Source: Oscillospiraceae bacterium | GTDB taxonomy: Bacteria > Bacillota > Clostridia > Oscillospirales > QAMX01 | Reading direction: 5' to 3' | Assembly (NCBI GenBank): GCA_015067705.1 | Contig: SVLW01000010.1 | Coordinates: forward strand, 2,434 to 66,433 | Length of the DNA: 64,000 bases | Part shown: positions 1 to 64,000 of the stretch, piece after piece | How the letters are laid out: the number at the start of each line of letters is the position of its first letter | Numbering within the stretch: position 1 is the first letter of the stretch | The notes under the pieces: model-generated | The model's input: only the letters and a program-made list of their open reading frames with translations | Told to the model about the DNA's origin: nothing | Database searches by the model: none | Made by a program: the position numbers and the translations under genes

Positions 1-2340
1 ACCATGCGGACAAGCCTCAAAAACGTCATGGTGAACCGCAATATCGCCGGACGATACTATCAGGAAAGCGCCATCAAGGCCACCTGCGAGGCGCTGGCCA
101 GAAACCGTCGCAAGGCGCTGCTCGTCATGGCCACCGGTTCCGGTAAAACCAGAACCGTCATTGCGCTGTGCGATGTCCTGCTGCAGCACGGGTGGGTGAA
201 GAACATTCTGTTCCTGGCCGACCGCAATTCGCTGGTCACGCAGGCCAAGCGCAGTTTCGTGAATCTGCTGCCCGACCTGTCCGTCACCAATCTCTGCGAA
301 GAAAAGGATAATTTCACCGCACATTGCGTATTTTCTACATACCAGACCATGATGAACTGCATCGACGAGATGAAGGACGAGCAGGGGAAACTGTTCACCT
401 GCGGTCATTTTGATCTGGTCATCTGTGATGAAGCGCATCGATCCATTTACAATAAGTATCAGGATATTTTCAACTACTTCGATGCGCCGCTAGTAGGCCT
501 GACCGCTACGCCCAAGGATGAAATCGAAAAGAACACCTACGAAGTCTTTGAACTGGAAAACGGTGTACCGACCTATGGTTATGAATTGGCGCAGGCCGTC
601 CATGATGGTTTCCTTGTTGACTATATGAGTGTAGAGACCAAGCTGAAGTTCATCGAACAGGGCATTGTCTACGACGAACTGTCCGAGGAAGAAAAGGCCG
701 AGTATGAAGAAAAGTTCATTGATGAAAACGACGAATTGCCCGATCGCATCAATTCCTCTGCACTGAACGAATGGGTTTTCAACGAGGATACCATCCGGGA
801 AGTACTGAACATTCTGATGACCAACTGCATTCGGATTGATTACGGCGAAAAGCTGGGCAAAACCATCATCTTTGCGAAAAATCACACCCATGCAGAGAAA
901 ATCTTCGAGATTTTCAACCGGGAATATCCGCATCTGCCCGGATACGCAAAAGTGATCGACAACTATATGACCTATTCCCAGAGCGCTATCGACGAGTTTT
1001 CTGATCCGAAGAAACTGCCGCAGATTGCTATTTCTGTCGACATGCTGGACACCGGTATCGATGTACCGGAATGCTTGAATCTGGTGTTCTTCAAGAAGGT
1101 CATGAGTAAGGCGAAGTTCTGGCAGATGATCGGTCGAGGCACGCGACTGTGTTCCGGACTCTTGGATGGTGCCGATAAGGATAAATTCTACATCTTTGAT
1201 TTCTGCGGCAACTTCGAATTCTTCCGTATGGGCGGTAAGGGTCGCTCCACCGAACAGCTTGCTTTACAAAGTGCCTTGTTCAACCTCAAAGCGCAGATTA
1301 CTCATAAACTGCAGGATCTGGAATTTCAGACAGAGGAACTATCTGCATTCCGCAAAGCATTGGTCGAGGAAATGGTACGCAAGGTTCAGGAACTCAATCG
1401 AGACAGCTTCGCCGTTCGCCAGCATCTGAAATATGTGGAGCTCTTTTCAGATCCCGATCGCTATCAGACGATCTCCTACGAAGATACATTGACCATCAAA
1501 GCAGAATTGGCTCCGCTTATCACACCCGATGACGACGATCCCAAAGCTCTGCGGTTTGATGCACTGATGTATGGCATCGAGCTTGCATATCTGGTGGGGA
1601 AGAAATACAGCCGCGGCAGAAGTGACCTTCTGAAAAAAGTGCGGGGCATTGCAGGAGTTGCCAACATCCCGGAGATCAAGGCGCGTTCGGAATTGATCGA
1701 CAAAATTCTGAAAACAGATTATTTGGATCATGCAGGGATCAATGAATTCGAGCATATTCGAGAAAATCTGCGAGACTTAATAAAGTATATTATTACCGAA
1801 CATCCTACATATACCACGAAGTTTGACGATGAAATCCTGTCAATGGAATGGAACGAGGCGGAACTGGAAAGCGATGATCTGAAGAATTATCGGGCCAAGG
1901 CGGAATTCTATGTAAGACAGCATCAGGATCATCTGGTGATCGCGAAACTCAGAAGCAATCTCCCGCTGACCAAGACCGATTTGGAGAGCCTGGAGAAAAT
2001 CCTCTGGAGCGAAGTGGGATCTCGACAGGACTACGAAGCAGAGTATGGCGAAAAGCCTCTGGGCGAGTTTGTACGCGAAGTTGTAGGTATGGATATGAAT
2101 GCCGCCAAAGCTGCCTTCGCAGAATACTTAAATGACACCAGCCTGGACAGTCGGCAGATCTATTTTGTCAACCAGATCGTGGAGTACATCATCCATAACG
2201 GACTGATGAAAGATCTATCCGTGCTGCAGGAAACACCCTTCACGGATAAAGGCAGCGTGGTTGATGTTTTCAACGACCTGTCAGTCTGGATGGGTATCAA
2301 AGCTACTATTGATCAGATCAACGCCAATGCCATGGCATAA
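1..2340 (+). CDS. hsdR: Type I restriction enzyme R subunit (HsdR-like SF2 helicase), 5'-partial at window edge
   Basis: Walker A 'MATGSGKT', DEAH box 'VICDEAHRS', 'GLTATP', and a long C-terminal helical domain typical of EcoEI-type HsdR. The frame is open to base 1 and the N-terminal nuclease domain is missing. Confidence 0.8.
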   Translation, partial: TMRTSLKNVMVNRNIAGRYYQESAIKATCEALARNRRKALLVMATGSGKTRTVIALCDVLLQHGWVKNILFLADRNSLVTQAKRSFVNLLPDLSVTNLCEEKDNFTAHCVFSTYQTMMNCIDEMKDEQGKLFTCGHFDLVICDEAHRSIYNKYQDIFNYFDAPLVGLTATPKDEIEKNTYEVFELENGVPTYGYELAQAVHDGFLVDYMSVETKLKFIEQGIVYDELSEEEKAEYEEKFIDENDELPDRINSSALNEWVFNEDTIREVLNILMTNCIRIDYGEKLGKTIIFAKNHTHAEKIFEIFNREYPHLPGYAKVIDNYMTYSQSAIDEFSDPKKLPQIAISVDMLDTGIDVPECLNLVFFKKVMSKAKFWQMIGRGTRLCSGLLDGADKDKFYIFDFCGNFEFFRMGGKGRSTEQLALQSALFNLKAQITHKLQDLEFQTEELSAFRKALVEEMVRKVQELNRDSFAVRQHLKYVELFSDPDRYQTISYEDTLTIKAELAPLITPDDDDPKALRFDALMYGIELAYLVGKKYSRGRSDLLKKVRGIAGVANIPEIKARSELIDKILKTDYLDHAGINEFEHIRENLRDLIKYIITEHPTYTTKFDDEILSMEWNEAELESDDLKNYRAKAEFYVRQHQDHLVIAKLRSNLPLTKTDLESLEKILWSEVGSRQDYEAEYGEKPLGEFVREVVGMDMNAAKAAFAEYLNDTSLDSRQIYFVNQIVEYIIHNGLMKDLSVLQETPFTDKGSVVDVFNDLSVWMGIKATIDQINANAMA

Positions 2341-2361
2341 ACAGTTGCAGATTGGAGGCAT

Positions 2362-2970
2362 ATGATGGCACTAGAAAACAAATTAGGACTTACCAGTTCT
2401 GTCGAACTGGCTCGTGAAGAAGAACGCATCAGTAAGAAAAAAGCATTGGAGCTCTTTGAATGCGGAATGCTTAATACATTGGAAGCAGGAACGTTTTCCG
2501 CCCTCTGCACGATCCACAAATATCTCTTCGATGAAATCTACGACTTTGCAGGTGAGATGCGAACCGTGAACCTATCCAAAGGCACCTTCCGCTTCGCCCC
2601 GTTGGTATACCTGGAAGCTTCTCTCGCAAACATCGAAAAAATGCCGCAAAGCACCTTCGATGAGATTGTGGAGAAATACGTAGAAATGAATATCGCCCAT
2701 CCCTTCCGAGAAGGAAATGGACGAAGCACGCGAATTTGGCTGTATCAGATTTTCAAAAAGGAACTGCATCAGGTAGTTGATTGGAGTATGGTCGATAAAG
2801 AAGATTATCTCTTGGCCATGGAGCGCAGCCCCATCAGAGATATCGAAATCAAGCATGTTCTGAAAGCTGCCTTGACGGACGATATCAATAGCCGCGAAGT
2901 ATACATGAAGGGCATTGACCACAGCTACTACTACGAAGGATATATAACCTTCAAAACAGAAGATCTATAA
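2362..2970 (+). CDS. fic: Fic family protein (AMPylase-type), class III with C-terminal inhibitory motif
   Basis: Canonical Fic motif 'HPFREGNGRSTR'. The C-terminal 'SYYYEG' fits the S/TxxxE(G/N) inhibitory helix. SD GGAGG lies upstream, 21 nt after the hsdR stop. Confidence 0.88.
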   Translation: MMALENKLGLTSSVELAREEERISKKKALELFECGMLNTLEAGTFSALCTIHKYLFDEIYDFAGEMRTVNLSKGTFRFAPLVYLEASLANIEKMPQSTFDEIVEKYVEMNIAHPFREGNGRSTRIWLYQIFKKELHQVVDWSMVDKEDYLLAMERSPIRDIEIKHVLKAALTDDINSREVYMKGIDHSYYYEGYITFKTEDL

Positions 2971-2977
2971 AAAATCG

Positions 2978-3002
2978 CCCACCGATTATGCAAATCGGTG
3001 GG
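2978..3002 (-). terminator. Intrinsic terminator (minus strand, possibly bidirectional)
   Basis: Stem CCCACCGATT/AATCGGTGGG. On the minus strand it is followed by ATTTTTTAT. It lies between the fic stop and the end of the small minus-strand genes. Confidence 0.6.
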
Positions 3003-3020
3003 CATTGCATTATGTAGTTG

Positions 3021-3283
3021 TCACTCCCCTAGGACTTCCAGCATCATTCTCGCGTCCGTCTTAAAGCTGCTCCGGAAGAGCATACATTCTGCCATTGCCT
3101 GGAACAGGTGCTCGCTCTCGGCGTGGCGCTCGTACAGTGCGCGCTGCTCTTCATTCAGGGAGGCCAGGAATTTTCCTCGTCCCGGACCATTCGCTCCAAT
3201 GCCGCCCGGTACTCCTTATCAGACGTAATTTCATACTCGGTAGGCTCGATGTTGCCGTACCAAAATTCCTCTAAGAATCTCAT
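3021..3283 (-). pseudogene. Frameshifted small conserved hypothetical gene (N-terminus 'MRFLEEFWYGNIEP', a type I recall from Clostridia mobile elements)
   Basis: Two consecutive reading frames give MRFLEEFWYGNIEPTEYEITSDKEYRAALERMVRDEE and LNEEQRALYERSAESEHLFQAMAECMLFRSSFKTDARMMLEVLGE. They join if one A is added to the A4 run in GAGGAAAATTCC. The span is 263 nt, one short of a multiple of 3. Confidence 0.5.
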
Positions 3284-3429
3284 TTCGCACCTTCCCCGCA
3301 GATCAGTTTTCGGGTCTGCTGACCCCGTTTGGAGAGGACAAAATGCGCCTTCGGAAAGGCAAATTTAAGGTACAAACGGCCTCCTGCACGACTGCTTTTC
3401 AGGCCGGATTTTACCGCTAAAATTTCCAT
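3280..3429 (-). CDS. Hypothetical 49-aa protein, translationally coupled (ATGA) to the downstream frameshifted gene
   Basis: Good SD AAAGGAG 7 nt before the ATG, and the stop overlaps the next start. No family recognised. Confidence 0.35.
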   Translation of the reverse strand: MEILAVKSGLKSSRAGGRLYLKFAFPKAHFVLSKRGQQTRKLICGEGAK

Positions 3430-3674
3430 TTTTTGGCTCCTTTTTCGACATTTTTGATCACAGCTCGGTTTCGTGTCGTAAAAGCGTCGTAATTTGGCGT
3501 ACAAAAAAGTCAAAAAATGTAGGTAGCACGAGGGTTTTTTGCTTAAGTTAAGATGTTGCCGTGGCAGACGAAAAGAATAGTAATCATATAAAACACCTCA
3601 AGTTATGCTTGGTCACACGCCAATCTGTTCTTTTTCAGAGCAGCTATGGCAGCACTCTGTCTCAGTCTTCGGAA

Positions 3675-5351
3675 TCAGACTTTAAGTATTGCGGGTGCTT
3701 TTGTATCAAACGAAACCGAAATCGTAGTCCCCTTGTTCACTTCGCTCTCCACAGCGATTTTGCCATGGTGATACTGCACGGCGTGCTTCACGATGGACAG
3801 GCCGAGGCCGGTGCCGCCGGACTGTTTGGAGTGGCTCTTGTCCACGCGATAGAAGCGCTCAAACACCTTGTCCTGATGCTCGGGCGCGATGCCGATGCCG
3901 GTGTCCTGCACGCGCAGCAGTACCTCGCCGGGTTTCTGCGCCACAGACACGTTCACGCTGCCGCCGGGCGTATTGTACTTGATGGCATTGTCGCAAAGGT
4001 TATATACCACCTCATAAAGCAGTCTGCGGACGCCGTTCACCACGCCATCATCGCCGGTGACTTCCAAAGAAACGTCTTTCAGCTTTGCGGCATCTGCCAG
4101 GGTCTCGCAGACCTCCTCGGAGAGAACCCTGAGAGAAACGTCCTCACAGGGCATTTCGGCGCCTTCGTCCAGCTCGGACAGGCGGATAATATCGTCGATC
4201 AGAAAGACCAGTCTGGATGCTTCCTTGCGGATAAGGCCCACAAAGCGGGGCACATCCTCGTCCTTCACAATGCCGTTTTCCATCAGTTCCGCAGAGCCGA
4301 TGATGGACTGCAGCGGGGTTTTCAGTTCATGGGACACATTGGCGGTGAATTCCTTCCGGTGCCGCTCGGCGTTCACCTGCTCGGTCACGTCAAAGGCAAG
4401 GATCACCATGCCGTGACTGCTGCCGTCAGAATCAATGCGGCTGAGATCAAACTGATACTCTCTGCCGTTTTCCCCGGCGCGGAAATCGGCGTGGCCCTGT
4501 GTCCTTGCTTCTTCCAGAGCCAGCCGCATATTTTGCTTGCGGTCGATGGTCAGAAAGTCCGCGCCCACGCGGGCGCCTCCGGCTCCGAACAGCGTTCTTG
4601 CCGCAGGATTGATGCTGAGGATCCGGTCCATGCTGTCCAGAAGGACCAGGCCTTCCTTCATGTTGCCGGTGATCTGGTCAAATTCGTCCTGTTTCTGCTG
4701 CAAAGCCTGCATCTGGCTTTTGATTTCCACGTGCTGTGCATGGATGCGGTGCAAAAGCGGGGACAGCTCCTCATAGGCTTCGTTCTCCATGGGCTTTTCC
4801 AGATCCAGTTTGTTCAGCGGCTCCACCACTTTTCTTGCCATACGGTGAGCCAGCCATGCGGAAAGCGCAATGGCAATTACGAGAACAATGGCAATCGGTT
4901 GGAGCATACCGAGAACCAGAACCAATGCGGTTGCTCGGCTGACGGAAATACGGAGTACACTGCCGTCATTCAGTCGGGCGGCTTCATAAATGGTCTGCTC
5001 CGTCAGGGTGGAGGACTGACGGGTGCTGCTGCCGGCGCCGGAAACAAGGGCCTCCCGGATTTCTTCCCGGTCGGCGTGGTTTTCCATGGCGGCGGCATCG
5101 GCGTGGCTGTCAAAAAGTACCGTGCCGTCGGGATCCACCCAGGTCAGGCGATAGCGGGTATGGTCCAGGCCCTCCAGATAGCTTTCGCCAAGCTGCTCCG
5201 TCGCGTCGGCCGCCAGGCTCAGCTCGTCTCTCAACTGGGACTCCTGCACATCTCCAAAATACGGGTACAACGCACCGACCACGATGACAAGACTGGAAAA
5301 CAGTACCGCAATGGCCACCGTGAGAATGGCCTGGAAAATCTTACTTGTCAT
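3675..5351 (-). CDS. phoR: Phosphate-regulon sensor histidine kinase (PhoR-like)
   Basis: N-terminal TM segments, a PAS-like region, H-box 'SHELKTPL', N/G boxes 'DNAIKY' and 'GTGLGLSIV'. It is the last gene of the pst-pho operon. Confidence 0.88.
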   Translation of the reverse strand: MTSKIFQAILTVAIAVLFSSLVIVVGALYPYFGDVQESQLRDELSLAADATEQLGESYLEGLDHTRYRLTWVDPDGTVLFDSHADAAAMENHADREEIREALVSGAGSSTRQSSTLTEQTIYEAARLNDGSVLRISVSRATALVLVLGMLQPIAIVLVIAIALSAWLAHRMARKVVEPLNKLDLEKPMENEAYEELSPLLHRIHAQHVEIKSQMQALQQKQDEFDQITGNMKEGLVLLDSMDRILSINPAARTLFGAGGARVGADFLTIDRKQNMRLALEEARTQGHADFRAGENGREYQFDLSRIDSDGSSHGMVILAFDVTEQVNAERHRKEFTANVSHELKTPLQSIIGSAELMENGIVKDEDVPRFVGLIRKEASRLVFLIDDIIRLSELDEGAEMPCEDVSLRVLSEEVCETLADAAKLKDVSLEVTGDDGVVNGVRRLLYEVVYNLCDNAIKYNTPGGSVNVSVAQKPGEVLLRVQDTGIGIAPEHQDKVFERFYRVDKSHSKQSGGTGLGLSIVKHAVQYHHGKIAVESEVNKGTTISVSFDTKAPAILKV

Positions 5352-6021
5352 ATCCTGCCTCCCAGCGATAGCCTACATTCCGCACGGTTTCGATCATCCT
5401 GCCATAGCCGTCCAGTTTCTGGCGCAGGGTGCGGATATGGGAATCCAGCGTGCGGGAATCGCCCATATAGTCCAGTTTCCACACCTGAGAGAAGAGCTGT
5501 TCTCTGGTATAAACCATGCCGGGATGGGAAAGAAACATCCGAAGCAGCTCAAATTCCTTGTATGTCAGCAGAACCCGGCTGCCGTCCACGCTGACCGTAT
5601 GCTCGTCCAGATTGACCACCAGTCCGCCCGCCTTCAGGAGCTTTGACACCTGCTGGGGCTGGCTGCGGCGCAGGACGGCCTTCACCCGGGACACCATCTC
5701 CATCATGCTGAACGGCTTTACGATATAATCATCCGCGCCCAGATCCAGGCCGCGGATGCGGTCATATTCCTGCCCCTTGGCGGTGGCCATGATCACGGGG
5801 ATTCGGCTGTACTCCATGGATTCCTTCATCCCGGACAGAAGCTCGATACCGTCCATGCCGGGCAGCATCACATCCAAAACAACCAGTTCCGGCTGTTCTT
5901 TTTTCAGCGCTTCCCAAAAGGAAAGGCCATCTGCAAAGCTCTTTGTTTCAAATCCGGCGGAGTTCAGCGCATAGATTGCAATGTCGCGGATCGCCGCGTC
6001 ATCCTCAACATACCAGATCAT
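5341..6021 (-). CDS. phoP: OmpR-family response regulator (PhoP/PhoB-like)
   Basis: Receiver domain (MIWYVEDD, DVMLPGMDG) plus a winged-helix C-terminus (RTLDSHIRTLRQKL, VRNVGYRW). The start was moved to the internal ATG at 6021. The gene overlaps phoR by 11 nt. Confidence 0.88.
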   Translation of the reverse strand: MIWYVEDDAAIRDIAIYALNSAGFETKSFADGLSFWEALKKEQPELVVLDVMLPGMDGIELLSGMKESMEYSRIPVIMATAKGQEYDRIRGLDLGADDYIVKPFSMMEMVSRVKAVLRRSQPQQVSKLLKAGGLVVNLDEHTVSVDGSRVLLTYKEFELLRMFLSHPGMVYTREQLFSQVWKLDYMGDSRTLDSHIRTLRQKLDGYGRMIETVRNVGYRWEAGYDK

Positions 6022-6023
6022 CG

Positions 6024-6668
6024 TTACCCCTCCTTGTGCGTACCTGTCACAGAATAGATCACCCACTCGGCAATGTTGGTGGCATGATCGCCGATGCGCT
6101 CAAAATACTTGGCGATCATCAGAAGGTCCAGAGCGAATTCGCCGTCGGCGGACTGCTCTGCGATCATGGAAATTATATCACACTTCACTCTGGAAAAACA
6201 GTCATCCACTATATCATCCCGGGCAATCACCTGTTCCGCCAATTCCACATCCTTTTTCACAAAGGCATCGATGCTCTCCGTCACCATCCCGATGGTCCGG
6301 CGCGCCATTTCCTCGATCACTTCCATGCCCTCCATGGTGTGGCCGTTTAAGAAAGTGACGATCTCCGCAATGTCCTCTGCCTGATCGCCAATGCGCTCCA
6401 GATCGGTGATCATCTTCAGCGTGGCGGAAATCACGCGGAGATCCCGGGCCACCGGCTGCTGGTGCAGCAGAAGCTTCATACAGCGGCCCTCAATGTCCCG
6501 CTCCATCTGGTCGATGACGCCGCTGTTTCTTTTGACTTTGGCCGCCAGTTCCATATCACCGGTGGTAAGTGCCTTGGCGGCGGAGGCAATGGCCTCCTCG
6601 CACATGGCGCCCATTTCGATCATTTCCCGGTTCAGCGCAAAAAGCTGTTCATCAAATCGGTTTCTCAT
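6024..6668 (-). CDS. phoU: Phosphate signalling complex protein PhoU
   Basis: Duplicated PhoU repeat with 'DLERIGDQAEDIAE' and 'YFERIGDHATNIAEW'. SD AAGGAGG precedes the ATG at 6668. Confidence 0.9.
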   Translation of the reverse strand: MRNRFDEQLFALNREMIEMGAMCEEAIASAAKALTTGDMELAAKVKRNSGVIDQMERDIEGRCMKLLLHQQPVARDLRVISATLKMITDLERIGDQAEDIAEIVTFLNGHTMEGMEVIEEMARRTIGMVTESIDAFVKKDVELAEQVIARDDIVDDCFSRVKCDIISMIAEQSADGEFALDLLMIAKYFERIGDHATNIAEWVIYSVTGTHKEG

Positions 6669-6678
6669 ATGCTCCTCC

Positions 6679-7431
6679 TTAACCAAATCGGCCGGTGATG
6701 TAATCTTCGGTGCGCGGATCCCCGGGCTGTGAGAAAATGTCATCGGTCTTGCCGAATTCCACCAGCTCGCCCAGCAGGAAGAATGCCGTATCGTCCGACA
6801 CGCGAACCGCCTGCTGCATATTGTGGGTCACCATGATGATGGTGTACTTCTCTTTCAGTTCCATCACCAGTTCCTCAATGCGGGAGGTGGAGATGGGGTC
6901 GAGGGCGGAGGTGGGCTCGTCCATCAGGAGGATCTTCGGCTGTACGGCCAGCGCTCTTGCAATGCAAAGACGCTGCTGCTGACCACCGGACATCCCGAGG
7001 GCGTTCTTCTTCAGTCTGTCCTTCACCTCGTCCCAGATGGCCGCATCCCGCAGGGCCTGCTCCACGATCTCGTCCAGCTTCACACGGTTGGTGATGCCGT
7101 GGGTACGGGGGCCATAGGCCACGTTGTCATAGATGCTCATAGGGAAGGGATTGGGCTTCTGGAACACCATGCCGATCTCCTTGCGGAGCTGGTTCACATC
7201 CACTTCGTTTGAGAAAATATCCGTTCCCTCATAGCGGATGTCGCCGGTGATCTTCACGCCGGGGATCAGGTCGTTCATGCGGTTCAGGGTCTTGAGAAAC
7301 GTGGACTTGCCGCAGCCGGAAGGGCCGATCAGTGCGGTAATGTTCCGATCAGAGAGCTCGATATTGATATTTTTCAGTGCCTGATGGTCGCCGTACCACA
7401 GGCACAGGTCTTTTGCAGAGATGATACTCAT
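6679..7431 (-). CDS. pstB: Phosphate ABC transporter ATP-binding protein PstB
   Basis: Walker A 'GPSGCGKST', signature 'LSGGQQQRL', Walker B '[11 protein letters not shown]', PstB-typical length and context. Confidence 0.95.
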
Positions 7432-8285
7432 AAACTTCTCCTTTTTGCGAAATACTTCTGCACCAAAGTCGCTGCAAAGTTGATCACAACGGTCAGCACC
7501 ATCAGAATGGCGGCGATGGCAAAAGCCACGCCGAATTCTCCCTGTTCCTTTGCGTAGACATAGAGGGCAACGGTCAGAGTCGCGCCGGGCGCCGCCAGAC
7601 CGTCAATGATACCGTTCACCGCATGGGCAAAGCCGGCGGTGAAGAGCAGTGCTGCCGATTCGCCCAGGATCCGGCCGACAGACAGAATGCATCCCGTGAT
7701 GACGCCGTCCACACAGCCGGGAAGGACCACCGTGCGGACCACCCGCCATTTTCCGGCGCCCAGACCAAAGGCGCCTTCCCGGTAGGACTGGGGAACGGTT
7801 TTCAGGCTCTCCTGGGTGGTGCGCATAATGGTGGGCAGGTTCATGATCACCAGCGTCAGCGCACCGGCCATCAGACAGGTGCCCATGGAGTTTGAAAACA
7901 GCAGCATACCCACCAGACCGTAGATGATGGAAGGAATGCCGGAAAGGGTCTCGGCGGCATATTCGATAACGCCAACCACTTTTTTATTGGATGCGTACTC
8001 GGTGAGATAAATGGCCGCACCCACGCCCAGAGGCAGCACGATCACAAGCGTTGCCAGCACGATATAGACGGTATTCAGAATATCCGGCAGGATGCCGATG
8101 CGCTCCGTCAGATAGCTGGGATTTGTGGACAGCAGCTCCCAGGTGATGCCCGGAACGCCCTTCCCCAGCACATAGAGCAGCAGGAAGAGCACCAGCGCAG
8201 CAGTCAGACCCGCCGACAGCAGCATCAGCGCCTTCATCAGCACCGCAAAGCCTTTTCTCTTTTTGGATAACGATTGATTCAGCAT
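7428..8285 (-). CDS. pstA: Phosphate ABC transporter permease PstA
   Basis: Six-TM permease carrying the EAA-like motif '[15 protein letters not shown]'. It overlaps pstB by 4 nt. Confidence 0.9.
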
Positions 8286-8288
8286 AGG

Positions 8289-9155
8289 TTACTCCTTTTC
8301 CCGTTTGAGGAAGAAGTTCAGCGTGGCGCCCGTCAGCATGATGAACAGGAACAATACCAGTGCGATGGAGAACAGCGCCTGCCGCTGCAGGCCGCTGGAA
8401 TAGGCCATCTCGCTGGACACGGCGGTGGTCAGGAAGCGGACACTCTGGAAGAGAGAATCCGGCATATTCGGCACATTCCCCGCCACCATCATCACCGCCA
8501 TGGCCTCGCCAATGGCGCGGCCGACACCCAGCACCACCGCCGCGGCGATGCCGCTTTTGGCGGCGGGGACGGACACCTTGAAGTAGGTCTCGATGGGAGT
8601 TGCGCCAAGGGCAAGAGACGCATCCTCGTATTCCCTGGGTACGGCATCCAATGCGGTGATGGACATCTTGATAATGGAGGGCAGGATCATAATTGCCAGC
8701 ACAATAATGGCGGCCAGCAGACTGGCGCCGTCCGGCACATGGAAGATCTTTCGGATGCCCGGCACCAGCACCAGCATACCCACCAGACCATAAACCACGG
8801 ACGGAATACCGGCCAGGAGACTCACCGCAGACTGCATCACGGATTTCACCCTGGGGGATGCCATTTTGGAGAGATACACGGCGGTCATAAAGCCAACCGG
8901 CACACCGATCAGGATCGCACCGGCAGTACCGTAAATACTGGTCAGGAGAAAAGGCAGAATGCCGTATTTCGGTTCCGCGGCGGTGGACGCCCATTCTTTG
9001 CCGAACAGGAAATCGATGAGACCGATCTCACGGATGGCGGGAATGCCGGAGATCACCAGATAGACCGTGATCAGCAGGACGGAGCCAACCGTAATGAGGC
9101 CCAGCAGCAGAAAGATCCCGTGGATGATTTTTTCTAAAACTTGATTTTTCTTCAT
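8289..9155 (-). CDS. pstC: Phosphate ABC transporter permease PstC
   Basis: Permease with 'YEDASLALGATPIETYFKV'. The start was set at the ATG at 9155 (MKKNQVLEK), which has SD GAGGAAAG. Confidence 0.88.
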   Translation of the reverse strand: MKKNQVLEKIIHGIFLLLGLITVGSVLLITVYLVISGIPAIREIGLIDFLFGKEWASTAAEPKYGILPFLLTSIYGTAGAILIGVPVGFMTAVYLSKMASPRVKSVMQSAVSLLAGIPSVVYGLVGMLVLVPGIRKIFHVPDGASLLAAIIVLAIMILPSIIKMSITALDAVPREYEDASLALGATPIETYFKVSVPAAKSGIAAAVVLGVGRAIGEAMAVMMVAGNVPNMPDSLFQSVRFLTTAVSSEMAYSSGLQRQALFSIALVLFLFIMLTGATLNFFLKREKE

Positions 9156-9216
9156 CAGTCTTTCCTCACAGCAGGATAGCGACGGTCGGCAGTATGACCG
9201 TCGCGTCTGCATTCGT

Positions 9217-10023
9217 TTAGTGAGCGGAAACCACACCTGCCGCGGCGATGATCTCGTTGGCATCGGCAGAGGTGATGTAGTCAAAGAACTTCTGGGCGGC
9301 GTCGCTCAGGTCCTCACCGCTTCTGGTGACCAGCACGAAGGGACGCTGCACCACATAGCTGCCGTCCCGGATGGCGGCATCGGAGGGGGCCACACCGTCC
9401 ACGGTCACGGCCTTCACGCTGTCCTTGACGGAAGCCACGGAAGCGTAGCCGATGGCACCGGGATTCTGGGAAACCGTAGTGATCACGTCACCGGTGGAAG
9501 TCAGCTCCTGACGATACTGGCAGGCGTCCTCGGTATCGGTAATGGACTCGAAGCCGTCGCGGGTGCCGGAGCCTGCTTCGCGGCCGATGAGAACGATCTC
9601 CGCATCATTGCCGCCGACTTCAGACCAGTTGGTGATCTCGCCGGTATAGATCTCGGCGATGGTCTCCACGCTCAGGTCAGAGACAGGGTTTTCGGGGTTC
9701 ACGATGATGGCGATACCGTCATAGGCCAGAACGGTGCCGGTGAGACCGGCGGATTTTTCCTCGTCCTTCAGATCACGGGAGGAGAGGCCGATATCACAGC
9801 GGCCTTCCTGCACGGCCTTGATGCCGCTGCCGGAGCCGGTGGGATTGTAAGTAAAGCGGATGCCGGTGTCATTCTGGAATGCCTCGCCCAGCGCGCCGAT
9901 CACCTTCTCCATGGAGGTGGAGCCATCGGTGGCAACAGAGCCGGTGACGTTGTTGCTGCCGCAGCCCGTCAGCAGCAAAAGCGCCAGAACCGCAGCCATC
10001 ATCATAACGATCTTCTTTTTCAT
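9217..10023 (-). CDS. pstS: Phosphate-binding lipoprotein PstS
   Basis: Signal peptide with lipobox 'LLTGC', PBP-like motifs 'GSGSG' and 'REAGSGTR'. First gene of the pst operon. Confidence 0.9.
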   Translation of the reverse strand: MKKKIVMMMAAVLALLLLTGCGSNNVTGSVATDGSTSMEKVIGALGEAFQNDTGIRFTYNPTGSGSGIKAVQEGRCDIGLSSRDLKDEEKSAGLTGTVLAYDGIAIIVNPENPVSDLSVETIAEIYTGEITNWSEVGGNDAEIVLIGREAGSGTRDGFESITDTEDACQYRQELTSTGDVITTVSQNPGAIGYASVASVKDSVKAVTVDGVAPSDAAIRDGSYVVQRPFVLVTRSGEDLSDAAQKFFDYITSADANEIIAAAGVVSAH

Positions 10024-10409
10024 GGTAGTGTCTCCTTTCAGACAAGTGTTTCCTTTTTGGATTTCCCTCGTACAGTTATCATTTTAGGAGCGCCATGTGA
10101 AATCGAAAATACAAGGAATGTGAAATCCAGGTAAAATAACGCCGCCAAAGGCGAGCACACACTCTCCCTTGGCGGCGTTACATTTCCGTTAGTCTAATGG
10201 TTTCTACTCCGTCACTGTTTTCAGATACGGCAAATCTGCCTTCGAAAGCATAGATGATCGACTAATACCCATTTGGTGGAGGCGACACGTTGATGTGGAT
10301 CTGCTTGTCCCGGGAAGAATGGATCGCGCAGCGAGGATCGGTATATCGCACGGGATGGGTAGAATACGGGAAAATCTGGACCCTTCTGCGATGACATCAC
10401 CCAAGAAAA

Positions 10410-10437
10410 AAGCGATGTGGGTTCGTTCCACATCGCT
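10410..10437 (-). terminator. Intrinsic terminator (minus strand)
   Basis: Stem AGCGATGTGG/CCACATCGCT with a 7-nt loop. On the minus strand it is followed by TTTTTTCTT. It lies about 165 nt downstream of the DUF134 gene. Confidence 0.6.
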
Positions 10438-10600
10438 CTATTAACAGTTATTTAAGTAGTTGGCGCATAATTTCTCGCACAACCGGATAATCTCGTACCA
10501 CCGTAAATGTCCGGCAAGGTCAATGCCAACGCAGACTGCCATCGCCCATCGGCTTAAGGCTGGCATCTCCCTGCATTATTTGCCCCTCCAAAAGAAAAAA

Positions 10601-10903
10601 TCAATCCTCTTCGCCGCAAACCCAGAAGTCTCCGCCCTCAATTCTAAGAGGACGCCCTTCCACAAGACTGTCGGCCATCTTTTTTCTTGCATTGTTGTAG
10701 ATGCGCTGTACAGTAGTCCGTGCCACTTGCATATACATACCGCACACTTCCTGGCTAAAACCCTCTTTGTCAATCAGACGAACCGCTTCATATTCATCGA
10801 CCGTCAGAACAACAGGGAGCTTCTCTTCCCTTGCTGGAACCGGTACAAACGCTTTTACCTCAGGAAGCTTACACACCCGTCTGCTCTTGATCCGTCTCGA
10901 CAT
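10601..10903 (-). CDS. DUF134/UPF0251 family small DNA-binding protein
   Basis: Typical 'KLPEVKAF.P', 'LTVDEYEA.RL.D.EG.SQEE.A..M.VSR.TV.R.Y..ARKK.A' pattern and about 100 aa. Confidence 0.75.
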   Translation of the reverse strand: MSRRIKSRRVCKLPEVKAFVPVPAREEKLPVVLTVDEYEAVRLIDKEGFSQEVCGMYMQVARTTVQRIYNNARKKMADSLVEGRPLRIEGGDFWVCGEED

Positions 10904-10930
10904 AAAAATACCCCTACTCCGTTTCTATTC

Positions 10931-10999
10931 CCATTATACCGCCCTTTATGGGCATATGTCAACAATCTAATTGACATATGCCCATAAAGCAGATATAAT
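10931..10999. promoter_or_regulatory. Back-to-back divergent consensus promoters embedded in a perfect 19-bp inverted repeat
   Basis: Arms 10944-10962 CTTTATGGGCATATGTCAA and 10971-10989 TTGACATATGCCCATAAAG, separated by an 8-bp spacer. Plus strand: TTGACA(10971)-17 nt-TATAAT(10994). Minus strand: TTGACA(10962-10957)-18 nt-TATAAT(10938-10933). Confidence 0.6.
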
Positions 11000-11023
11000 G
11001 ATGTTTGGTAAGGAGGGGACAAT

Positions 11024-11683
11024 ATGAACTTCCAAGATTACTTTCCCATATGGAGCAAACTGAGCACGATTCAGCAGAACAGATTATCCGAAGCTTTGAT
11101 CACCAAAACGACCGCCAAAGGAACGATGATTCATAATGGCGGCACGGACTGTACCGGTCTGCTTCTGGTGAAATCCGGTCAGCTCCGGGCATACATTCTT
11201 TCAGACGAGGGCCGTGAGATCACCATCTATCGTCTGTTTGACCGGGATATGTGTTTGTTCTCCGCCTCCTGCATCATGCGCTCCATTCAGTTTGATGTGA
11301 CCATCGAAGCAGAGAAGGACACCGAACTTTGGATGATTCCCTCCGAGATTTATCAAAATCTGATGTCCGAATCCGCACCGGTGGCCAATTACACCAATGA
11401 GTTGATGGCTGCCCGCTTCTCGGATGTCATGTGGCTGATCGAACAGATCATGTGGAAAAGCCTGGATAAGCGGGTTGCGGCCTTTTTGCTGGAGGAAGCT
11501 TCCATTGAAGGAACTGACAGGTTGAAAATCACCCACGAATCCATTGCCAACCATCTCGGCTCCCACCGGGAGGTCATCACCCGGATGCTCCGCTACTTCC
11601 AGAATGAAGGTATGGTCAAACTGTCCCGGGGCGTTGTGGAAATCACTGACACAGCGAAACTGAGAGAATTAAGCGAACAATAA
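11024..11683 (+). CDS. Crp/Fnr family transcriptional regulator
   Basis: N-terminal cNMP-binding-like beta-barrel and a C-terminal HTH 'THESIANHLGSHREVITRMLRYFQNEG'. Confidence 0.85.
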   Translation: MNFQDYFPIWSKLSTIQQNRLSEALITKTTAKGTMIHNGGTDCTGLLLVKSGQLRAYILSDEGREITIYRLFDRDMCLFSASCIMRSIQFDVTIEAEKDTELWMIPSEIYQNLMSESAPVANYTNELMAARFSDVMWLIEQIMWKSLDKRVAAFLLEEASIEGTDRLKITHESIANHLGSHREVITRMLRYFQNEGMVKLSRGVVEITDTAKLRELSEQ

Positions 11684-11904
11684 GCAAATGTCCGCCGCTG
11701 CAGCCGCAGCGGCGGACATTTTTCTGTTCTCAGGCAATTTCGGCAAACCGATAACCGGCATGTCAATTTCCTCCTTCTGAGAGAAATTTGCTTTCTGATC
11801 ACACGATATCGGAATGGGAGGATATTTTCCGTGATGACATCACCGTTTCCCAACAAAAAACCACGCTCTCCGAACTTCGGAAAGCGTGGTCGCTGGTTGA
11901 CGGC

Positions 11905-13593
11905 TTACTTGTCCATGCCGCAGGCAAAGGATGCTTCGATCAATGCCCGGTCATTCATCAACGCATCATAGAACCGGAAGCCACCGGCAAAATTGTATGC
12001 TTCAAAGCCATACCCCTCCAGAATCCGGGTGGCAATATAACTGCGCAGACCGCTCTGGCAGATGACATAGACGGGTTTTCCGGCTTCGATCTCCCCGATC
12101 CGTTCCCGCAGTTCATCCACCGGGATATTCCGGAAGCCATCGATATGTCCCCGGCTGTACTCCTCCACCGTCCGGGTATCCAGCAGCGTCACACTGCCGT
12201 CCCGGGGCAGCATGGCGGCATCGGCCAGATGCCACTGCTTCAAACCCTTGGAGATATTATCGATCATGAAGCCCACCATATTCACCGGGTCCTTGGCGGA
12301 GGAGTAAGGCGGCGCATAGGCAAGATCCAGATCTTTCAGTTCCGTTGCCTTCATACCGGCATGGATGGCAGTTGCCAGCACATCGATGCGCTTATCCACA
12401 CCATCATAGCCCACGATCTGAGCGCCCAGTAGACGATAGGTTTCCTTTTCAAAGACCACCTTCATGGTCATCAGCTTGCCGCCGGGGTAATAGCCCGCGT
12501 GGCTCATAGGAGAAAGGATCACGGTGTCCACATCCAACCCGGATTTTCGGGCGTTGGTTTCGTTGATGCCGGTGGTGGCTGCAGTCATGTCAAATATCTT
12601 GATCACGCTGCTGCCCTGGCTGCCTGCGTAACGGCTGTCGCCGCCGCAGATATTGTCCGCCGCAATTCTTCCCTGCTTGTTGGCCGGGCCGGCAAGAGCA
12701 ATCAGCGCATCCGCTCCGGTGACATAGTGCTTTACCTGCACCGCATCGCCAACCGCATAGATGTCGGGGACGGAAGTCTCCATCCGATCGTTTACCAGAA
12801 TACTGCCCTTGACACCAAGCGCCAGACCGGCATCTTTCGCAAGGGTGGATTCAGGGCTGACACCGATGGCGAGGATCACCATATCGGCATGAAGCGGAGC
12901 ATTGTCATTTAACAGCACATCTATGCCGTCCTCTTTTTCTTCAAAACCCTTCACAGCATTCCCCAGAGCCAGCTTGACGCCGTGTTTTCTCATCTCTGCA
13001 TGAATGAAAGCAGCCATGTCCGCATCAAAAGGACTCATCAACTGTTTACTCAATTCGACAACCGTCACATCCATACCCAGCTCCCGCAGGTTTTCCGCCA
13101 GCTCAACACCAATGAAACCGCCGCCAACCATCACGGCAGACTTTGGTTTCCGGTGATCCACAAATTCCTTGATCCGGAACGTGTCCTCCACAGTTCGTAA
13201 GGTAAACAGCCTGTCACTATCCATCCCCGGGAGGCCCGGCCATACAGGCTTTGCGCCAGGAGAAAGAAGAAGCTTATCATAATGCTCTTCCAATTCTTCG
13301 CCGGTTTCCAGATTCTTTACGGACACGGTCTTTCTGTCAGGATGAATTGCGGTAACCTCATGCCGCACCTTCATGTGGATGCGAAAACGAGAGAGGAAGC
13401 TCTCCGGGGTCTGGAGTGTCAGATCTTCGGGATCTTCAATGACACCGCCGATATAGTACGGCAGACCACAGTTGGCATAGGAAATATAGCCCGACCGCTC
13501 GAACACAACGATTTCAGCCTGCTCATTCAGTCTGCGGATTCTTGCTGCCGCAGTGGCTCCGCCTGCCACGCCGCCTACGATCACAACTTTCAT
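11905..13593 (-). CDS. CoA-disulfide reductase family flavoprotein fused to a C-terminal rhodanese domain (persulfide/polysulfide reductase-like)
   Basis: FAD fold 'VVIVGGVAGGATAAAR', redox Cys 'SYANCGLPYY', NAD fold 'VGGGFIGVE', C-terminal rhodanese loop 'VICQSGLRS'. The start was set at the ATG at 13593. Confidence 0.85.
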   Translation of the reverse strand: MKVVIVGGVAGGATAAARIRRLNEQAEIVVFERSGYISYANCGLPYYIGGVIEDPEDLTLQTPESFLSRFRIHMKVRHEVTAIHPDRKTVSVKNLETGEELEEHYDKLLLSPGAKPVWPGLPGMDSDRLFTLRTVEDTFRIKEFVDHRKPKSAVMVGGGFIGVELAENLRELGMDVTVVELSKQLMSPFDADMAAFIHAEMRKHGVKLALGNAVKGFEEKEDGIDVLLNDNAPLHADMVILAIGVSPESTLAKDAGLALGVKGSILVNDRMETSVPDIYAVGDAVQVKHYVTGADALIALAGPANKQGRIAADNICGGDSRYAGSQGSSVIKIFDMTAATTGINETNARKSGLDVDTVILSPMSHAGYYPGGKLMTMKVVFEKETYRLLGAQIVGYDGVDKRIDVLATAIHAGMKATELKDLDLAYAPPYSSAKDPVNMVGFMIDNISKGLKQWHLADAAMLPRDGSVTLLDTRTVEEYSRGHIDGFRNIPVDELRERIGEIEAGKPVYVICQSGLRSYIATRILEGYGFEAYNFAGGFRFYDALMNDRALIEASFACGMDK

Positions 13594-13594
13594 G

Positions 13595-13915
13595 TTATCT
13601 TTCCACCTTTCCGGAATAGGCGGCAATACCGCCGATATTTTGAACATTGGTATATCCCATCCGCTGCAGCATAGCGGTTGCCTGACGGCTTCTGCCGCCT
13701 GAATAGCAGTAAACAAACAGTGGGATATTCTGATTGTCCGCTATAGAGCTTATTTTGTCAAGCTGCTGCAGCGGCACATTTTTGCTGCCGGGAATATGAC
13801 CTTCCCGGTATTCCTGGGGCGTGCGTACATCCAAAAGGGTCGCTCCGTTGGTATTACGATACTCCATAACGCCCTGATTGATGTCAGGCTGTTTCAAAAA
13901 ATCGAAGAATCCCAT
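13595..13915 (-). CDS. Single-domain rhodanese (sulfurtransferase)
   Basis: Active-site loop 'VYCYSGGRSRQA', 106 aa. The stop lies 1 nt from the downstream start. Confidence 0.85.
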   Translation of the reverse strand: MGFFDFLKQPDINQGVMEYRNTNGATLLDVRTPQEYREGHIPGSKNVPLQQLDKISSIADNQNIPLFVYCYSGGRSRQATAMLQRMGYTNVQNIGGIAAYSGKVER

Positions 13916-13927
13916 TTCTTTGCCTCC

Positions 13928-14233
13928 TTAAAGCATCGCAAGAATTGCGTCCTTGGGTCTTGCTCCCATAGCCTGATTGACGATTTTCCCGTTTTCCATT
14001 ACCACCAGCGTGGGAATACTCATAATCTGGAACAGAGCTGCCAGCTCCGGATTTTCATCCACATTGATTTTGCCGACTTTGATATCGGGACGCTCCTTTG
14101 CGATCTCCTCTACCATAGGAGCTACGATGCGGCAAGGGCCGCACCAGGGTGCCCAGAAGTCCAGCAGAACAGGCTTGTCGGAATTGATCACTTCGCTTTG
14201 GAAGTTATGGTTGTTGATATTGATAGCTGCCAT
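13928..14233 (-). CDS. trxA: Thioredoxin
   Basis: 'FWAPWCGPC' active site, 101 aa. Confidence 0.92.
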   Translation of the reverse strand: MAAININNHNFQSEVINSDKPVLLDFWAPWCGPCRIVAPMVEEIAKERPDIKVGKINVDENPELAALFQIMSIPTLVVMENGKIVNQAMGARPKDAILAML

Positions 14234-14472
14234 TCGTCAGCCCTCCTTGTTTTTCTTGATGGCCTTATTATAACAGGGAGAAAGCGGGGCTTCCGTGATG
14301 TTATCACACACCGAAGAAAGAGGACGCGCTTGCCTTTTATTATAGGCAGGGGTTCCTGCCCGATCGATCCTACACCGCCGGTCACCCCACAAATTCTCCC
14401 CGCTTTCCCGCTTTACATTCCGACCGATCTCGACTATACTGTTACTAATACGCGGGAAAGGAACCACACGTT

Positions 14473-15876
14473 ATGCCTGAGAAAAAGAGCTTCCCCTGGT
14501 GGGATTTTATCCGAAGGATCGCGGTGATTGCGGTGCCGGTGGCGCTGCAGAACCTTTTGACCACCACCGGATCCATGGTGGACACCATTATGATCGCCCC
14601 GCTGGGCGAGACCACGGTGGGCGCGGTGGGTCTGTGTGCCCAGTTCACGTCTTTGATGTTCAGTTGTTACTGGGGCTTTGTGGGCGGCGGCATGCTGTTC
14701 TTCAGCCAGTATTGGGGCGCGAAGGACGACGCGGGCATCGACCGTTCCTACGGCATCACCATCACCTTCATGATGATCGTTGCGCTGACCTTTGCCTGTC
14801 TGGGCACGCTGGCGCCGGAGTGGGTCATGACGGTCTATACGGATAAGGAATCGATCCGGCGCATCGGCGCGGATTATCTGCGGGTGGTGGGCTTTGCCTA
14901 TCCCTTCCAGATCCTCTCCATGGGCATGAGCGCGCTTCTGCGCTCTACCGAGCGGGTGCGTATCCCCTTCTATGCGGCCATCGCGTCGGTTCTCACCAAT
15001 ATGATGCTGAACTGGGTGCTGATTTACGGCCGCTTCGGTCTGCCTGCCATGGGCGTGCAGGGCGCGGCGCTGGCCACGGTGATCGCCGCCGTCGTGAACG
15101 CCAGTGTGATTCTTCTGCTGGCGAAAGTTCAGAAATACCCTTATCTCTTCCACTTCCGGGATCATTTCCGCTGGAACCGCGCCGCGGTGAAGCTGTATCT
15201 CCAGCGCTGTTTCCCCATTATCTGCAACGAAGCCTTCATCGGCGTGGCCATCATGATCACCAATATGGTGCTGGGCCGCCAGAGCGAGGAGGCCATCGCC
15301 GCCACGGCGGTATTCCGCACGCTGGAGGGTCTTGTCATCGGATTCTTCGCCGGATTCTCCAATGCCGCCTCGGTTCTCGTGGGCAAGTGTGTGGGCGCCG
15401 GCGAACTGGACACCGCCTACGAGCGGGCCAAGCGTCTGGTGCTGCTCTGCGGCAGCTGCATTTTATGCGTCTGCGTGACGCTTTTCCTGGTGCACAAGCC
15501 GGTTCTCACCATCATGTCCCTCTCCGGAGAGAGTCTGCGCATCGGCGCGGGACTTCTGGCCATCTACTGCGTGGCCGCGGTGATCCGGATGTGCAACTGG
15601 ACCATGAACGACACCTACCGCGCTGCCGGCGACGCCACCACCGGCACGGTGCTGGAGATCTCCTTCATGTATGCCATGGTGCTGCCCTGCGTCTGCCTCA
15701 GCGGTCTGGTGTTCCGTCTGCCCTATCTTTTGATCTTTGCCTGCTGCTATATTGACGAGCCCATCCGGTTCATCCTCATGCAGCGGCATATGTACTCCGG
15801 CAAGTGGGTGCGCCCTGTCACGCCGGAAGGACAGGCCGCCCTGCCCGCCTTCCGCCGGGCAAGAGCAAAGCGATGA
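14473..15876 (+). CDS. MATE family efflux transporter
   Basis: About 12 TM segments, N-terminal 'PVALQNLL...VDTIM' MatE signature, duplicated halves. Confidence 0.82.
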   Translation: MPEKKSFPWWDFIRRIAVIAVPVALQNLLTTTGSMVDTIMIAPLGETTVGAVGLCAQFTSLMFSCYWGFVGGGMLFFSQYWGAKDDAGIDRSYGITITFMMIVALTFACLGTLAPEWVMTVYTDKESIRRIGADYLRVVGFAYPFQILSMGMSALLRSTERVRIPFYAAIASVLTNMMLNWVLIYGRFGLPAMGVQGAALATVIAAVVNASVILLLAKVQKYPYLFHFRDHFRWNRAAVKLYLQRCFPIICNEAFIGVAIMITNMVLGRQSEEAIAATAVFRTLEGLVIGFFAGFSNAASVLVGKCVGAGELDTAYERAKRLVLLCGSCILCVCVTLFLVHKPVLTIMSLSGESLRIGAGLLAIYCVAAVIRMCNWTMNDTYRAAGDATTGTVLEISFMYAMVLPCVCLSGLVFRLPYLLIFACCYIDEPIRFILMQRHMYSGKWVRPVTPEGQAALPAFRRARAKR

Positions 15877-15928
15877 GCGCACCCCGCACTATTCTGATAA
15901 AGCGCTAAAACTTTTTTCAATTTCCCAC

Positions 15929-15957
15929 TTGCATTTTCTAAATGACCGGTGTAGAAT
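15929..15957 (+). promoter_or_regulatory. SigA-type promoter of the aro leader
   Basis: TTGCAT(15929)-17 nt-TAGAAT(15952) with TG just upstream of the -10 element. Confidence 0.5.
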
Positions 15958-15989
15958 GAGCTTACACTTTTTCAGGAAGGAGAGCAGTC

Positions 15990-16049
15990 ATGACCATTCC
16001 GTTTGCATACTTCTATTATTATCTGTCAAGGGCTGCCCGCATCCTGTGA
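15990..16049 (+). CDS. Candidate leader peptide MTIPFAYFYYYLSRAARIL (Tyr/Phe-rich)
   Basis: SD GGAAGGAG lies 5-6 nt upstream. It has 19 codons, with 4 Tyr and 2 Phe within residues 5-11. Hairpins and a terminator follow it, ahead of DAHP synthase. Confidence 0.55.
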   Translation: MTIPFAYFYYYLSRAARIL

Positions 16050-16097
16050 AGTCCGAGAGAACGCCATAGATTCTCTCGCCAAACCACAAATTGGACA

Positions 16098-16150
16098 GTC
16101 CGTATTCGTCGTGCCATTTTACTGCAAACGAATGCGGACTTTTCTTTTTC
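16098..16150 (+). terminator. Intrinsic terminator (attenuator) in the aro leader
   Basis: 12-bp stem GTCCGTATTCGT/ACGAATGCGGAC with one G-U pair, followed by TTTTCTTTTTC. It ends 33 nt before the DAHP synthase ATG. Confidence 0.65.
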
Positions 16151-16182
16151 CCCGAACCATTTCACGAAAGAAGGCATCCCAT

Positions 16183-17211
16183 ATGCACATGACCATCCAC
16201 AGAAAGCTTCCGGAACCCCAGGAAGTCAAAAAAGAATTCCCGTTAAGCGAACGCATGGCACAGGAGAAGGCAGAGCGCGACCGGCGCATCTGCGCCGTGT
16301 TCGACGGCCACAGCGACCAGTTTCTTCTGATCATCGGCCCCTGCTCCGCCGATCACAGCGAGCCCGTGCTGGAATATATTGCAAGACTCCGCAGAATCCA
16401 GGAACAGGTGGCGGAGAAGATCATCCTCATTCCCCGCATCTACACCAATAAGCCCCGCACCACCGGACAGGGTTATAAGGGCATGCTGCACCAGCCCGAT
16501 CCGGAGGCAAAGCCGGATATGTACCGCGGTCTTGTCTCCATTCGGGAGCTGCATCTGGCCGCGCTGCGAGATTATGGCTTCTCCTGCGCCGACGAAATGC
16601 TCTATCCGGAGAACTACGAATACCTCTCGGATCTCCTCTCTTATCATGCCGTGGGCGCCCGGTCGGTCGAGAACCAACAGCATCGCCTCACCGCCAGCGG
16701 CATCGAGGTGCCTGTAGGCATGAAGAACCCCACCGGCGGCGACCTGGGTGTGATGATGAACTCCATCGTGGCGGCCCAGTCCGGTCACACCTTCCTCTAC
16801 CGGGGATGGGAAGTCACCAGCGCCGGCAACCCCTATGCCCACGCGATCCTCCGCGGCTATACGGACTACAGCGGCAGAAACGTGTCGAACTACCATTACG
16901 AGGATCTTCTGCGGGTGGAGGAGCTTTATGAGAAATCCAATCTCACAAACCCCTCCGTCATCGTGGACACCAACCACAGCAATTCCGGCAAGCAGTATTT
17001 AGAGCAGATCCGCATCGCCAAGGACATCGTTCACAGCCGCAACCAGAACGCCACCATCCGCCGTCTGGTGAAGGGCCTCATGATCGAGAGCTATCTGGAG
17101 GACGGCGCACAGAGCGCCGGGGAGCATGTCTTCGGCAAATCCATCACGGATCCTTGCCTCGGATGGGAAAAGACCGAGCGCCTGATCCTGGATCTGGCGG
17201 AAAAATTATAA
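16183..17211 (+). CDS. 3-deoxy-7-phosphoheptulonate (DAHP) synthase, class I
   Basis: 'LLIIGPCS', 'RIYTNKPRTT..GYKGM', 'VGARSVENQQHR', 'GMKNPTGG'. The start was set at the ATG at 16183, after the terminator. Confidence 0.85.
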   Translation: MHMTIHRKLPEPQEVKKEFPLSERMAQEKAERDRRICAVFDGHSDQFLLIIGPCSADHSEPVLEYIARLRRIQEQVAEKIILIPRIYTNKPRTTGQGYKGMLHQPDPEAKPDMYRGLVSIRELHLAALRDYGFSCADEMLYPENYEYLSDLLSYHAVGARSVENQQHRLTASGIEVPVGMKNPTGGDLGVMMNSIVAAQSGHTFLYRGWEVTSAGNPYAHAILRGYTDYSGRNVSNYHYEDLLRVEELYEKSNLTNPSVIVDTNHSNSGKQYLEQIRIAKDIVHSRNQNATIRRLVKGLMIESYLEDGAQSAGEHVFGKSITDPCLGWEKTERLILDLAEKL

Positions 17212-17236
17212 GAATCCATAAAAAGGGGAAATACTC

Positions 17237-18094
17237 ATGATCGTAGATATCTCAAAACGGATTTTGATCGTCGGCCTGGGCTTACTCGGCGGCAGCTATG
17301 CCCGGGTCTTAAGGCGCTTTGGCTTCCCGATCAGCGCCATCACGCTGGAACAGCGGGACATCGACTACGCCATCCGGGAGGGCATCATTGACGAGGGCTC
17401 CACCCAGCCCGACCCGGAGCTGGTCGGCGCGGCGGATCTCATCGTGTTCGCCCTGTATCCCCATACGTTTGTTGAATGGATCGAACAGTATCAGGGTCTT
17501 TTCAAAAGCGGGGCCCTGATCACGGACGTCACCGGCGTCAAGGGCAGCATCGTCTATCGCATCCAGGGGATGCTGCGGCCGGATGTGGAGTTCATCGCGG
17601 CCCATCCCATGGCGGGCCGGGAGGTGTCCGGCGTGGAGAACAGCACCGACCGGATGTTCTCGGGCGCCAACTACATCGTCACGCCCACAGCGCGCAACAC
17701 CCCCGAGGCCATCGAAACCTGTATGGAGCTGGGGCGGCTTCTGGGCTTTTCCCATGTGGCCACGCTGTCCCCGGAGGAGCACGACGAGATGATCGGCTTC
17801 CTCTCCCAGTTGACCCACTGCATCGCCATCACGCTGATGACCTGCAACGACAAGGAGCACATGGAGCAGTTCACCGGCGACTCCTTCCGGGATCTGACCC
17901 GCATCGCCCGGATCAACGACCTGATGTGGAGCGAGCTCTTCCTGGAAAACAAGTCCGCGCTTTTGGAGCAGATGGATCTCTTCCTTACCCAGTTTACCCG
18001 TCTGAAAACCATGCTGGAGGAAGAGGACGTGGAGGGCATGCGGGCGATGATGCGCCACTCCACCGAGAGAAGGGCGCTTTTTGACAAGAAATAA
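17237..18094 (+). CDS. tyrA: Prephenate dehydrogenase
   Basis: Rossmann motif 'ILIVGLGLLGGS', 'HPMAGRE', 'SPEEHDEMIGFLSQLTH'. Confidence 0.85.
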   Translation: MIVDISKRILIVGLGLLGGSYARVLRRFGFPISAITLEQRDIDYAIREGIIDEGSTQPDPELVGAADLIVFALYPHTFVEWIEQYQGLFKSGALITDVTGVKGSIVYRIQGMLRPDVEFIAAHPMAGREVSGVENSTDRMFSGANYIVTPTARNTPEAIETCMELGRLLGFSHVATLSPEEHDEMIGFLSQLTHCIAITLMTCNDKEHMEQFTGDSFRDLTRIARINDLMWSELFLENKSALLEQMDLFLTQFTRLKTMLEEEDVEGMRAMMRHSTERRALFDKK

Positions 18095-18203
18095 GCCTCC
18101 CGCCCCGGAACTTCCGTTTTTTGCCAGATTCCATTTGCTTTTTCCCGTTTTTTGTGCTAGTCTGAGAATAAGAACCAAGCATCCGGAAAAGGAGAATACC
18201 GCT

Positions 18204-19268
18204 ATGACATCAACAGAACGTATTCGCGCCATGATCGCGGGCAAGCCCGTGGATCAGATTTGTCAGTCTGCCTGGTGGCATATGCCCATGGTGGATAAAA
18301 ACCCCAAGGATCTGGCCAAGGCCATCATTGATTTTACGGAAAACAACCACTTTGACTTTGTGAAGATGATGTACAACACCCTCTTCTTCGCCCAGAACTT
18401 CGGCGTGGAGGTGGCATACTCCCAGGATCCCCTGGTCTGGATGCCCAAGGTGGTGCATCAGGTGATCAATCACCCTGCGGATTTCAAGAAATTCCGTCCT
18501 ATCTCTGTGACGGAGGGCAATCTGGGCCGCCAGCTGGAGGCCACCAAGATTGTCATCGACCACTTCCAGGGCACCGTCCCCATCGTGGGCACCACCTTTA
18601 CGGATCTCTCCTTCTATAAGGATATTCTGACCTTTGGCTGGAACGAATGTGTCCTGGCCGGTATGGAATACCACCGGCAGGAGCTACATGATGCGCTGGA
18701 AATCATCAACGAGCAGAACGTGCGCTGGATCGAGGCGTTGGCGGAGATTGGCGTGGACGGGATGTTCATTGCCTCCCACTATGCCACCGACGACTGGCTG
18801 GACGACGCCGCATTTGATGAGTTCTGCCGCCCCTATGATCTGAAGCTCATCGAGGCCGCGAACCGGAAGATGTGGTTCAATATGTTCCACGTCCACGGCA
18901 GCGGAAAGCTCTCCTTCCACCGCTTTGTGGATTATCCTGTCCAGGCCCTCACCTGGGAGGATATCTGGGGCGCACCGGACTGCACCAGTTTCGCCGACGC
19001 CGCCAAACTGGTGGACGACCGGAAGATCTTCATCGGCGGCATCGAGATGTGGAGCGATTACTACAGCGCCTCAAACGACCGCGAGGAAGTGAAGGAACGC
19101 TTAAAGCAGCGCTGCCGCGACGCCGTGAACGCCGTGGGCAAGGACCGCTTTATTCTGGCGCCCGGCTGCGGCGCACCCCTGGACGTGCCGCCCTATCGCT
19201 TCACCCTCCAGCATGAGGCCGTCATGGAAGTGACGGAAGAACTGCGGGCAGCGGGAAAATGCTGCTGA
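18204..19268 (+). CDS. Uroporphyrinogen decarboxylase (URO-D) family protein (MtaA/CmuA-like methyltransferase fold)
   Basis: N-terminal 'ERIRAMIAGKPVD' and overall URO-D-like length and pattern. The start was set at the ATG at 18204, which has SD AAGGAG. Confidence 0.7.
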   Translation: MTSTERIRAMIAGKPVDQICQSAWWHMPMVDKNPKDLAKAIIDFTENNHFDFVKMMYNTLFFAQNFGVEVAYSQDPLVWMPKVVHQVINHPADFKKFRPISVTEGNLGRQLEATKIVIDHFQGTVPIVGTTFTDLSFYKDILTFGWNECVLAGMEYHRQELHDALEIINEQNVRWIEALAEIGVDGMFIASHYATDDWLDDAAFDEFCRPYDLKLIEAANRKMWFNMFHVHGSGKLSFHRFVDYPVQALTWEDIWGAPDCTSFADAAKLVDDRKIFIGGIEMWSDYYSASNDREEVKERLKQRCRDAVNAVGKDRFILAPGCGAPLDVPPYRFTLQHEAVMEVTEELRAAGKCC

Positions 19269-19288
19269 AAAAAAGTTTTCCGAACCCC

Positions 19289-19317
19289 TTGACTTTTCCT
19301 CTTTACCGTAGTAAAAT
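19289..19317 (+). promoter_or_regulatory. SigA-type promoter of the T-box leader
   Basis: TTGACT(19289)-17 nt-TAAAAT(19312). Confidence 0.55.
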
Positions 19318-19339
19318 CGTTTTCATCAACCAAATACGT

Positions 19340-19630
19340 TGTATACCGCAAATGCGTGGAGCAGAAACCAGTAGGTTGGAAAGAACCGCCAAGAGAATTG
19401 CCGGATGGTGCGAGGCAAGGGGGGCGTCCTTCTCGAATTCATTCTGTTAGCAGTGCCCTGAATGGGAGCGATCCCTAGTAGGAGGCAACGGGTGTTCCCG
19501 TTACAGAACTAAGGTATGTCAGTACCTGACAAGGCCGCAATCGCGAGAGCGCGGCGAACTGAGGTGGTACCACGGGATCTGATCATCTCGTCCTCTGTAT
19601 TCTTCATCGGAATGCAGAGGACGTTTTTTC
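19340..19630 (+). promoter_or_regulatory. T-box riboswitch leader, specifier UUC (Phe)
   Basis: Stem I elements: AGUA (19370s), AGAGA (19391-19396) and distal GGUGCGA (19407-19413). The specifier loop reads GAA-UUC-A, with UUC at 19438-19440. The conserved T-box sequence AACUGAGGUGGUACCACGG lies at 19557-19575. The terminator CGTCCTCTG/CAGAGGACG plus T6 lies at 19589-19629. Confidence 0.85.
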
Positions 19631-19698
19631 TTTGCAAACCGAGTTTCTAAAGTACGCCGCGGGGAATCCCCCGGGCAAAGCAGGAAAGGGTCACACAT

Positions 19699-21006
19699 AT
19701 GGCACAGAATTATTACCAGAAAGAAATTGAAACCATGTCCCGCGAGGAGATGCGGAAACTCCAGTCGGAAAAACTCGTCAAACAGGTGAAGCACGTCTAT
19801 GAAAACGTGCCCTATTACCGCAATCTCATGGAGGAAAAGGGCGTCACGCCCGCAGACATCCAGAGCATCGATGATCTCCACAAGCTGCCTTTCCTTTCAA
19901 AGGCCGATCTGCGGGACGCCTATCCCTACGGCCTCCTGGCAAAGCCCCTTGCGGACTGTGTCCGCATCCAGTCCACCTCCGGCACCACCGGCCGCCGCGT
20001 GGTGGCATTCTACACCCAGAATGACATCAACCTCTGGGAGGACTGCTGCGCCCGCGCCATCATGGCCGCAGGCGGCACCAACGAGGATGTCTGCCAGGTG
20101 GCATACGGCTACGGCCTGTTCACCGGCGGCCCCGGCCTCAACGGCGGTTCTCACAAGGTGGGCTGTCTGACGCTGCCCATGTCCTCCGGTAATACCGAGC
20201 GGCAGATCCAGTTCATGATGGACTTAAACGCCACCATTCTCTGCTGCACGCCCTCTTACGCCGCCTATATCGGCGAGACCCTGAAGGAACAGGGCTATAC
20301 CCCCGACCAGATCCCGCTGAAGGCCGGTATCTTCGGTGCAGAGCCCTGGACCGAGGAAATGCGCCGCGGCATCGAGGCCTCCCTTGGCATCAAGGCCTAT
20401 GATATCTATGGTCTTACGGAGACCACCGGCCCCGGTGTGGCATTCGAATGCAGCGAGCAGACCGGCATGCACGTGAACGAGGACCACTTCTTCGCCGAGA
20501 TCATCGATCCGGACACCGGTGAAGTGCTGCCCGAGGGCAGCAAGGGCGAGCTGGTGTTCACCTCTCTTGATAAGGAGGCCTTCCCCCTCCTGCGTTACCG
20601 CACCCGCGATATCTGCGTGCTGTCCCGCGAAAAGTGTTCCTGCGGCCGCACCCTCATCAAGATGGCAAAGCCCATGGGCAGAACCGACGATATGCTCATC
20701 ATCCGCGGCGTCAACGTGTTCCCCAGCCAGATCGAAACCGTCCTCCTGAACGAGGGCTATCAGCCCAACTACCAGATCGTGGTGGATCGCGTCCGCAACA
20801 ACGACACCTTCGAGGTCAACGTGGAAATGAGCCCCGATCAGTTCACCGATAAGGTCAGCGAGATCCTCACCATGGAGAAGTCCCTGGCCAACGCCATGAA
20901 GGCCATGCTGGGCATCAATCCGGCAGTGCATCTGGTGGCGCCCAAGACCATCGCCCGCAGCGAAGGCAAGGCCGTCCGTGTCATCGACAAGCGCAAGCTG
21001 ATCTGA
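19699..21006 (+). CDS. paaK: Phenylacetate-CoA ligase family adenylate-forming enzyme
   Basis: 'SSGTTG' AMP-binding motif, 'YGLTE', 'RTDDMLIIRGVNVFPSQIE', about 435 aa (PaaK-like). Confidence 0.85.
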   Translation: MAQNYYQKEIETMSREEMRKLQSEKLVKQVKHVYENVPYYRNLMEEKGVTPADIQSIDDLHKLPFLSKADLRDAYPYGLLAKPLADCVRIQSTSGTTGRRVVAFYTQNDINLWEDCCARAIMAAGGTNEDVCQVAYGYGLFTGGPGLNGGSHKVGCLTLPMSSGNTERQIQFMMDLNATILCCTPSYAAYIGETLKEQGYTPDQIPLKAGIFGAEPWTEEMRRGIEASLGIKAYDIYGLTETTGPGVAFECSEQTGMHVNEDHFFAEIIDPDTGEVLPEGSKGELVFTSLDKEAFPLLRYRTRDICVLSREKCSCGRTLIKMAKPMGRTDDMLIIRGVNVFPSQIETVLLNEGYQPNYQIVVDRVRNNDTFEVNVEMSPDQFTDKVSEILTMEKSLANAMKAMLGINPAVHLVAPKTIARSEGKAVRVIDKRKLI

Positions 21007-21030
21007 AATAAAGGGTTTCATTGAAAGGAG

Positions 21031-21471
21031 TTGTCAGATATGGCCATCAAGCAGTTAACGATTTTTGTGCAGAACAAAAGAGGCACCATCGTCCCCGTGA
21101 CGAAAATCCTGGCAGATAACGAAGTGAATCTGAGAGCACTTTCCATCGCGGAAACCAATGACTTCGGCATTCTGCGTCTCATCGTCAATGACGAGGTCAC
21201 CGCAGAAAAGGCTCTGCGGGACGCCGGCTATCTTCTGAAGGTCATCGACGTGGTGGGCGTGAAGATCGGCGACCAGCCCGGCAAGCTCTCCTCTGCTCTG
21301 GAGGTGCTGGACAACGCGGATATCAACGTGGAATACCTCTACGCCTTTATGGCAAGAACGGAGCGTCATGCCTATGTGGTGCTGCGCGTGGAGGATAACG
21401 CCGCCGCAGAGGCAGTCCTGACGAACGCCGGCTTCCACATGATCACCGAGGCAGATATCAATAAGCTGTAA
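21031..21471 (+). CDS. ACT domain-containing protein
   Basis: Two ACT-like beta-alpha-beta-beta-alpha-beta repeats (LTIFVQNKRGTIVPVTKILAD...). It has a classic position directly after paaK-like genes. Confidence 0.78.
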   Translation: MSDMAIKQLTIFVQNKRGTIVPVTKILADNEVNLRALSIAETNDFGILRLIVNDEVTAEKALRDAGYLLKVIDVVGVKIGDQPGKLSSALEVLDNADINVEYLYAFMARTERHAYVVLRVEDNAAAEAVLTNAGFHMITEADINKL

Positions 21472-21484
21472 TCAGAAATACGAA

Positions 21485-21513
21485 ACCCCCGGCCATCCGG
21501 CCGGGGGTTTTTC
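21485..21513 (+). terminator. Intrinsic terminator after the paaK-ACT operon
   Basis: Stem ACCCCCGGCC/GGCCGGGGGT followed by TTTTT. Confidence 0.75.
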
Positions 21514-21526
21514 CTTATGACAGGGC

Positions 21527-22477
21527 TCAAATTCCCTTGAAAAGCACTTTCATGGAATTCCAGAGATAATACGGCACCAGGAAGTCGGTGTGGTAGAAAT
21601 CGGAGATGGCAAAATAGATATTATTCTTCACAGGATCCGTACCGTAGGAGAAGCCGTCGAACTTGGTGACGAACTTCATCTGGCGCTTCATTTCCTCTGC
21701 GTCGGGATTGCCGCAGGAGGCATAGATAAAGAAGGGCAGCTCGGGATTTTTCTGCATGCCAGCGGTGAGGAAGTCATAGACCTCGGCCTCCGTGGGGGTC
21801 TCGCCCCGGGGCTTGCCGGCGCCGATGTGGCCGCTCATGGGCGCGTACCAGCGGAAATACTCGAAATCCTTACTGATAATATTCCAGGTACAGCCGCAGC
21901 CGCGGGAATAACCGGTGAAGGCGCGATGGTCGCGGGTGGCGCGAATGCCCTCCCGGGAGGGATCGGTGAGGTAGGTATTGTACTTCATCTCCACCAGGGG
22001 GATGATGTCCTCGACAATCTCCTTGTAGTAATTTCCCTTGATCTCGGGCCAGCCGCCGTCGCCTGCCGCCACGCGGCCGGAGACCACACGCTCGCCATAA
22101 TCGCCCTCGGGATCCATATAATAGGTGATAAAGGCCATGATGCAGGGCTCGATCTCACCGGACTCGAAGAGCATATCGATCATGGGCTTGTTGCCGCCCA
22201 CGCCAAAGATCTGCGGGTCACAGGTGTTGCCATGCTGGAAATAGAGGACGTTATATTTCTTTTCCTTGTCCTCGGGGTCATAGCCGTAGGGCAGATAGAC
22301 ATAGCAGTATTTCTGATAGGTCTTGCCGTCCTCATAGACTGCCGTGGTGTACGCAAGGCGCTCGCATTTACCGGCCTTTGTGGGCACGCCGGTGCGGATC
22401 CGGGGATGTTCCTCAAACACGGTCTCGAAATCGATGACCTCGCCGGGCTTCGTGATCACTTTACGGAATTCGCTCAT
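21527..22477 (-). CDS. Alpha/beta-hydrolase 'putative esterase' family protein (feruloyl/xylan esterase-like)
   Basis: 'Y.YLP.GYD', nucleophile elbow 'GYSRG'. The start was set at the ATG at 22477, which has SD AGGAG. Confidence 0.72.
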   Translation of the reverse strand: MSEFRKVITKPGEVIDFETVFEEHPRIRTGVPTKAGKCERLAYTTAVYEDGKTYQKYCYVYLPYGYDPEDKEKKYNVLYFQHGNTCDPQIFGVGGNKPMIDMLFESGEIEPCIMAFITYYMDPEGDYGERVVSGRVAAGDGGWPEIKGNYYKEIVEDIIPLVEMKYNTYLTDPSREGIRATRDHRAFTGYSRGCGCTWNIISKDFEYFRWYAPMSGHIGAGKPRGETPTEAEVYDFLTAGMQKNPELPFFIYASCGNPDAEEMKRQMKFVTKFDGFSYGTDPVKNNIYFAISDFYHTDFLVPYYLWNSMKVLFKGI

Positions 22478-22659
22478 CTCGATTGCTCCTTTCTCAACAT
22501 GGTGGATACGGTCGGATAGAGAGGCCCCAGAATCAGGCCTCAGCACTCTGGCTACAGTATACATTTTTTGAAAGGAATCGGCAAGCGGTTTTGTGAATTT
22601 TTATATCGTTTTCTCAAAAAAATCGGAATTCGACAGGATTCCGGGAAAGAATCGTCTGC

Positions 22660-23505
22660 TTAAAACTTCTCAAAGCCGATGAGCAGGCCGCCTTTTTCGG
22701 CGTAATAGCTGCAAAGGCCCCGACAGGCGTGGATTTTCACCTCGGCATGACGCAGGGTTTCCTGGATCATGCGGCGGATCTCCTGGGCCGCCACCTCGTT
22801 CCGGCAGTGGGCAATCATCACCCGGCCCTTCTTAAGGCCCGCAGCCTTCAGATTGTTCAGGAGGGTGGCCAGAGACTTTTCCTCGCCCCGGCATTTATTG
22901 GTGGGCTCCAGGGTGCCGGCATCGCTGGCTTTGCCGATGACGCGAATGCCCAGAACGCCCGCGATCTTCGCCACCGCCGGGGAGACTCGGCCGTTGGCGG
23001 CAAAGTTTTTCAGAGATTCCAGCATGAAGATCAGGCCGGTAGACTCCTTGTATGTCTCGATCTTCCGGCGGATCTCCTCAAAGGGCAGATCTTTCTCCAG
23101 ATACTCCCCCAGTTTCCGGATGAGCAGCACCAGTTCCGGCCCGGCGGAGAGGGAGTCCACCACCAAGACCAGTCTGCCGGGATGGGCATCCTCATAGAGC
23201 TGCGCCGCGGCGCAGGCGGCGTTATAGCTGCCGGACAGGCCGCTGGTGAGGGTGACGCAGTACACTTCCTCCGCGTCGCCGAAGGCCGCCAGCCAGTCGC
23301 CGGTGCTGGGGCAGGAGGTCTTTGATTTGCCCTTATAGCTGTCAAACCAGTCCACCATACCGTCCACGTCCAGCGCGGCATTGTCCACAAATTCCCGCTC
23401 CCCCGCCACGATCTTCAGCGGTGCGGATGCAAAGGGGATGTTCTCAAGGGCAAGCAGATCCGCAGAGGAATCCGCCACAATTTTCACCGTTCTCATATGG
23501 TTCAC
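22660..23505 (-). CDS. DegV family fatty-acid-binding protein
   Basis: 'KIVADSSADL', 'TS.PS.GD', 'SS.LSG.Y', 281 aa. Confidence 0.85.
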   Translation of the reverse strand: MNHMRTVKIVADSSADLLALENIPFASAPLKIVAGEREFVDNAALDVDGMVDWFDSYKGKSKTSCPSTGDWLAAFGDAEEVYCVTLTSGLSGSYNAACAAAQLYEDAHPGRLVLVVDSLSAGPELVLLIRKLGEYLEKDLPFEEIRRKIETYKESTGLIFMLESLKNFAANGRVSPAVAKIAGVLGIRVIGKASDAGTLEPTNKCRGEEKSLATLLNNLKAAGLKKGRVMIAHCRNEVAAQEIRRMIQETLRHAEVKIHACRGLCSYYAEKGGLLIGFEKF

Positions 23506-23532
23506 CTTTCCATGATCCTTTCGGATATCGAC

Positions 23533-23988
23533 TCAGCGCTCCGGGAGTCCGTCCCGGCTCAGGGTTTGCAGATTTACGGCGATCTGCTCCAGACAACGAT
23601 AGAACACTTCCCGATCCTGATCGGTGAGACCGGAGCCGGCCAGCTCCACCGCCAATGCGGCGCGCTCCTGCACCTGTTGTGCCGCCTGTCGTCCCTCGGG
23701 AGTCAAAAGCAGACGGGCGCGGTAGAGATTGCCGCCCACGGCCTCCCGCCGTACCAGGTCCCGCTTCTCCAAAATCCCCACCATACGGGACACATCCGCC
23801 TTGTTCTTCCGGCACAGCTCCCCCAGACGCGCGGCGGTGATGCCCTCCGCATGGTGATAGAGCGTGGTGAGATACACCGCGTGGGGACTGTTGAGCTCAT
23901 ATTTGGCCATTTCCTCCGCGGCCAGCTTGTGCCAGCATCGGTCGATCTCGGAGATGGCAAGGGAAAAACGGGAAAAGCGGTTCAGCAT
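23533..23988 (-). CDS. MarR family transcriptional regulator
   Basis: Winged-HTH pattern 'ITAARLGELCRKNKADVSRMVGILEKRDLVRRE'. SD GGAGGAA precedes the ATG at 23988. Confidence 0.8.
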   Translation of the reverse strand: MLNRFSRFSLAISEIDRCWHKLAAEEMAKYELNSPHAVYLTTLYHHAEGITAARLGELCRKNKADVSRMVGILEKRDLVRREAVGGNLYRARLLLTPEGRQAAQQVQERAALAVELAGSGLTDQDREVFYRCLEQIAVNLQTLSRDGLPER

Positions 23989-24082
23989 ACGATTCCTCCG
24001 CAAAAGATGTTGCAGGTTCAACTTCCGACAGTATACACCAGGGAGGAAGTCCCTGTCAACGGTCTGTCCCGCCGCGGAGAAC

Positions 24083-24118
24083 AAAAAAATCGCATCCTGT
24101 GACAGGCACAGGATGCGA
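24083..24118 (-). terminator. Intrinsic terminator after the alanine symporter gene
   Basis: Stem TCGCATCCTGTG/CACAGGATGCGA. On the minus strand it is followed by T7. Confidence 0.75.
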
Positions 24119-24127
24119 AATCCGGAC

Positions 24128-25519
24128 TCAGTTCTTTTCCTTCCGGAAGTGTTCTTTCATCAGCCAGACCACCACGGGAGTGAGCAGGAACACGCCGATC
24201 AGGTTGGGGACGGTCATAAAGCCGTTGAAGGTCTCGCTGATGCTCCAGATGAGGCCCAGATCTACGGTGGCGCCCACGATGGAGATCAGGGCGTAAGCCA
24301 CATAGAAGGGCAGCAGGATCTTACTGCCAAAAATAAACTCGGCACAGCGGGCGCCGTAAAGGCCCCAGCCGATGATGGTGGAGAACGCGAAGCAGCACAT
24401 AGCAATGGCGGTGAAGATGGACACCCAGCTGCCGTACACTGTGGTGAAGCCGCTGATGGTCAGTTCCGCACCGGCGGCCTGGCCATAGGTGACGGGCGTG
24501 CCGCTGAGAAGAATGATCAGCGCCGTGAGGGTGCAGACCACGATGGTATCCATAAAGACCTCGAAGATGCCGAACATACCCTGGCGCACCGGCTCCTTCG
24601 TGTCGGCGCAGGCATGGGCGATGGAACCGGTACCGAGACCGGCTTCGTTTGAGAAGATGCCGCGGGCGATGCCCTTCTGCATGCTGAGGAACATACTGCC
24701 CACGATGCCGCCGGTGACGGCGGAGGGCTGGAACGCGCCGCGGAAGATGGCGCCAAAGACCATGCCCACCTGATCGATCTTCAACACCACAAGGCCGAGA
24801 CCCAGCAGGATATAAAGAAGCGCCATCACAGGCACCAGTTTTTCGGAGACCTTGCCAATGCGCTTGATGCCGCCGATGAGGATCAGCGCCACCAGAATGC
24901 AGATCAGAATGCCGATGAGGAGATTCGAGAGGCCCGTACCGTCGGGTGAAAGAATGGAATAATGGATGAGGGCGGTGTTGATGGAGGCGGTGATGGTGTT
25001 CACCTGGGTGGCATTGCCGGTGCCGAACACGGCGCAGATGCCGAAGAAGGCATAGAGATAGGCCAGCCACATCCACTTTTTGCCCAGACCGTTTTTGATG
25101 TAATACATGGGGCCGCCCACATAGTCGCCCTTGGCATTGCGCTCCCGGAAATGCACGGCCAGGGTCACCTCGGCGAACTTGGTGCCCATGCCGAGAAGGG
25201 CGGAGACCCACATCCAGAACACGGCGCCGGGGCCGCCGATGGCGATTGCGCCGGCCACACCGGCGATATTGCCCGTGCCCACCGTAGCGGCCAGCGCGGT
25301 GCACACCGCCTGGAAGGGCGTCATGGCGCCGTCCGCGGCCTTGGTCTTATCAAAGATGCGGCCGATGGTATGTTTCATGGCATAGCCGAATTTCCGGATC
25401 TGCAGGAAATTGGTGCGGATCGCCAGATAAAGACCCACGCCCAGAATGCAGACAATGGCCGGCACGCCCCAGATGAAATCATACAGCATCTGGTTCACAT
25501 TTGTAATGAATTCCAGCAT
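24128..25519 (-). CDS. Sodium:alanine (AGCS family) symporter
   Basis: 'TPFQA...ALAATVGTGNIAGVA.AI..GGPGA.FWMW' AGCS signature. The start was set at the ATG at 25519, which has SD GGAGG. Confidence 0.9.
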   Translation of the reverse strand: MLEFITNVNQMLYDFIWGVPAIVCILGVGLYLAIRTNFLQIRKFGYAMKHTIGRIFDKTKAADGAMTPFQAVCTALAATVGTGNIAGVAGAIAIGGPGAVFWMWVSALLGMGTKFAEVTLAVHFRERNAKGDYVGGPMYYIKNGLGKKWMWLAYLYAFFGICAVFGTGNATQVNTITASINTALIHYSILSPDGTGLSNLLIGILICILVALILIGGIKRIGKVSEKLVPVMALLYILLGLGLVVLKIDQVGMVFGAIFRGAFQPSAVTGGIVGSMFLSMQKGIARGIFSNEAGLGTGSIAHACADTKEPVRQGMFGIFEVFMDTIVVCTLTALIILLSGTPVTYGQAAGAELTISGFTTVYGSWVSIFTAIAMCCFAFSTIIGWGLYGARCAEFIFGSKILLPFYVAYALISIVGATVDLGLIWSISETFNGFMTVPNLIGVFLLTPVVVWLMKEHFRKEKN

Positions 25520-25693
25520 AGTTCCTCCAAATTGCAGGCAGAGAATTTCCCATCTCCGCCCGGATTCCTGATGAAAGGTATTATACCGTATTTTCAGAGA
25601 AAAAGATAGTCCAAATGCAGAAAAAGGAAAAAAGACGGGCACCCGGGGGATGAGATGCCTGTCTTTTTGAAAAAATGGATTTTTTTGTTTTTC

Positions 25694-26425
25694 TCACTGC
25701 CGCCGCATTTGCCGGAGGAACAGCCAGACCGCCAGAAGCATCAGTGCCGCCGCATAGCCCAGCACCCAAAGAAGATGCGGGAAGGCACCGGCGGAATCCC
25801 CCGCCAGCAGGGCGCGGCTCAGCTCCACCGCGTGGACAAAGGGTAGCACGTCTGCGATCTTCTGAAAGACACCGCCCACCAGCTCCAGATCAAACCAAAC
25901 GCCGGAGAGCCAGGCGGAGAGATTCGTGAGCAATGCGCCGCAGACGCCGCCCACCTGACGATCGGTGAGTATACTGCCGCAGAGAAGTCCCAGCGCGATA
26001 TAAAGCAGGGATACCGGAAGGATCCCCGCCACAGCATACAGGATCCGCCCCGTCACCGGCAGACCCAGGAGAATCCCGACCAGATAGCAGATCACGCACT
26101 GCAAAAGGGCAATGGGGATCATGGGCAGGGTATAACCCAGAATAAAATCCGCAGGCGTCAGCGGCGTGGTGTAGAGTCGCTGGAGAAAGGCCGTGCTGCG
26201 ATCCCGGGAGATCATAGTGGCGGAGAAAAGCGTCAGAAAAGACAGGCCGAACACCGCGATACCCGGGGTCAGATGCTCGATCGCAAAGAGCGGCACCGGC
26301 ACATTGGCCTGAATCGCGCTGAGCAGCAGGATCAGCACCAGAGGAAAGCCCAAACCAAAGGCCAGATTCAAAGGATCCCGCAGGATCTCTTTGGCGGTGC
26401 GGCCCGCAAATGCCAAAAGCCTCAT
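25694..26425 (-). CDS. ABC-2 type transporter permease
   Basis: Six-TM ABC-2 pattern. It overlaps the upstream ATPase gene by 4 nt. Confidence 0.78.
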   Translation of the reverse strand: MRLLAFAGRTAKEILRDPLNLAFGLGFPLVLILLLSAIQANVPVPLFAIEHLTPGIAVFGLSFLTLFSATMISRDRSTAFLQRLYTTPLTPADFILGYTLPMIPIALLQCVICYLVGILLGLPVTGRILYAVAGILPVSLLYIALGLLCGSILTDRQVGGVCGALLTNLSAWLSGVWFDLELVGGVFQKIADVLPFVHAVELSRALLAGDSAGAFPHLLWVLGYAAALMLLAVWLFLRQMRRQ

Positions 26426-27150
26426 ATCGTTTCCTCCTTTACGATGCGGATAAACGCCTCTTCAAAACGGTCTGTCCCGGTCAGCTCCATCAGTCGCGCC
26501 GCCGTGTCACAGCGGAGCAGGCGGCCATCCTTCATAATCGCAATGCGGTCGGAAAGAGCCTCGGCCTCTTCCATATAATGGGTGGTGAGGAGGATGGTGA
26601 TCTGTCCCTTGAGGGCGCGGATCAGATCCCAGAGCTCCGCCCGCGCCAACACATCCAGGCCCAGGGTGGGCTCATCCAGGAATAAAATCTGCGGCTCGCT
26701 GATCAGTGCCATGGCGATACTGAGCCGCCGCTGCATCCCACCGGACAGTTTTCCCGCCCTCCGGCGCAGCACGGCGGTGAGGCCCAGGCGCTCCGTGAGT
26801 TCCGCGATCTTCCCCGGCCGCTTCTCTTTCGAAATGCCGTGGATGCCGCATAAGAGCTCCAGATTTTCCTGCACGGTGAGGCCCGGGGCCACGGCGGTCT
26901 CCTGAGGCGACACGCCGATGAGCGCCTTCACGGCGGCGGCGTCCCGGACCACGCTCTTTCCCAGAAGAAGGGCGTCGCCCCCGGTGGGCGCAGTCAGGCA
27001 GGAGAACATCCGGATGGTGGTGCTTTTCCCGGCGCCGTTGACGCCCAGAAGAGAAAAAAGCTCCCCCTTCTGCACCGTGAGATTCAGATGATCCACCGCG
27101 GTCACATCCCGATAGGTTTTGGTCAAATCTCTGGTTTCAATCGCAATCAT
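26422..27150 (-). CDS. ABC transporter ATP-binding protein
   Basis: Walker A 'GVNGAGKST', signature 'LSGGMQRRL', Walker B 'LFLDEPT'. Confidence 0.9.
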   Translation of the reverse strand: MIAIETRDLTKTYRDVTAVDHLNLTVQKGELFSLLGVNGAGKSTTIRMFSCLTAPTGGDALLLGKSVVRDAAAVKALIGVSPQETAVAPGLTVQENLELLCGIHGISKEKRPGKIAELTERLGLTAVLRRRAGKLSGGMQRRLSIAMALISEPQILFLDEPTLGLDVLARAELWDLIRALKGQITILLTTHYMEEAEALSDRIAIMKDGRLLRCDTAARLMELTGTDRFEEAFIRIVKEETI

Positions 27151-27713
27151 ACAGACGCCTCCTCCTTCAGTTTTTGCCGGACGCCCTGATAAATATCCGT
27201 CAGCATCCTGCTGATCTGTTCCTCATCCAGCGACAGGAAGGACATGGCCGTCAGCGTGGCGATCCCATGAACCGCCACCCACAGTTCCATGTGCAGACGT
27301 TCGGCCATTTCCTGGGAAAAGCCGTTTGCCTGCATGATGAGCTCTATCGAGGCCATCCAGTCCGCCCTGAGCGGTACGCCCTCCTCCTTTCGGTCGCGGA
27401 AGAACAAAAGTCGAAAGAGCTCCCGCTCCTCCCCCGCGAACCGGATATAGGCCATGCCAAAGGCTTTATACGGCGGATACACGCCCCGGGCCCTCTCTGC
27501 CTCCAGATACCCGAAATATCGTTCGTACGCCGCCTCTGTCACCGCATGGTGCAGCTCCTCCATATTGACAAAATTGGAAAACACCGGCTGGGTGGAGCAA
27601 TGAAGCCGGGCGGCAATGGTTCTGGCGCCCAGTGCCTCTGCCCCGCTCTCCCGCACCAGCGCCAGGGCGGCCTCCACGATCTCTTCTCTGGTCACTTTCA
27701 CTTTCGGCGGCAT
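27147..27713 (-). CDS. TetR/AcrR family transcriptional regulator
   Basis: N-terminal HTH 'GARTIAARLHCSTQPVFSNF'. First gene of the TetR-ABC operon. Confidence 0.85.
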   Translation of the reverse strand: MPPKVKVTREEIVEAALALVRESGAEALGARTIAARLHCSTQPVFSNFVNMEELHHAVTEAAYERYFGYLEAERARGVYPPYKAFGMAYIRFAGEERELFRLLFFRDRKEEGVPLRADWMASIELIMQANGFSQEMAERLHMELWVAVHGIATLTAMSFLSLDEEQISRMLTDIYQGVRQKLKEEASV

Positions 27714-27831
27714 TCCTCGTTCCTCCAGAATAACATTCGTTATATATCCTTCGTTATTTTATCACAGTGTTTGATCTGATGCAAGCCCCAAAAAGGAATC
27801 GCCGTCCCGCGGGACGGCGATTTTGACAGAT

Positions 27832-28341
27832 TCAATTCTCAAAGAAAAACACGTCTGCGGGCGTGCCGTCGCAGTAGTTGACGGCCTCGTTTGGATAGGC
27901 CTCCACCAGGCGGTACTTCCCGCCGGTGTATTCCGCGATCACCTGATTCCAGAAATACACAGATTCCCGGTTCTTCGGGTGGCGCTTCAGCTGCCATTTG
28001 CCGGGATGGAGATCCAGCACCCGGAAGAATGCCGCCTTTCCATAGCCCTGTCTGCGGTATTTGGGCAGGATGAAGAACTCGGAAATGGCATAATCCATGG
28101 GTTCCTCCGGCACTTCGGGATAATTGCTTACCATCACAAGTCCCGCCAGTTTTCCGTCCACCCGGATGAGATAGGCATGGCGGGGCTCTTCGGCAAAATA
28201 GTAGTCCAGCCATTCATAGCCGTAAAGGCCGTCTTCGTCCACGTCCAGTTGTTCCCACTGAGAGAACTCGCAGAGATATTTTTCCAGCAGGTTCCGGAGC
28301 ACAGTCTCCTGCTCCCGCCCCGCCTCGATCAGCTCCAACAT
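27832..28341 (-). CDS. GNAT family N-acetyltransferase
   Basis: Acetyl-CoA motif 'ILPKYRRQGYGKAA', 169 aa. The hairpin AATCGCCGTCCCGCGGGACGGCGATT lies downstream. Confidence 0.8.
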   Translation of the reverse strand: MLELIEAGREQETVLRNLLEKYLCEFSQWEQLDVDEDGLYGYEWLDYYFAEEPRHAYLIRVDGKLAGLVMVSNYPEVPEEPMDYAISEFFILPKYRRQGYGKAAFFRVLDLHPGKWQLKRHPKNRESVYFWNQVIAEYTGGKYRLVEAYPNEAVNYCDGTPADVFFFEN

Positions 28342-28347
28342 GGGGGT

Positions 28348-28686
28348 TCACTCCTTCATTCCCATATATTTCAATCTACTTTCTATAGCACCTTTCGTTC
28401 TCCCGTGCGCCTTGGCAATATCAGAAATCTTCATTCTCTTCTGAAACTCATCTTTCAAGTGCGTTTCTTCCTCGACAGTCCAAGGATTTCCAGCGTTCTG
28501 CAATCCATCTCTTGACATGGAATGTACTGCTTTAGAATCCGTTTGCACCGCTTCCAACAGCGTATACAGTGCACGGATCACGTCAGGTGATTCTAAAACA
28601 CTTTCCTTTGGCAGCAGTTCTCCCGTAGTAGGGTCCACGCCGCTTGCAAGTGTGTGTACAATCTCTTTTGCCCGGGTAATATCCAT
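28348..28686 (-). CDS. Hypothetical protein with a C-terminal Myb/SANT-like HTH
   Basis: 'NAGNPWTVEEETHLKDEF...ISDIAKAHGRTKGAIESRLKYMG' pattern. The start was set at the ATG at 28686, which has an SD. Confidence 0.55.
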   Translation of the reverse strand: MDITRAKEIVHTLASGVDPTTGELLPKESVLESPDVIRALYTLLEAVQTDSKAVHSMSRDGLQNAGNPWTVEEETHLKDEFQKRMKISDIAKAHGRTKGAIESRLKYMGMKE

Positions 28687-28753
28687 ATGCCAGACCTCCT
28701 CTCCAAAGAAAAAGCAGGCGATTCCCGGAGAAATCGCCTGCGATGCGGTCAAT

Positions 28754-30439
28754 TTATGCCAGAATCGGCTTCATGGCCTCGGCCAGGACATTCTTCTGAG
28801 CCTCGGCCTCGGCGAGATCCTTACCAAGCGTGGTGTAATAGATCTTGATCTTGGGCTCCGTGCCGGAGGGACGGGCGATGACGGTGGCGCCGCCATCCAG
28901 ACCATAAACCAGCACGTTCGCGGCGGGCAGACCGGTCTCCTCGGTCTTCTGATAATCGGTGACCTTCACGACCTTGTATCCGCCGATCTCTGCGGGAGGA
29001 TTCTTCCGCAGGTCAGACATGATGCCGGCCATCTTGTCCATACCGGACAGGCCCGGGAACTCAAAGGAATCCACCTTATTCAGGTAACGGCCGTACTTAG
29101 CGTAAATAGCCTCCAGGCGCTCCTTCACGGAAGAGCCGATGGAACGGTAATAGGCCGCCATTTCACAGATCAGCATGGAGCCGATGATGGCATCCTTATC
29201 CCGGACATAGGGGCCGGCCAGATAGCCATAGGACTCCTCAAAGCCCAGGATGAAGCGCTCCACCTCGCCTGCTGCCTCGAGACGGGCGATCTGGTCGCCG
29301 ATCCACTTGAAGCCGGTGAGGACGTTACGCATCTCAACGCCGTAGTTGGCGGCGACCGCGTCGGCCAGAGGCGTGGAGACCAGGCTCTTCACGGCCACGG
29401 GATTCTTTGGCATGGTGCCCTTTTCGATGCGGCCCTCGCAGATGTAGTCCAGCAGCAGCACGCCCACTTCGTTGCCGGACACCAGCTCATAGGAGCCGTC
29501 CGGGCACTTCATGGCGATGCCCACGCGGTCGGCATCCGGGTCGGTGGCCAGCATCAGGTCTGCGCCGGTCTTCTTGGCCAGCTCCAGACCCAGGCGCAGT
29601 GCCTCGAAAATCTCGGGGTTCGGATAGGGGCAGGTGGGGAAATTGCCGTCCGGATACTGCTGTTCCGGCACGATGGTGATATCGTCGATGCCGATATCAC
29701 GGAGAATCCGCATAACGGGCACCAGGCCGGAACCGTTCAGCGGAGAATACACCAGCTTCAGGCCCGCGGTCTTGCAGAGACCGGGACGGACAGAGCAAGC
29801 CTTGATGGCGTCGTAAAGTGCTTCCTTGCACTCGTCGCCTACATATTCGATGAGACCCTGTGCCACGCCCTCCTCGAAGGAGATGAGCTTGGCGCCGGTG
29901 AGGATGTCGGTGTTCTGGATCTCGGCATAGACCACGGCGGCGGCGTCATCGGTCATCTGGCAGCCATCGGGGCCATAGGCCTTATAGCCGTTATACTTGG
30001 CGGGATTGTGGGAGGCCGTGATCATGACGCCGGCATTGGCGCCATAGAAACGGGTGGCGAAGGACAGCGCGGGAACAGGCATCAGCGCGTCATAAATGCG
30101 AACCTTAATGCCGTTGGCCGCCAGCACACGGGCGGTCTCTTTGGCAAACACGTCGGCATTGATGCGGCTGTCGTAGGAAACAGCCACCAGCTGGTTTCCG
30201 CCCTGGGTCTTGACCCAGTTGGCAAGGCCCTGGGTGGCCTGGCGCACCACATAGATATTCATCCGGTTGGTACCGGCGCCCAGCACGCCGCGCAGACCCG
30301 CCGTGCCGAATTTCAGTGCAACCGCGAAACGATCCTTGATTTCTTCTTCCTGGCCTTCGATGGCCTGCAGTTCGGCGGTGAGCGCCGCATCCTCCAGATC
30401 GGCAGCCAGCCAGCGCTTGTAGTCGTCCATGTACATCAT
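28754..30439 (-). CDS. Phosphoglucomutase/phosphomannomutase family phospho-sugar mutase
   Basis: Phosphoserine loop 'ITASHNPAKYNGYK', Mg loop 'TDPDADR', sugar loop 'GFEESYG'. Confidence 0.9.
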   Translation of the reverse strand: MMYMDDYKRWLAADLEDAALTAELQAIEGQEEEIKDRFAVALKFGTAGLRGVLGAGTNRMNIYVVRQATQGLANWVKTQGGNQLVAVSYDSRINADVFAKETARVLAANGIKVRIYDALMPVPALSFATRFYGANAGVMITASHNPAKYNGYKAYGPDGCQMTDDAAAVVYAEIQNTDILTGAKLISFEEGVAQGLIEYVGDECKEALYDAIKACSVRPGLCKTAGLKLVYSPLNGSGLVPVMRILRDIGIDDITIVPEQQYPDGNFPTCPYPNPEIFEALRLGLELAKKTGADLMLATDPDADRVGIAMKCPDGSYELVSGNEVGVLLLDYICEGRIEKGTMPKNPVAVKSLVSTPLADAVAANYGVEMRNVLTGFKWIGDQIARLEAAGEVERFILGFEESYGYLAGPYVRDKDAIIGSMLICEMAAYYRSIGSSVKERLEAIYAKYGRYLNKVDSFEFPGLSGMDKMAGIMSDLRKNPPAEIGGYKVVKVTDYQKTEETGLPAANVLVYGLDGGATVIARPSGTEPKIKIYYTTLGKDLAEAEAQKNVLAEAMKPILA

Positions 30440-30709
30440 ATCACCTTAACTCCTTGTATGTATTTGAGAAACCTATGCAATCCGTATAATAATACTATAT
30501 TCGATTGCGGGAATCTTGTCAATATTTATCAGAAGAAACCACGCTTCTTTTTTACAAAAAACGCCCTTTCCGGGCGCCTCGGCATTTTCCCGGGAAATGG
30601 GAGAGAAATTTTCCGAAAATTTGACGGTTTTTGAAAATTGAAAAGAAGATTTATTTGTGATATAGTATTTTTATTCACTTCAAGCTGATTCTTAACCGAG
30701 GTGGTTTTC

Positions 30710-31432
30710 ATGTCTGAAATACGCCGTTCTTATCTGATCCGTCTGGTTCTGCGCTGTGTGATCCTTTTGTGCTGCGTCGGCCTGCTGCTGTTCCGGCCGG
30801 AGCAGTTTTCCGTGCTGGAACGGGGAGAATTTTTCTCGCGCTTCTCGCTGCTGCATCTTTTGTGGGGTGTCTGGCTCGCCGATATGATCCTGCAGATCTT
30901 CCCCATTCGGAACAAGCTCCCGCTTGGTTCCATGAAGCTCTTTGCCAATCGCTTCCGCCCCATCCGGGAGAAAATCAATTACCAGGCCCTGCATGATCAT
31001 GTGGTGACCACCACCAAGGCCGCGTACCAGGTGATGCTTCTCTGGTGTGCGCTGCTCCTTGTGATCGGGGTGCTCTATTGGCTCGGCGTGCTGACAAAGC
31101 CCATGGTATTCCTCTGCTCCGTCATCTTCTATGTGTGCGATCTCATCTGCGTGCTGATCTGGTGTCCCTTCCGGTTGATTCTGAAAAACCGCTGCTGCAC
31201 CACCTGCCGCATTTTTAACTGGGATCATCTCATGATGTTCTCCCCGCTGCTCTTCATCGGCGGGTTTTATGCCCTGTCCCTGGCGGGCACGGCCATTCTG
31301 GCCTGGCTGGTGTGGGAGCTGTGTGTGATGATGTACCCGGAGCGTTTCTGGGACAAATCGAATCTGGCGCTGCAGTGCAGCGAATGTACGGATAGACTCT
31401 GTACGCAATACTGTCAAAAACTGCGTCGATAA
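30710..31432 (+). CDS. Hypothetical polytopic membrane protein with Cys-rich segments
   Basis: Several hydrophobic helices plus 'NRCCTTCRIFNWDH' and 'LQCSECTDRLCTQYC'. SD GAGGTGG precedes the start. A TTGAAA-17 nt-TATAGT promoter lies at about 30632-30660. Confidence 0.6.
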   Translation: MSEIRRSYLIRLVLRCVILLCCVGLLLFRPEQFSVLERGEFFSRFSLLHLLWGVWLADMILQIFPIRNKLPLGSMKLFANRFRPIREKINYQALHDHVVTTTKAAYQVMLLWCALLLVIGVLYWLGVLTKPMVFLCSVIFYVCDLICVLIWCPFRLILKNRCCTTCRIFNWDHLMMFSPLLFIGGFYALSLAGTAILAWLVWELCVMMYPERFWDKSNLALQCSECTDRLCTQYCQKLRR

Positions 31433-31545
31433 CTTCGCCTGCCCTCCCTCCGGAGGGCAGATTCTTTTTTTCCGGTTTTCGTTGCTGAGTTTCCAGATTT
31501 CTGGTATACTGAAGAAAAGATTCCCTGCCCGAAAGGAGCCTTTTT

Positions 31546-32703
31546 ATGGAACTGATCAGATTATCCGCCTGCGATTATGAAGATGCTACCGATTTTCTTA
31601 ATATGGTATTCAGCACCGCACATTGTCCCATGGAATTCCGCAGTATGATTCCGCTGATTTATCAGCCTACGGAGGAAAAAATGCGCTGTAACTTTGCCGT
31701 GCGGGAAAACGGCAAGATTCGTGCCATCGTGGGCCTGTTTCCCGCTGAAATGCAGGTAGGCGACACGGTTTTGAAGTTGGGCGGTATCGGCGGTGTGTCG
31801 TCCCATCCCAACGATCGGGGACGCGGATGGATGAAGGCGCTGATGAACCGCGTAGACGAGGAGATGCTGACAGACGGTACAGACCTTTCCTGGTTGGGCG
31901 GCCTGCGCCAGCGGTATCAATACTATGGTTATGAAAAAACCGGCATTCTGTTATCCTATGAAATTTCTGATACCAATATTCGTCATCACTTTGCAGGACA
32001 GGAGCCGCCGCTGCATTTCGTGCCCATCGGTGAGCACGATCAGAACTATTTGACAGCGGCCAGGGCACTTCATGATGCACAGCCTCTTTACTGCCATCGT
32101 GCACCGGAAGAATTCTATCTCTACTGTTTGTCCGAGAACACCATCCCTTATGCCGCACTGACGGCGGAGGGACAATTTGCCGGTTATCTCTGCGCCAGAG
32201 CCAAGAGCCGCAGCATCACCGAATGCTTCCCGGCAGAGGGTGTGGATGCAGGCGAGATGATCCACAGCTGGATCACCGAACAGCATGCGAAAGAAGTAAC
32301 CGTGCTTCTGGCACCCTGGCAGAAAGCTGCAGCCCGGAGCCTTGCCGCTATCGCAGAAAACTGGTCCCCCATTGATAATGATAACTGGAAAATCTATCAT
32401 TGGGATCGCGTAGTGGGCGCCCTGCTGCGTATAAAAGCCTGGGATACTGTTCTGCCGAACGGCACACTTTCCATCGGCATTCAAGGCTATGGCACACTGG
32501 AAATTTGCATAGAAAACGGTACCGTCCGCTGCGAAATGACAGACGCAGAACCACAGATCAACTGGGACAGTTTTACTGCCATGCGCGTTCTTTTTGGTCA
32601 TGCACCGGCCATTTATTCTGCTGAAATTCCGGAAGAACTGCAGCACACGGTCCATGCATGGTTCCCGCTGCCGCTTTCCTGGCTTGTGCAGAACCACGTG
32701 TAA
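31546..32703 (+). CDS. Eis-like GNAT acetyltransferase with a C-terminal SCP2-like domain
   Basis: About 385 aa with the three-domain Eis-type layout, 'GGIGGVSSHPNDRGRGWMKALM'. Confidence 0.75.
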   Translation: MELIRLSACDYEDATDFLNMVFSTAHCPMEFRSMIPLIYQPTEEKMRCNFAVRENGKIRAIVGLFPAEMQVGDTVLKLGGIGGVSSHPNDRGRGWMKALMNRVDEEMLTDGTDLSWLGGLRQRYQYYGYEKTGILLSYEISDTNIRHHFAGQEPPLHFVPIGEHDQNYLTAARALHDAQPLYCHRAPEEFYLYCLSENTIPYAALTAEGQFAGYLCARAKSRSITECFPAEGVDAGEMIHSWITEQHAKEVTVLLAPWQKAAARSLAAIAENWSPIDNDNWKIYHWDRVVGALLRIKAWDTVLPNGTLSIGIQGYGTLEICIENGTVRCEMTDAEPQINWDSFTAMRVLFGHAPAIYSAEIPEELQHTVHAWFPLPLSWLVQNHV

Positions 32704-32835
32704 ACATAGCTGCGCGATTAAGAAAGATTTCTTCCGCATTCTATTGCAATGAAACCTGTTTTGAGGGATAATAGAAGCAGAAATTTCCAAAACCAAGCTG
32801 TCAATAAAACAGCACAGAATAAAGGAGAACCCATC

Positions 32836-33483
32836 ATGTCTGATATGAATGCACGCATTTCCGCCATCGGCGTTGTGCCGGTGATCAAGCTGAACCATCC
32901 GGAGCGGGACGCCGCGGCGCTGGCCCATGCCCTTTGTCGGGGCGGGATGCCCGTGGCCGAGGTCACCTTCCGTGCCTCCGGCGCGGACACCGCCATCCGG
33001 CTCATGAAAGAGGCCTGCCCGGAGATCATCTGCGGCGCCGGCACCGTCCTCACCACCGAGCAGGTGGATCGCGCCGCCGCTGCCGGTGCGGAGTTCATCG
33101 TCACCCCGGGCTTTGACCCCGAGATCGTGGCCTATTGCCAGAAGAAGGGTCTGCCCATCTATCCCGGCTGCACCACTGCCACGGATTATCATGCCGCACT
33201 GAAGTTCGGTCTGGAGGTTCTGAAGTTCTTCCCGGCGGAGCAGTCCGGCGGCCTTGCCAAGATCAAGGCGCTTTCCGCGCCCTTCCCCATGTTCAAGATC
33301 ATGCCCACCGGCGGCATCAGTCTTAAAAACCTCAAGGACTATCTCTCCTCCCCGGTCATCTGCGCCTGCGGCGGCTCCTATATGGTCACGGCAGACCTCA
33401 TTGACAATCAGAAGTGGGACGAGATCACCGCGCTGTGCGAACAGTCCATTGCAATCGTGAAGGAGGCAAGACAGAATGGCTAA
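32836..33483 (+). CDS. eda: 2-dehydro-3-deoxyphosphogluconate / 4-hydroxy-2-oxoglutarate aldolase
   Basis: 'VVPVIKL', 'EVTFR', 'GAGTVL', 'KFFPAE', 'PTGGI' motifs. The start was set at the ATG at 32836, which has SD AAAGGAG. Confidence 0.87.
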   Translation: MSDMNARISAIGVVPVIKLNHPERDAAALAHALCRGGMPVAEVTFRASGADTAIRLMKEACPEIICGAGTVLTTEQVDRAAAAGAEFIVTPGFDPEIVAYCQKKGLPIYPGCTTATDYHAALKFGLEVLKFFPAEQSGGLAKIKALSAPFPMFKIMPTGGISLKNLKDYLSSPVICACGGSYMVTADLIDNQKWDEITALCEQSIAIVKEARQNG

Positions 33484-34498
33484 AATCGTAACATTTGGCG
33501 AGATCATGCTCCGCCTGGCGCCCAATGGGTATTATCGTTTCTTCCAGAATGACCAGATGCAGGCCACCTTTGGCGGCGGCGAGGCCAATGTGGCCGTGTC
33601 CCTGGCCAATTTCGGCATGGACAGCCGCTATGTGACCAAGCTGCCGAAACACGCCATCGGTCAGGCGGCGGTGGATTCCCTGCGCTATTTCGGCGTGGAT
33701 ACCACGAAGATCGTCCGCGGCGGCGAGCGCGTGGGTATCTATTATCTTGAGAAGGGCGCGTCCCAGCGCGGCAGCGTCTGCATTTATGACCGCGCCCATT
33801 CCGCCATTTCCGAGGCGGCTCCCGCCGACTTTGATTGGAACGCCATCTTCGAGGGCGCCGACTGGTTCCACTTCACCGGCATCACTCCCGCTCTGGGCGG
33901 CAATCTGGTGGAAATCTGCCGCGACGCCTGCATCGCGGCGAAAAAGCACGGTGTGAAGATCTCCTGCGACCTGAACTATCGCGGCAAGCTGTGGACCCGT
34001 GCGGAGGCCCGGGAGGCCATGACCATGCTCTGCCAGTATGTGGACGTTTGCATCTCCAATGAAGAGGACGCCAAGGACGTGTTCGGCATCGAGGCCGAGA
34101 ACACCGACATTTATGGCGGCAAGCTGGATCACGAGGCATATAAGTCCGTTGCCCGCCAGCTCATGGACAAATTCGGCTTTGAAAAGGTGGCTATCACCCT
34201 GAGAAGCTCCATCTCCGCCAATGATAACGACTGGGCCGGTATGCTCTATGATGGCAGCGATTACTGCTTCTCCAAGTCCTATCACCTCCACATTGTGGAT
34301 CGCGTGGGCGGCGGCGACAGCTTTGGCGCGGGCCTCATTTATTCCATCCTCTCCGGCAAGGATAGCCAGGCGGCCATTGAGTTCGCCGTGGCGGCCTCTG
34401 CCCTGAAGCACTCGGTGGAGGGCGACTTCAACCGCGTGTCCGTCTCCGAAGTGGAGAAGCTGGCCGGCGGCGACGCCTCCGGCCGCGTACAGAGATAA
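33476..34498 (+). CDS. kdgK: 2-dehydro-3-deoxygluconokinase (PfkB family)
   Basis: PfkB signatures 'GGGEANVA' and 'DRVGGGDSFGAGLIY'. It overlaps eda by 8 nt. Confidence 0.85.
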   Translation: MAKIVTFGEIMLRLAPNGYYRFFQNDQMQATFGGGEANVAVSLANFGMDSRYVTKLPKHAIGQAAVDSLRYFGVDTTKIVRGGERVGIYYLEKGASQRGSVCIYDRAHSAISEAAPADFDWNAIFEGADWFHFTGITPALGGNLVEICRDACIAAKKHGVKISCDLNYRGKLWTRAEAREAMTMLCQYVDVCISNEEDAKDVFGIEAENTDIYGGKLDHEAYKSVARQLMDKFGFEKVAITLRSSISANDNDWAGMLYDGSDYCFSKSYHLHIVDRVGGGDSFGAGLIYSILSGKDSQAAIEFAVAASALKHSVEGDFNRVSVSEVEKLAGGDASGRVQR

Positions 34499-34512
34499 GC
34501 GACATAATAAGA

Positions 34513-34546
34513 TCCCGGCAGTTTTTGAAACTGCCGGGATTTTTTA
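34513..34546. terminator. Bidirectional intrinsic terminator
   Basis: Stem TCCCGGCAGTTT/AAACTGCCGGGA with a T-run on the plus strand and an A-run upstream. It sits between convergent genes. Confidence 0.75.
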
Positions 34547-35062
34547 TACCGCATAAATTGTGAATGCCTTCGCCACGGCGATATGGGTGCGGACCTCTTT
34601 GGGGAGGGGTGCTTTCCAGGGCAGACCCTTTTGCCGGATTACGTCTGAGGTATAGGCGATGATCTCCTCCGGAAGCGCGGATGCGATGCTTTCAAGGGTT
34701 TGATAGCCCGCGTCATAGTAGAGCTTCGCGCGCACGGCTTTCACGCCGGGCAGGAGGTAGAGTTCCCGAAAAGAGGCGGCCTCGGCCTCGTTCGCGGCGG
34801 CCGTCCCGATTTCCTTGAATTTACCGGGTTTCGCGTCGTACATTACGAGAAAACTGTGGAAAAGTCCCGCAAGTTCCAGACTCGGCAGTCCCATTTCCAA
34901 AAGAGTATCCTCTGAAAGCGCCAGGCAGTCAGATTTCGTGAAGTGCTGATTCTGCAGGAGGTTATGGAGAAGTGATTCTTTATAGGGAATCAGCGGGAAA
35001 TAGCGGGCTGTGATGCAATCTTCCCGCAGCAGGACGGATATTGCTTCGATCCTGTAATCCAT
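34544..35062 (-). CDS. DUF4332-like helix-hairpin-helix domain protein
   Basis: 'LLPGVKAVRAKLYYDAGYQTLESIA' HhH-like repeat. The family assignment is from memory only. Confidence 0.55.
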   Translation of the reverse strand: MDYRIEAISVLLREDCITARYFPLIPYKESLLHNLLQNQHFTKSDCLALSEDTLLEMGLPSLELAGLFHSFLVMYDAKPGKFKEIGTAAANEAEAASFRELYLLPGVKAVRAKLYYDAGYQTLESIASALPEEIIAYTSDVIRQKGLPWKAPLPKEVRTHIAVAKAFTIYAV

Positions 35063-35074
35063 CGGGACTCCTCT

Positions 35075-37336
35075 TTATTTCGTGCCGTCCAATTTCTTCG
35101 GGCGGTACCAGCGGAGGCGCAGGGCGTTTGACACCACGCAGATGGAGCTCATCGCCATGGCGGCGCCGGCCCATACGGGGTTTAAGAGTCCGCCGCCCAG
35201 GGCGTAGAACACACCGGCGGCCGCAGGGATGCAGACCGTGTTATAGGCAAAGGCCCAGAAGAGGTTCTGGCGGATGTTGCGCATGGCGGCGCGGCTGAGC
35301 TGTACTGCGTCATAGACCTGGGCAAGCTCGCCCCGCATCAGCACCACATCCGCCGCATCCACGGCGATATCCGCGGCGCGGCCATGGCCCTCGCCGGACA
35401 CGGCGATGCCGATGTCGGCCTCCGTCAGGGCGGGGGCATCGTTGATACCGTCGCCCACCATGGCGGTGGGGGCGGATTTCCGCAGTTCCGCCACGGTCTC
35501 GGCCTTCTTCCCCGGCAGAACGCCGGCGATCACCCGCTCCTCCGGGATGCCGCAGGCAGCGGCAGCGGCGCGGGCGGCCATGGCATGGTCGCCGGTGAGG
35601 AGATAGCTCTGGATGCCCATGGCGTCCAGACGGCGGATCAGGGCAGCGCTGTCCGGGCGCAGTTCGTCCGCGGCGGCAAAGAGGGCGAAAAGCTGTCCGT
35701 TCCGGGCGGCGTAGACCACGGTTTTGCCCTCCGCGTAGAGGCGGGCCTCATCCGCGGCGGCGACGGCGAGATCAATGCCGCGCTCCGTCATCAGGGAGCG
35801 GGTGCCCGCCAGAAGCGGCGCGCCGTCCACCATGGCCTCCACGCCCCGGCCGGGCAGGGCGGTGAAGTCCGTCACTTCATGGGCGGCATCCGGCGCGGCG
35901 GCGCAGATGGCGCGGCCCACGGGATGCTCCGAGCGGGTTTCCGCCGCGGCGCAGAGGGACAGAGCCTCCGCGGCCTCCATGGAATAGGCAACGGTATCCG
36001 TGAGCACCGGACGGCCCAGGGTCAGGGTGCCGGTTTTATCAAAGACGATGGTGCGGATACCGGCCAGGCGTTCCAGCGCCTCGCCGCTTTTATAAAGCAC
36101 ACCGAGAGATGCGGCGCGGCCGGTGCCGGTCATGACAGAGGCCGGCGTCGCAAGGCCCAAGGCGCAGGGGCAGGCCACCACCAAAACACCGATGGCCACA
36201 TTGATGGCGAAGTCTACGGTCTGCCCGGCGATGAGCCAGAGGAGCAGCGCCAGGGCGGCAATGCCCATGACGGCAGGCACGAAGATCCCGGCGACCTTGT
36301 CCGCCATGCGGGCCACAGGGGCCTGGCGGGTCTGGGCATCCTCCACCAGATGGATGATGCGGGAGAGCACACTCTTCCCTGCCTCGGCGGTGACCCGGGC
36401 GCGGATAGCGCCGTCCATATTCAGACTGCCGCCGATAATCTCGCTGCCGGGGGATTTCTCCACCGGCATACTCTCGCCGGTGAGCATGGATTCGTCGATA
36501 CCGGTGTGTCCCTCCACCACCACGGCATCCGCCGGGACGGATTCACCGGGACGGATGAGGATCTCATCCTCCGGCATGAGCAGGGCGGCGTCCACGTCAT
36601 AGGTCTCCCCGTCCCGCAGTACATGGGCGGTATTGGGGCGCAGCGCCTCCAGCGCCCGGAGGGCGTCGCCGGTGCGGCGCTTGGCCCGCTCCTCCAGATA
36701 ACGCCCCACCATCACCAGCGTGATCACCACCGCGGCGGATTCACAGTAGAGGCGATGGATGTATTCGGAATGCCCCAGCGCAATCATGACCACGGCATAC
36801 ACGCTCTCCAACATGGCGGCGGCGGCGCCCAGCGCCACCAGCGTGTCCATATTGGGACTTTTTGACGCCAACGCTTTATAGCCGCGGATGAAGAAGCCCC
36901 GACCGCACCAGAGCACGACAGACGCCAGAATCAACTGGATCAGGGCGTTTATGATGGGATAAGTATGGAAAAATCCCGGCACCGGCGGCGTGATCCACGG
37001 GATCATATGCCCCAGATTCAGATAAAAGACCGGCGCGGCCGAGGCCACGGAGATCCACAGTCTGCGGCGGGCGGCGCGCTGCTCCGCCTCTTCTTCCGCC
37101 TCGGCCCGGCGGGGATCCACCTGTTCCGGTTCCGCCACGCCATAACCGGCCTTTTCAATCACGGCGCGGATACCGTCGAAATCCAGTGCCGTTTCGTCAT
37201 AGCCCAGTGTCATTTTCCCTGTGAGGAGATTCACCTCACAGCGGCTGACGCCTGCGGTGCGGGACATCACCCGCTGGACGCGGGCGGAGCAGGCGGCGCA
37301 GGTCATGCCGCTGACCAGATAGATGCGTTCTACCAT
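35075..37336 (-). CDS. copA: Copper-translocating P1B-type ATPase
   Basis: HMA domain 'GMTCAACSARV', TM 'CPCALGLATP', phosphorylation site 'DKTGTLT', 'GDGINDAP'. Confidence 0.92.
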   Translation of the reverse strand: MVERIYLVSGMTCAACSARVQRVMSRTAGVSRCEVNLLTGKMTLGYDETALDFDGIRAVIEKAGYGVAEPEQVDPRRAEAEEEAEQRAARRRLWISVASAAPVFYLNLGHMIPWITPPVPGFFHTYPIINALIQLILASVVLWCGRGFFIRGYKALASKSPNMDTLVALGAAAAMLESVYAVVMIALGHSEYIHRLYCESAAVVITLVMVGRYLEERAKRRTGDALRALEALRPNTAHVLRDGETYDVDAALLMPEDEILIRPGESVPADAVVVEGHTGIDESMLTGESMPVEKSPGSEIIGGSLNMDGAIRARVTAEAGKSVLSRIIHLVEDAQTRQAPVARMADKVAGIFVPAVMGIAALALLLWLIAGQTVDFAINVAIGVLVVACPCALGLATPASVMTGTGRAASLGVLYKSGEALERLAGIRTIVFDKTGTLTLGRPVLTDTVAYSMEAAEALSLCAAAETRSEHPVGRAICAAAPDAAHEVTDFTALPGRGVEAMVDGAPLLAGTRSLMTERGIDLAVAAADEARLYAEGKTVVYAARNGQLFALFAAADELRPDSAALIRRLDAMGIQSYLLTGDHAMAARAAAAACGIPEERVIAGVLPGKKAETVAELRKSAPTAMVGDGINDAPALTEADIGIAVSGEGHGRAADIAVDAADVVLMRGELAQVYDAVQLSRAAMRNIRQNLFWAFAYNTVCIPAAAGVFYALGGGLLNPVWAGAAMAMSSICVVSNALRLRWYRPKKLDGTK

Positions 37337-37440
37337 AAGTTACCTTCCTTTTTGCATGAAAACCCAATTACTGACTTATGTCAGATTATCTACGAGGATA
37401 TTATACCAAAAAGGTTAGCATCAGGCAACAGTTATTTGCA

Positions 37441-38406
37441 TCAACCGGCCCGCAGGGTATCCGCCAGAATATTGGCGAAGAGGGCGCCGCTGTAGAGCGC
37501 CTCGCCCAGGGTGTTGCCGCTGCTTCCCACCTCCACGATGAGGGCGCCGGGGGAGACGTGCTGGTTAAAGCGGGAGCTGCGGAGATTGATGGGACGCATG
37601 AGGCCGGGATAGTACCAGTCGGCAGTCTTTTGAATGGCCATGGCAAAGGCAAGATTCTGCTCCCAGTCCTCGTGGGCGAGGCCGCCCTCATCCGTCCCCA
37701 CCACCAGCATTAGCTGTGCCGCGCTGCGGTCTCCCACTACGGTGCGGACGGCGCGGCGGCTGCCGTCCTCCTCCAGGATGGCGTCCCGATGGACGTCCAG
37801 TACCACCTGAATGGAGGGGTATTCCGCCAGGTAAAGCTCAATGGTCTCCAACATCCGGGCATAGGAGCCCGAGTAGGAGGGATAGTCATTGATGGTGCGG
37901 TCGTGGATCACCGCGATCCCCGCCCGCTCCAGCACTTCTTCGATCCGATCCCCCACCGCGGACACGTTATAGCGGGTGTCCAGGGTGCGGTCGTTGTCGT
38001 CGGGGATATAGTAATGGGTCTCGTCCGGGGTATAGGACTCGCTGGAATGAGTGTGGACAATGAGCACCTGCGGCGCATCGTCCGGGGCGGGAGACAGCCG
38101 CACGCCGCCGGCGGGCAGGGCGGCGGGATCGATGAGAAAAGAGGTCTCATTGCGGATCTCCGGGAGATAGGACGGCTGTTCCGGGAGCTCCACCACAGGA
38201 TGCACGGCCTCCGGCTCCGGCTCGGGCTCTACCGTCTGGGATGACGCGGGCGGCGGGGCGCTCTCCGCAGAGACCGGCAGCGCCGGTTCTGTCTGCGGCG
38301 GCCCCTGGCACCGCCATGCACAATAAAGCAGACCGGCACACAGCAGCATCAGCAGCGCGCCGCCGGCGCGCCCTCTGCCGGGGCGGATGCGGCAATATCC
38401 CCTCAT
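37441..38406 (-). CDS. spoIIP: Stage II sporulation protein P (SpoIIP)
   Basis: N-terminal TM segment and amidase-like core 'VLIVHTHSSESY', 'LDVHRDA'. It is adjacent to gpr, as in many spore formers. Confidence 0.8.
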   Translation of the reverse strand: MRGYCRIRPGRGRAGGALLMLLCAGLLYCAWRCQGPPQTEPALPVSAESAPPPASSQTVEPEPEPEAVHPVVELPEQPSYLPEIRNETSFLIDPAALPAGGVRLSPAPDDAPQVLIVHTHSSESYTPDETHYYIPDDNDRTLDTRYNVSAVGDRIEEVLERAGIAVIHDRTINDYPSYSGSYARMLETIELYLAEYPSIQVVLDVHRDAILEEDGSRRAVRTVVGDRSAAQLMLVVGTDEGGLAHEDWEQNLAFAMAIQKTADWYYPGLMRPINLRSSRFNQHVSPGALIVEVGSSGNTLGEALYSGALFANILADTLRAG

Positions 38407-38461
38407 GGTTTCTCCTCCCGTAGAATGGCTTTACCGCCAGTCTATGCGGTGGGGCGGGACG

Positions 38462-39355
38462 CTATGCCAGATAGAGCTCCATGTCCTCCATGGTGAGGCC
38501 CGGATGCAGAGCCAGATTCAGAGCATAGCCCAAAAGCTTTCCCAGTTCCGCCACCCGGGCATCGATATCCCGGGGCGTGACGATCATGCGGTCGTGGTCG
38601 CGGCGCAGCTGCACCTCCTCCGGGATGCTCTGGCCCACGTCCAGAAGGGTATCGATGGTGAGGGTCAGGGAATCCACCACGGTGGGCACGCCCAGGGCGA
38701 TGACGGGAATGCCGAAGGTGTCACGGGAGAGGGGGATGCTGTCGCCGCCCACGCCGGAGCCGGGGGAGAGCCCCGTGTCCGCGATCTGCACCGTGCGGCA
38801 GACACGGGCCATGCGCCGGGAGGCCAGGGCATCCACTACGATCATGGCCGCCGGGCGCACCCGCTCCACCACGCCGCGCAAAAGCTCCGCCGTCTCCACG
38901 CCCGTGGTGCCCGGCACGCCGGGACACACCGCCGCCACGGGACGGAAGGCCGCAAATTCCCGGGGCATCCGGGCGATCATATGGCGGGTGACCATGGTGT
39001 GGCGGACGGCCTCCGGGCCGATGGCGTCCGGCGTGATGGCGGCGTTGCCGATGCCCGCCACCATCACCGGATCCGCCGCATCCCGGGGCAGCAGCGGGCG
39101 CAGTTCCTCCGCAATGGCCATGGAGGCCCGGGCGAAGCTCTGACTCTCCCGATGGAGCAGCGCGTCCAGCTCCACCGTGAGATAGCGTCCCCGGGGCTTT
39201 CCGATGGCGGCGGCGCCGCAGTCATCGTCCACGTCCACCCGGGTGACGGCATAGCCCTGCCGCCGATATTCCTGCACCCGCACGCCCTCCGGGGTGCGTC
39301 CGTCCGTTTCTCTGTAATATGCCGCGGCCTCCGCCGCCAGGTCTGTCCGAATCAT
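38462..39355 (-). CDS. gpr: Germination protease (GPR endopeptidase)
   Basis: 'IRTDLAAEA' N-terminus, 'GLGN...TPDA.GP', 'VDALA' pattern. Confidence 0.85.
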   Translation of the reverse strand: MIRTDLAAEAAAYYRETDGRTPEGVRVQEYRRQGYAVTRVDVDDDCGAAAIGKPRGRYLTVELDALLHRESQSFARASMAIAEELRPLLPRDAADPVMVAGIGNAAITPDAIGPEAVRHTMVTRHMIARMPREFAAFRPVAAVCPGVPGTTGVETAELLRGVVERVRPAAMIVVDALASRRMARVCRTVQIADTGLSPGSGVGGDSIPLSRDTFGIPVIALGVPTVVDSLTLTIDTLLDVGQSIPEEVQLRRDHDRMIVTPRDIDARVAELGKLLGYALNLALHPGLTMEDMELYLA

Positions 39356-39420
39356 AAAAAACCCTACCTTTCCAGTTTTCTGAAAGGTAGGGTTTGTGTT
39401 TTGTGGGAAAAATATGCGGA

Positions 39421-40062
39421 TCAGCGGAAGACTTTGCCCTCGGTGTCAAAGACCTCTTTCCGGTGATAGGTGGTATAGGCAGGGGAAAGTTCCAGATACT
39501 TCTCAATGGCGGCGATGATGTACTCCGGGTTCAGGCTCTCGTTGCCCTGTGAAACCGTCACGGTGAGGAGCATGCCCTCGTCCTGTTGCTCAGCGCGGAA
39601 GGCCTTCACCAGGGGGATGATGTTGGTATCGCTGTGGCCGCGCTTGGTGCGCTTATTGACGATGAGTTCCTCCCGGGAGAAGAGTTCCGTCACGGCGTCC
39701 ACGGCGGCGGGCAGCTCCGTATAGATCTCATACTCCGCGGCGCCGATGAACTTCGGGGCCCGGTCGGAATCGATGAGGGAGGTGACGGTGATGCCCTCGG
39801 GGAGGGCGCGGTTCAACTGATAGAGGAAATTATCCGGCAGATGGGTGGCATCCAGTTCCAGCTCCAGAATCTCGCACTGGGAGGAGAAACCGGTGGACAG
39901 GGGCAGAAGGATGTTCATCTGCATATGGGGATGGAAGCCGCCGGAATAACAGAGGCGCAGACCCATGCGGGAGAAGGCCCGACGGAACACCTGCATCAGA
40001 TCCAGATGAGAGATATACTTGGCGGTGCCGCCCTTTTGAAACAGTGCACGCACTTTATACAT
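39421..40062 (-). CDS. TIGR03936/DUF2344 radical-SAM-associated protein
   Basis: 'F.K.G.AKYISHLDLM..F.RA..R', directly downstream of and overlapping the TIGR03960-type radical SAM gene. Confidence 0.8.
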   Translation of the reverse strand: MYKVRALFQKGGTAKYISHLDLMQVFRRAFSRMGLRLCYSGGFHPHMQMNILLPLSTGFSSQCEILELELDATHLPDNFLYQLNRALPEGITVTSLIDSDRAPKFIGAAEYEIYTELPAAVDAVTELFSREELIVNKRTKRGHSDTNIIPLVKAFRAEQQDEGMLLTVTVSQGNESLNPEYIIAAIEKYLELSPAYTTYHRKEVFDTEGKVFR

Positions 40063-41896
40063 GGCAGAATCCTCCTTCCATGAGGCAGGCTGCGCCGCAG
40101 GCGTTGCAGCCGCCGCTGCGGCAGTCCGGCGTGGCGATCTCTTCCTTCGCAAGACGGGCCTCCCGCTCCATATATTCCCGGCTGACGCCGTGGAAGATAT
40201 GATCCCAGGGCAGCACTGCGGAGAACTCCGGAGCGCGCTGGGCGTAATATTCCCGGGTGAGGCCGCAATCGAGGAATGCCTGATCCCAGCCCTCGCGGTT
40301 TAAGTACTCGTCCCAGCTGTCGAACTTACAGCCGTGTTTCCATGCGGCATAGACCACGTCGCAGAGTCTGCGGTCGCCCCGGGCAAGGGCGGCCTCCAAA
40401 ATGCTGGTGTAGGAATCATGCCAGGAGAAGTCCACGTTTTTGATCTTCATGATGCTCTTGAGATATTCCTGCTTCCGGGCGATTTCCTCGGCGCTGTCCA
40501 TGGCCTCCCACTGGAAGGGGGAACAGGGCTTCGGCACAAAGACGGCCACAGACGTGGACACGCGCACCGGGCGCTTTTTATTGGTGGAATGCTTCCGCCA
40601 GAGATCCACCACGGTGCGGGAAATGCGGGCTATGCCGTCCAGATCCTCGTCGGTCTCCGTAGGCAGACCCATCATGAAGTAGAGCTTTACGGAATTCCAG
40701 CCGTGCTCAAAGGCAATGCGGCAGGCGTTATAGATATCTTCCTCGCGGATATTTTTATTGATGACGTTGCGGAGGCGCTGGGTGCCGGCCTCCGGCGCAA
40801 AGGTCAGGCCGGTGCGGCGCATTTTTTCAAGCTGCTGTACCAGTTCTTCGTTGAAGGCGTCGGCGCGCTGGGAGGGCAGGGCCACGTCCACATGGCGGGC
40901 ACTGCAATAGGGCTCCAGAAGCTTCAAAAGCTCATCAAGGCCGCGATAGTCCGTGGTGGACAGACTGGTGAGAGAGATCTCCTCATAGCCCGTCATCTCC
41001 ACCAGTGCCTTGGCCTGGCGGAAGAGGGTCTCCGGGGATTTCTCCCGGATGGGGCGATAGGCATGTCCCGCCTGGCAGAAGCGGCAGCCGCGCATACAGC
41101 CGCGCATAACCTCCAGCATCACGCGGTCATGCACCACCTGGGTGGAGGGCACCACGATGCTGTCCGGGAAATACATGTTGTCGAGATCCAGCACCACCCG
41201 CTTTTCCACGGTGGCGGGGATGCCGTCCTCCACGGTGAGGCCGGAGAAGTCCCCGTTTTCGTCATACTGGGGCGTATAGAAGGTCGGGACGTAGACGCCG
41301 CGGATCTCTTTTGCGGCCTTCCGCAGGAAGGCGTCCTTGCTCCAGCCCTGTGCCTTGGCCTCCCGATAAAGGGCCAGGAACTCCACGGACACTTCCTCGC
41401 CGTCGCCCAGGAGGAACACATCCACGAAATCGGCCAGAGGCTCCGGATTGGCGGCGCAGCAGCCGCCGGCGATAACGAGGTTTTTGAGCTCCTTTCGGTC
41501 GCGGGCGTAAACCGGCACGCCGGAGAGATCCAGCATATTGAGCAGGTTCGTATAGCTCAGTTCATAGGAGAGGGAGAAGGCGATCACGTCAAACTCCTTG
41601 ACCGGGTCTCCGGACTCCAGGGCGTACAGCGGGATCTTCCGGTCGCGCAGCTCCGCCTCCATATCCGGCCAGGGTGCGAAGCAGCGCTCGCACCAGACAT
41701 AGTCCAGGGTGTTATATACTCCATAGAGGATCTTCATGCCGAGATTCGACATGCCGATCTCATAAACGTCCGGGAAGCAGAATGCCGCCCGCACTTCGAT
41801 CCGGCTCAGATCCTTTTTGATCTGTCCGTATTCGCCGCCGACATAGCGCGCGGGCTTTTGCACCCTTTGCAGGGCGGTTTCCAGATCTTTGCGCAT
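40055..41896 (-). CDS. B12-binding-domain radical SAM protein (TIGR03960 type)
   Basis: 'KPARYVGGEYG' N-terminus and radical SAM cluster 'RGCMRGCRFCQAG'. A strong SD GGAGG precedes the ATG at 41896. Confidence 0.85.
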   Translation of the reverse strand: MRKDLETALQRVQKPARYVGGEYGQIKKDLSRIEVRAAFCFPDVYEIGMSNLGMKILYGVYNTLDYVWCERCFAPWPDMEAELRDRKIPLYALESGDPVKEFDVIAFSLSYELSYTNLLNMLDLSGVPVYARDRKELKNLVIAGGCCAANPEPLADFVDVFLLGDGEEVSVEFLALYREAKAQGWSKDAFLRKAAKEIRGVYVPTFYTPQYDENGDFSGLTVEDGIPATVEKRVVLDLDNMYFPDSIVVPSTQVVHDRVMLEVMRGCMRGCRFCQAGHAYRPIREKSPETLFRQAKALVEMTGYEEISLTSLSTTDYRGLDELLKLLEPYCSARHVDVALPSQRADAFNEELVQQLEKMRRTGLTFAPEAGTQRLRNVINKNIREEDIYNACRIAFEHGWNSVKLYFMMGLPTETDEDLDGIARISRTVVDLWRKHSTNKKRPVRVSTSVAVFVPKPCSPFQWEAMDSAEEIARKQEYLKSIMKIKNVDFSWHDSYTSILEAALARGDRRLCDVVYAAWKHGCKFDSWDEYLNREGWDQAFLDCGLTREYYAQRAPEFSAVLPWDHIFHGVSREYMEREARLAKEEIATPDCRSGGCNACGAACLMEGGFCHV

Positions 41897-42461
41897 AGGT
41901 ACCTCCGAATATCAGGCCACATATGGCCAGTATACTGATATTATACCGCGTTTTCAGGAGAATGTACACCCCGAAAACGAGAAGTCCTCCGCCCACCGCC
42001 AGAGAAATCCGCCGGGCGGTCTCCCGGGCGCGCTCCTCCGGCAGGCGGCAGGACAAAAGCGCCAGCATCACCTGTCCCCCGTCCAGCGGCAGCGCCGGCA
42101 GCAGATGAAAGAGCCCCATCAGGAGATTCACCCCCGCGGCCAAATGAAACGCCGCCGTGTGAGCAGTGGATTCCGCGCCGAGGGAGAGGAGGAGCGCCCC
42201 TGTCAGATTGGCCGCGGCGCCGCCGGCGGCAATGAGGGCGTCATGAGTGTAGGGCAAAAGCCCGTCAAAGCGCATGAGGAAACCAAAACCGCACCACTCC
42301 ACCCGCCGCAGTCTGGCCCCGTAGAGGCGCATCAGCAGAAGATGCCCCAGCTCGTGGAGCATCGACGCGGCCAGCACATAGGGGAACACCCCGCCCGTGT
42401 CCAAAAGATACGCCGCCGCCCAGAAAAGCAGTGTGCCCAGCCCGCAAAAAAGCTTTGCCAT
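41760..42461 (-). CDS. Site-2 protease (peptidase M50) family membrane protein
   Basis: 'HELGH' zinc motif in a TM helix and a second motif 'LPALPLDGG'. The C-terminal about 45 codons overlap the radical SAM gene. Confidence 0.7.
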   Translation of the reverse strand: MAKLFCGLGTLLFWAAAYLLDTGGVFPYVLAASMLHELGHLLLMRLYGARLRRVEWCGFGFLMRFDGLLPYTHDALIAAGGAAANLTGALLLSLGAESTAHTAAFHLAAGVNLLMGLFHLLPALPLDGGQVMLALLSCRLPEERARETARRISLAVGGGLLVFGVYILLKTRYNISILAICGLIFGGTYAQRSGNRPAKGAKARALCRRRIRTDQKGSEPDRSAGGILLPGRL

Positions 42462-42565
42462 CCCCGTTTCCCCCTTGTCGGTTGCAAGTGATTTCCCGCT
42501 GTGGTATCATGAGAGCAGAATTTCGGATGTATGGACAGACGCCGCGTCTGTCCCGGGAGGACGAT

Positions 42566-43927
42566 ATGACGATACCCACAGACTATGCAGAAGATATGCA
42601 GGCGCTCCTTGGCGCAGACTATCCCGCCTTTGCCGAAGCGCTCTTAACCCAGCCGCCCCTCCGGGGTCTGCGGGTGAACACCCGCAAGTTGTCGGCGGAG
42701 GCATTTGCGGCGGTCTCGCCCTGGCCGCTCTCCCCCTCCGCCCTCTGCCGGGATGCCTTCATCGCCGACACGGAGGATCGGGTGGGCCTCCACCCCTATC
42801 ACCACGCGGGACTCTTTTATATGCAGGAGCCCTCGGCCTCGGCGGTGATCGAGGCACTGGATCCCCAGCCGGGATGGACGGTATTGGATCTCTGTGCCGC
42901 CCCCGGCGGCAAGAGCACCCATCTGGCGGCCAGACTGGGGGACGAGGGCATTCTGGTCTCCAACGAATGCGTGGCCTCCCGGGTGAAGCCCCTCTGCTCC
43001 AATCTGGAGCGCATCGGCGCGAAGAACGCGGTCATCACCTCCGCCATGCCGGATCAACTGGCGGATGCATGGGGTGCCTGCTTTGACGCGGTGGTGGTGG
43101 ATGCGCCCTGCTCCGGCGAGGGCATGTTCCGCCGGGACGAAGTGGCCGTCCGGGAATGGAGCCGGGAGCACGTCCTGGGCTGCGCGGAGCGCCAGCTTCT
43201 GATCCTGGAGGATGCGGCCCGCATGGTGGCGGGCGGCGGCATCCTGCTCTATTCCACCTGTACCATGAATATCCATGAAAACGAGGAGGTCCTGGATCGC
43301 TTCCTCTCCGCCCACCCGGAGTTTACGATGGAGCCCATCACTGCGGTATCCCTGCCCCGGGCATTTTCCACGGAGATCGGCCTGCGGGAGGAGATCGCGC
43401 TGGCCGGGCGGCTCATGCCCCATGTGATCCCCGGGGAGGGACATTTCATCGCCCGTCTGCGGAAATCCGGGGACGAACGGGAGGCACTCCCCTTCTCCAT
43501 GGGCAAAGCGCCGGGAAAGGCCGAGCAGAAGATTTTGCAGGATTTTATAGAGGAAACTTTCACATCCATCCTTTGGACGGAGCCCACGCTCCGGGGCGAC
43601 GCCGTGTGGCTCTCCCCCGGGGATCTGCCCTATGCGGTGCGCAGCGGCGTGTGCCTGGGGCATTTCGTGCGGGGCCGGTTCGAACCGGATCACAGCCTTT
43701 TTTTGGCAGAAAATGCCGATTTTTTCCAGAGAACGGTGATTTTATCCCCGGACGATCCCCGCATGGCGGCCTATCTCCGGGGCGAGCAGATCAGCGCGGA
43801 CTGCGGCAAGGGCTGGTGCGCGGTATGCGTGGAGGCCGGAGGGCAGGCATATCCCTTAGGCATGGGAAAAGCGTCAAACGGAGCCGTGAAGAACCATTAT
43901 CCCAAGGGTTTGCGGAATTTTAAGTGA
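42566..43927 (+). CDS. rsmF: RsmB/RsmF-type RNA cytosine-C5 methyltransferase (NOL1/NOP2/Sun family)
   Basis: SAM motif 'VLDLCAAPGGKST', catalytic 'DAPCSGEGM' and 'YSTCT'. The start was set at the ATG at 42566, which has SD GGAGG. Confidence 0.82.
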   Translation: MTIPTDYAEDMQALLGADYPAFAEALLTQPPLRGLRVNTRKLSAEAFAAVSPWPLSPSALCRDAFIADTEDRVGLHPYHHAGLFYMQEPSASAVIEALDPQPGWTVLDLCAAPGGKSTHLAARLGDEGILVSNECVASRVKPLCSNLERIGAKNAVITSAMPDQLADAWGACFDAVVVDAPCSGEGMFRRDEVAVREWSREHVLGCAERQLLILEDAARMVAGGGILLYSTCTMNIHENEEVLDRFLSAHPEFTMEPITAVSLPRAFSTEIGLREEIALAGRLMPHVIPGEGHFIARLRKSGDEREALPFSMGKAPGKAEQKILQDFIEETFTSILWTEPTLRGDAVWLSPGDLPYAVRSGVCLGHFVRGRFEPDHSLFLAENADFFQRTVILSPDDPRMAAYLRGEQISADCGKGWCAVCVEAGGQAYPLGMGKASNGAVKNHYPKGLRNFK

Positions 43928-44190
43928 AAACGGGAATCATTCGGGAAAATTTCCATTCTTTTTCCGTTTTGCGCGGGAAGTCTTCTGTAATCTTGCATAA
44001 TCTATTGAATTTTCTTGCAGAATATGGTATGATAGACTTGCAAGGAATCGAACAGAAAGGTGACAGCACAGCATTGGGTCGCAGGGAAGGAGGCGGTGGG
44101 CATGGCTGGTGCTGAACGGGCGGCAGTTGCCCCGACTGCGGCCGGGCGGTGCGTATGGATGCCGCCGAATCCAAGAAATAAAGGAGTGAA

Positions 44191-44724
44191 GTGTCTATGC
44201 CGGAATTGGAGCCGTATCTGAATTATTTATCGATCTTTGAGGGAGTCCCCTTTATCGCGTACCTTCTCTTTGGCCTGGGCGTGATGCTCTTGATGATTGA
44301 GATGAGCATTCCCGGCTTTGGCGTGGCGGGCGTGGGATCCATGATCTCGTTCTCCGCGTCCGTGATCCTGGCGGCAGATACTCTGGTGGAGGGATTGATC
44401 TTCACGGGCATCATTTTGGCGGTGTCCGCGGTGATCGTGGTCACGTTCCTGGTGCTTCTATCGAGGGGCGTGTTCAAGTCCGGACTGATCCTCCATGCCA
44501 GCACCTCGAAAGAGGCGGGCTATACCAGCACGGCGGAGGATTTCTCTCATCTGCTGCACGCAGAGGGCAGCGCGGAAACCACCCTGCGTCCCGCAGGGCG
44601 GGCACTTATCAAGGGACGCACCTATGACGTGGTCACCGACGGGAACTTCATCCCCGCGGGCGAGGCCATTCGGGTGCAGGAAGTGGTCGGCAGCCGCATC
44701 GTGGTCACGGCCGACCGTACATAA
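44191..44724 (+). CDS. nfeD: NfeD family membrane protein
   Basis: N-terminal TM bundle and a C-terminal OB-fold-like 'GRALIKGRTYDVVTDG.FI..G..I.V.EV.G..I.V'. It lies upstream of floA. Confidence 0.8.
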   Translation: MSMPELEPYLNYLSIFEGVPFIAYLLFGLGVMLLMIEMSIPGFGVAGVGSMISFSASVILAADTLVEGLIFTGIILAVSAVIVVTFLVLLSRGVFKSGLILHASTSKEAGYTSTAEDFSHLLHAEGSAETTLRPAGRALIKGRTYDVVTDGNFIPAGEAIRVQEVVGSRIVVTADRT

Positions 44725-44740
44725 ATAACAGGAGGAACTT

Positions 44741-45709
44741 ATGGATAACGTCATTTTATTCGGTATTGTCACGGTAGTCGTCGTATTACTGCTTGCGATG
44801 TTTTTCTCTCTGGTGCCGGTGGCGCTGTGGATCAGTGCGCTGGCCGCCAATGTGCGGGTCAGCATCATTACGCTGATCGGTATGCGTCTGCGCCGGGTCA
44901 TCCCCGCCATGATCGTGAACCCCTTAATCAAGGCCACCAAGGCCGGTATTGATCTGCCCATCAATAAGTTAGAGGCCCATTATCTGGCCGGCGGTAACGT
45001 GGACCGCGTGGTAAATGCCCTGATCGCCGCCCAGCGCGCCGATATCCCGCTGGAGTTCGAGCGGGCTGCCGCCATTGATCTGGCGGGCCGCGACGTGCTG
45101 GAGGCCGTGCAGATGAGCGTCAATCCCAAGGTCATCGAAACCCCCGTCATTGCCGCCGTCGCCAAGGACGGCATCGAAGTGAAGGCCAAGGCCAAGGTCA
45201 CCGTCCGTGCCAACATCGACCGTCTGGTGGGCGGCGCCGGTGAGCCCACGGTCATCGCCCGAGTCGGCGAAGGCATCGTCACCACCATTGGCTCCTCCTC
45301 TTCCCACAAGGAAGTGCTGGAGAATCCGGACAGCATCTCCCAGACCGTTCTCTCCAAAGGTCTTGAATCCGGTACCGCATTTGAAATTCTCTCCATCGAT
45401 ATTGCCGACGTGGATGTAGGCCGCAACATCGGCGCCCAGCTGCAGACCGATCAGGCCGAGGCCGACAAGCGCATCGCCCAGGCAAAGGCCGAGGAGCGCC
45501 GCGCCATGGCCGTGGCCCGGGAACAGGAAATGATCGCCGCTGTGCAGGAAATGCGCGCCAAAGTGGTGGAGGCAGAGAGCGAAGTGCCCAAGGCCATGGC
45601 CGCCGCACTGCGGGACGGCAAGATGGGCGTGATGGATTACTACAACATGAGAAACGTCATCGCGGACACCGAGATGCGCAACTCCATCGCCGCCCAGCCC
45701 ACGGAATAA
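44741..45709 (+). CDS. floA: Flotillin-like protein FloA (UPF0365/SPFH)
   Basis: Strong match to the YqfA-type pattern: 'VP.ALWISA.AA.V.V....L.GMRLRRV', '[18 protein letters not shown]'. Confidence 0.9.
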
Positions 45710-45751
45710 GCGCCGGACACCCGTCCGGCATGACAGGAGGTGTATGAACCC

Positions 45752-46099
45752 ATGCCGGTACCGAATATAGAAGAATTTGCCCGACAGATGCAGGGGATCA
45801 CACTGGTGACCACCCACAACCAGCAGCGGGCCAACCGGATGGCAAAACCGACCTCTGAGAAGGCGGATGCGCCGCTGTTTCAAAATCTCCAGGTAGAGGG
45901 GCAGTCCATTGAGGCGCCGCCGCCGGAGATCGTGGCAGAGAAAGAACCTGCAGAACCGGCGGAAGTCCCGGCTTTACCGGACGCGCAGCCGGAGCCGCCT
46001 GCGGCGCCGCGGGTTATGCGGCGGTTCTCCGCGAAAGAACTCCGCCGCGCCGTGATCTTATCTGAGATCATCGGCCCGCCGAAGAGCAGAAGACGATAG
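45752..46099 (+). CDS. Small hypothetical protein, paralog 1 of the floA-linked family (Pro/Glu-rich middle, basic tail)
   Basis: It shares the N-terminal motif F..Q.QGI.LV..HNQQ.ANR with the next two ORFs. SD AGGAGG lies upstream. A GTG at 45740 is an alternative start. Confidence 0.6.
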   Translation: MPVPNIEEFARQMQGITLVTTHNQQRANRMAKPTSEKADAPLFQNLQVEGQSIEAPPPEIVAEKEPAEPAEVPALPDAQPEPPAAPRVMRRFSAKELRRAVILSEIIGPPKSRRR

Positions 46100-46139
46100 C
46101 GCAGCACAGGATCGTCATTGGAAAGAAGGAGGTGGCATA

Positions 46140-46349
46140 ATGGTTAATCTGGAACAGTTGAATCGGAATTATGAAGGACTGACCATGGTGGCGGTTCATC
46201 GTCAGCAGGAAGCCAACCGCCTGGGGCATGGACGGTCGAACGAGAGTAAGATCATCGAGCGCGAGGCCCGCCGCCGTGCACGGCAGTATGAGATCGCCGA
46301 GATCGGCCTCGCCGCCTATTGGAAAAAGCGCCTGGGGCGCAAGAGCTGA
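46140..46349 (+). CDS. Small basic hypothetical protein, paralog 2
   Basis: SD AAGGAGGTGG. The N-terminal motif is EGLTMVAVHRQQEANRL. The last 45 aa are identical to paralog 3. Confidence 0.65.
   Translation: MVNLEQLNRNYEGLTMVAVHRQQEANRLGHGRSNESKIIEREARRRARQYEIAEIGLAAYWKKRLGRKS
46212..46349 (+). repeat. 138-nt direct repeat, copy A (3' part of paralog 2)
   Basis: It differs from copy B at 4 nt (gga/ggt, cgt/aga, gca/gcg), all synonymous. Confidence 0.9.
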
Positions 46350-46386
46350 AAAACGCAAAGAACTCCATAAATAAGGAGGTGGCAGT

Positions 46387-46605
46387 ATGCCGGGTGGAAT
46401 TCCTTTTGATGACATTGCCAGACAGGCAGAGGGCATTCAGATGGTCTCTGCACACAACCAGCAGCAGGCCAACCGCCTGGGGCATGGTCGGTCGAACGAG
46501 AGTAAGATCATCGAGCGCGAGGCCCGCCGCAGAGCGCGGCAGTATGAGATCGCCGAGATCGGCCTCGCCGCCTATTGGAAAAAGCGCCTGGGGCGCAAGA
46601 GCTGA
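46387..46605 (+). CDS. Small basic hypothetical protein, paralog 3
   Basis: SD AAGGAGGTGG. The N-terminal motif is EGIQMVSAHNQQQANRL. The C-terminus is identical to paralog 2. Confidence 0.65.
   Translation: MPGGIPFDDIARQAEGIQMVSAHNQQQANRLGHGRSNESKIIEREARRRARQYEIAEIGLAAYWKKRLGRKS
46468..46605 (+). repeat. 138-nt direct repeat, copy B (3' part of paralog 3)
   Basis: See copy A. Confidence 0.9.
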
Positions 46606-46678
46606 CATCCAGACAAAACAGATCCCCCGCGGCACCGGGAAACCGGCGCCGCGGAGGATTTTCTATGCGTCGGGCAGA

Positions 46679-46710
46679 GAAAGCCCCGGAGAAAATTCTC
46701 CGGGGCTTTC
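46679..46710. terminator. Bidirectional terminator between the small-protein cluster and SBP1
   Basis: Stem GAAAGCCCCGGAGAA/TTCTCCGGGGCTTTC between convergent genes. Confidence 0.7.
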
Positions 46711-46759
46711 TGCCTATCAGAATGGACGGACAGGATCAAACCGTACGCAATTTCTTAAT

Positions 46760-48616
46760 TTAGTCCATCAGCGGAGCAGCCTCGCGGCCCATGGCAACCA
46801 AGTAACGGTTCAGGCGGGTCTGCATCACGTTATAGTATTCCTTGAGGCCCAGGTTATCCTTCATGTACTGCACCATGCCGTCGATCTCGTCCACAGTGTT
46901 GGTACCAACGATCAGATTGGTGGTCATCTCCAGGATATAGGTGGTCAGGTCAGCCTTGTACTGTGCCTGGATAGCGGCCTCTTCATCGGTGGAGAGGGTA
47001 CGATAGGAGTAATATGCGGCGGGGTGGTAATTCTCCTGGCCGAAGACCAGCAGATTCTCGAGAACCGTCTGAGTCGGGAGCTGGACATCCGGGCCGACGC
47101 CGAAGGCATCCTGCCATCCTTCTCTGGTGGTGAAGATCTCATAGTAGGGTTCGCCTGCTGCGAGGGCTTCTTCCACGTTGGCGTAGGTGACAACACGGAC
47201 GTCATGCACGTTGCCGTTTGCCGGGTTCGGCATGCCGTTGCCGTTTAAGAACATGGTACGCGGGGAAGCGTAGCCAACCTTGTCATCGCCCAGCGGATAA
47301 ACCGTCAGAGAGACACCGTCATCGTTCCAGTCATAGGCAACACCCTCGATACCGTACTCATACAGCATGAAGAATTCCTTGCTGTTGACGTAGTCCAGGA
47401 AGGATGCCGCGGCCTGGTAGTCACAGGCGGAGGAGAAGGAGAAGCCGTTATTGGCAGCCACAGACTCCTGCACCAGGAGACGGGGCTCTACGCCGTCCAC
47501 TGCCTGAATGATGGGCATGGGCTGGTAGAGAGAATCCGGATCGCCGGTGGGGGCATTCCAGATATAGTCCGGCATCATGTGGATGGCGGAGACATAGTCA
47601 CCGCCGACCAGCGGTGCGTAAGTGGCCCAGGGATGGCCACCCTCGATGGCAACCAACTGGTTGGAATAGACCTTGTTCATGAAGGTGACGAAGTCGTCAT
47701 AGCCCTCCGTCAGGAAGGAAAGCTCTACCTGACCGGTGGCGGGATCTTCCATGAATTCCTCCCACGGCAGACCGAACCACTGGCCGACGCCCTGGAGCTG
47801 CCAGGTGTTGCCGAGGCCGGTAACGATGCGCTCATCCGCGGCGCCGTTGCCGTTCACGTCCTCTGCCTGGAACTTTTCAATGGCCTGATAGAACTCATCC
47901 AGCGTGCCGGGCATGGAAAGACCCAGATCATCCAGCCAGTCCTGGCGGATGTTCATGGCGTAGGCACCATGCACCTGACCAGGTGCGCGCATATCATACT
48001 TGGAGTTGGAGAAGTCGATGGCCATACCAACGGAGTTGGCGCTGCGGACATGATACCAGTTGCCGTCAGCGGTCATGGCCCAAGACTTTAAGTACAGCAT
48101 GGCGTCCTCGTCGTTATAATATGCCTTGGAGGAGCCGTCGGAATACTCCAGCACGTCATCAAGAGGTGCCAGCATGCCGTTTGCGATCATCTGGTTAAAG
48201 GTGGTGTCATCCACAACGCCCTGTGCATTGAATGCATCCGGCAGGGAGTTGGAGGCGATGAGACCATTCAGCGTGGTAGCATATGCATCGCTGTAGACCG
48301 TCTCATACTGCCAGTCAACGCCATAGCTGTCGCGGAGCGTTGCCATCATCTGTTTCCAGGTTTCAAAATCCTTGGCCTCTTCCATGGGATGGGGCCACTG
48401 GGCGTTTTCGCTGCCCAGCCAGTGAATGGTGCGGAGCTCCTGCTCCTCCGGCTGATCAGCGACGTCCTCGTCCTTGGCGGAATCCGTGTCTTTCTTGTCT
48501 CCCACCTCAGTCTTGTCAGAAACATCGTCCTTTGCATCGTCCTTTGCACAGGCGCTGAAGATGGTCAGCAGCATCAAAAGTGCAAGAAGCAGGGCCAGAA
48601 ATTTCTTTGCGTTCAT
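46760..48616 (-). CDS. Large extracellular solute-binding lipoprotein (ABC family-1 SBP), paralog 1
   Basis: Lipobox 'IFSAC', D/K/E-rich linker and an SBP-like body. The C-terminal 'YYNVMQTRLNRYLVAMGREAAPLMD' is shared with paralogs 2-4. The ATG at 48616 has SD GAGGAGG. Confidence 0.82.
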   Translation of the reverse strand: MNAKKFLALLLALLMLLTIFSACAKDDAKDDVSDKTEVGDKKDTDSAKDEDVADQPEEQELRTIHWLGSENAQWPHPMEEAKDFETWKQMMATLRDSYGVDWQYETVYSDAYATTLNGLIASNSLPDAFNAQGVVDDTTFNQMIANGMLAPLDDVLEYSDGSSKAYYNDEDAMLYLKSWAMTADGNWYHVRSANSVGMAIDFSNSKYDMRAPGQVHGAYAMNIRQDWLDDLGLSMPGTLDEFYQAIEKFQAEDVNGNGAADERIVTGLGNTWQLQGVGQWFGLPWEEFMEDPATGQVELSFLTEGYDDFVTFMNKVYSNQLVAIEGGHPWATYAPLVGGDYVSAIHMMPDYIWNAPTGDPDSLYQPMPIIQAVDGVEPRLLVQESVAANNGFSFSSACDYQAAASFLDYVNSKEFFMLYEYGIEGVAYDWNDDGVSLTVYPLGDDKVGYASPRTMFLNGNGMPNPANGNVHDVRVVTYANVEEALAAGEPYYEIFTTREGWQDAFGVGPDVQLPTQTVLENLLVFGQENYHPAAYYSYRTLSTDEEAAIQAQYKADLTTYILEMTTNLIVGTNTVDEIDGMVQYMKDNLGLKEYYNVMQTRLNRYLVAMGREAAPLMD

Positions 48617-48918
48617 ATGATACCTCCTCTTTTTGTATCCAGTCATCCGATTACAGAATGAACACGTCTCTTCCAATCATTTCGGAACCATGACTGTTTC
48701 TGAGGTAATCATAACAGAAAAACAACACTCTCGTCAATCTTTTTGTTCTATCTGCACAAGAAATGCAGATGGTTTCCAAAACCCGTCATTCCGATAGGAA
48801 AATAATGGAAATTATCGCTGTTCTGTGCATTTGGAAAATTTTGGCAGTTATGTCATAGGATTTATGAAAATTCCCGCAGAATATGATGCAGTTTCACGCT
48901 GCGCGCGGGGGGATGACG

Positions 48919-48954
48919 CAAAATATCCCGGCCTGGAAACCCAGGCCGGGATAT
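48919..48954 (-). terminator. Intrinsic terminator after SBP2
   Basis: Stem ATATCCCGGCCTGG/CCAGGCCGGGATAT. On the minus strand it is followed by TTTTG. Confidence 0.65.
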
Positions 48955-48994
48955 TTGATCAATCTGCTATTTCACGCAATGGACGCGGATGAAA

Positions 48995-50872
48995 TCAGTC
49001 CATCAGCGGAGCTGCTTCGCGGCCAATGGCCTCGAGGTAGCGGTTGACGCGGGTCTGCATGACGTTGTAGTACTCAACGAGACCCAGGTTGTCCTTAGCG
49101 TGCTGAACCTTCTCGTCCAGGGTATCGGTGGTTTCGGTACCGACGACGATGTTGGTGCACAGCTCGACCAGGTAGGTCTTCAGGTCGGTCTCATACTTGG
49201 CGATGATCTCGGCCTCTTCGTTGGTAGCCATGGTGGTGTAGGAATAGTATGCAGTGGGATGATAGTTGTTCTCAGCCTCTGCAACGTAGATCAGCATCTG
49301 CTCAGCAGCGGAGATCAGATCCTCCGGGAAGCCGAGAGCAGCGCGCTGCTCCTGCCACATCTCGCGGGTCATGTTGTCCTGCTTGTAATAGGCTTCTTCC
49401 TCAACTGCCAGAGCTGCATCATCATAGACGATCTGCGGGACAGCCCACAGGTTGCCGTGGTGGCCGCCGTTGATCGGGAAGCAGTTATTGGAGCACCAGT
49501 AGGTCTGGGCAGCGCCGAAGCGCGGGAGTTCTTCCTCAGTCAGGGTGTAGGTGATCAGACCGGTCTTGTCCTCGTTCCAATCCCATGCAACGCCCTCGAT
49601 ACCATGCTTAAAGACCATGTAAACGTCCTGGTCAACCAGGAAGTCCATCATACGGCCAGCGGCAGCGTAGTCAACGTCAGTGGAGAAGGAGAAGCCGACG
49701 AATGCAGCCTGGGATTCCTGAACCAGCAGACGGCCTTCGATGCCCTCAACAGCGGAAACGATGGGCATGGGCATGTAGTAGCCGAGAGGCTCACCGGTGG
49801 ACCAGAACTGGAGGTTACCGGGCATCATACCCAGAGCAGCGATCTCGTTGGCACCGATCTCGGTGGCGCTGCCCCAAGGATGGTTACCCTCGATATACAC
49901 CATGTTGTTGTCATACAGGGTGTTCATGTATTCGCAGTACTCGGCAAAGCCGTCGGTCAGACAGGAAACTTCGATGACGCCGGTAGCCGGATCTTCAATG
50001 AAGTCGGTGTAGGGCAGGCCGTACCACTGGCCAACGCCGCAGGTCTGGAAGTTATTGCCGATCAGACCCATGTAACGCTCTTCCTTGGCGCCGGAGCCGT
50101 TGACGTCCTCGTTCTGGAAGGTCTCAAGAGCCTGATAGAACTCGTCGGTGTTGGTAGGCATTGCCAGGCCGCACTTATCCAGCCAGTCCTGACGGACGCA
50201 GACAGAGTAAGCGCCGTGGATCTGACCGTTTGCACGGGTCACATACTTATCGGTGGAGAAGTCGAAAGAGGAGCCGGTGGTATTGGGCAGCGGTACGTAG
50301 TACCAGTTGCCGTCCTCAACAGTAGCGAATGCCTTCAAGTAAAGGAGCTTGTCGCCGTCGTTATAGAAGACCTTTGCTGCGTCGGAGTACTCCAGGATCT
50401 CATCAACGGAAGCCAGGCCGCCGTTATTGATCAGCTGGTTCAGGGTGGTGTCGGTCAGCACTTCACGGGTATTGAACATATCCGGGAGCGTATCAGCGGC
50501 GATGAAGCCGTTGAGGGTGGTGAGGTATGCGTCGGAATAGATGATGGTATAGGTATAGTCGAGGTTATATTCCTCGGTGATGATGCGCATGAGCTCCATG
50601 TAGGTCTCATACTCGCCGGTAGCAGCCTCTTCACCGGTGGAGTGAGTGGTTGCGCCCTGAGAACCCATCCATTCGATGGCGAGCTTTTCGCTCTCATCGG
50701 GGATGTCAAGTTCTGCCTCATCGTCCTTCTTGTCTTCTGCCTTGTCGTCGGTCTTGTCGGTAGCGGCGGTGTCGTCCTTCTTGTCATCTTCCTTATCGGA
50801 AGCGCAAGCGGAGAACAGAGTCACCATCATCAAGACGGCCAGCAGCAGAGCCAGCAAACGCTTGAGATTCAT
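48995..50872 (-). CDS. Large solute-binding lipoprotein, paralog 2
   Basis: 'MNLKRLLALLLAVLMMVTLFSAC' lipoprotein signal. It is very similar to paralog 3 along its whole length. The start was set at the ATG at 50872, which has SD AGGAGG. Confidence 0.85.
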   Translation of the reverse strand: MNLKRLLALLLAVLMMVTLFSACASDKEDDKKDDTAATDKTDDKAEDKKDDEAELDIPDESEKLAIEWMGSQGATTHSTGEEAATGEYETYMELMRIITEEYNLDYTYTIIYSDAYLTTLNGFIAADTLPDMFNTREVLTDTTLNQLINNGGLASVDEILEYSDAAKVFYNDGDKLLYLKAFATVEDGNWYYVPLPNTTGSSFDFSTDKYVTRANGQIHGAYSVCVRQDWLDKCGLAMPTNTDEFYQALETFQNEDVNGSGAKEERYMGLIGNNFQTCGVGQWYGLPYTDFIEDPATGVIEVSCLTDGFAEYCEYMNTLYDNNMVYIEGNHPWGSATEIGANEIAALGMMPGNLQFWSTGEPLGYYMPMPIVSAVEGIEGRLLVQESQAAFVGFSFSTDVDYAAAGRMMDFLVDQDVYMVFKHGIEGVAWDWNEDKTGLITYTLTEEELPRFGAAQTYWCSNNCFPINGGHHGNLWAVPQIVYDDAALAVEEEAYYKQDNMTREMWQEQRAALGFPEDLISAAEQMLIYVAEAENNYHPTAYYSYTTMATNEEAEIIAKYETDLKTYLVELCTNIVVGTETTDTLDEKVQHAKDNLGLVEYYNVMQTRVNRYLEAIGREAAPLMD

Positions 50873-50949
50873 ACTGTTTCCTCCTTGTAAGGCATGATGG
50901 GAGAATTCCCATCTGATTTCGGATGCGGCAATACCCGCACCAACAGTAA

Positions 50950-50978
50950 CATAATAACATTTTCTTAACAGAATTGCA
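50950..50978 (-). promoter_or_regulatory. Promoter of SBP2
   Basis: On the minus strand, TTGCAA-17 nt-TATTAT. Confidence 0.45.
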
Positions 50979-51106
50979 ATATTTTGAGAAACAATTCTCC
51001 GGATTCTGCTCTGCATTTCCCAATATCTCCCATTTTTCGCGGATTCATTGACGTTCATTCATATTTAATTCACATTTTAGGAAGCACTTTCCCATGTAAA
51101 ACGCAT

Positions 51107-51141
51107 GAAAAAGCCCGGCATACCGAAACGGTATGCCGGGC
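51107..51141 (-). terminator. Intrinsic terminator after SBP3
   Basis: Stem GCCCGGCATACCG/CGGTATGCCGGGC. On the minus strand it is followed by TTTTTC. Confidence 0.8.
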
Positions 51142-51180
51142 GATTTTCAACGATTTGTCAAATCAGCAAATGGTACGAAA

Positions 51181-53049
51181 TTAGTCCATCAGCGGAGCTG
51201 CTTCGCGGCCGATGGCCTCGAGGTAGCGGTTGACACGAGTCTGCATGACATTGTAGTACTCCTTCAGGCCCAGGTTGTCCAGAGCATGCTGAACATCCTC
51301 GTCCAGAGTATCAACAGTCTTGGTACCAACAACGATGTTGGTGCACAGCTCGACCAGGTAGGTCTTCAGGTCGGTCTCGTAGGTAGCGATGATCTCAGCT
51401 TCCTCGTTGGTAGCCATGGTGGTGTAGGAGTAGTATGCAGTGGGATGATAGGTCTGATCAGCAGCAACATACTTCAGCATCTGCTCAGCACCAGCCTCGA
51501 CGTTCTCGAAGCCCAGCTGTGCACGGATGTCCTTCCACTCCTGACGAGTGAGGTTATCCTGCTTGAAGTAAGCTTCTTCGTCAACAGCCTTCTGTGCATC
51601 ATCATAGACGATCTGCGGGACAGCCCACAGGTTGCCGTGATGGCCGCCGTTGATGGGGAAGCAGTTATTGGACATCCAGTAGGTCTGAGCGGCGCCCAGG
51701 CGCGGCAGCTCTTCCTCGGTCAGAGTGTAGGTCACGATACCGGACTTATCCTCGTTCCAGTCCCAAGCCTTGCCTTCGATACCGTGCTTGAAGATCATGA
51801 AGACGTCCTGATCAACCAGGAAGTCCATCATGCGGCCAGCGGCAGCGTAGTCACACTCGGTGGAGAAGGAGAAGCCGACGAATGCAGCCTGAGACTCCTG
51901 AACCAGCAGACGGCCCTCGATACCCTCGACAGCGTGGACGATGGGCATGGGCATGTAGTAACCAGCGGGATCGCCGGTGTTCCAGAACTGCAGGTTACCG
52001 GGCATCATACCCAGAGCAGCAACAACGTTAGCACCGATCTCGGTAGCCATGCCCCAGGGATGGGAACCCTCGATGTAAACCATGTTGTTGTTATAAAGAG
52101 TGTTCATGTATTCGCAGAATTCTGCATAACCATCGGTCAGGCAGGAGACTTCCAGGACGCCGGTAGCGGGATCCTCAACGAAGTCGGTGTAGGGCAGACC
52201 AAACCACTGGCCAACGCCGGAGGTCTGGAAGTCAGAACCCAGGAGACCAACGTAACGCTCTTCCTTAGCGCCGGTGCCGTTCACGTCCTCGTTCTGGAAG
52301 GTTTCGATGGCCTGATAGAACTCGTCAGTGTTGGTCGGCATAGCCAGGCCGCACTTGTCGAGCCAGTCCTGACGGACGCAGACAGAGTAAGCGCCGTGGA
52401 TCTGACCGTTTGCACGAGTCACATACTTATCAGTGGAGAAGTCGAAAGAAGAGCCGGTGGTGTTGGGCAGCGGTACGTAGTACCAGTTGCCGTCCTCAAC
52501 AGTAGCGAAAGCCTTCAGGTACAGAAGAGCATCGCCATCGTTGTAGAAGCTCTTGGCAGCGTCGGAATACTCCAGGATCTCATCAACGGAAGCCAGGCGG
52601 CCGTTGTTGATCAGCTGGTTCAGGGTGGTGTCAGTCAGCATCTCACGGGTACGGAACATATCCGGGAGAGTGTCAGCGGCGATGAAGCCGTTGAGGGTGG
52701 TGAGGTAAGCGTCATCATAAATGATGGTGTAGGAATAGTCGAGGTTGTAACGATTCTCGATGATGTCCATGAGAGCCATGTAGGTCTCATACTCGCCGGT
52801 AGCAGCCTCTTCACCGGTAGAGTGAGTGGTTGCACCCTGAGAACCCATCCACTCGATGGCGAGCTTTTCGGTCTCATCGGGCTTGTCAACTTCAGTTTCG
52901 TCCTTCTTGTCCTCTGCCTTGTCGTCGGTCTTGTCGGTGGCAGCAGTGTCATCCTTCTTGTCGTCTTCCTTATCGGAAGCGCAAGCGGAGAACAGCGTGA
53001 CCATCATCAGAACAGCAAGCAGCAGAGCCAGCAAACGCTTGAGATTCAT
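51181..53049 (-). CDS. Large solute-binding lipoprotein, paralog 3
   Basis: The signal/lipobox and the first 50 aa are identical to paralog 2. The start was set at the ATG at 53049, which has SD AGGAGG. Confidence 0.85.
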   Translation of the reverse strand: MNLKRLLALLLAVLMMVTLFSACASDKEDDKKDDTAATDKTDDKAEDKKDETEVDKPDETEKLAIEWMGSQGATTHSTGEEAATGEYETYMALMDIIENRYNLDYSYTIIYDDAYLTTLNGFIAADTLPDMFRTREMLTDTTLNQLINNGRLASVDEILEYSDAAKSFYNDGDALLYLKAFATVEDGNWYYVPLPNTTGSSFDFSTDKYVTRANGQIHGAYSVCVRQDWLDKCGLAMPTNTDEFYQAIETFQNEDVNGTGAKEERYVGLLGSDFQTSGVGQWFGLPYTDFVEDPATGVLEVSCLTDGYAEFCEYMNTLYNNNMVYIEGSHPWGMATEIGANVVAALGMMPGNLQFWNTGDPAGYYMPMPIVHAVEGIEGRLLVQESQAAFVGFSFSTECDYAAAGRMMDFLVDQDVFMIFKHGIEGKAWDWNEDKSGIVTYTLTEEELPRLGAAQTYWMSNNCFPINGGHHGNLWAVPQIVYDDAQKAVDEEAYFKQDNLTRQEWKDIRAQLGFENVEAGAEQMLKYVAADQTYHPTAYYSYTTMATNEEAEIIATYETDLKTYLVELCTNIVVGTKTVDTLDEDVQHALDNLGLKEYYNVMQTRVNRYLEAIGREAAPLMD

Positions 53050-53130
53050 GCTAGGTTCCTCCTTGTGTTTTTGCGGTTTTCCCGCATTCATAATACTATG
53101 TTCATTTGTTATTCACAAACGAACGACGCT

Positions 53131-53159
53131 ATTATACCAAACCCGCCGCCGGTTTTCAA
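53131..53159 (-). promoter_or_regulatory. Promoter of SBP3
   Basis: On the minus strand, TTGAAA-17 nt-TATAAT. Confidence 0.55.
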
Positions 53160-53329
53160 CCAAATATTCGCGTATATTTGTTAATGAACGGATGTTCCAA
53201 TTTTCCGCTTTTAACGCACTCTTTTAGGAAGAGCAAGCATCCAGAAACGAATAAGCATACAGAAATATCTCATATTATTTCGTCTTATTCATAGATTTCA
53301 CGCAAATTTTACAAATTTTTCCAAATTTG

Positions 53330-53370
53330 GAAGAAAGAAATACCCGGCATACCGAAACGGTATGCCGGGC
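53330..53370 (-). terminator. Intrinsic terminator after SBP4
   Basis: It has the same CCCGGCATACCG/CGGTATGCCGGG stem as the SBP3 terminator, with a T-rich tail on the minus strand. Confidence 0.75.
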
Positions 53371-53406
53371 GAATATCAGGTTGTCAAGTCTGCTGTCGGG
53401 ACGGAA

Positions 53407-55278
53407 TTAGTCCATCAGCGGAGCTGCTTCGCGGCCGATGGCCTCGAGGTAGCGGTTGACACGAGTCTGCATGACGTTGTAGTACTCAACGAGACCCAGC
53501 TTATCCTTGGCGTGCTGAATGTCGTCCTCGAGGGTATCGATGGACTTGGTGCCAACGACGATGTTGGTGCACAGCTCGACCAGGTAGGTCTTAAGGTCAG
53601 TCTCGTACTTAGCGATGATGTCAGCTTCCTCATTGGTAGCCATGGTGGTGTAGGAGTAGTATGCGGTCGGGCGGTATGCGTTCTTGGCGTCTGCGACGTA
53701 GTAGAGCATCTGCTCGGAAGCGTCGATCAGATCAGCTGCGAAGCCCAGAGCAGCGCGCTGCTCCTGCCACTCGGCACGAGTCTTGTTCTCCTGCTTGTAC
53801 ATAGCTTCTTCTTCGATGGCCAGTTCTGCATCATCATAGACCAGCTGCGGGACGCCCCAAACGTTGCCGTGGTGGCCGCCGTTGATCGGGAAGCAGTTAT
53901 TGGAGCACCAGTAGGTCAGAGCGGGGCCGAAGCGCGGGAGCTCTTCCTCAGTCAGTTCGTACATGACGATACCGGACTTGTCCTCGTTCCAATCCCAAGC
54001 AGTGCCTTCGATACCGTACTTGAAGATCATGAAGACGTCCTGATCCACCAGGAAGTCCATCATGCGGCCGGCAGCGGCGTAGTCGCACTCGGTGGAGAAG
54101 GAGAAGCCGACGAATGCAGCCTGAGACTCCTGAACCAGGAGGCGCGGCTCGATGCCGTCAACAGCCTGCACGATGGGCATGGGCATGTAATAGCCCTGCG
54201 GATCGCCGGTGTTCCAGAACTGGAGGTTCTGCGGCATCATACCGATAGCAGCAACGTTGTTAGCACCGATCTCGGTAGCATTGCCCCAGGGATGAGTACC
54301 CTCGATGTAAACCATGTTGTTTTCGTACAGCATGTTCATGTAATCGCAGTACTCTGCGAAGCCGTCGGTCAGGCAGGCAACCTCAACAACGCCGGTAGCG
54401 GGATCCTCGACGAAGTCGGTGTAGGGCAGACCGAACCACTGGCCAACACCAGAGGTCTGGAAGTCGGAACCCAACAGGCCGATGTAACGCTCTTCAGCAG
54501 CGCCGGAACCGTTGACGTCCTCAGCCTGGAAGGTAGCCAGAGTCTGATAGAACTCGTCAGCGGTGGTGGGCATAGCAAGGCCGCACTTGTCCAGCCAGTC
54601 CTGACGGACGCAGACAGAGTAAGCGCCGTGGAGCTGACCGTTTGCACGGGTCTTGTACTTATCGGTGGAGTAGTCGAAGGAGGAACCGGTGGTGTTGGGC
54701 AGCGGTACGTAGTACCAGTTGCCGTCCTCAACGGTAGCGAAAGCCTTCAGGTACAGCAGCTTGTCGTTATCGTTATAGAGGGACTTAGCAGCATCGGAAT
54801 ACTCCAGGACCTCGTCCACGTTGGCCAGACGACCGTTGTTGATCAGCTGGTTCAGAGTGGTGTCAGTCAGGATCTCACGGGTACGGAACATATCCGGGAG
54901 AGTGTCGGCGGCGATGAAGCCGTTCAGGGTGGTCAGGTAAGCATCATCATAGATGATGGTGTACTGATAGTCCAGGTTATAGCGGTTGGTAACCAGGTCG
55001 AGCATAGCCATATAGGTCTCGTACTCGCCGGTAGCAGCCTCTTCACCGGTGGAGAAGCTGGTAGCGCCCTGGGAACCCATCCACTCCAGCGGGAGCTTCT
55101 CGGTCTCGTCAGGCTTGTCAACAGCTTCATCCTTCTTGTCCTCTGCCTTGTCGTCGGTCTTGTCGGTGGCAGCGGTGTCGTCCTTCTTGCCCTCATCCTT
55201 ATCGGAAGAGCAAGCGGCAAACAGCGTCACCATCATCAGAACGGCAAGCAGCAGAGCAAGCAGTCGCTTGAGATTCAT
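53407..55278 (-). CDS. Large solute-binding lipoprotein, paralog 4
   Basis: Lipobox 'LFAAC', a D/K-rich linker, and high similarity to paralogs 2 and 3. Confidence 0.85.
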   Translation of the reverse strand: MNLKRLLALLLAVLMMVTLFAACSSDKDEGKKDDTAATDKTDDKAEDKKDEAVDKPDETEKLPLEWMGSQGATSFSTGEEAATGEYETYMAMLDLVTNRYNLDYQYTIIYDDAYLTTLNGFIAADTLPDMFRTREILTDTTLNQLINNGRLANVDEVLEYSDAAKSLYNDNDKLLYLKAFATVEDGNWYYVPLPNTTGSSFDYSTDKYKTRANGQLHGAYSVCVRQDWLDKCGLAMPTTADEFYQTLATFQAEDVNGSGAAEERYIGLLGSDFQTSGVGQWFGLPYTDFVEDPATGVVEVACLTDGFAEYCDYMNMLYENNMVYIEGTHPWGNATEIGANNVAAIGMMPQNLQFWNTGDPQGYYMPMPIVQAVDGIEPRLLVQESQAAFVGFSFSTECDYAAAGRMMDFLVDQDVFMIFKYGIEGTAWDWNEDKSGIVMYELTEEELPRFGPALTYWCSNNCFPINGGHHGNVWGVPQLVYDDAELAIEEEAMYKQENKTRAEWQEQRAALGFAADLIDASEQMLYYVADAKNAYRPTAYYSYTTMATNEEADIIAKYETDLKTYLVELCTNIVVGTKSIDTLEDDIQHAKDKLGLVEYYNVMQTRVNRYLEAIGREAAPLMD

Positions 55279-55356
55279 ACTGTTTCCTCCTTGTGATGTG
55301 TCAGATCACAGCGATCTGACCTTCTTTTTCGTTCGCTTCTTTCCGCGAACAAAGAT

Positions 55357-55385
55357 ATTATACAACTGTTAATTCTCAGAATCAA
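55357..55385 (-). promoter_or_regulatory. Promoter of SBP4
   Basis: On the minus strand, TTGATT-17 nt-TATAAT, followed by a structured 5' UTR. Confidence 0.55.
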
Positions 55386-55552
55386 CAGAATCTCCGCCTC
55401 CCCGGAAGAACGTGGAACTCAGTTCCGTCAAAACCGGAATTCGATTTCGTAGTGTGAAAATATGAGCATGTTTCAGGGCATGAAAATGTAAATTAGATGT
55501 GAATATATGGAGATTAATTACTAGATATTTCCAATACTTGGAAAACATTTCC

Positions 55553-55592
55553 ATAAAAATCCGCCTTCTTTTTCCGAAGAAAGAGAAGGCGG
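55553..55592 (-). terminator. Intrinsic terminator after the SDR gene
   Basis: Stem CCGCCTTCT(T/C)TTT/AAAGAGAAGGCGG. On the minus strand it is followed by ATTTTTAT. Confidence 0.7.
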
Positions 55593-55607
55593 AAAAAAGG
55601 GAGGCGG

Positions 55608-56507
55608 TCAATGCTGATAATCGCCGTATTTCTTGGTGAGGTATTCCTGGAACTCGTCCCGCTGGCGGAGGTAATCCTCGTAGGAGACATAGTCCTTTGC
55701 GATGTCCTGGACGTCATAGGCGTCAAAGAGATCGGCAAGATGCTCCGCGCCGCCCACGATGGAGAGGCCGCCGTCCACGCGGATCACCTGACCGGTGATA
55801 TAGGAGGCCTTATCGGAGACTAAGAAGGACACCACGTCGCCCATGTCCTCGGCATAGCCGTTGCGACGCAGGGGGATGAACTTGGGGGAATTCTTATAGA
55901 AGGGGTTCAGTTCTTCGTCCTCGGCCTTGGGGCTGCGGACATTGGTGACGCCGGGGGAGAAGCCGTTGACGCGGATGCCGTAGCGGCCCAGGTCAATGGC
56001 GAAGGAGGCGATGGAGCGGTTCAGCGCCGCTTTCAGGCCGCCGTAGATACCGTCGGTGGAATGCGGGGCAAAGCTGCGGATGGAGGTGTTGAAGATGATA
56101 TTGCCGGGGATTCCCTCCTCGATGAAGTACTTGGCCGCCTCACTGGCGCCCAGGATCATACCCCGGTAATTGAGGTAATACATCCCGTCCATCACGTCGG
56201 TGTTGATCTCCGTCAGACGCTCCATGCGGGTGTGGCCGGCGCTGTTCACGTCCACGTCCAGACGGCCCAGCTTCTCAACGGTCTCCCGCACCAGGCGGCG
56301 GGGCACATCCGCGTCGGCGGTGTCGCCCTGCAGCAGGCAGGTGCGTACGCCCATGGCCTCGATCTCGGCCTGGACCGCATGGGCCTTTTCCGGGGAGCGG
56401 TTATAGTGGATGGCGATGTCATAGCCGTCCCGGGCCAGCGCCCGGGCGATGGCTGCGCCGATGCCGGAAGAAGAACCCGTAACCAGCGCGACTTTTCCGT
56501 TTCTCAT
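55608..56507 (-). CDS. SDR family oxidoreductase with an acidic/aromatic C-terminal extension
   Basis: 'VTGSSSGIG' cofactor motif and catalytic 'YGGLKAA' (YxxxK). Confidence 0.85.
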   Translation of the reverse strand: MRNGKVALVTGSSSGIGAAIARALARDGYDIAIHYNRSPEKAHAVQAEIEAMGVRTCLLQGDTADADVPRRLVRETVEKLGRLDVDVNSAGHTRMERLTEINTDVMDGMYYLNYRGMILGASEAAKYFIEEGIPGNIIFNTSIRSFAPHSTDGIYGGLKAALNRSIASFAIDLGRYGIRVNGFSPGVTNVRSPKAEDEELNPFYKNSPKFIPLRRNGYAEDMGDVVSFLVSDKASYITGQVIRVDGGLSIVGGAEHLADLFDAYDVQDIAKDYVSYEDYLRQRDEFQEYLTKKYGDYQH

Positions 56508-56841
56508 ATCGAATGTCTCCTCTCATGGGATCATTTGCCGGTCAGACGATGCTGTGCCGGGCTCCTTACATTCATTATAGTCCCCGGGACGGCAAAACGC
56601 AACGGACATTCCGGAATGCGCGGGAATTGCGGAAATATTCGCAGGATCACTGCCCCGGGCGACCGCTTTCCCTGTGATCCGGCGGCGGATTCTTTTTCTG
56701 TTTTTTCCGGAAACTTGCTTGAAAAATTAACAATCCCGGCGTATAATGAATTTGTATGGTCGCCCGGGGGCAGCGAATTTTTCTGCTTTTGCCTGTCGGC
56801 GGCCGAAATCGTTCTGAAACCAAGCGGAAGGAGGTATCGCT

Positions 56842-57777
56842 ATGTTTCAGTGTGCGTACAGAGACCCGTATCTGCTCTACACGGACAATCTCCTGGAAAC
56901 CCCGGATGACAGTTCTTCCCTGATCCACATCAACGAGGCCCACGAGATCATTTACTGTGTGTCCGGCTCTCTCACTGCCAATATAGAGGGCGTTCGCTAC
57001 ACAGTAATGCCCGGCGATCTCCTGCTGATCCGTGATGCGGAAATGCACATCACGGCGCCCGAGACCCTGCCCACGCAGTTCCACCACATTAAATTCAGTC
57101 CTTATTACTTCAATTTCTTCGACACGGAAAACCGGATCTGCCGCCCCTTCTCAGAGCATCCCTTCGGCATTGGCAATCTGGTGCCCGGCAGCCGCCTGAA
57201 CCGGCCGCTGATCGAAAACTGCTTTGCCAATATCCGGGGCACCCGGGACGCCTATATGCGCCGCGTGGCAGTGTTCGGCACGCTGATGATGATCTTAAGC
57301 GACGTAAACCAGTGCTATGACTACGACCGCAGCCATCATGTGGACACCCGCTCTGCCGTGCTGCAGGAGATCATCACCTATATCAACTCTCATCTGGACG
57401 AGGATCTGAACCCGGACAAGATCGCCTCCCGGCTTTATATCTCCCGGTCTCAGCTGGATCGTATTTTCAAGCAGAACATCGGCTTTACCCTGTGGAAGTA
57501 TATCACCTTCAAGCGTCTGATCCGCGCCCGCCACCTGCTGCACGCAGGCATCGCCAATAACGAGGTGGCCAGACTCTGCGGCTTTGGCGATTATTCCACC
57601 TTCTATAAGGTCTATACCAAGGTCTGGGGCAGACCGCCCCGCGCGGCCCAGCCCAACGAGACCACTGATCCGCTTCTCAAGCAGTTCTATAAGTTCGACG
57701 ACACTGCCAGCATCATTGACGCCACGGACGAGCTGGAGGGACTGTTCCAGCGGATGAAGCGTCTGCAGCTGGAGTAA
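56842..57777 (+). CDS. AraC family transcriptional regulator (cupin sensor plus 2x HTH)
   Basis: N-terminal cupin-like domain and a C-terminal 'ISRSQLDRIFKQNIGFTLWKYI...RLIRARHLL...VARLCGFGDYSTFYKVY'. Confidence 0.87.
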   Translation: MFQCAYRDPYLLYTDNLLETPDDSSSLIHINEAHEIIYCVSGSLTANIEGVRYTVMPGDLLLIRDAEMHITAPETLPTQFHHIKFSPYYFNFFDTENRICRPFSEHPFGIGNLVPGSRLNRPLIENCFANIRGTRDAYMRRVAVFGTLMMILSDVNQCYDYDRSHHVDTRSAVLQEIITYINSHLDEDLNPDKIASRLYISRSQLDRIFKQNIGFTLWKYITFKRLIRARHLLHAGIANNEVARLCGFGDYSTFYKVYTKVWGRPPRAAQPNETTDPLLKQFYKFDDTASIIDATDELEGLFQRMKRLQLE

Positions 57778-57793
57778 AAGAAAGAGAGCAATT

Positions 57794-58777
57794 ATGCATC
57801 ATCTGACACATGAGGCCGTGATCGCCGCCTGTGTCCCCCATCCGCTTCTGCGCCCGCCGGTTTCCGTATCCGGCGGGCTTTTGCATACCATGTACCGGGC
57901 GGACACGGCGGCAGGCAGCTATGCGGTGAAAGTATTAAATCCTATGATCATGGCGCGGCGGGAGGCCGCGGACAATATGCGCCGGGGCGAGGCCATTGCC
58001 CGGGCGCTCTCGGGCGTGGTGCCCGCCGTGTGCGCCATTCCGGCAGGCGGCGACGTGCTGCGGGAGGCCGGCGGGCAATATGCGCTGTGCTATCCCTGGG
58101 AGGCGGGGCGTTCGGTATTCTATCCGGAGATCACGCCCGCCCACTGCGCCGCCATGGGCGACCTTCTGGGGCGCATCCACGGGGCGGGACTGCGCCCCGA
58201 CACGGCGGAGGAAACGTCTGCGCCGGAGGACTGGGCGGCGCTGCTGCGCTGTTCCGCCGGGCAGGCATGGGAGGCAGCGCTTGCGGCGCTTTTACCGGAC
58301 TGTGTGCGCTGGGACGCGGCGGCGATCCGGGCGGCGGAATGCCCCTGTGCCGCGCCGGTGCTGAGCCACCGGGATCTGGACCCCAAGAACGTCCTCTGGC
58401 AGGAGGGGTGGCCGCTTGTCATCGACTGGGAGGCGGCGGGCGCCGTGGATCCCTGCCGGGAGCTTCTCACGGTGCTACGATACTGGGCCTGTACGCCGGA
58501 GGGCACACCCCTGACGGCCCACGCCGGGGCCTTTCTCACGGCCTACCGCGCCCAGAAATGCCTGGCCGGGATCCCCTGGCGGGAGGTGATAGCCGCGGGA
58601 TACAGCGATCTTTTGGGATGGCTGGCCTATAACATCCGGCGGGGCGTGGGCATGGAGGCCGCATCGGCGGAGGAAATGGCGCTGGGGCAAGCGCAGGTCA
58701 CGGCAACGCTCCGCACCCTCGCGGCGCAGAAGGAGACGGAGGACGCGATCCTGGCGCTGCTCAAAGACGCAGGATAA
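57794..58777 (+). CDS. Phosphotransferase (APH/choline-kinase-like) family protein
   Basis: Catalytic loop 'SHRDLDPKNVLW' and 'VIDWE' (Brenner and DxD-like motifs). Confidence 0.75.
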   Translation: MHHLTHEAVIAACVPHPLLRPPVSVSGGLLHTMYRADTAAGSYAVKVLNPMIMARREAADNMRRGEAIARALSGVVPAVCAIPAGGDVLREAGGQYALCYPWEAGRSVFYPEITPAHCAAMGDLLGRIHGAGLRPDTAEETSAPEDWAALLRCSAGQAWEAALAALLPDCVRWDAAAIRAAECPCAAPVLSHRDLDPKNVLWQEGWPLVIDWEAAGAVDPCRELLTVLRYWACTPEGTPLTAHAGAFLTAYRAQKCLAGIPWREVIAAGYSDLLGWLAYNIRRGVGMEAASAEEMALGQAQVTATLRTLAAQKETEDAILALLKDAG

Positions 58778-58836
58778 GCACGCGCCGCCGCGCGGCGGCA
58801 TAGGATGGGGCACCAAGAGAATGGAGGTGCGCCATC

Positions 58837-59355
58837 ATGAAGCTCATCACCTTTGATTACCGCCGGGATCTGGCGGTGGAATACGCCCATCGCTGGGCCT
58901 ACGGACGGAATCCGGAATATTTCAATTTTCAGGGTATCGGCGGCGACTGCACCAACTATGCCTCCCAATGCCTCTATGCCGGGGCAGGAGTCATGAACTA
59001 TACGCCGGTCTATGGATGGTATTACATCACGGCCAATGCCCGCACCGCCTCCTGGACGGGGGTGGGGTATTTCTATAACTTCCTGGTGAATAATCAGGAC
59101 GTGGGGCCCTATGCGCGGGAGACGGATCTCTCCGCCATGGAGCCGGGGGATTTCTGCCAGCTGGCGCTGGACCGGGATGAATTCCACCACACGCCGGTGA
59201 TCGTCTCCGTGGGCGAGACGCCCACTCTGGACAACATCCTCATCGCCGCCCATTCCCGGGACGCGGACTATCGCCCCTTGTCCACCTATCGTTTCCGGGC
59301 GGTGCGCTTTCTGCATATCGAGGGCGTACGTATCCGCGTGCCGGAGGAAGCATAA
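58837..59355 (+). CDS. Putative amidase-domain protein (papain-like Cys fold)
   Basis: 'GGDCTNYASQCLYAGAGVMN' Cys motif and a downstream 'HHT.VI' His. The family name is from memory. Confidence 0.65.
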   Translation: MKLITFDYRRDLAVEYAHRWAYGRNPEYFNFQGIGGDCTNYASQCLYAGAGVMNYTPVYGWYYITANARTASWTGVGYFYNFLVNNQDVGPYARETDLSAMEPGDFCQLALDRDEFHHTPVIVSVGETPTLDNILIAAHSRDADYRPLSTYRFRAVRFLHIEGVRIRVPEEA

Positions 59356-59406
59356 AAAAAGACCGACAGGAGAGCCATATCGGGCTCTTGCCTGTCGGTT
59401 TTTCAT

Positions 59407-60411
59407 TCAGATAAAACGGTCGCGGAGGCGGTTGGCCACGCGCTTGCCCCGGGTTTTCAGACTCCGCAGGACGACGACCACCAGGAAGACCAGCGCGCCC
59501 ACGGGCAGGAGCGCCGTAAGCATCGTCAGCACCAGGAAGAGGGCCATCATGTCCTCGGTATAGCGGGCGGCATTTTCCCAGGTGGGATAGAGCACGCCGG
59601 ACACGTTCATGGAGCGCTGTCCGTAGTCGGAGAGCAACGTCCAGATCTGTCCCAGTTCATAGCGGCGGCTGTTTTCCAGTACTTCTCCCAGCGCCGGGAA
59701 GCGGGTTTCCACCACGTTTTTGGCAAAGTCGCTGATGGGATCCGCCAGCACCAGCTCGTAACAGCTGATGGCACGATCGGTGTATGCATAGATCCTGTCA
59801 TAGGGCAGATAGAGGGCCAGGCCTCCGGCGCGGGCGGCGGTGCTTGCCGGGTCACTGTCCGGGTCCACCACGCCGGCCACCAGGTAAGGCGTGCTGTCAA
59901 TCACCACTTCCATGCCCGCCACATCCACGGCGCCGAAGAGCGCCCAGGCCAGTTCTCTTGTGAGCACCACCCGATCCCGGGCTAGGTCGGACTCGGCAAA
60001 ATAGCTGCCGGAGAGGAGCGTCATGGGATGGAAGAAGAAGAACTCCCCGCCCACGGCGTAGGCATCGGTTTCAATGGTGGTTTTAGTGCCCTGCACCCGC
60101 AGGGTGGTCAGTGTGCTGTAGGCATCCGTCCAGAGGCGCAGGTCTTCCGTAGTCTCAAGGGAGGCCTCGGACAAGGCCCCGTCCAGACCGGCGCGGAAGG
60201 CGTCCAGCTCCGTCAGGCCCACTTCCTGCCCCACGGGGCGGAAGCAGGAGATCTGCGCGAAGCGCATCTCGCTGTCGCCCTGCCAGCGCTCCGCCGCCTG
60301 TTGGGACAAGAGCATCCGGGCATAGCGGCGGCACTGAAGCCCCAGTATGATGCTCAAAACCGCGAACAGGAGCAGCACGCCCGCGGCGATCCATTTGCGA
60401 TACTCGCGCAT
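59407..60411 (-). CDS. Two-TM membrane protein with a MacB-like periplasmic core domain only (no FtsX bundle)
   Basis: An N-terminal TM segment, an extracytoplasmic domain of about 250 aa (LLSG.YF...D....VVL...LA..LFG) and a single C-terminal TM segment. Confidence 0.55.
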   Translation of the reverse strand: MREYRKWIAAGVLLLFAVLSIILGLQCRRYARMLLSQQAAERWQGDSEMRFAQISCFRPVGQEVGLTELDAFRAGLDGALSEASLETTEDLRLWTDAYSTLTTLRVQGTKTTIETDAYAVGGEFFFFHPMTLLSGSYFAESDLARDRVVLTRELAWALFGAVDVAGMEVVIDSTPYLVAGVVDPDSDPASTAARAGGLALYLPYDRIYAYTDRAISCYELVLADPISDFAKNVVETRFPALGEVLENSRRYELGQIWTLLSDYGQRSMNVSGVLYPTWENAARYTEDMMALFLVLTMLTALLPVGALVFLVVVVLRSLKTRGKRVANRLRDRFI

Positions 60412-60434
60412 AGCTTTGCCTTTCTAAAGAGATT

Positions 60435-62378
60435 TTATTCCGGCAGACGCACCAGGTCGCCGGATTCGACGGGTGCGGAGGCGGTGGTGATCACATAGTC
60501 ATAGCTCACCAGTCCGCCGGTGACGGCGGTGTTCTGGTCGTCCTCGGCCACCTTCTGGATATCCACGCGGTTGGCAACATAGCGGGTGCCAAGGGGGCTG
60601 GCCTTGGACTGCAGCACCAAGACGAAATAACCGTTGGCGTCGGAGCGGATGGCGCTGTTGGGGACGATGAGCTCATAGTTCCGGCTCTTCTCACCGATGG
60701 CAAGAGTCAACTGGTCACCGGCGGCCACGTCGCCCTCCACCACGAAGTTTAAGAGCTTGCCCCGGCCGGGATTGGCGGGATCATTGGTGATGGTGGCCAG
60801 AGTGGCGGAGATATCGACGCCCCAATAGGCGCCGCTGACTTCCGCCGGATCGCCCAGCTTCACCTTCTGGGCCTGTTCATTGGTGACGGACATACTGACG
60901 AGATAGCCGCGGTCCTTTTCCTCAATGGTCATGAGGGACACATCATACTCGGTGGTGGAGCCTGCAGAGATATTGATGGAGGTGACCACACCGGCCACGG
61001 GACTCGTAATGGAGCTCTCCGTCTCGCCGGACTCCATCTTCTCGATCTCGGCCTTCAGCTCATCGATCTCCCGCTTTGCCTTTTCCACGTCCATGTCGTA
61101 CTTGGTCTGCTCCACGGCGTCGCTCTGCTGATTCTCCCGGATCTGATCGTAAAGGTCCTCCAGGGCATCCTCTGCGGCGTCCACGGCGTCGTCAAGAGCG
61201 GGATAGCTGTCGCGGTAGCCCTCGAGAGTCGAGAGCACTTCCTTGGCGTCCGCAAGGGCCTTTTCCACTAACTTCTTTTCTTTTTCAAGGGATTTGATCT
61301 GGTCTTCCAGACGTTCGATCTCTGCCTTGGCGGCCGCGGCATTGGCGGCGTCCATGGCGGAACCCTGGGCATTCCAAATGTACTCATTATGTGCCGTCAC
61401 GGCATCCTGATAGGTCTTTTCAGCAGACTGAATTGCAGTTAATGCGGTCAAATAAGAATCATCGCTTATGTAATTTATAATTGGATCTCCATCTTTATCT
61501 ACCTCACCGGTATCTTCTTCAATTACATGACTAGCCAAAATCTGTGCCTTTGCCTGCATTTTGGCAATTTCATCCGTTTTAAGTTTCTGATAAAAATAAT
61601 AATCCGTACTCTCAGGGAATTTCTGTGCACCTGTTCCGGCAATCGCATCCATTGCTAAGTCGTAAAGAGTAAGCAATGTTGCACGATGAATAATGTACGC
61701 TGTTTGACGGTCAATTTCCGCCGTTCTCTTCGCATCATACAACTCCGCACCGTTTCCGCTGGCTCCACCCTCTCCCCCACCGGTGACGCCGCCCAGCTCT
61801 GCAATCTGCTCCTGCAATTCTTCGATATCGTCGTTCAGGCGCTCGAGAGCGAATTCCTGATCGATGACGGCGGTTTCGGCGGACTCGATCTGTTCATCGG
61901 TGACATAGGCCAGGTCGCGTTTTTCGATGGCTTCCTCGATATCTTCTTTCAGGCGCTCGATGTCGCGGCTGTAGGAGGAACTATTATAGGGAGAGGAGAG
62001 CAGCAGCAGACGATAGTCATACTGCGCCTGTTCCAGGGTGTCCTTTAATTCCTGCAGCTGGGTGCTGTCGCCCTCTTCCAGTAAGAACAGCACGTCGCCC
62101 ACGTTCACTTCGTCGCCGCGGCGGACGGCCACGGTCTTGATGACGCGGTTTTCCTTGAGCTTTACCTCATAGGCGGAGTTGGCGGTCACAGTGCCGGAGC
62201 CGCGGATCTTGGCGGAGATGGAGCCGGACTGGACATACTGGGTGGCCACCTCCGGCAGGGAACGGTTCATAATGGTATTGGAGAAAAAGGTCAGCACCAG
62301 CATGATCGCCAGAAACACGATCACCGCGTTTTTGATCCATCCCCTTCTCTTGCCGCGCTCGGCAGTCATCATTTCCAT
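60435..62378 (-). CDS. HlyD/membrane-fusion-protein-like periplasmic adaptor with a very long coiled coil
   Basis: N-terminal TM segment, lipoyl-like 'V.RGDEVNVGDVLF', long heptad-rich region, second lipoyl half 'SPVAGVVTSI', beta-barrel C-terminus. The start was set at the ATG at 62378. Confidence 0.75.
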   Translation of the reverse strand: MEMMTAERGKRRGWIKNAVIVFLAIMLVLTFFSNTIMNRSLPEVATQYVQSGSISAKIRGSGTVTANSAYEVKLKENRVIKTVAVRRGDEVNVGDVLFLLEEGDSTQLQELKDTLEQAQYDYRLLLLSSPYNSSSYSRDIERLKEDIEEAIEKRDLAYVTDEQIESAETAVIDQEFALERLNDDIEELQEQIAELGGVTGGGEGGASGNGAELYDAKRTAEIDRQTAYIIHRATLLTLYDLAMDAIAGTGAQKFPESTDYYFYQKLKTDEIAKMQAKAQILASHVIEEDTGEVDKDGDPIINYISDDSYLTALTAIQSAEKTYQDAVTAHNEYIWNAQGSAMDAANAAAAKAEIERLEDQIKSLEKEKKLVEKALADAKEVLSTLEGYRDSYPALDDAVDAAEDALEDLYDQIRENQQSDAVEQTKYDMDVEKAKREIDELKAEIEKMESGETESSITSPVAGVVTSINISAGSTTEYDVSLMTIEEKDRGYLVSMSVTNEQAQKVKLGDPAEVSGAYWGVDISATLATITNDPANPGRGKLLNFVVEGDVAAGDQLTLAIGEKSRNYELIVPNSAIRSDANGYFVLVLQSKASPLGTRYVANRVDIQKVAEDDQNTAVTGGLVSYDYVITTASAPVESGDLVRLPE

Positions 62379-62397
62379 AGAAGTACGTCCCCTTTCA

Positions 62398-63282
62398 TCA
62401 GCCCTTGACAGAGCCGGAATATGTGATGCCCTCCACCAGATAATCCTCGCCGTGGAGGAAGAGGAAGAGCGTGGGCACCATGTATACGGTTGCAACGGCA
62501 AAGGCCAGACCGACCTCGCCGGAATTGATCTGGGATAAGAATACGGACAAGGGATGCTTTGTGGCATCCGAGATCATCACAAGCGGCTGTTCCACCATGT
62601 TCCAGTAGTCGATGAACACCAGGATCACGATGGAATATAGCGCGCTGCGGCACATGGGCAGACAGGTCTTTGTAAAGACGTGCCACTCCCCCGCGCCGTC
62701 CAGTCTGGCCGCCTCGATAAGGGACACCGGGATGCGGCGCATGAACTTGGTTAAGAGGAACACGGAGAAGGGCGCGAAGATGCCGGGCAGGACGATGGAC
62801 CAACGGGTGTCTAAGACCCCCAGCCACTCGGACACCAGATAGTTCGGCACCAGCGTCACCTGATAGGGCATCAGCATGAGGATGATGTAGAAGAAAAAGA
62901 GCACTTCCTTAAACCGTCCCCGATAGACCGTAAAGCTGTAGGCGGCAAAGGCCGCGATCAGTACCTGGAACACCACAATGGGCACCACCAGGATCACGCT
63001 GTTCCAGAATTTCAGGAGATAGTCCGGGCTTTTTAAGAGCGCGGTGGCATACTGCTGAAAGCTCACCATATCCGGGATGAACTTGAGATTCACCTTGTCC
63101 GACACATAGGTGGCGGCGTTTGAGAGAGAGGTGAACACCACGCCGTAATTGGCGGCGATCTCCGTCTCTGCCATAAAGGAATTCGTAATGGTCAGAACCG
63201 TGGGCAGCAGAAACACCACGGCAAAGCCCGCGGCAATCAGGAAGAGCAGGCCGCGGCCCACCGCCAGCACCAGTTTTTTCAT
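62398..63282 (-). CDS. Carbohydrate ABC transporter permease (MalG-like)
   Basis: EAA loop 'IEAARLDGAGEWHVFTKTCLP', six TM segments. Confidence 0.9.
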   Translation of the reverse strand: MKKLVLAVGRGLLFLIAAGFAVVFLLPTVLTITNSFMAETEIAANYGVVFTSLSNAATYVSDKVNLKFIPDMVSFQQYATALLKSPDYLLKFWNSVILVVPIVVFQVLIAAFAAYSFTVYRGRFKEVLFFFYIILMLMPYQVTLVPNYLVSEWLGVLDTRWSIVLPGIFAPFSVFLLTKFMRRIPVSLIEAARLDGAGEWHVFTKTCLPMCRSALYSIVILVFIDYWNMVEQPLVMISDATKHPLSVFLSQINSGEVGLAFAVATVYMVPTLFLFLHGEDYLVEGITYSGSVKG

Positions 63283-64000
63283 CCTTCCACGTCCTTTCCA
63301 AAGACATTCTCCGCCGCGAAGAGCACGGCAATGATGACCACCATCACAATGGCCATCAGAACCGCCGCCGCAGAGAGCTTCGTGTAGTCCAGGGAAACGA
63401 AGGCGTTATTCATGAAATGCTGGAGCGTGTAGAGGGTCTCATAGGGATAGCTGCCGGTGAGTAAGTACACCTCCCGGAAGATCTTGAAGGAATTGATCAG
63501 GGAGAGGATGGTGACAAATAAGACCGTGGGGGAGAGATACCGGAGCTTGATGGCGAAGAAGCAATAGACCGGGCCCGCGCCTTCCACCTTGGCCACTTCC
63601 AGAAGGCCCTTCGGCATATTATTGAGGGCCGCCATGAAGAGGATCATATTATAGCCGAGATTCTTCCAGAGGAAGAGCGCCACAATGGGGATCTGGCCAT
63701 ATTCCGACTTGAACCAGTCGATCTTATCCTGGCCGAACACGGCGAGAAAATCGTTTAAGACGCCGTTATAGTGGAACACCACCTGCCAGATCAGCACGAT
63801 GGAGGCCACCGGCACCATCATGGGACTGAGGAAAAAGGTGCGGAGATAGCTCTTGCCGGGGATTTTGCATTCCAGAATCAGGGCCAGCAGGATCGCCAGG
63901 ATCACCGCCAGCGGCACGGCCACCGCGGAGAACTGCAGCGTATTGGACGCCGCCTGGCGGAAGGCGGAGTTTGCGAGAATGTTTTTGAAATTCTCGATCC
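63279..64000 (-). CDS. Sugar ABC transporter permease (MalF-like), 5'-partial at window edge
   Basis: EAA loop 'LEVAKVEGAGPVYCFFAIKL'. The frame stays open to base 64000 (upstream residues IENFKNILANSAFRQAASNTLQFSAV). Confidence 0.85.
   Translation of the reverse strand, partial: IENFKNILANSAFRQAASNTLQFSAVAVPLAVILAILLALILECKIPGKSYLRTFFLSPMMVPVASIVLIWQVVFHYNGVLNDFLAVFGQDKIDWFKSEYGQIPIVALFLWKNLGYNMILFMAALNNMPKGLLEVAKVEGAGPVYCFFAIKLRYLSPTVLFVTILSLINSFKIFREVYLLTGSYPYETLYTLQHFMNNAFVSLDYTKLSAAAVLMAIVMVVIIAVLFAAENVFGKDVEG

Follow-up and report, generated by a model that had tools for sequence, protein, structure and literature searches.

The window, by which we mean the whole 64-kb stretch of DNA analyzed here, carries on its plus strand a gene for a type I-alpha (AroF/G/H-like) DAHP synthase (DAHPS, aroF; 16183-17211), which is followed after a gap of 25 nt by a gene for prephenate dehydrogenase (tyrA; 17237-18094). 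Both assignments had been made in an original prediction drawn from the letters of the sequence, and they were borne out by profile searches of Pfam and NCBIfam, in which the DAHP synthase matched PF00793 and NF009395 (347 bits for a cut-off of 343) and the prephenate dehydrogenase matched PF02153 and PF20463. The upstream neighbor of the leader that precedes aroF is a MATE transporter gene. The T-box that had been ascribed to the next operon is real as well; in the Rfam scan it extends from 19348 to 19598, 3.2 kb downstream of the leader, with a score of 89.1 bits (gathering score 93; E-value 5e-19). A match to His_leader on the minus strand at 21477 is at chance level and lies outside the leader. 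When the region 15900-16182 was searched with the Rfam leader families, T-box and riboswitch models, no match was found either at the gathering score or at E-values up to 10.

Upstream of aroF, and on the same strand, lie a promoter and a short translated leader. The promoter is composed of a -35 element TTGCAT (15930-15935), a spacer of 17 nt and a -10 element TAGAAT (15953-15958), and the transcript is predicted to start near 15965. It should be noted that the -35 element is weak, agreeing with TTGACA at only three of six positions, which is the reason why this promoter is absent from the list of the consensus scan; the -10 element aligns with the TATAAT of the relatives, whose -35 element reads TTGAC(T/A). 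A Shine-Dalgarno (SD) sequence, GGAAGGAG (15975-15982), is located 7 nt 5' of the ATG at 15990 and serves a leader ORF of 19 codons plus TGA (15990-16049, stop codon 16047-16049) with the product MTIPFAYFYYYLSRAARIL. Residues 5 to 11 of this product are encoded by the run TTT GCA TAC TTC TAT TAT TAT (F A Y F Y Y Y; 16002-16022), i.e., by four Tyr and two Phe codons within seven positions. Re-reading of the sequence placed the promoter, the SD, the ORF and its six aromatic codons exactly where the original prediction had them. Since Phe and Tyr account for 6.7% of the codons in the long ORFs of the window, the chance of at least six aromatic codons in seven is about 6e-7 per 7-codon window, with about 0.1 such events expected over all frames of the 64 kb; among the small ORFs of the window no other has a run of this kind, and no second copy of the leader element was found there. 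The folding energy of the 221-nt leader is better than that of all 200 shuffles (200/200, z = -3.6).

The leader RNA contains four segments with alternative partners, all of them on the plus strand. Segment 1 (GCAGUC and neighboring bases; 15982-15989) occupies the SD-AUG spacer and is a proposed anti-antiterminator, identified in the minimum free energy (MFE) structure of the whole untranslated leader, where its helix with segment 2 reaches back in the window to about 15966. Segment 2, GGGCUGCCCG (16030-16039), is defined by its conservation and by its pairing with segment 3; it lies within the leader ORF, starts 10 nt from where the last Tyr codon begins and forms the 5' side of the base of the antiterminator. 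The 3' side is segment 3, UGGACAGUCC (16092-16101), as given by the RNAalifold consensus, and in the window the two segments form all nine of nine possible pairs. Folding and covariation define the interior of the antiterminator (16045-16088), which is made up of an outer helix, UGUG (16045-16048) with CACA (16085-16088), and of an inner hairpin (16054-16078) with the arms CGAGAGAA (16054-16061) and TTCTCTCG (16071-16078); the leader stop codon sits within the outer helix. The intrinsic terminator (16097-16149; -20.6 kcal/mol), recognized by its sequence and fold, has as its stem AGTCCGTATTCGT (16097-16109) paired with segment 4, ACGAATGCGGACT (16128-16140), in 13 pairs including one G-U, followed by the U-tract TTTTCTTTTT up to 16149. 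The last five bases of segment 3, AGUCC (16097-16101), double as the base of the terminator stem, and because they are common to both structures the antiterminator and the terminator are mutually exclusive.

Searches for homologous elements identified 47 distinct sequences (48 matches) in Oscillospiraceae/Ruminococcaceae-like genomes and in metagenomes, nearly all of them immediately 5' of orthologous DAHP synthases. A leader precedes the gene at 12 of the 13 GTDB species-representative loci with a DAHP synthase at least 75% identical to that of the window; one close ortholog, L002, is without the element. An RNA-only pattern, blind to the downstream gene, recovered 28 loci from metagenomes, and here the next gene was DAHP synthase at 22, another gene at two, and the contig ended before any gene at four. 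Two leader units are present in series at seven loci. The tyrA gene adjoins DAHPS in L003 and is found about 1.1 kb downstream of it in five further relatives. At L106 the RNA scaffold may occur with a different leader, before genes for chorismate mutase and chorismate synthase. The conservation check proposed with the original prediction thus had a positive outcome, with both the terminator and the short ORF with its aromatic codons retained before orthologous DAHP synthases, and conservation in related genomes settles, on comparative grounds, that the leader element is not due to chance. Two other loci, L049 and L058, also have a Phe/Tyr-run uORF and a terminator upstream of DAHPS, in a sequence unrelated to the leader family, and no antiterminator could be defined in either. 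A seemingly conserved 40-aa uORF (MDRFK...ERRxLFDK) preceding DAHPS in L016 and later loci was rejected, being the C-terminus of prephenate dehydrogenase in the gene order aroA-tyrA-aroF. No aromatic-run uORFs were found 5' of tyrA in loci of this order, and an Rfam gathering scan for a T-box at 20 sister-clade loci returned tRNAs only, in DNA that stops short of the regulatory region, which at these loci lies upstream of aroA.

Comparison of the 43 scorable leaders argues that selection on the aromatic run acts at the codon level. The start codon is kept in all 43, in frame with five to nine Phe/Tyr codons (median 7), and nearly all have a GGAGG-type SD at the matching site. Taken together these leaders contain 153 Tyr and 145 Phe codons (TTT 130, TAT 99, TAC 54, TTC 15) and no Trp codon. 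The five slots that end the run are 95-100% Phe/Tyr across the family and the slot after them varies freely; within the run Phe and Tyr replace each other freely, as do synonymous codons, and the order of Phe and Tyr, the flanking residues and the length of the run are all variable. The lengths of indels 5' of the run are divisible by three. From the last aromatic codon to segment 2 the distance is exactly 8 nt in 42 of the 43 leaders and 10 nt in the window. Segment 2 itself hardly varies at any of the three codon positions, and it is read in two frames across the family, AAGGGCTGCCCG giving KGCP in most members and RAAR in the window and in L006. As the tail of the peptide is read in different frames, its conservation is at the RNA level. 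The stop codon falls 16-31 nt beyond the point where segment 2 begins across the family, at +17 in the window and at 31 in most relatives.

RNAalifold, when given a plain MAFFT alignment, returned the helix of segments 2 and 3 as the sole consensus helix. Its cells are 99.8% paired, and all substitutions seen preserve pairing; both segments are almost invariant, the helix showing perfect complementarity and five wobble-compatible changes without double compensatory changes. The CGGAC half of segment 3, which lies outside the terminator, is still at least 90% conserved. Compensatory changes are present at eight of eight pairs of the inner hairpin and five of six pairs of the outer helix in the model-fitted alignment, and at seven of eight and four of six, respectively, in the structure-blind MAFFT alignment. 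Over the whole model-fitted alignment they affect 15 of 26 pairs, 85.5% of cells are paired as against 33-46% with slid partners, and none of 500 shuffles matched any of five structure measures; in the structure-blind alignment the corresponding pairing is 80.9% as against 33-50%. The lower stem of the terminator is 94.7% paired across the family, with the U-tract next to it. The competing segments of the original prediction, CCGCAT (16037-16042) and AAGTCCG (16049-16055) against ATGCGG/CGGACTT (16132-16141) in the 3' arm of the terminator, are found at those sites, as are the hairpin and the terminator that it described, with a stem of 13 pairs by our count. Its antiterminator, however, does not stand, as these pairings are not conserved in the relatives: no more than five of 45 sequences have CAT after the conserved GGGCTGCCCG, and AAGTCCG belongs to the small inner hairpin as its 5' arm, covarying with that hairpin's own 3' arm. 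That hairpin is the one enclosed by the conserved antiterminator, which, to judge from the alignments, is the pairing of 16030-16039 with 16092-16101 overlapping the 5' arm of the terminator.

The strong conservation of segments 2 and 3 and of the long hairpin as RNA would also suit a riboswitch or a protein-binding attenuator (TRAP/PyrR-like) that senses an aromatic metabolite or a regulator and in which the ORF is incidental, and any trigger able to hide segment 2 could drive the switch between antiterminator and terminator. We consider this explanation very improbable. Nearly all 43 leaders have an SD and a start codon in register with the aromatic run, and the aromatic class is held at 95-100% while Phe/Tyr and synonymous codons are exchanged. 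No conserved structure was found in the codon-run region of the family, nor a ligand-pocket-like junction in the conserved RNA, which has the shape of a rod-like hairpin and matches no Rfam family.

Folding of the family members under different states of translation gave median energies of -23.1 kcal/mol for the antiterminator and -21.0 kcal/mol for the terminator. With the region from the SD to the ribosome made unavailable, all 41 of 41 members, the window copy among them, had the antiterminator as the MFE structure of their nascent RNA, and the untranslated full-length RNA adopted the terminator in 37 of 41. The window copy folds into the terminator when a ribosome is placed at the stop codon. 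In the MFE structures of the relatives segment 2 pairs over at least 5 nt with upstream sequence in 36 of 41, mostly with the SD-AUG spacer, and the duplex so formed has a median energy of -12.2 kcal/mol and a median z of -1.7. The fold constrained by the ribosome footprint, which had been suggested as a check of the original prediction, gave a result that we count as a caveat and not as a refutation, since the program does not physically model the closing of a helix over a bound ribosome: with only a 27-nt footprint masked, RNAfold paired segments 1 and 2 around the ribosome and predicted the terminator, and not the antiterminator, for the window, and the antiterminator appeared in only 21 of 41 nascent relatives. 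The outcome of this footprint-only fold means that an attenuator model works only if segment 1 is out of reach while the ribosome stalls, and we assume that it would be kept away sterically or by a queued or initiating ribosome. As to geometry, the spacing of 8 nt (10 nt in the window) would bring the leading edge of a stalled ribosome to where segment 2 begins. A ribosome terminating at the stop codon of the window (+17) would sit on segment 2, and one terminating at 31 nt, as in most relatives, would sit inside the antiterminator and off segment 2.

Taken together, the leader is very probably a ribosome-mediated transcription attenuator which reads the charging of tRNA-Tyr and tRNA-Phe on behalf of aroF-tyrA. 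This was the central reading of the original prediction, and the conserved ORF, aromatic codons and terminator support it. Computation shows the parts of the device and that they are conserved, that selection acts on the codons, that the helices covary and that the two structures exclude each other; we infer the stalling, its timing and the role of segment 1. In the proposed sequence of events transcription would begin near 15965 and a ribosome would immediately load on the leader ORF. When Tyr-tRNA or Phe-tRNA is scarce this ribosome would stall in the run 16002-16022, its leading edge halting at or just short of segment 2, which would be left free to pair with segment 3 as soon as the latter is transcribed. 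This pairing, joined by the outer helix and the inner hairpin, would build an antiterminator of about 70 nt, sequestering AGUCC at the terminator stem base beside the U-tract, and allow read-through into aroF-tyrA. With an ample supply of the two amino acids the ribosome would reach the stop codon, cover segment 2 and unwind the 5' half of the antiterminator, whereupon segment 3 would pair with segment 4 and transcription would end at 16149. On an untranslated leader segment 1 would pair with segment 2, making termination the default. The inner hairpin may possibly act as a pause hairpin. Such logic suits the pathway because stalling would give read-through of the pathway-entry enzyme and of the Tyr-branch enzyme.

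The same geometry bears on the idea that a nascent poly-aromatic peptide arrests the ribosome, alone or with free Tyr/Phe as in TnaC/Trp, such that stalling reports excess. A nascent chain such as FYYFYYF is indeed unusual and is conserved as a class; yet stalling here would lead to read-through, and it would make little sense for a biosynthetic operon to be induced by an excess of its product. In addition, the order of Phe and Tyr, the flanks and the length of the run (five to nine) vary, unlike in known arrest peptides, and arrest of this kind is very improbable. It is also hardly likely that the window carries a decayed or constitutive relic, whose parts were inherited by a GC-rich host and whose regulation was lost. 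Only L013 among the complete members scores lower than the window copy, which has 71 bits where the rest have 74-114 and so ranks second in divergence. The copy deviates in frame and spacing (10 nt instead of 8, early stop), its full-length MFE from segment 2 onward favors the terminator, and L106 exemplifies that such leaders can decay. Against this, every part is intact, from the six aromatic codons through the nine of nine pairs between segments 2 and 3 to the terminator, the leader sequence is identical in four more contigs of the source species from different samples, and the early stop sets a terminating ribosome right on segment 2, which fits the mechanism. Finally, a small hydrophobic protein with a function of its own, with a terminator merely curbing read-through from the MATE transporter gene, would agree with the good SD and with the existence of small aromatic-rich peptides but is scarcely credible given a C-terminal half in different frames with variable ends, a terminator lying 3' of a dedicated promoter and between it and aroF, and two units in series at seven loci.

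More tentatively, and with somewhat less than even confidence, we suggest that the attenuator in the window belongs to a large undescribed family of Tyr- and Phe-sensing attenuators of gut and rumen Oscillospiraceae/Ruminococcaceae-like bacteria, characterized by an anti-antiterminator in the spacer, a stop codon in the antiterminator hairpin, frequent tandem units and redeployment of the scaffold at L106. If this is true, an anti-antiterminator in the SD-AUG spacer would couple default termination to the occupancy of the leader RBS, the hairpin that holds the stop codon may double as a pause hairpin, and the tandem units of seven loci would constitute two checkpoints in series. The model offers a testable account of how entry into the shikimate pathway is controlled in abundant, mostly uncultured gut Clostridia, and under it tyrosine, on a par with Phe, would join the amino acids that leader peptides sense; it would also mean that a T-box and a leader peptide coexist 3 kb apart in Firmicutes for related aromatic functions. 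ORFs of 19-26 codons such as these are missed in metagenomes or annotated as hypothetical proteins. The covariance model and the 47 distinct sequences could improve metagenome annotation, and the family is a possible source of a compact Tyr/Phe-responsive part for engineering anaerobes.

In E. coli the aroF-tyrA operon is under the control of the TyrR repressor (see also PMC11802643). Among the closest known systems are the enterobacterial attenuators trpL-trpE, pheL-pheA, pheM-pheST and hisL, which share with the present leader a short translated ORF with a run of codons for the product of the pathway, a mutually exclusive antiterminator and terminator with one strand in common between which the position of the ribosome decides, and a 1:2 pairing that leads to default termination on the untranslated leader. 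No likeness in sequence or model was found (Rfam leader families, E-values up to 10), and the leader described here differs in having regulatory codons divided equally between Tyr and Phe, a segment 1 placed in the SD-AUG spacer and not inside the ORF, an antiterminator hairpin of about 70 nt which holds the leader stop codon, and a host among the Clostridia. Tyr/Phe T-boxes perform the same task in Firmicutes, sensing tRNA charging to antiterminate aromatic genes, but a T-box binds uncharged tRNA directly and without translation, and the leader has neither T-box sequence nor Stem I features. Leader-peptide attenuation in Firmicutes is exemplified further by the Lactococcus leu/phe leader motif. 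His leaders are on record in the Bacillus cereus group (PMC2965389) and in Clostridioides difficile, other Peptostreptococcaceae and Erysipelotrichales (PMC9413887), and a Leu-rich ilv-leu leader in Staphylococcus aureus (PMC5794164); these resemble the present case in mechanism and phylum and differ from it in amino acids and operons, their RNA sequences being unrelated. The view that a leader-peptide attenuator is unexpected in Firmicutes was therefore overstated, such devices having already been described or predicted in B. cereus, C. difficile, Erysipelotrichales and S. aureus, and our literature searches found no description of Tyr/Phe leader-peptide attenuation in this lineage and operon. 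The uORFC-13-1 motif (Brewer et al., 2021; PMC8632094) is reported as a uORF attenuator located exclusively before aroF, with -35 and -10 elements, an RBS, a start codon, a U-rich run coding for Phe, an adjoining intrinsic terminator and one more base-paired substructure, in 24 representatives from Acholeplasma and unassigned environmental sequences only. All of these features are present here, a likeness by verbal description only; its authors noted "at least one phenylalanine" and described no Tyr/Phe run and no alternative-structure model (PMC8632094). Our search for homologues of the DAHP synthase returned only the close clade (85-100% identity, with at least about 120 clusters at 85-89%), Acholeplasma being absent from it, and none of the 80 DAHPS loci listed is from Acholeplasma. 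In Corynebacterium glutamicum, according to the summary in PMC11802643 of Neshat et al. (2014), the aroR-aroF attenuator of the DAHP synthase operon has a Phe-Tyr-Phe leader peptide, stalling enhances read-through, and the response is to Phe and not to Tyr. It is like the present leader in having aromatic codons immediately 5' of a DAHP synthase operon, and differs in its actinobacterial host and in having three regulatory codons as against five to nine. The mechanism proposed here is thus a textbook one, and what is gained is breadth rather than principle.

The leader upstream of the DAHP synthase gene in the window contains, all on the forward strand, a promoter (-35 TTGCAT at 15930-15935 and, after 17 nt, -10 TAGAAT at 15953-15958), the Shine-Dalgarno (SD) sequence GGAAGGAG (15975-15982), a leader ORF of 19 codons encoding MTIPFAYFYYYLSRAARIL (15990-16049), a hairpin (16054-16078) and a terminator of 13 pairs (16097-16109 with 16128-16140) followed by TTTTCTTTTT. 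Direct reading of the sequence found each of these parts where the original prediction had placed it. The promoter had been called good; both hexamers and their spacing are present, but the -35 is weaker than this implies, since it matches the consensus at three of six positions, and a consensus promoter scan did not list it. The two genes downstream, also on the forward strand, are indeed a type I-alpha DAHP synthase (aroF, 16183-17211; PF00793, NF009395) and a prephenate dehydrogenase (tyrA, 17237-18094; PF02153/PF20463). After tyrA comes a gene of the URO-D/MtaA-like methyltransferase family (PF01208, 18081-19268), which a metagenome gene call starts about 110 nt past tyrA. The leader folds more stably than all of 200 shuffled sequences (z = -3.6), and no Rfam family matched it, either at the gathering score or at E values up to 10. 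The window has a G+C content of 56.8%, and five JGI metagenome contigs encode a protein with 100% identity to its DAHP synthase; in all four of these whose DNA was read the leader sequence is identical as well. The closest named relatives are metagenome-assembled genomes labelled Ruminococcaceae, Oscillospiraceae, Acutalibacteraceae or Clostridia, so that the description of the host as Clostridial is a fair one.

The aromatic short ORF and its terminator are conserved among relatives. In a scan of 80 DAHP synthase loci at 64-84% identity, with one genome per species, 12 of the 13 loci whose synthase is at least 75% identical carry an SD sequence and a short ORF with a run of Phe/Tyr codons, then a terminator, 160-315 nt upstream of the gene (one such leader reads MSANKFFYYFYYYSKGCPMIEFKR). 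Locus L002, with a synthase 83% identical to that of the window, has neither leader ORF nor attenuator at 2880-3000, only the terminator of the preceding gene, a TATAAT promoter and a ribosome binding site; the element has apparently been lost there. An RNA-only pattern built from two conserved segments outside the run gave 59 metagenome stretches, about half of them chance matches within G+C-rich coding DNA, and located the complete element at 28 loci; DAHP synthase (80-88% identity) follows at 22, the contig ends too early at four, and another gene follows at two. The covariance model of the family has 48 matches, representing 47 distinct sequences, and on the other 66 DAHP synthase loci it found a single weak extra candidate, L039. 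In those other loci the gene is mostly situated behind aroA-tyrA, which places the control region elsewhere: most loci at 74% identity or less (among L014-L078, at about 2100-3000) have the order aroA-tyrA-aroF with a tyrA-aroF gap of only about 20 nt, and their regulation lies upstream of the DNA examined. A scan of 20 loci of this order turned up neither a T-box nor any other Rfam element. Upstream ORFs with aromatic runs, followed by terminators, also occur at more distant synthase genes (65-69% identity), namely …RFYYYHH… in L039 (2774-2970; 21.6 bits with the model), …FTYFYF… in L049 (2793-3000) and …YSYFYF… in L058 (2764-3000), the RNA sequence of the latter two being unrelated to the family. 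It may be that aromatic leaders on DAHP synthase originated, or diverged, more than once in Clostridia.

Across the 43 scorable leaders the median count of Phe/Tyr codons is seven, and the totals are 153 Tyr, 145 Phe and no Trp, with all four Phe/Tyr codons in use. Counting back from the final aromatic codon, the last five slots of the run are 95-100% Phe/Tyr, with Phe-Tyr and wobble T-C exchanges across the family, and no constraint is seen at the slot adjoining these five (A, N, K, E, S or I). Alignment gaps upstream of the run are multiples of three. The block directly after the run, AAGGGCTGCCCG, is invariant at every codon position; it translates as KGCP in most members and as RAAR in the window and in relative L006, and the stop codon lies 16 to 31 nt past its start. 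Since the aromatic codons are kept and the block is invariant in different frames, selection acts on the codons of the run and on the RNA downstream, a pattern which is the signature of a leader peptide and not of a functional small protein.

RNAalifold on a plain MAFFT alignment returned one consensus helix only, that of segment 2 (GGGCUGCCCG, 16030-16039) with segment 3 (CGGACAGUCC, in the window UGGACAGUCC, 16092-16101). In this helix 99.8% of cells are paired and all substitutions preserve pairing (G-U to A-U or G-C, U-A to U-G, G-C to G-U), while a C-to-U change in L013 closes its sole internal mismatch. Between the two segments an outer helix (UUUUGU with ACAAAA in the family, UGUG with CACA in the window) encloses an inner hairpin, the one at 16054-16078, which is variable in sequence and folds in each member. 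In a model-fitted alignment, compensatory changes affect 8/8 pairs of the inner hairpin, 5/6 of the outer helix and 15/26 overall; 85.5% of cells are paired versus 33-46% with slid partners, none of 500 shuffles attains any of the five measures, and a structure-blind alignment gives the same picture. The terminal AGUCC of segment 3 is also the stretch of five bases with which the terminator stem (segments 3 and 4) begins, adjoining the U-tract, which makes antiterminator and terminator mutually exclusive. The other half of segment 3, CGGAC, is not part of the terminator and yet is at least 90% conserved, so the terminator alone is an insufficient explanation. The antiterminator had originally been drawn differently: the pairing CCGCAU:AUGCGG requires a CAT after segment 2 that is found in just five of 45 sequences, and AAGUCCG belongs to the inner hairpin as its 5' arm, covarying with the hairpin's own 3' arm. 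Both pairings look like accidents of the window's single sequence.

The final aromatic codon has its first base 8 nt ahead of segment 2 in 42 of the 43 leaders and 10 nt ahead of it in the window. If the leading edge of the ribosome lies about 11 nt past the first A-site base, as assumed from established footprint sizes, stalling anywhere in the run would leave segment 2 free, either entirely or except for 2-3 nt. With the RNA from the SD to the ribosome unavailable, the antiterminator is the minimum-energy nascent fold in 41/41 members, and in 34/41 it is still so when the 3' arm of the terminator is included; but under a 27-nt footprint mask alone segment 1 pairs with segment 2 across the ribosome in the predicted fold, with termination for the window and antitermination in only 21/41 relatives. 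The attenuator model therefore rests on the assumption that segment 1 is not available as long as ribosomes hold the leader start; a queued or initiating ribosome, lasting SD:anti-SD contact or sterics could plausibly block it during a stall. The untranslated full-length RNA adopts the terminator fold in 37/41 members, and in 36/41 segment 2 is paired with upstream sequence over at least 5 nt, mostly with the short segment 1 in the SD-AUG spacer (GCAGC or GUAGCC; GCAGUC in the window, where the predicted segment 1:2 helix spans most of the 5' UTR). A ribosome terminating at the window's stop codon (16047) covers 16032-16058 and sits directly on segment 2, and folding under this constraint predicts the terminator. 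Most relatives have their stop codon within the apical loop of the inner hairpin, which puts the terminating ribosome inside the antiterminator and not on segment 2.

We propose that scarcity of charged tRNA-Tyr or tRNA-Phe would stall the ribosome in the run, upon which the antiterminator would form and aroF-tyrA be transcribed, and that with ample Tyr/Phe the ribosome would arrive at the stop codon, blocking the antiterminator and letting the terminator act. On an untranslated leader, segment 1:2 pairing would likewise leave the terminator to act; the inner hairpin may have a pause function, and the timing of ribosome release that the model requires is plausible. A TnaC-like arrest peptide sensing amino-acid excess is argued against by the sign of the response, as stalling would induce aroF-tyrA, which is right for shortage sensing by a biosynthetic operon. 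The feature is real, and its reading as a Tyr/Phe leader-peptide attenuator of aroF-tyrA is supported by strong, purely computational evidence.

Several loci vary this arrangement. In seven, two complete predicted attenuators stand in tandem upstream of DAHP synthase (L003 2645-2968, L081 1587-1906, L085 4151-4451, L094 1-294, L103 6914-7215, L110 1129-1450 and L116 1383-1706); the second copy, whose peptide ends in ...PQIEFKR, neither shows the segment-1 pairing nor carries its own promoter, which would make two checkpoints on a single transcript. In L106 (163-276) the scaffold of segments 1-4 (91 bits) precedes chorismate mutase (PF01817) and chorismate synthase (PF01264) instead of DAHP synthase, with the leader shortened to MRNRRFALFS and its stop immediately before segment 2; it represents a decayed copy or else a Phe sensor with two codons. 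Downstream of a canonical member on the minus strand of L091 (5342-5457; MIFNNKFYYYYYYFEKGCPSFVKNEI and terminator) come a promoter-like stretch and a gene for an AMP-binding acyl-CoA ligase in place of DAHP synthase, probably through rearrangement. The T-box reported at the next operon of the window was recovered at 19348-19598 (89.1 bits, E 5e-19, slightly below the gathering score of 93). Within 19348-19623, the specifier of the Rfam consensus is aligned with GAA UUC A, which makes Phe the probable specificity of the T-box. Downstream of it, together at 19699-21471, are the genes of a PaaK-like phenylacetate-CoA ligase, which scores 521 bits with TIGR02155 and so falls short of the cut-off (646), and of an ACT-pair protein (PF19571), and such a ligase also adjoins DAHP synthase in L005 and L012; a Phe T-box on this ligase hints at Phe synthesis from phenylacetate.

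Leader-peptide attenuation is of a classical kind, exemplified by E. coli trpL, pheL, pheM and hisL, and the segment 1:2 pairing is similar to the one known as 1:2 in the trp leader, here shifted upstream of the start codon. The original prediction considered such an attenuator unexpected in Firmicutes; this has to be toned down, as leader peptides have been reported or predicted there for His in the B. cereus group (PMC2965389) and in C. difficile, other Peptostreptococcaceae and Erysipelotrichales (PMC9413887), and for Leu in S. aureus (PMC5794164). A full-text literature search found no description of a Tyr/Phe leader for aroF-tyrA in Clostridia. For DAHP synthase leaders there are two precedents. 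One is the aroR leader of C. glutamicum (Phe-Tyr-Phe), for which a response to Phe and none to Tyr is reported (PMC11802643). The other is the uORFC-13-1 motif, found solely upstream of aroF in Acholeplasma and environmental sequences, and described as a promoter, RBS, start codon, U-run coding for Phe, adjacent terminator and one more helix (PMC8632094). That verbal description, the sole basis of the comparison, fits our leader family, which would already be known if the two are the same. The leader of the window is a new instance of a known mechanism class.

Follow-up and report, generated by a model that had tools for sequence, protein, structure and literature searches.

The closest described systems are the canonical transcriptional T-boxes (RF00230). 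Examples are the leaders of B. subtilis tyrS and glyQS and the Phe T-boxes of pheS, phenylalanine biosynthesis genes and transporters. The leader described here lies in a window of 64,000 nucleotides, the window being the whole stretch of DNA that was analyzed. It has the same Stem I S-turn, AG bulge, distal loop and GAA-codon-N loop as the canonical elements, and likewise Stem II, Stem IIA/B and Stem III, a T-box sequence of 14 nt, a UGGN bulge, a terminator that competes with an antiterminator, and an NNC specifier. It differs from them in what it controls, namely genes for an aryl-acid-CoA ligase and for an ACT-pair protein rather than for an aminoacyl-tRNA synthetase, de novo biosynthesis or a transporter. 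A further difference concerns the base after the codon; one third of the leaders studied here have C at this position. The ligase target is missing from the T-box surveys of Wels 2008 and Sun 2013; Vitreschak 2008 or Gutierrez-Preciado 2009 may mention it. Literature searches turned up no paper that describes T-box control of this ligase. The PaaK-family ligase-ACT operon is a new member of the T-box regulon, and the salvage route in which it would act was already known physiologically.

It has long been recognized that anaerobes of the rumen and gut use phenylacetate as a source of phenylalanine and volatile fatty acids as a source of branched-chain amino acids, with the genes and their control poorly defined. 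Phenylalanine synthesis from phenylacetate in rumen anaerobes was reportedly described by Allison in 1965. Phenylalanine can come from phenylacetate in the rumen (PMC7356843), and Methanococcus maripaludis converts aryl acids to aromatic amino acids via an indolepyruvate/arylpyruvate:ferredoxin oxidoreductase, IOR (Porat 2004, as cited in PMC4162585). The chemistry proposed for our locus is the same, from aryl acid to aryl-CoA, then to arylpyruvate by IOR, followed by transamination. The M. maripaludis and rumen routes are physiological and genetic demonstrations for which the sensor is not known, whereas here we have a defined cis-regulatory element, read from the sequence, that would tie activation to the charging of tRNA-Phe.

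For the ligase itself, the nearest comparison is the Bacteroides iorAB/arylacetate-CoA ligase cluster, in which the IOR-adjacent ligase is an arylacetate-CoA ligase by assay and was proposed in 2026 to have a biosynthetic role (PMC13285125). The window ligase and B. thetaiotaomicron PaaK (4R1L) are homologues with 46% full-length identity, and among solved structures the ACT product of the window is closest to the B. thetaiotaomicron ACT-pair protein 2F06. As in the Bacteroides cluster, iorAB lies directly beside a ligase copy in 8 of the orthologous loci described below; unlike in that cluster, the ligase in the window stands apart from any IOR gene. One survey found no T-box in Bacteroidetes/Chlorobi genomes (Wels 2008), so no tRNA-sensing control is known for the Bacteroides cluster. 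The Geobacter iorAB-paaK operon, which is listed under tryptophan biosynthesis and has a conserved 5' sequence, is a precedent for an anabolic, cis-regulated unit of IOR and PaaK (PMC2700814). It differs from our operon in gene order and amino acid, and its 5' element is not called a T-box, a term that, for that genome, the same source applies only to the element of leuA. An earlier sequence-only reading of this DNA had taken PaaK-family enzymes to be usually annotated as catabolic; this has to be qualified, as a biosynthetic role for an IOR-linked ligase had already been proposed (PMC13285125; PMC2700814).

The Burkholderia cenocepacia enzymes PaaK1 and PaaK2 (2Y27, 2Y4N, 2Y4O) share the family and domain architecture of the window ligase, which is 48% identical over its full length to the biochemically characterized PaaK1 (2Y27). 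Catabolic PaaK enzymes are encoded in paa operons with ring-oxygenase genes, under protein repressors that respond to phenylacetyl-CoA. Unlike these, the window ligase has no paa catabolic genes beside it and falls under the cut-off of the PaaK equivalog model TIGR02155.

Identification of the T-box Leader

The Rfam covariance model RF00230 matched positions 19348-19598 of the window over its whole length (model positions 1-219), with a score of 89.1 bits and an E value of 4.2e-20. This match, together with covariation and a terminator, confirms the segment as a full-length T-box leader, as the sequence-only reading had proposed. All features described here are on the forward (+) strand unless noted. 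The curated gathering score of RF00230 is 93 bits, and because the leader falls 3.9 bits under it, a default Rfam scan of the window is empty. We therefore rejected the empty gathering-threshold scan as an argument against a T-box. In a formal RF00230 scan, 13 orthologous ligase-operon leaders scored between 94.0 and 115.9 bits. Rfam matches adjoining the leader, to COG3943 RNA (19200-19279, E 0.1) and uup (E 9), were rejected as chance, and two open reading frames over the leader (19259-19450 on the forward strand and 19519-19881 on the reverse strand) were treated as spurious. A sigma-70-type promoter-like site, TTGACT-17 nt-TAAAAT (19289-19317), agrees with the consensus at 10 of 12 positions, and on this consensus match it probably marks where the leader transcript begins.

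Stem I (19348-19452) was placed by the Rfam alignment and shows covariation in helices 1, 2 and 5. It carries the S-turn AGUA (19370-19373), the AG bulge AGAGA (19392-19396), the distal loop GGUGCGA (19407-19413) and the 3' side of the specifier loop, GAA-UUC-A (19435-19441). Its lower helix (19362-19366 with 19442-19446) is conserved or covarying. Lack of exceptional stability is usual for a motif-rich element such as Stem I, and folded alone it was thermodynamically unexceptional (z +1.6 vs. shuffles); its support comes from covariation and not from thermodynamics. The Rfam alignment also placed Stem II (19454-19487, compensatory changes in three of six pairs), the Stem IIA/B element CGGGUGUUCCCG (19489-19500, with an invariant helix) and Stem III (19534-19555, compensatory changes in six of seven pairs).

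The antiterminator (19557-19598) contains the T-box sequence AACUGAGGUGGUACCACGG at 19557-19575, in which the bulge UGGU (19565-19568) is present in all 74 leaders compared. Its predicted fold has an energy of −10.7 kcal/mol and leaves a 7-nt bulge exposed. From its sequence, UGGU would be expected to pair with the ACCA 3' end of the tRNA. UGGU also predicts A73, which is the usual discriminator base of bacterial tRNA-Phe; a tRNA-Phe gene from which to read this base was found neither in the window nor in the 80 orthologous loci. The antiterminator is overlapped by an intrinsic terminator consisting of a 15-bp hairpin (19589-19623) and a T6 run (19624-19629). The terminator fold is more stable, at −24.1 kcal/mol (z −8.1, with none of 200 shuffles equally stable), and 93.6% of its cells are paired across the 74 leaders. 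Positions 19589-19595 belong both to the 5' arm of the terminator and to the 3' arm of the antiterminator, and this overlap makes the two structures mutually exclusive. The AGUA, AGAGA and GGUGCGA motifs, the T-box sequence and the terminator with its T6 run that the sequence-only reading had named were all found in the sequence, and the specifier at the position it had given.

Covariation was assessed on 74 distinct leaders by projecting the Rfam structure onto their alignment. Consensus pairs were paired in 91.1% of cells, compared to at most 57% when the partners were slid. Compensatory changes on both sides were found in 25 of 46 pairs, and the observed covariation score was not reached by any of 500 shuffles. 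Two central helices of Stem I were poorly paired (62-66%), which is probably due to misalignment.

Specifier Codon and Register

The specifier codon is UUC (Phe) at 19438-19440, as the sequence-only reading had called it. It is UUC in 73 of the 74 distinct leaders, and the preceding GAA is invariant. Because the posterior probability of the covariance model in the specifier loop is low (PP about 5), the codon register was set independently of the model. The 7-nt 3' loop GAAUUCA is closed by an invariant pair, A19366-U19442, which extends the lower helix, and this flanking pair and the loop geometry fix the register as UUC. The same register yields an NNC codon in all four leader classes found in these loci, namely UUC (pheA/DAHPS), UAC, CUC (leuA) and AUC, whereas a +1 shift would turn the Phe, Leu and Ile specifiers all into Ser codons. 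The predicted pairing partner of the UUC codon is the GAA anticodon of tRNA-Phe. The base 3' of the codon is A in 48 leaders, C in 25 and G in one; T-boxes usually have a purine at this position.

The Ligase-ACT Operon

The gene following the leader (19699-21006) encodes a 435-aa PaaK-family, AMP-forming aryl-acid-CoA ligase, as identified by Pfam, TIGR02155 and PDB homologues. It contains an AMP-binding domain (PF00501, 52 bits) and an AMP-binding_C_2 domain (PF14535, 104 bits). The protein scored 521.5 bits against the NCBIfam PaaK equivalog TIGR02155, under the threshold of 646.3, and 496 against a haloarchaeal PaaK model with a cut-off of 700. It was consequently filed as a PaaK-family aryl-acid-CoA ligase and not as a catabolic-PaaK equivalog, and its substrate could be arylacetates in general. 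In public records the orthologues are annotated as "phenylacetate--CoA ligase", and a homologue search returned orthologues with at least 89% identity among the matches listed. On this family relationship, the enzyme would be predicted to activate phenylacetate.

The second gene (21040-21471) starts 33 nt after the ligase stop codon, behind the Shine-Dalgarno sequence AAAGGAG; its true start is the ATG at 21040 and not the TTG at 21031. It encodes a 143-aa ACT-pair protein matching Pfam ACT_8 (PF19571) with 92.1 bits against a cut-off of 23.5, over model positions 1-139 of 141. An ACT_AHAS_ss match of 47 bits and a match to PDB 2F06 (E 9e-24) were also obtained. The gene lies 3' of the ligase in nearly all of the 80 loci. 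This invariant co-transcription with the ligase and the general role of ACT domains suggest a regulatory role, and we regard the protein as a candidate amino-acid-binding regulatory partner. The two-gene operon closes with a GC-rich hairpin (21483-21515; 12-bp stem with nine GC pairs) followed by a T-run, and this hairpin is shared with a convergent esterase-like gene at 21527-22564 on the reverse strand. A ligase-ACT operon downstream of the leader, as read from the sequence earlier, was thus recovered with Pfam-level identities.

Upstream of the leader, profile matches identified a separate transcription unit with a DAHP synthase (16003-17211) and a prephenate dehydrogenase (17237-18094), with no T-box 5' of it. 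As de novo shikimate-pathway genes are present in the window and in other loci, salvage is not obligatory. The sequence-only reading had found no IOR gene in the window; tblastn searches of the window with iorA, iorB, the symporter, pheA, aro genes and other ligases agreed with this, returning nothing, and no IOR, aminotransferase or arylacetate transporter was found in the 64 kb. Other paa catabolic genes were absent from both the window and the 80 loci.

Neighborhoods of the Orthologous Loci

The orthologous loci (n = 80) come from GTDB species representatives of related gut and rumen Clostridia. A T-box lies directly 5' of the ligase in 73 of them, and the specifier is UUC in 72. These 73 ligase-proximal leaders include none with UAC or UGG. 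In two more loci a UUC T-box heads a longer operon, DAHP synthase-ligase-ACT in L038 and symporter-ligase-ACT in L070, which brings the total to about 75 of 80. T-box control is not universal, as four orthologous loci (L049, L057, L068 and L071) lack the element. No other regulatory RNA was found in the ACT-to-pheA gap of L030 or 5' of the ligase-iorAB genes in L057 and L068.

Genes for aromatic amino acid synthesis recur beside the operon. DAHP synthase is a neighbor or operon partner of ligase-ACT in nine loci, and in six it lies 4-112 nt 3' of the ACT gene. In L030 and L039, ligase-ACT is followed by pheA-aroB-aroC-aroE/K-aroQ-aroA. The other recurrent neighbor is iorAB, whose products pass the NCBIfam equivalog cut-offs (iorA 729 vs. 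651; iorB 280 vs. 230). It directly adjoins a ligase gene copy in 8 of the 80 loci. In seven loci iorA/iorB is immediately upstream of the T-box-ligase-ACT unit, while the eighth iorAB locus (L041) has a separate paaK-iorA-iorB arrangement. In L057 and L068, a gap of only 30-37 nt separates iorAB from the ligase gene, and it contains no T-box. An SSF symporter gene is preceded by a Tyr (UAC) T-box in L034, L067 and L045 and by the Phe T-box in L070. That the PaaK-ACT pair supplies phenylalanine from phenylacetate, as suggested from the sequence, gains considerable support from the conservation of the leader, the pheA, aro and DAHP synthase partners and the iorAB neighbors, and the function itself is one that we infer.

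Proposed Mechanism and Alternatives

The RNA anatomy, the specifier, the conservation and covariation of the leader, the family-level gene identities and the Phe/shikimate and iorAB neighborhood links were all established computationally. The reading that we consider probable is that a transcription-attenuating tRNA-Phe T-box controls a ligase-ACT operon for the salvage of phenylacetate to phenylalanine. By default, the 15-bp terminator (19589-19623 with T6) would form and end transcription before the ligase. When phenylalanine is scarce, the GAA anticodon of uncharged tRNA-Phe would dock on the UUC specifier of Stem I, and its free ACCA end would pair with the UGGU bulge, stabilizing the weaker antiterminator and allowing RNA polymerase to read through. 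The ligase, induced in this manner by phenylalanine starvation, would convert phenylacetate of the gut or rumen (and possibly other arylacetates) to phenylacetyl-CoA. An IOR encoded elsewhere in the genome would then carry out reductive carboxylation of phenylacetyl-CoA to phenylpyruvate, from which an aminotransferase would produce phenylalanine. The most likely role of the ACT-pair protein is to bind an amino acid (Phe) and to exert fast allosteric feedback on the ligase or IOR.

The same switch could control a broad arylacetate-CoA ligase, with phenylacetate leading to Phe, 4-hydroxyphenylacetate to Tyr and indoleacetate to Trp, and tRNA-Phe serving as a proxy signal. Assays of the IOR-linked Bacteroides homologue used HPA, PA and IA, and it was named an arylacetate-CoA ligase; IOR enzymes accept phenyl-, hydroxyphenyl- and indole-pyruvate (PMC13285125). 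The position of the window ligase under the PaaK equivalog cut-off fits such breadth, as do the SSF symporters under Tyr T-boxes in three loci and under the Phe T-box in a fourth. Yet UUC is the specifier in 72 of the 73 ligase-proximal leaders and Tyr (UAC) or Trp (UGG) codons in none, and the operon partners include the Phe-specific pheA, so we consider a broad ligase unlikely. Much less likely still is a reading centered on the ACT protein, in which the link to phenylalanine would lie in this protein (serving, for example, DAHP synthase, prephenate dehydratase or IOR as a regulatory subunit) and the ligase would make an acyl-CoA for some purpose other than phenylalanine. ACT domains are classic amino-acid-binding regulatory modules, this one resembles the ACT of the AHAS small subunit, and DAHP synthase and pheA are frequent operon partners; but the first gene after the T-box is always the ligase and never the ACT gene, and the ligase is the most conserved partner, with 87-92% identity vs. 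65-80% for the ACT protein. The other recurrent neighbor, iorAB, is moreover a consumer of aryl-CoA, which also speaks against the ACT-centered reading.

The best-known role of PaaK is in aerobic phenylacetate degradation, and among characterized enzymes Burkholderia PaaK1 is the closest, from which it might be argued that the ligase is catabolic or detoxifying (removing or fermenting phenylacetate, as in the paa catabolon) and the T-box a lineage-specific accident. We give this very little credence, given that no other paa catabolic genes accompany the ligase in the window or the 80 loci and that induction by uncharged tRNA-Phe would be senseless for degrading a breakdown product of phenylalanine. 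The retention of the UUC specifier and covarying stems in 70+ species argues for selection, and the operon is fused with biosynthetic genes. Finally, the specifier may have been misread and another tRNA sensed, such as in a +1 register (UCN, Ser) or a −1 register (AUU, Ile). The low posterior probability in the loop would allow for this, and A, C or G after UUC all give synonymous Ser codons in the +1 register. Against it, the GAA-NNN-N loop is bounded by the invariant A-U pair and the NNC codons of the four leader classes agree with the genes that follow, whereas the +1 register would make three of them Ser, leaving only the faintest chance that the register is wrong.

Implications

In metagenomes, "phenylacetate-CoA ligase" is routinely taken as a marker of catabolism. 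The conserved tRNA-Phe-sensing switch is regulatory evidence that places this ligase in phenylalanine supply across a large uncultured clade, and it would correct the metagenome annotation of K01912, which is filed under "phenylalanine metabolism/degradation". Salvage under tRNA-Phe control also predicts cross-feeding on phenylacetate, a host-relevant metabolite and precursor of phenylacetylglutamine. For the widespread ACT_8 proteins of unknown function, the operon offers a concrete hypothesis.

More tentatively, and with somewhat less than an even chance in our estimation, the locus could belong to a T-box "organic-acid salvage regulon" in gut and rumen Oscillospirales-type Clostridia. In such a regulon, Phe would be linked to phenylacetate-CoA ligase, Ile to an MbcS-like ligase with fused HTH and cupin domains, for which 2-methylbutyrate is the presumed substrate, and Leu to a leuA-like gene and an acyl-CoA ligase fused to a TIM barrel, with isovalerate as the presumed substrate. 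The product of each ligase would enter a ferredoxin-dependent reductive carboxylation, and the ACT-pair protein would act as a previously unrecognized allosteric subunit of the ligase/IOR system that senses Phe. If true, the genetics and regulation of the amino-acid-from-volatile-fatty-acid nutrition, described physiologically in the 1960s, would be mapped for the first time. In related loci, Ile (AUC) and Leu (CUC) T-boxes were observed 5' of other acyl-CoA ligases.

T-Box Leader and Ligase-ACT Operon

The operon is preceded by a leader (19289–19698, forward strand) in which all motifs of the sequence-only reading were located. By sequence match, the leader carries a promoter-like TTGACT-17-TAAAAT (19289–19317), AGUA (19370–19373), AGAGA (19392–19396), GGUGCGA (19407–19413), GAA-UUC-A (19435–19441), and AACUGAGGUGGUACCACGG (19557–19575). 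A hairpin search placed the terminator, a 15-bp hairpin (19589–19623) followed by T6, on the same strand. An Rfam scan of the window at default threshold returned no match, because the leader scored 89.1 bits, slightly below the curated gathering score of 93 for the T-box model RF00230. The match nevertheless ran end to end (19348–19598, model positions 1–219, E 4.2e-20), and the leader was the sole T-box in the 64-kb window by Rfam search. Because orthologous leaders of other genomes scored 94.0–115.9 bits, the window leader is judged to belong to a true T-box lineage and to score somewhat low within it.

The first gene (19699–21006, +) encodes a 435-aa ligase with AMP-binding and AMP-binding_C_2 domains. 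Its top NCBIfam match was PaaK (TIGR02155; 521.5 bits, short of the 646.3 equivalog cut-off), and its full-length identity was 46% to B. thetaiotaomicron PaaK (4R1L) and 48% to Burkholderia PaaK1 (2Y27). Near orthologues are named phenylacetate--CoA ligase in public records. An AAAGGAG ribosome-binding site precedes the start codon of the second gene (ATG 21040, +), whose product is an ACT-pair protein (92 bits to Pfam ACT_8, 47 bits to ACT_AHAS_ss); its nearest solved relative, 2F06, was deposited as a "conserved hypothetical protein". These domain and family matches bear out the ligase-ACT operon proposed downstream of the leader. From hairpin search and sequence, the operon ends at a GC-rich hairpin and T-run (21483–21515, +).

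Family matches identified a separate upstream unit on the forward strand containing a MATE transporter, DAHP synthase, prephenate dehydrogenase, and a URO-D/MtaA-like gene. The last three form a tight string just upstream of the T-box (16003–19268, +), in which the URO-D/MtaA-CmuA-like methyltransferase-family gene overlaps tyrA by 14 nt.

RNA Structure and Specifier Codon

The Rfam consensus structure was projected on an alignment of 74 distinct leaders (the window and 73 orthologous loci). Paired cells made up 91.1%, compared with 36–57% when the 3′ partners were shifted by 1–3 columns; 25 of the 46 pairs changed on both sides, and none of 500 column shuffles matched the covariation score. 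Stem III, in which six of seven pairs were compensatory, supplied the bulk of this signal together with Stem II and the helices at the bottom and top of Stem I. In the middle of Stem I, two helices paired poorly (62–66%), which probably reflects misalignment, and Stem I by itself folded no more stably than shuffled controls (z +1.6). The terminator was conserved, with 93.6% of cells paired, and folded at −24.1 kcal/mol (z −8.1). The antiterminator, which has 19589–19595 in common with it, folded at only −10.7 kcal/mol with a 7-nt bulge exposed. The predicted energies are those expected of a default-off design in which tRNA would be required to stabilize the antiterminator. By mechanism, the element is an ordinary T-box.

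The RF00230 alignment sets GAA-UUCA on the consensus GAAauuca with low posterior probability in the loop, so the register was fixed independently of the covariance model. Among the 74 leaders, the GAA before the codon was invariant, the codon (19438–19440 in the window) was UUC in 73, and the following base was A in 48, C in 25, and G in one. One base further lies an invariant U that pairs with invariant A19366 and lengthens the lower helix (CAGAA/UUCUG), leaving exactly seven bases, GAA-NNN-N, on the 3′ side of the specifier loop. The structurally characterized glyQS T-box reportedly has the same arrangement. In this register, the four leader classes of these genomes read UUC, UAC, CUC, and AUC, NNC throughout, and all four codons fit the genes downstream. 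A +1 register was rejected, as it would read Ser in three of the four classes. The claimed Phe specifier is thus upheld. Every one of the 74 leaders has a UGGU T-box bulge, from which the discriminator is predicted to be A73; a search of the window and the 80 loci found no tRNA-Phe gene for comparison. The exceptional leader, L021:5652–5902 (+; 107 bits), carries UGC (Cys) through a single U-to-G difference, which could be a sequencing or assembly error in the MAG or a true specificity change.

Orthologous Loci and Gene Neighborhoods

Scanning one genome per GTDB species yielded 80 loci with ligase identities of 87–92%, all in Clostridia MAGs (labelled Acutalibacteraceae, Oscillospiraceae, Ruminococcus, and similar) mostly from ruminant and other animal guts. 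A T-box lay directly 5′ of the ligase in 73 of them (72 UUC, 1 UGC). Two more carried a UUC T-box at the head of a longer operon: DAHP synthase-ligase-ACT in L038 (gaps of 11 and 14 nt) and SSF symporter-ligase-ACT in L070 (8 and 13 nt). Four lacked a T-box (L049, L057, L068, and L071), and one was cut by a contig end (L022). In L038, two tandem TPP riboswitch aptamers (7810–7918 and 8106–8211, +; 67 and 76 bits) directly follow the ACT gene.

The ACT gene followed the ligase in nearly all loci, and the wider neighborhood was variable apart from some recurring partners. DAHP synthase lay 4–112 nt 3′ of ACT in six loci, and in L030 and L039 ACT was followed by pheA-aroB-aroC-aroE/K-aroQ-aroA, where pheA encodes chorismate mutase/prephenate dehydratase. 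Genes for indolepyruvate/arylpyruvate:ferredoxin oxidoreductase (IOR) were directly upstream of the ligase in seven loci (iorA, TIGR03336, 729 bits vs. a cut-off of 651; iorB, 280 vs. 230), most with a further AMP-binding ligase gene ahead of iorAB. A T-box separated iorB from the ligase in L058, L075, L076, L080, and L011; in L057 and L068 the gap was 30–37 nt, without a T-box. The L041 genome contains, at the same locus, two ligase paralogues, one T-box-linked and one IOR-linked; the latter is a partial paaK-like gene with iorA and iorB after it (10581–13303, −), on the strand opposite to the T-box-ligase-ACT unit.

The ligase was unusually conserved for species-level genomes of several family labels; adjoining ACT proteins were 65–80% identical and flanking genes almost wholly different. 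Either very strong purifying selection or horizontal spread of a T-box-ligase-ACT cassette would account for this.

Proposed Role in Phenylalanine Supply

T-boxes turn genes on when the cognate tRNA, here tRNA-Phe, is uncharged, and such control is expected where the gene products increase the amount of charged tRNA-Phe. Strong comparative context supports the earlier proposal that the ligase-ACT pair belongs to phenylalanine supply, because a UUC specifier is kept 5′ of the ligase in more than 70 species, the same switch covers the ligase and the first shikimate enzyme (DAHP synthase), and the ligase heads a pheA/aro string and adjoins IOR genes. Uncharged tRNA-Phe would bind the leader and induce the operon. 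Searches of the 64-kb window found no iorA/iorB, in agreement with the sequence-only reading, and no symporter, pheA, or other aro genes; IOR is presumably encoded elsewhere in this genome. The AHAS small subunit and other ACT regulatory subunits are the analogy for our proposal that the ACT protein binds Phe and exerts feedback on either the ligase or IOR.

A plausible rival is that the ligase is a broad arylacetate enzyme with substrates beyond phenylacetate, especially since the T-box of the adjoining symporter is Tyr-specific in three loci and Phe-specific in one. This SSF-family Na+/solute symporter, often next to the ligase, follows Tyr (UAC) T-boxes of 110–120 bits at L034:3666–3913 (+), L067 (core at 3903, +), and L045:6462–6706 (−), and a Phe (UUC) T-box at L070:4183–4417 (+). 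This suggests that it transports aromatic acids or aromatic amino acids and that its specificity signal varies between species.

Assignment of the ligase to phenylalanine supply is not new as an idea, given several precedents. In Methanococcus maripaludis, aromatic amino acids are made from aryl acids through IOR (Porat 2004, as cited in PMC4162585), and rumen cultures convert phenylacetate to phenylalanine (PMC7356843). A 2026 study showed by assay that an AMP-forming ligase beside a Bacteroides IOR is an arylacetate-CoA ligase, and argued that AMP-forming ligases favor the synthetic direction (PMC13285125). In a Geobacter genome paper, "tryptophan (iorAB-paaK)" appears in a list of biosynthetic operons whose 5′ sequences are conserved (PMC2700814). 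We found no description of tRNA-sensing control of this ligase in a literature search outside of which two major T-box surveys fell. The novelty is the T-box regulon target, not the mechanism or the pathway idea. The leader gives a way to test the regulation of a nutritional pathway that has long been known but is vaguely defined genetically, and "phenylacetate-CoA ligase" in gut metagenomes should not be taken as catabolic.

T-Boxes Preceding Other Acyl-CoA Ligases

Because Phe, Ile, and Leu T-boxes precede different acyl-CoA ligases, such control seems to recur in this clade. Ile (AUC) T-boxes (95–97 bits), a distinct class with GAC in place of GAA, lie 5′ of a 766-aa HTH_3-Cupin_2-AMP-binding protein at L013:915–1159 (+) and L022:4879–5121 (−), and also in L007, L017, L053, and L072. 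In L055, an Ile-class T-box precedes an ACT+metallo-beta-lactamase gene. The top NCBIfam match of the 766-aa protein was the acyl-CoA synthetase MbcS (456 bits, below cut-off), the staphylococcal 2-methylbutyrate/isobutyrate-CoA synthetase; Ile-controlled 2-methylbutyrate activation is possible. It is in any case unusual for a ligase to be fused to a DNA-binding domain.

Leu (CUC) T-boxes (124–125 bits) at L019:4734–4979 (+), L021:5276–5518 (−), L054 (core at 8037, +), and L010 (core at 8091, +) precede a leuA-like gene and, 1 nt after it, a gene for an 827-aa protein that joins a xylose-isomerase-like TIM barrel (AP_endonuc_2) to an AMP-binding acyl-CoA ligase. This unit is often directly 3′ of the ligase-ACT operon. 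Classically, rumen bacteria make Ile from 2-methylbutyrate and Leu from isovalerate, which the Ile and Leu patterns fit.

Other Features of the Window

Five large ORFs of 638–705 aa (3561–5594, +; 28517–30634, +; 46760–48676, −; 48995–51058, −; 51133–53184, +) matched no Pfam family at E ≤ 1e-5. Rfam gave a sub-threshold match to the Vibrio antisense RNA V_AS7 (13406–13574, +; 59 bits, E 1e-8; gathering score, 90). The matched stretch falls within a CoA-disulfide-reductase-like gene with a rhodanese domain (11905–13716, −), in antisense orientation, and probably reflects conserved coding sequence instead of an RNA. A type I restriction enzyme R-subunit-like gene (ResIII, EcoEI_R_C) occupies 4–2340 (+), from the window start.

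Follow-up and report, generated by a model that had tools for sequence, protein, structure and literature searches.

The stretch of Oscillospiraceae DNA analysed here (the window, 64,000 nt) carries three short open reading frames, ORF1 to ORF3, in tandem directly behind the flotillin gene of an nfeD-floA pair. They raise the question of whether such small proteins form one family and what place they have beside a bacterial flotillin. The first-pass annotation of this DNA had treated them as three tandem paralogs of a family that it did not recognise. This description stands for the N-terminal motif that they share, but they are not equivalent paralogs of a single unknown family, since ORF1 differs in kind from ORF2 and ORF3.

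Operon layout and coding status of the three ORFs

The region probably forms the 3' part of an operon of five genes, nfeD-floA-ORF1-ORF2-ORF3, which ends in a strong hairpin terminator (Table 1). We read it as a single operon on the basis of its short intergenic gaps (just 16-42 nt), the Shine-Dalgarno site that each gene has of its own, and the occurrence of strong hairpins only 3' of ORF3. The promoter candidate was found by consensus scan as TTGAAT-17-TATGAT with a TG upstream. ORF1 starts 42 nt downstream of the floA stop on the same strand, with an alternative in-frame GTG at 45740 (homologs begin MPVPN or MPGPN), and the hairpin in the floA-ORF1 spacer was not significant (fold z -1.0). 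The RNA fold of 46606-46725 reached -70 kcal/mol (z -9.2). Within it, the likely terminator stem was flagged by the consensus scan on the minus strand only, and the second hairpin is probably the terminator of the minus-strand gene ending at 46760.

The upstream genes were identified with ample scores, FloA at 547 bits against a cut-off of 34 and NfeD at 43.2 and 33.5 bits against cut-offs of 29.1 and 26 (PF01957/PF24961). This core has the same two genes in the same order as the FloA-NfeD scaffold of Staphylococcus aureus and Bacillus subtilis; compared with the Firmicutes scaffold, NfeD here is of the short type, in which a membrane domain is followed by a C-terminal OB-fold and the protease domain is missing. 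The FloA-NfeD complex forms via the NfeD OB-fold (PMC11222466).

Table 1. Features of the nfeD-floA-ORF1-ORF2-ORF3 region, in window coordinates
Feature	Position	Strand	Description
Candidate operon promoter upstream of nfeD	44005..44033	+	Sigma-70-like consensus scan, pattern match only
nfeD	44191..44724	+	Pfam PF24961 (E 4.8e-8), PF01957 (E 4.4e-11)
floA, flotillin-like SPFH protein	44741..45709	+	Pfam PF12127 (E 1e-164); NCBIfam FloA equivalog (E 3.3e-168)
ORF1, chimeric YqfB-position protein	45752..46099	+	115 aa; N-terminal shared helix, disordered Pro/Glu-rich linker, conserved C-terminal tail
ORF1 N-terminal module, residues 1-30	45752..45841	+	MPVPNIEEFARQMQGITLVTTHNQQRANRM; small-family HMM E 1e-11; common to ORF2/3 and relatives' small genes
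ORF1 C-terminal tail motif	46019..46096	+	RRFSAKELRRAVILSEIIGPPKSRRR; tail HMM E 8e-11; signature of the gene after floA in Bacillota
ORF2	46140..46349	+	69 aa, basic (pI 10.6), helical; member of a rare small family
Repeat copy 1, last 45 codons and stop of ORF2	46212..46349	+	4 nt differences from copy 2
ORF3	46387..46605	+	72 aa, basic (pI 10.5), two-helix; tandem duplicate of ORF2
Repeat copy 2, last 45 codons and stop of ORF3	46468..46605	+	4 nt differences from copy 1
Likely intrinsic terminator of the nfeD-floA-ORF1-3 operon	46620..46666	+	GC-rich hairpin followed by UUUUCU
Second perfect hairpin, between convergent genes	46672..46715		Inverted repeat I6, 16/16 complementary; RNA fold

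The coordinates and sequences that the first-pass annotation had given for the three ORFs all held, as did the strong ribosome binding site claimed for each: AGGAGG(TG) lies 5-12 nt upstream of all three. Its argument that the ORFs are translated and under purifying selection is borne out by comparison with orthologs, in which dN/dS values of 0.09-0.23 show, at the level of sequence, that ORF1 to ORF3 encode proteins. Searches of Pfam, NCBIfam, PHROGs and PADLOC returned no match for the three proteins or for their relatives P0004, P0009 and P0010 (the Pfam copy used was without PF27722). A mobile-element origin was rejected, no relatives of the genes being found among IMG/VR viral contigs, GenBank phages or PLSDB plasmids.

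ORF1 is a chimeric copy of the third gene of Bacillota nfeD-floA operons

As judged from its sequence, ORF1 corresponds in this lineage to a conserved gene that stands third in the nfeD-floA operons of Bacillota. Of the 78 usable genome loci, 69 (about 90% of those examined in Bacillota) have a gene with the characteristic tail right behind floA, with a variant tail at loci L010 and L011. In the usual product, a membrane helix at the N-terminus is joined by a long disordered linker to a short C-terminal motif of the helix-GxP-basic type, the consensus of the tail being ..dLvqGIImSEILGkPrAlRR. ORF1 resembles this family in its position directly after floA, in its long low-complexity linker, and in an amphipathic helix followed by E-I/L-x-G-x-P-K/R-x-R-R at the C-terminus. 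Its C-terminal motif, AVILSEIIGPPKSRRR, matched a tail HMM derived from 49 proteins that are encoded behind floA in other Bacillota genera (E 8e-11, 37 bits), the sole match among the 1167 ORFs of the window. The ORF1 tail also aligned with Bacilli PF27722 proteins (hhalign 93.7%, E 2e-7). Third-gene members from Bacilli carry this Pfam domain, and P0012, the L075 protein, is so annotated in the precomputed table; the Pfam column of the close ORF1 relatives P0006-P0008 is without PF27722 ('-').

The equivalence of ORF1 with B. subtilis yqfB is one of operon position; the E. coli protein named YqfB, an unrelated ASCH amidohydrolase, is not the floA-linked protein. For the third-gene family the literature gives operon-level data only, namely that yqeZ, floA and yqfB form a single sigma-W operon, which has its terminator behind yqfB and makes cells resistant to sublancin (PMC3498285, PMC8144471). 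In the literature searched we found no study of what B. subtilis yqfB does and no mention of PF27722.

ORF1 departs from most of its family at the N-terminus. A hydrophobic N-terminal helix is found in 58 of the 69 tail proteins and is lacking in the other 11, as it is in ORF1, in which no N-terminal transmembrane helix was detected (maximum Kyte-Doolittle 19-mer score, 0.35) and its place is taken by the helix common to the downstream small genes. The N-terminal motif that the earlier annotation saw in all three proteins is real: the profile of the small family to which ORF2 and ORF3 belong also matches the ORF1 N-terminus, and nothing further in the window. At the nucleotide level, the first 90 nt of ORF1 are 82% identical to the first 90 nt of the small gene in the close relative L105. 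The membrane helix of ORF1 has very probably been swapped for a 30-residue helix whose coding sequence is a copy of the start of the small gene next to it.

Both ends of ORF1 are conserved. Relative to its ortholog, the N-terminal module has undergone 8 synonymous and 0 nonsynonymous changes and the tail 3 nonsynonymous changes; ortholog P0006 keeps both ends, and its linker has diverged with insertions and deletions. The AlphaFold2 model places helices at residues 6-30 and 94-107, the latter at a pLDDT of about 90, with no secondary structure predicted for residues 31-93 between them; the pLDDT of this stretch is mostly below 50, as noted in particular for residues 37-73. Strict constraint at the ends of ORF1 with a free linker suggests two separable binding motifs. 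A PDB sequence search gave no match for ORF1.

ORF2 and ORF3 belong to a narrowly distributed small family

ORF2 and ORF3 arose by tandem duplication from a fourth gene, lineage-restricted, whose product is a very basic two-helix protein of about 70 aa. We define here a small 'HNQQxANR' family consisting of ORF2, ORF3, P0002-4, P0009 and P0010, proteins of about 70-80 aa with an N-helix of the form ..F/I-x-x-Q-x-x-G-I/V-x-L/M-V/L..A-N-R, then G-x-x-x-N/H, and an arginine-rich helix ending G-L-x-x-aromatic-L, to which ORF2 and ORF3 conform. A profile search retrieved these proteins and no others. Columns G16, A28, N29, R30, G32, R44, A46, R49, A50, G59 and L60 are invariant. ORF2 differs from its L111 ortholog by 6 synonymous and 2 nonsynonymous changes.

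Although all three proteins had been described as ending in a basic tail, that of ORF1 is a different and widely conserved motif. The tail HMM matched neither ORF2 nor ORF3, and homology of the ORF2/3 C-terminus or of the N-terminal module to the YqfB-type tail was rejected, hhalign giving a probability of 0.1% between the small family and the tails; the 'QGI-x9-RAxR' spacing that the two have in common is probably due to chance.

The family is rare. When 1.84 billion representative proteins were searched exhaustively with HMMER, two relatives came to light besides the window's own proteins, and a pattern scan of JGI metagenome contigs gave no match. The co-occurrence with floA and nfeD across Clostridia that the first-pass annotation had proposed to look for was not seen, the family being absent from all 80 floA loci examined and, by pattern scan, from 185,579 reference genomes. 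Linkage to nfeD-floA is kept in the relatives. The small gene is the fourth gene of the operon, directly after the tail gene, in the window and in five further locus variants (positions seen at L008, L009, L091/L093/L094, L105-L108, L110 and L111/L112), with floA directly upstream in the three variants in which it is visible (L009, L091/L093 and L105-L108). The exception is the distant member P0010 (L096), which follows an unrelated 412-aa ORF and not floA.

The AlphaFold2 model of ORF3 has helices at 7-32 and 34-70 (pLDDT 73); Foldseek found no hits for it in the PDB, and the small-family profile had a single match among PDB sequences, at E 0.97. Mimicry of FloA was considered and rejected: the ORF3 N-helix aligned with FloA residues 172-226 at a BLASTP E of 0.44, and profile-profile comparison with 86 FloA sequences found nothing. 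The C-terminus of ORF2 and ORF3, LAAYWKKRLGRKS, and those of relatives (AYLKKHLSRL, RVFLRRHLL, RAWLGALFGK) place aromatic or aliphatic and basic residues at the extreme end. The same is seen in the helices of MinD and FtsA, peripheral proteins with C-terminal amphipathic membrane-targeting helices; this likeness is an analogy only. In a hydrophobic-moment scan the segment did not rank highest as a membrane-targeting helix.

Probable concerted evolution of ORF2 and ORF3

Earlier observations on the repeat were confirmed in detail. ORF2 and ORF3 agree in every one of their last 45 residues, and the 138-nt segments encoding these differ at 4 nt in 3 codons (GGA/GGT, CGT/AGA and GCA/GCG), all synonymously; a repeat search reports the pair as 147 nt at 96%. 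Nucleotide identity rises from 45% to 96% at codon 24, upstream of which the N-terminal thirds have diverged, and past the stop codons there is no similarity.

Gene conversion between the two genes, as proposed previously, is likely, acting atop purifying selection; the evidence consists of a handful of sites in related sequences. A GAG>GAA change is present in both paralogs of the diverged strain L111 and in neither paralog of the window, ORF2 of L111 carries the ORF3 state (AGA GCG), and in L004 the change 46232 A>T likewise produces the ORF3 state. Duplicated bacterial genes that undergo concerted evolution by gene conversion are well known, tufA/tufB being the textbook case. ORF2 and ORF3 resemble tufA/tufB in their near-identity at synonymous sites over a defined tract and in the derived changes common to both copies within one genome (that of the diverged strain). 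Unlike in tufA/tufB, the tract is confined to the 3' two-thirds of a gene 210 nt long, and the 5' third is saturated with differences, so that the products keep different N-terminal helices. The N-helices have diverged, and the 3' two-thirds are probably kept near-identical by conversion and purifying selection.

A different history is possible, if somewhat improbable: instead of ongoing conversion, the gene would have been duplicated in tandem recently (dS about 0.13), after which one copy would have had its 5' third exchanged by recombining with a diverged allele of a related lineage. In favour of this are the sharp boundary at codon 24, an ORF3-type N-terminus in the L009 lineage (first 47 nt 96% identical, versus 87% for floA) and ORF1-type N-termini on the small genes of L105, L008 and L110. 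Furthermore, one of the sites that distinguish the paralogs (GGA/GGT) follows orthology between the window and L111. However, the derived GAG>GAA common to both L111 paralogs, and the polymorphism of paralog-distinguishing sites toward the state of the other paralog in L004 and in L111 ORF2, argue for gene conversion, and the two processes are not mutually exclusive.

Possible roles of the small proteins

Taken together, the gene anatomy and evolutionary history of the region are very probably as set out above. The mechanism proposed here is more tentative, and as a whole we consider it somewhat doubtful. ORF1 to ORF3 may be cytoplasmic accessory subunits of the FloA-NfeD scaffold; for ORF2 and ORF3, we infer such a partnership from synteny only. 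Operon position is likewise what the first-pass annotation's suggestion of clients or partners of the flotillin microdomain is based on. The shared N-terminal helix would serve as a common docking or hetero-oligomerisation module, and the two kinds of C-terminus would provide different attachments: the YqfB-type tail as a tethered peptide ligand for NfeD or FloA, and the Arg/Lys-rich aromatic helix of ORF2 and ORF3 by binding acidic membrane or the acidic FloA coiled coil. ORF1, its own anchor lost, may depend on ORF2 and ORF3 for attachment to the membrane in trans. Anchoring in trans is not the general role of the small gene, since at L008, L009 and L091 it occurs alongside tail proteins that keep their own N-termini. 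In its most specific form, which we regard as unlikely, the proposal is that the 30-residue 'HNQQxANR' helix is a portable docking or oligomerisation module for FloA-NfeD, grafted in this uncultured Oscillospiraceae-like lineage onto a conserved YqfB-type tether in place of the membrane anchor, and that this tether is held in trans by ORF2 and ORF3, whose N-helices have diversified and whose C-termini have been homogenised.

Alternatively, ORF2 and ORF3 could be small arginine-rich nucleic-acid-binding proteins, such as an RNA- or DNA-binding regulator or a ribosome-associated factor, that are only carried along at the operon's end, with no physical link to the flotillin. A pI of 10.5-11.6, a conserved arginine-rich helix resembling REARRRARQYE, the position of P0010 outside a floA context and a weak sigma-70-like match just upstream of ORF2 would all be compatible with this. 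We nonetheless find it quite unlikely, given that in every other lineage the small gene immediately follows the floA-linked tail gene, a placement that persists at protein identities as low as about 33% (P0009, L091), and that no nucleic-acid-binding family was matched. In addition, the grafting of the N-helix onto a floA-linked tail protein, with no nonsynonymous change since, is hard to explain unless the helix functions in the same assembly.

It is highly improbable that ORF1 to ORF3 are RiPP- or bacteriocin-like precursor peptides or a toxin-antitoxin set. Tandem small ORFs, each with one conserved and one variable part, might suggest so, as might the effect of the homologous B. subtilis operon on sublancin sensitivity (PMC8144471). 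However, the proteins have no Cys-, Ser- or Thr-rich cores and no leader-type motifs, modification and export genes are absent nearby, the proteins are constant at the C-terminus and variable at the N-terminus (opposite to a leader/core arrangement), and no toxin was matched in PADLOC or Pfam.

Finally, the notion that the repeat is an assembly artefact or that the ORFs are non-coding, for which we found nothing beyond the a priori worry raised by a 138-nt near-identical repeat in a metagenome contig, can be practically discounted: the same array was assembled independently in at least seven metagenome assemblies from seven different samples (L001-L007, 0-1 mismatches) and recurs with identical gene order in the diverged strain (L111/L112), the ortholog dN/dS values hold between lineages, changes within the conserved modules are only synonymous, and no Rfam family matched anywhere in the 64-kb window.

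Implications

Work on bacterial flotillins treats FloA-NfeD as a two-protein system (PMC11222466), and the published two-component models do not consider the third gene, whereas the operon described here encodes as many as three additional small proteins. The third gene is widespread after floA; its product bears a short conserved motif at the C-terminus, on a disordered tether, and in at least one lineage more small proteins have joined this gene and been reshuffled. ORF1 represents a natural 'domain-swap' experiment. The family of ORF2 and ORF3 is so narrowly distributed that in itself it is of limited importance; it is chiefly useful for approaching the binding target of the third operon component, and the pair also offers a clean small-scale example of partial gene conversion. 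If the shared N-terminal helix is indeed a portable module, flotillin operons would encode modular, exchangeable short-motif adaptors beyond the two-component FloA-NfeD system.

The nfeD-floA operon and its flanking DNA

In the window, nfeD and floA form an operon with three small genes, ORF1, ORF2 and ORF3, all on one strand with intergenic gaps of 16 to 42 nt and with AGGAGG(TG) upstream of each ORF start codon. The ORF coordinates, gene order and Shine-Dalgarno sites of the first-pass annotation matched the sequence exactly; its observations were confirmed, and its interpretation was supported in part. Two strong hairpins follow ORF3 (RNA fold of the region, -70 kcal/mol; z -9.2), with a convergent gene beyond them.

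Features of the operon and adjacent DNA (window positions)
Feature	Position	Strand	Description
M50-family peptidase	41760-42461	-	
RsmF-type 16S rRNA methyltransferase	42431-43927	+	
nfeD	44191-44724	+	PF24961 + PF01957
floA	44741-45709	+	PF12127, E 1e-164; NCBIfam FloA equivalog
Spacer hairpin	45712-45729		GCCGGAC-ACCC-GTCCGGC
ORF1	45752-46099	+	115 aa
Segment of the ORF1 N-module	45791-45841		QGITLVTTHNQQRANR
Segment of the ORF1 tail	46040-46096		family consensus QGIIMSEILGKPRALRR
Sigma-70-like hexamer pair	46112-46141		TCGTCA-18-CATAAT
ORF2	46140-46349	+	69 aa
Repeat in ORF2	46212-46349		last 45 codons + stop
ORF3	46387-46605	+	72 aa
Repeat in ORF3	46468-46605		last 45 codons + stop
Strong hairpin 1	46620-46661		3' of ORF3, then UUUUCU
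Strong hairpin 2	46672-46715		3' of ORF3, beyond hairpin 1
Lipoprotein-like protein	46760-48676	-	638 aa
Lipoprotein-like protein	48995-51058	-	687 aa

The small GC hairpin that follows the floA stop and precedes the ORF1 Shine-Dalgarno site is also present in the related locus L105, with a 1-nt loop indel; its fold was no better than that of shuffled sequences (z -1.0). The hexamer pair, a consensus match only, overlaps the Shine-Dalgarno site and start codon of ORF2 and could act as an internal promoter for ORF2-ORF3. The two paralogous lipoprotein-like proteins convergent to the operon both end in ...REAAPLMD, and neither has an above-threshold Pfam family. A third copy follows the pair in L001. 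The pair also borders the P0009 locus in L090, which shows conserved synteny. Directly 5' of the operon, the 5' ends of the divergent peptidase and methyltransferase ORFs, as listed, share about 30 nt; thus, one start was probably called too far upstream.

ORF1 and the floA-linked tail family

Word-indexed homology searches returned only a handful of ORF1 relatives, among them P0007 and P0008, whose likeness is confined to the C-terminal 21 residues (KELRRAVILSEIIGPPKSRRR); the gene for P0008 is directly 3' of floA. Among 80 floA loci taken from reference genomes, the gene immediately 3' of floA in Bacilli and Clostridia carries a C-terminal motif of the same kind (..G-I/V-I/V-x-S/A-E-I/V-L-G-x-P-K/R-A-x-R-R), here called the tail. 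An HMM was built from 49 such tails, all from outside the window's clade. The ORF1 C-terminus was its sole match among 1167 window ORFs (E 8e-11), and the HMM found a tail-bearing gene directly after floA in 69 of the 78 usable loci. The variant tail ..EILEAPLSVRR occurs in L010 and L011, the two closest genomes. A hydrophobic N-terminal helix is present in 58 of the 69 tail proteins and absent in 11.

The Bacilli floA-downstream proteins (P0011-P0130) all carry PF27722.1 in precomputed Pfam annotation; our local scans were falsely negative for them because the Pfam-A copy used lacked this entry. Profile-profile comparison aligned the ORF1 group with these proteins over 26 C-terminal columns (93.7% probability, E 2e-7), and no mention of the PF27722 accession was found in the literature searched. 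The B. subtilis sigma-W operon, tied to sublancin resistance, runs yqeZ(nfeD)-yqfA(floA)-yqfB, and yqfB is followed by a terminator (PMC3498285, PMC8144471). Given this order, ORF1 is the equivalent of yqfB by operon position.

By motif and position, ORF1 belongs to the floA-linked tail family, of which, known but uncharacterised, it is a new architectural variant. In the AlphaFold2 model, residues 6-30 and 94-107 are helical (the latter with pLDDT about 90), and residues 31-93 between them are disordered. The architecture is modular, a free linker joining two helices under constraint. In the tail protein of the related locus L008 (85-375), a lipoprotein-like signal (MKNKTVKILSLFLALVIVAVCACGC) replaces the usual transmembrane helix, which shows free exchange of the N-terminus of the tail family.

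The first-pass annotation had called all three ORFs paralogs. The N-module, an N-terminal helix of about 30 residues, is indeed common to ORF1 and ORF2/3; ORF1 as a whole, however, belongs with the tail proteins. Its first 30 residues are almost identical to the N-termini of small proteins (relatives of ORF2/3) in L105, L008 and L110, and the N-module DNA is 82% identical to the L105 small gene. This likeness identifies ORF1 as a chimera in the window/L105 lineage, in which the small gene's 5' end has taken the place of the tail gene's original N-terminus. N-module and tail consensus have equal QGI-x9-RAxR spacing, and a common origin of the two was considered; their profile comparison was not significant, so the spacing is probably due to chance.

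ORF2 and ORF3 represent a narrowly distributed family

ORF2 and ORF3 belong to a previously undescribed small-protein family with a very narrow distribution. It matches no model in Pfam, NCBIfam, PHROG or PADLOC, and neither sequence nor fold comparison gave a relative in the PDB. When 1.84 billion representative proteins were searched exhaustively with an HMMER profile, four matched: two were the window's own, and the others were P0009, of 81 aa (E 1e-4), and P0010, of 73 aa (E 7e-4). The family was absent from 185,579 reference genomes (pattern scan), JGI long contigs, and viral, phage and plasmid collections. Co-occurrence with floA across Clostridia, proposed earlier as a check, was not borne out, with an HMM search finding the family at 0 of 80 reference floA loci. 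FloA of carrier lineages is 90.6-98.7% identical to window FloA, whereas the best reference FloA proteins reach 84-87% (uncultured Clostridia bacterium; Candidatus Merdivicinus, Oscillospiraceae); the small family thus marks an uncultured clade without a representative genome. Its members have a pI of 10.5-11.6 and no hydrophobic segment, and ORF3 is predicted to form two helices, at residues 7-32 and 34-70 (pLDDT 73).

The window, L001-L007 and L111/L112 have floA, ORF1 (common N-helix plus tail), ORF2 and ORF3. In L105-L108, floA is followed by P0006, the ORF1 ortholog, and a single small gene; in L009, by a tail protein with its own amphipathic N-terminus and an ORF3-like gene; and in L091/L093/L094, nfeD and floA precede a 140-aa tail protein and P0009. 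A tail protein with a lipoprotein-like N-terminus precedes the small gene P0004 in L008, and in L110 a tail gene precedes the small gene P0003. The small protein is thus a fourth operon gene, a position kept down to about 33% identity. The sole exception is P0010, the most distant member (L096 1272-1493; contig GC 65%), which follows an unrelated 412-aa ORF without a Pfam match on a short contig that limits the visible context.

Coding status and evolution of the ORF2/ORF3 repeat

An assembly duplication is ruled out, as contigs of seven samples (five JGI, two ENA) encode the exact ORF3 protein in arrays identical to the window within 0-1 mismatches, and the diverged strain L111/L112 keeps the gene order (ORF1, 96% nt identity). 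Between lineages, the small genes have dN/dS of 0.09-0.23. Against its L105 ortholog, ORF1 has 8 synonymous changes and no nonsynonymous change in its first 33 codons, and 10 and 3, respectively, in its last 28, with a diverged, indel-bearing middle linker. No Rfam family matched anywhere in the 64-kb window. Together, these data bear out the earlier proposal of translation under purifying selection and indicate that ORF1-3 are translated genes.

As first reported, the 138-nt repeats of ORF2 and ORF3 differ at synonymous sites alone (4 nt in 3 codons); a repeat search extended the pair to 147 nt at 96% identity. Identity steps sharply at codon 24, from 45% upstream to 96% downstream, with synonymous sites saturated 5' of this point and dS 0.13 3' of it. 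A GAG>GAA change occurs in both L111/L112 paralogs and in neither window paralog, AGA GCG in L111 ORF2 is the window ORF3 state, and the sole difference between L004 and the window (46232, A>T) turns ORF2 into the ORF3 state; only the GGA/GGT site follows orthology. The step and these site patterns favor gene conversion that occasionally acts on the 3' tract, in addition to purifying selection. A viable alternative is that ORF2 and ORF3 duplicated recently and the 5' third was then replaced, a course compatible with gene conversion. The first 47 nt of ORF3 (46387-46433) are 96% identical to L009 1457-1502, and floA of the same contigs is 87% identical (nt; dS 0.54); this stretch, too short for significance, hints that lineages have exchanged the small gene.

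Proposed roles

FloA-NfeD has been described structurally as a two-component complex formed via the NfeD OB-fold, with the third gene not mentioned (PMC11222466). We propose that the tail may be a tethered peptide ligand of NfeD or FloA and that ORF1-3 may dock or hetero-oligomerise through their common N-helix. Through their basic aromatic C-terminus, ORF2/3 may bind either acidic membrane or the coiled coil of FloA, which is likewise acidic, and ORF1, without its own anchor, would be kept in place via ORF2/3. Relatives with a small gene beside tail proteins that have their own N-termini argue against such in-trans anchoring as a general role. Compared with nfeD-floA-yqfB, the whole locus is a new variant of a known operon, and its main use is to give a testable way into the third, so far neglected, component of bacterial flotillin operons.
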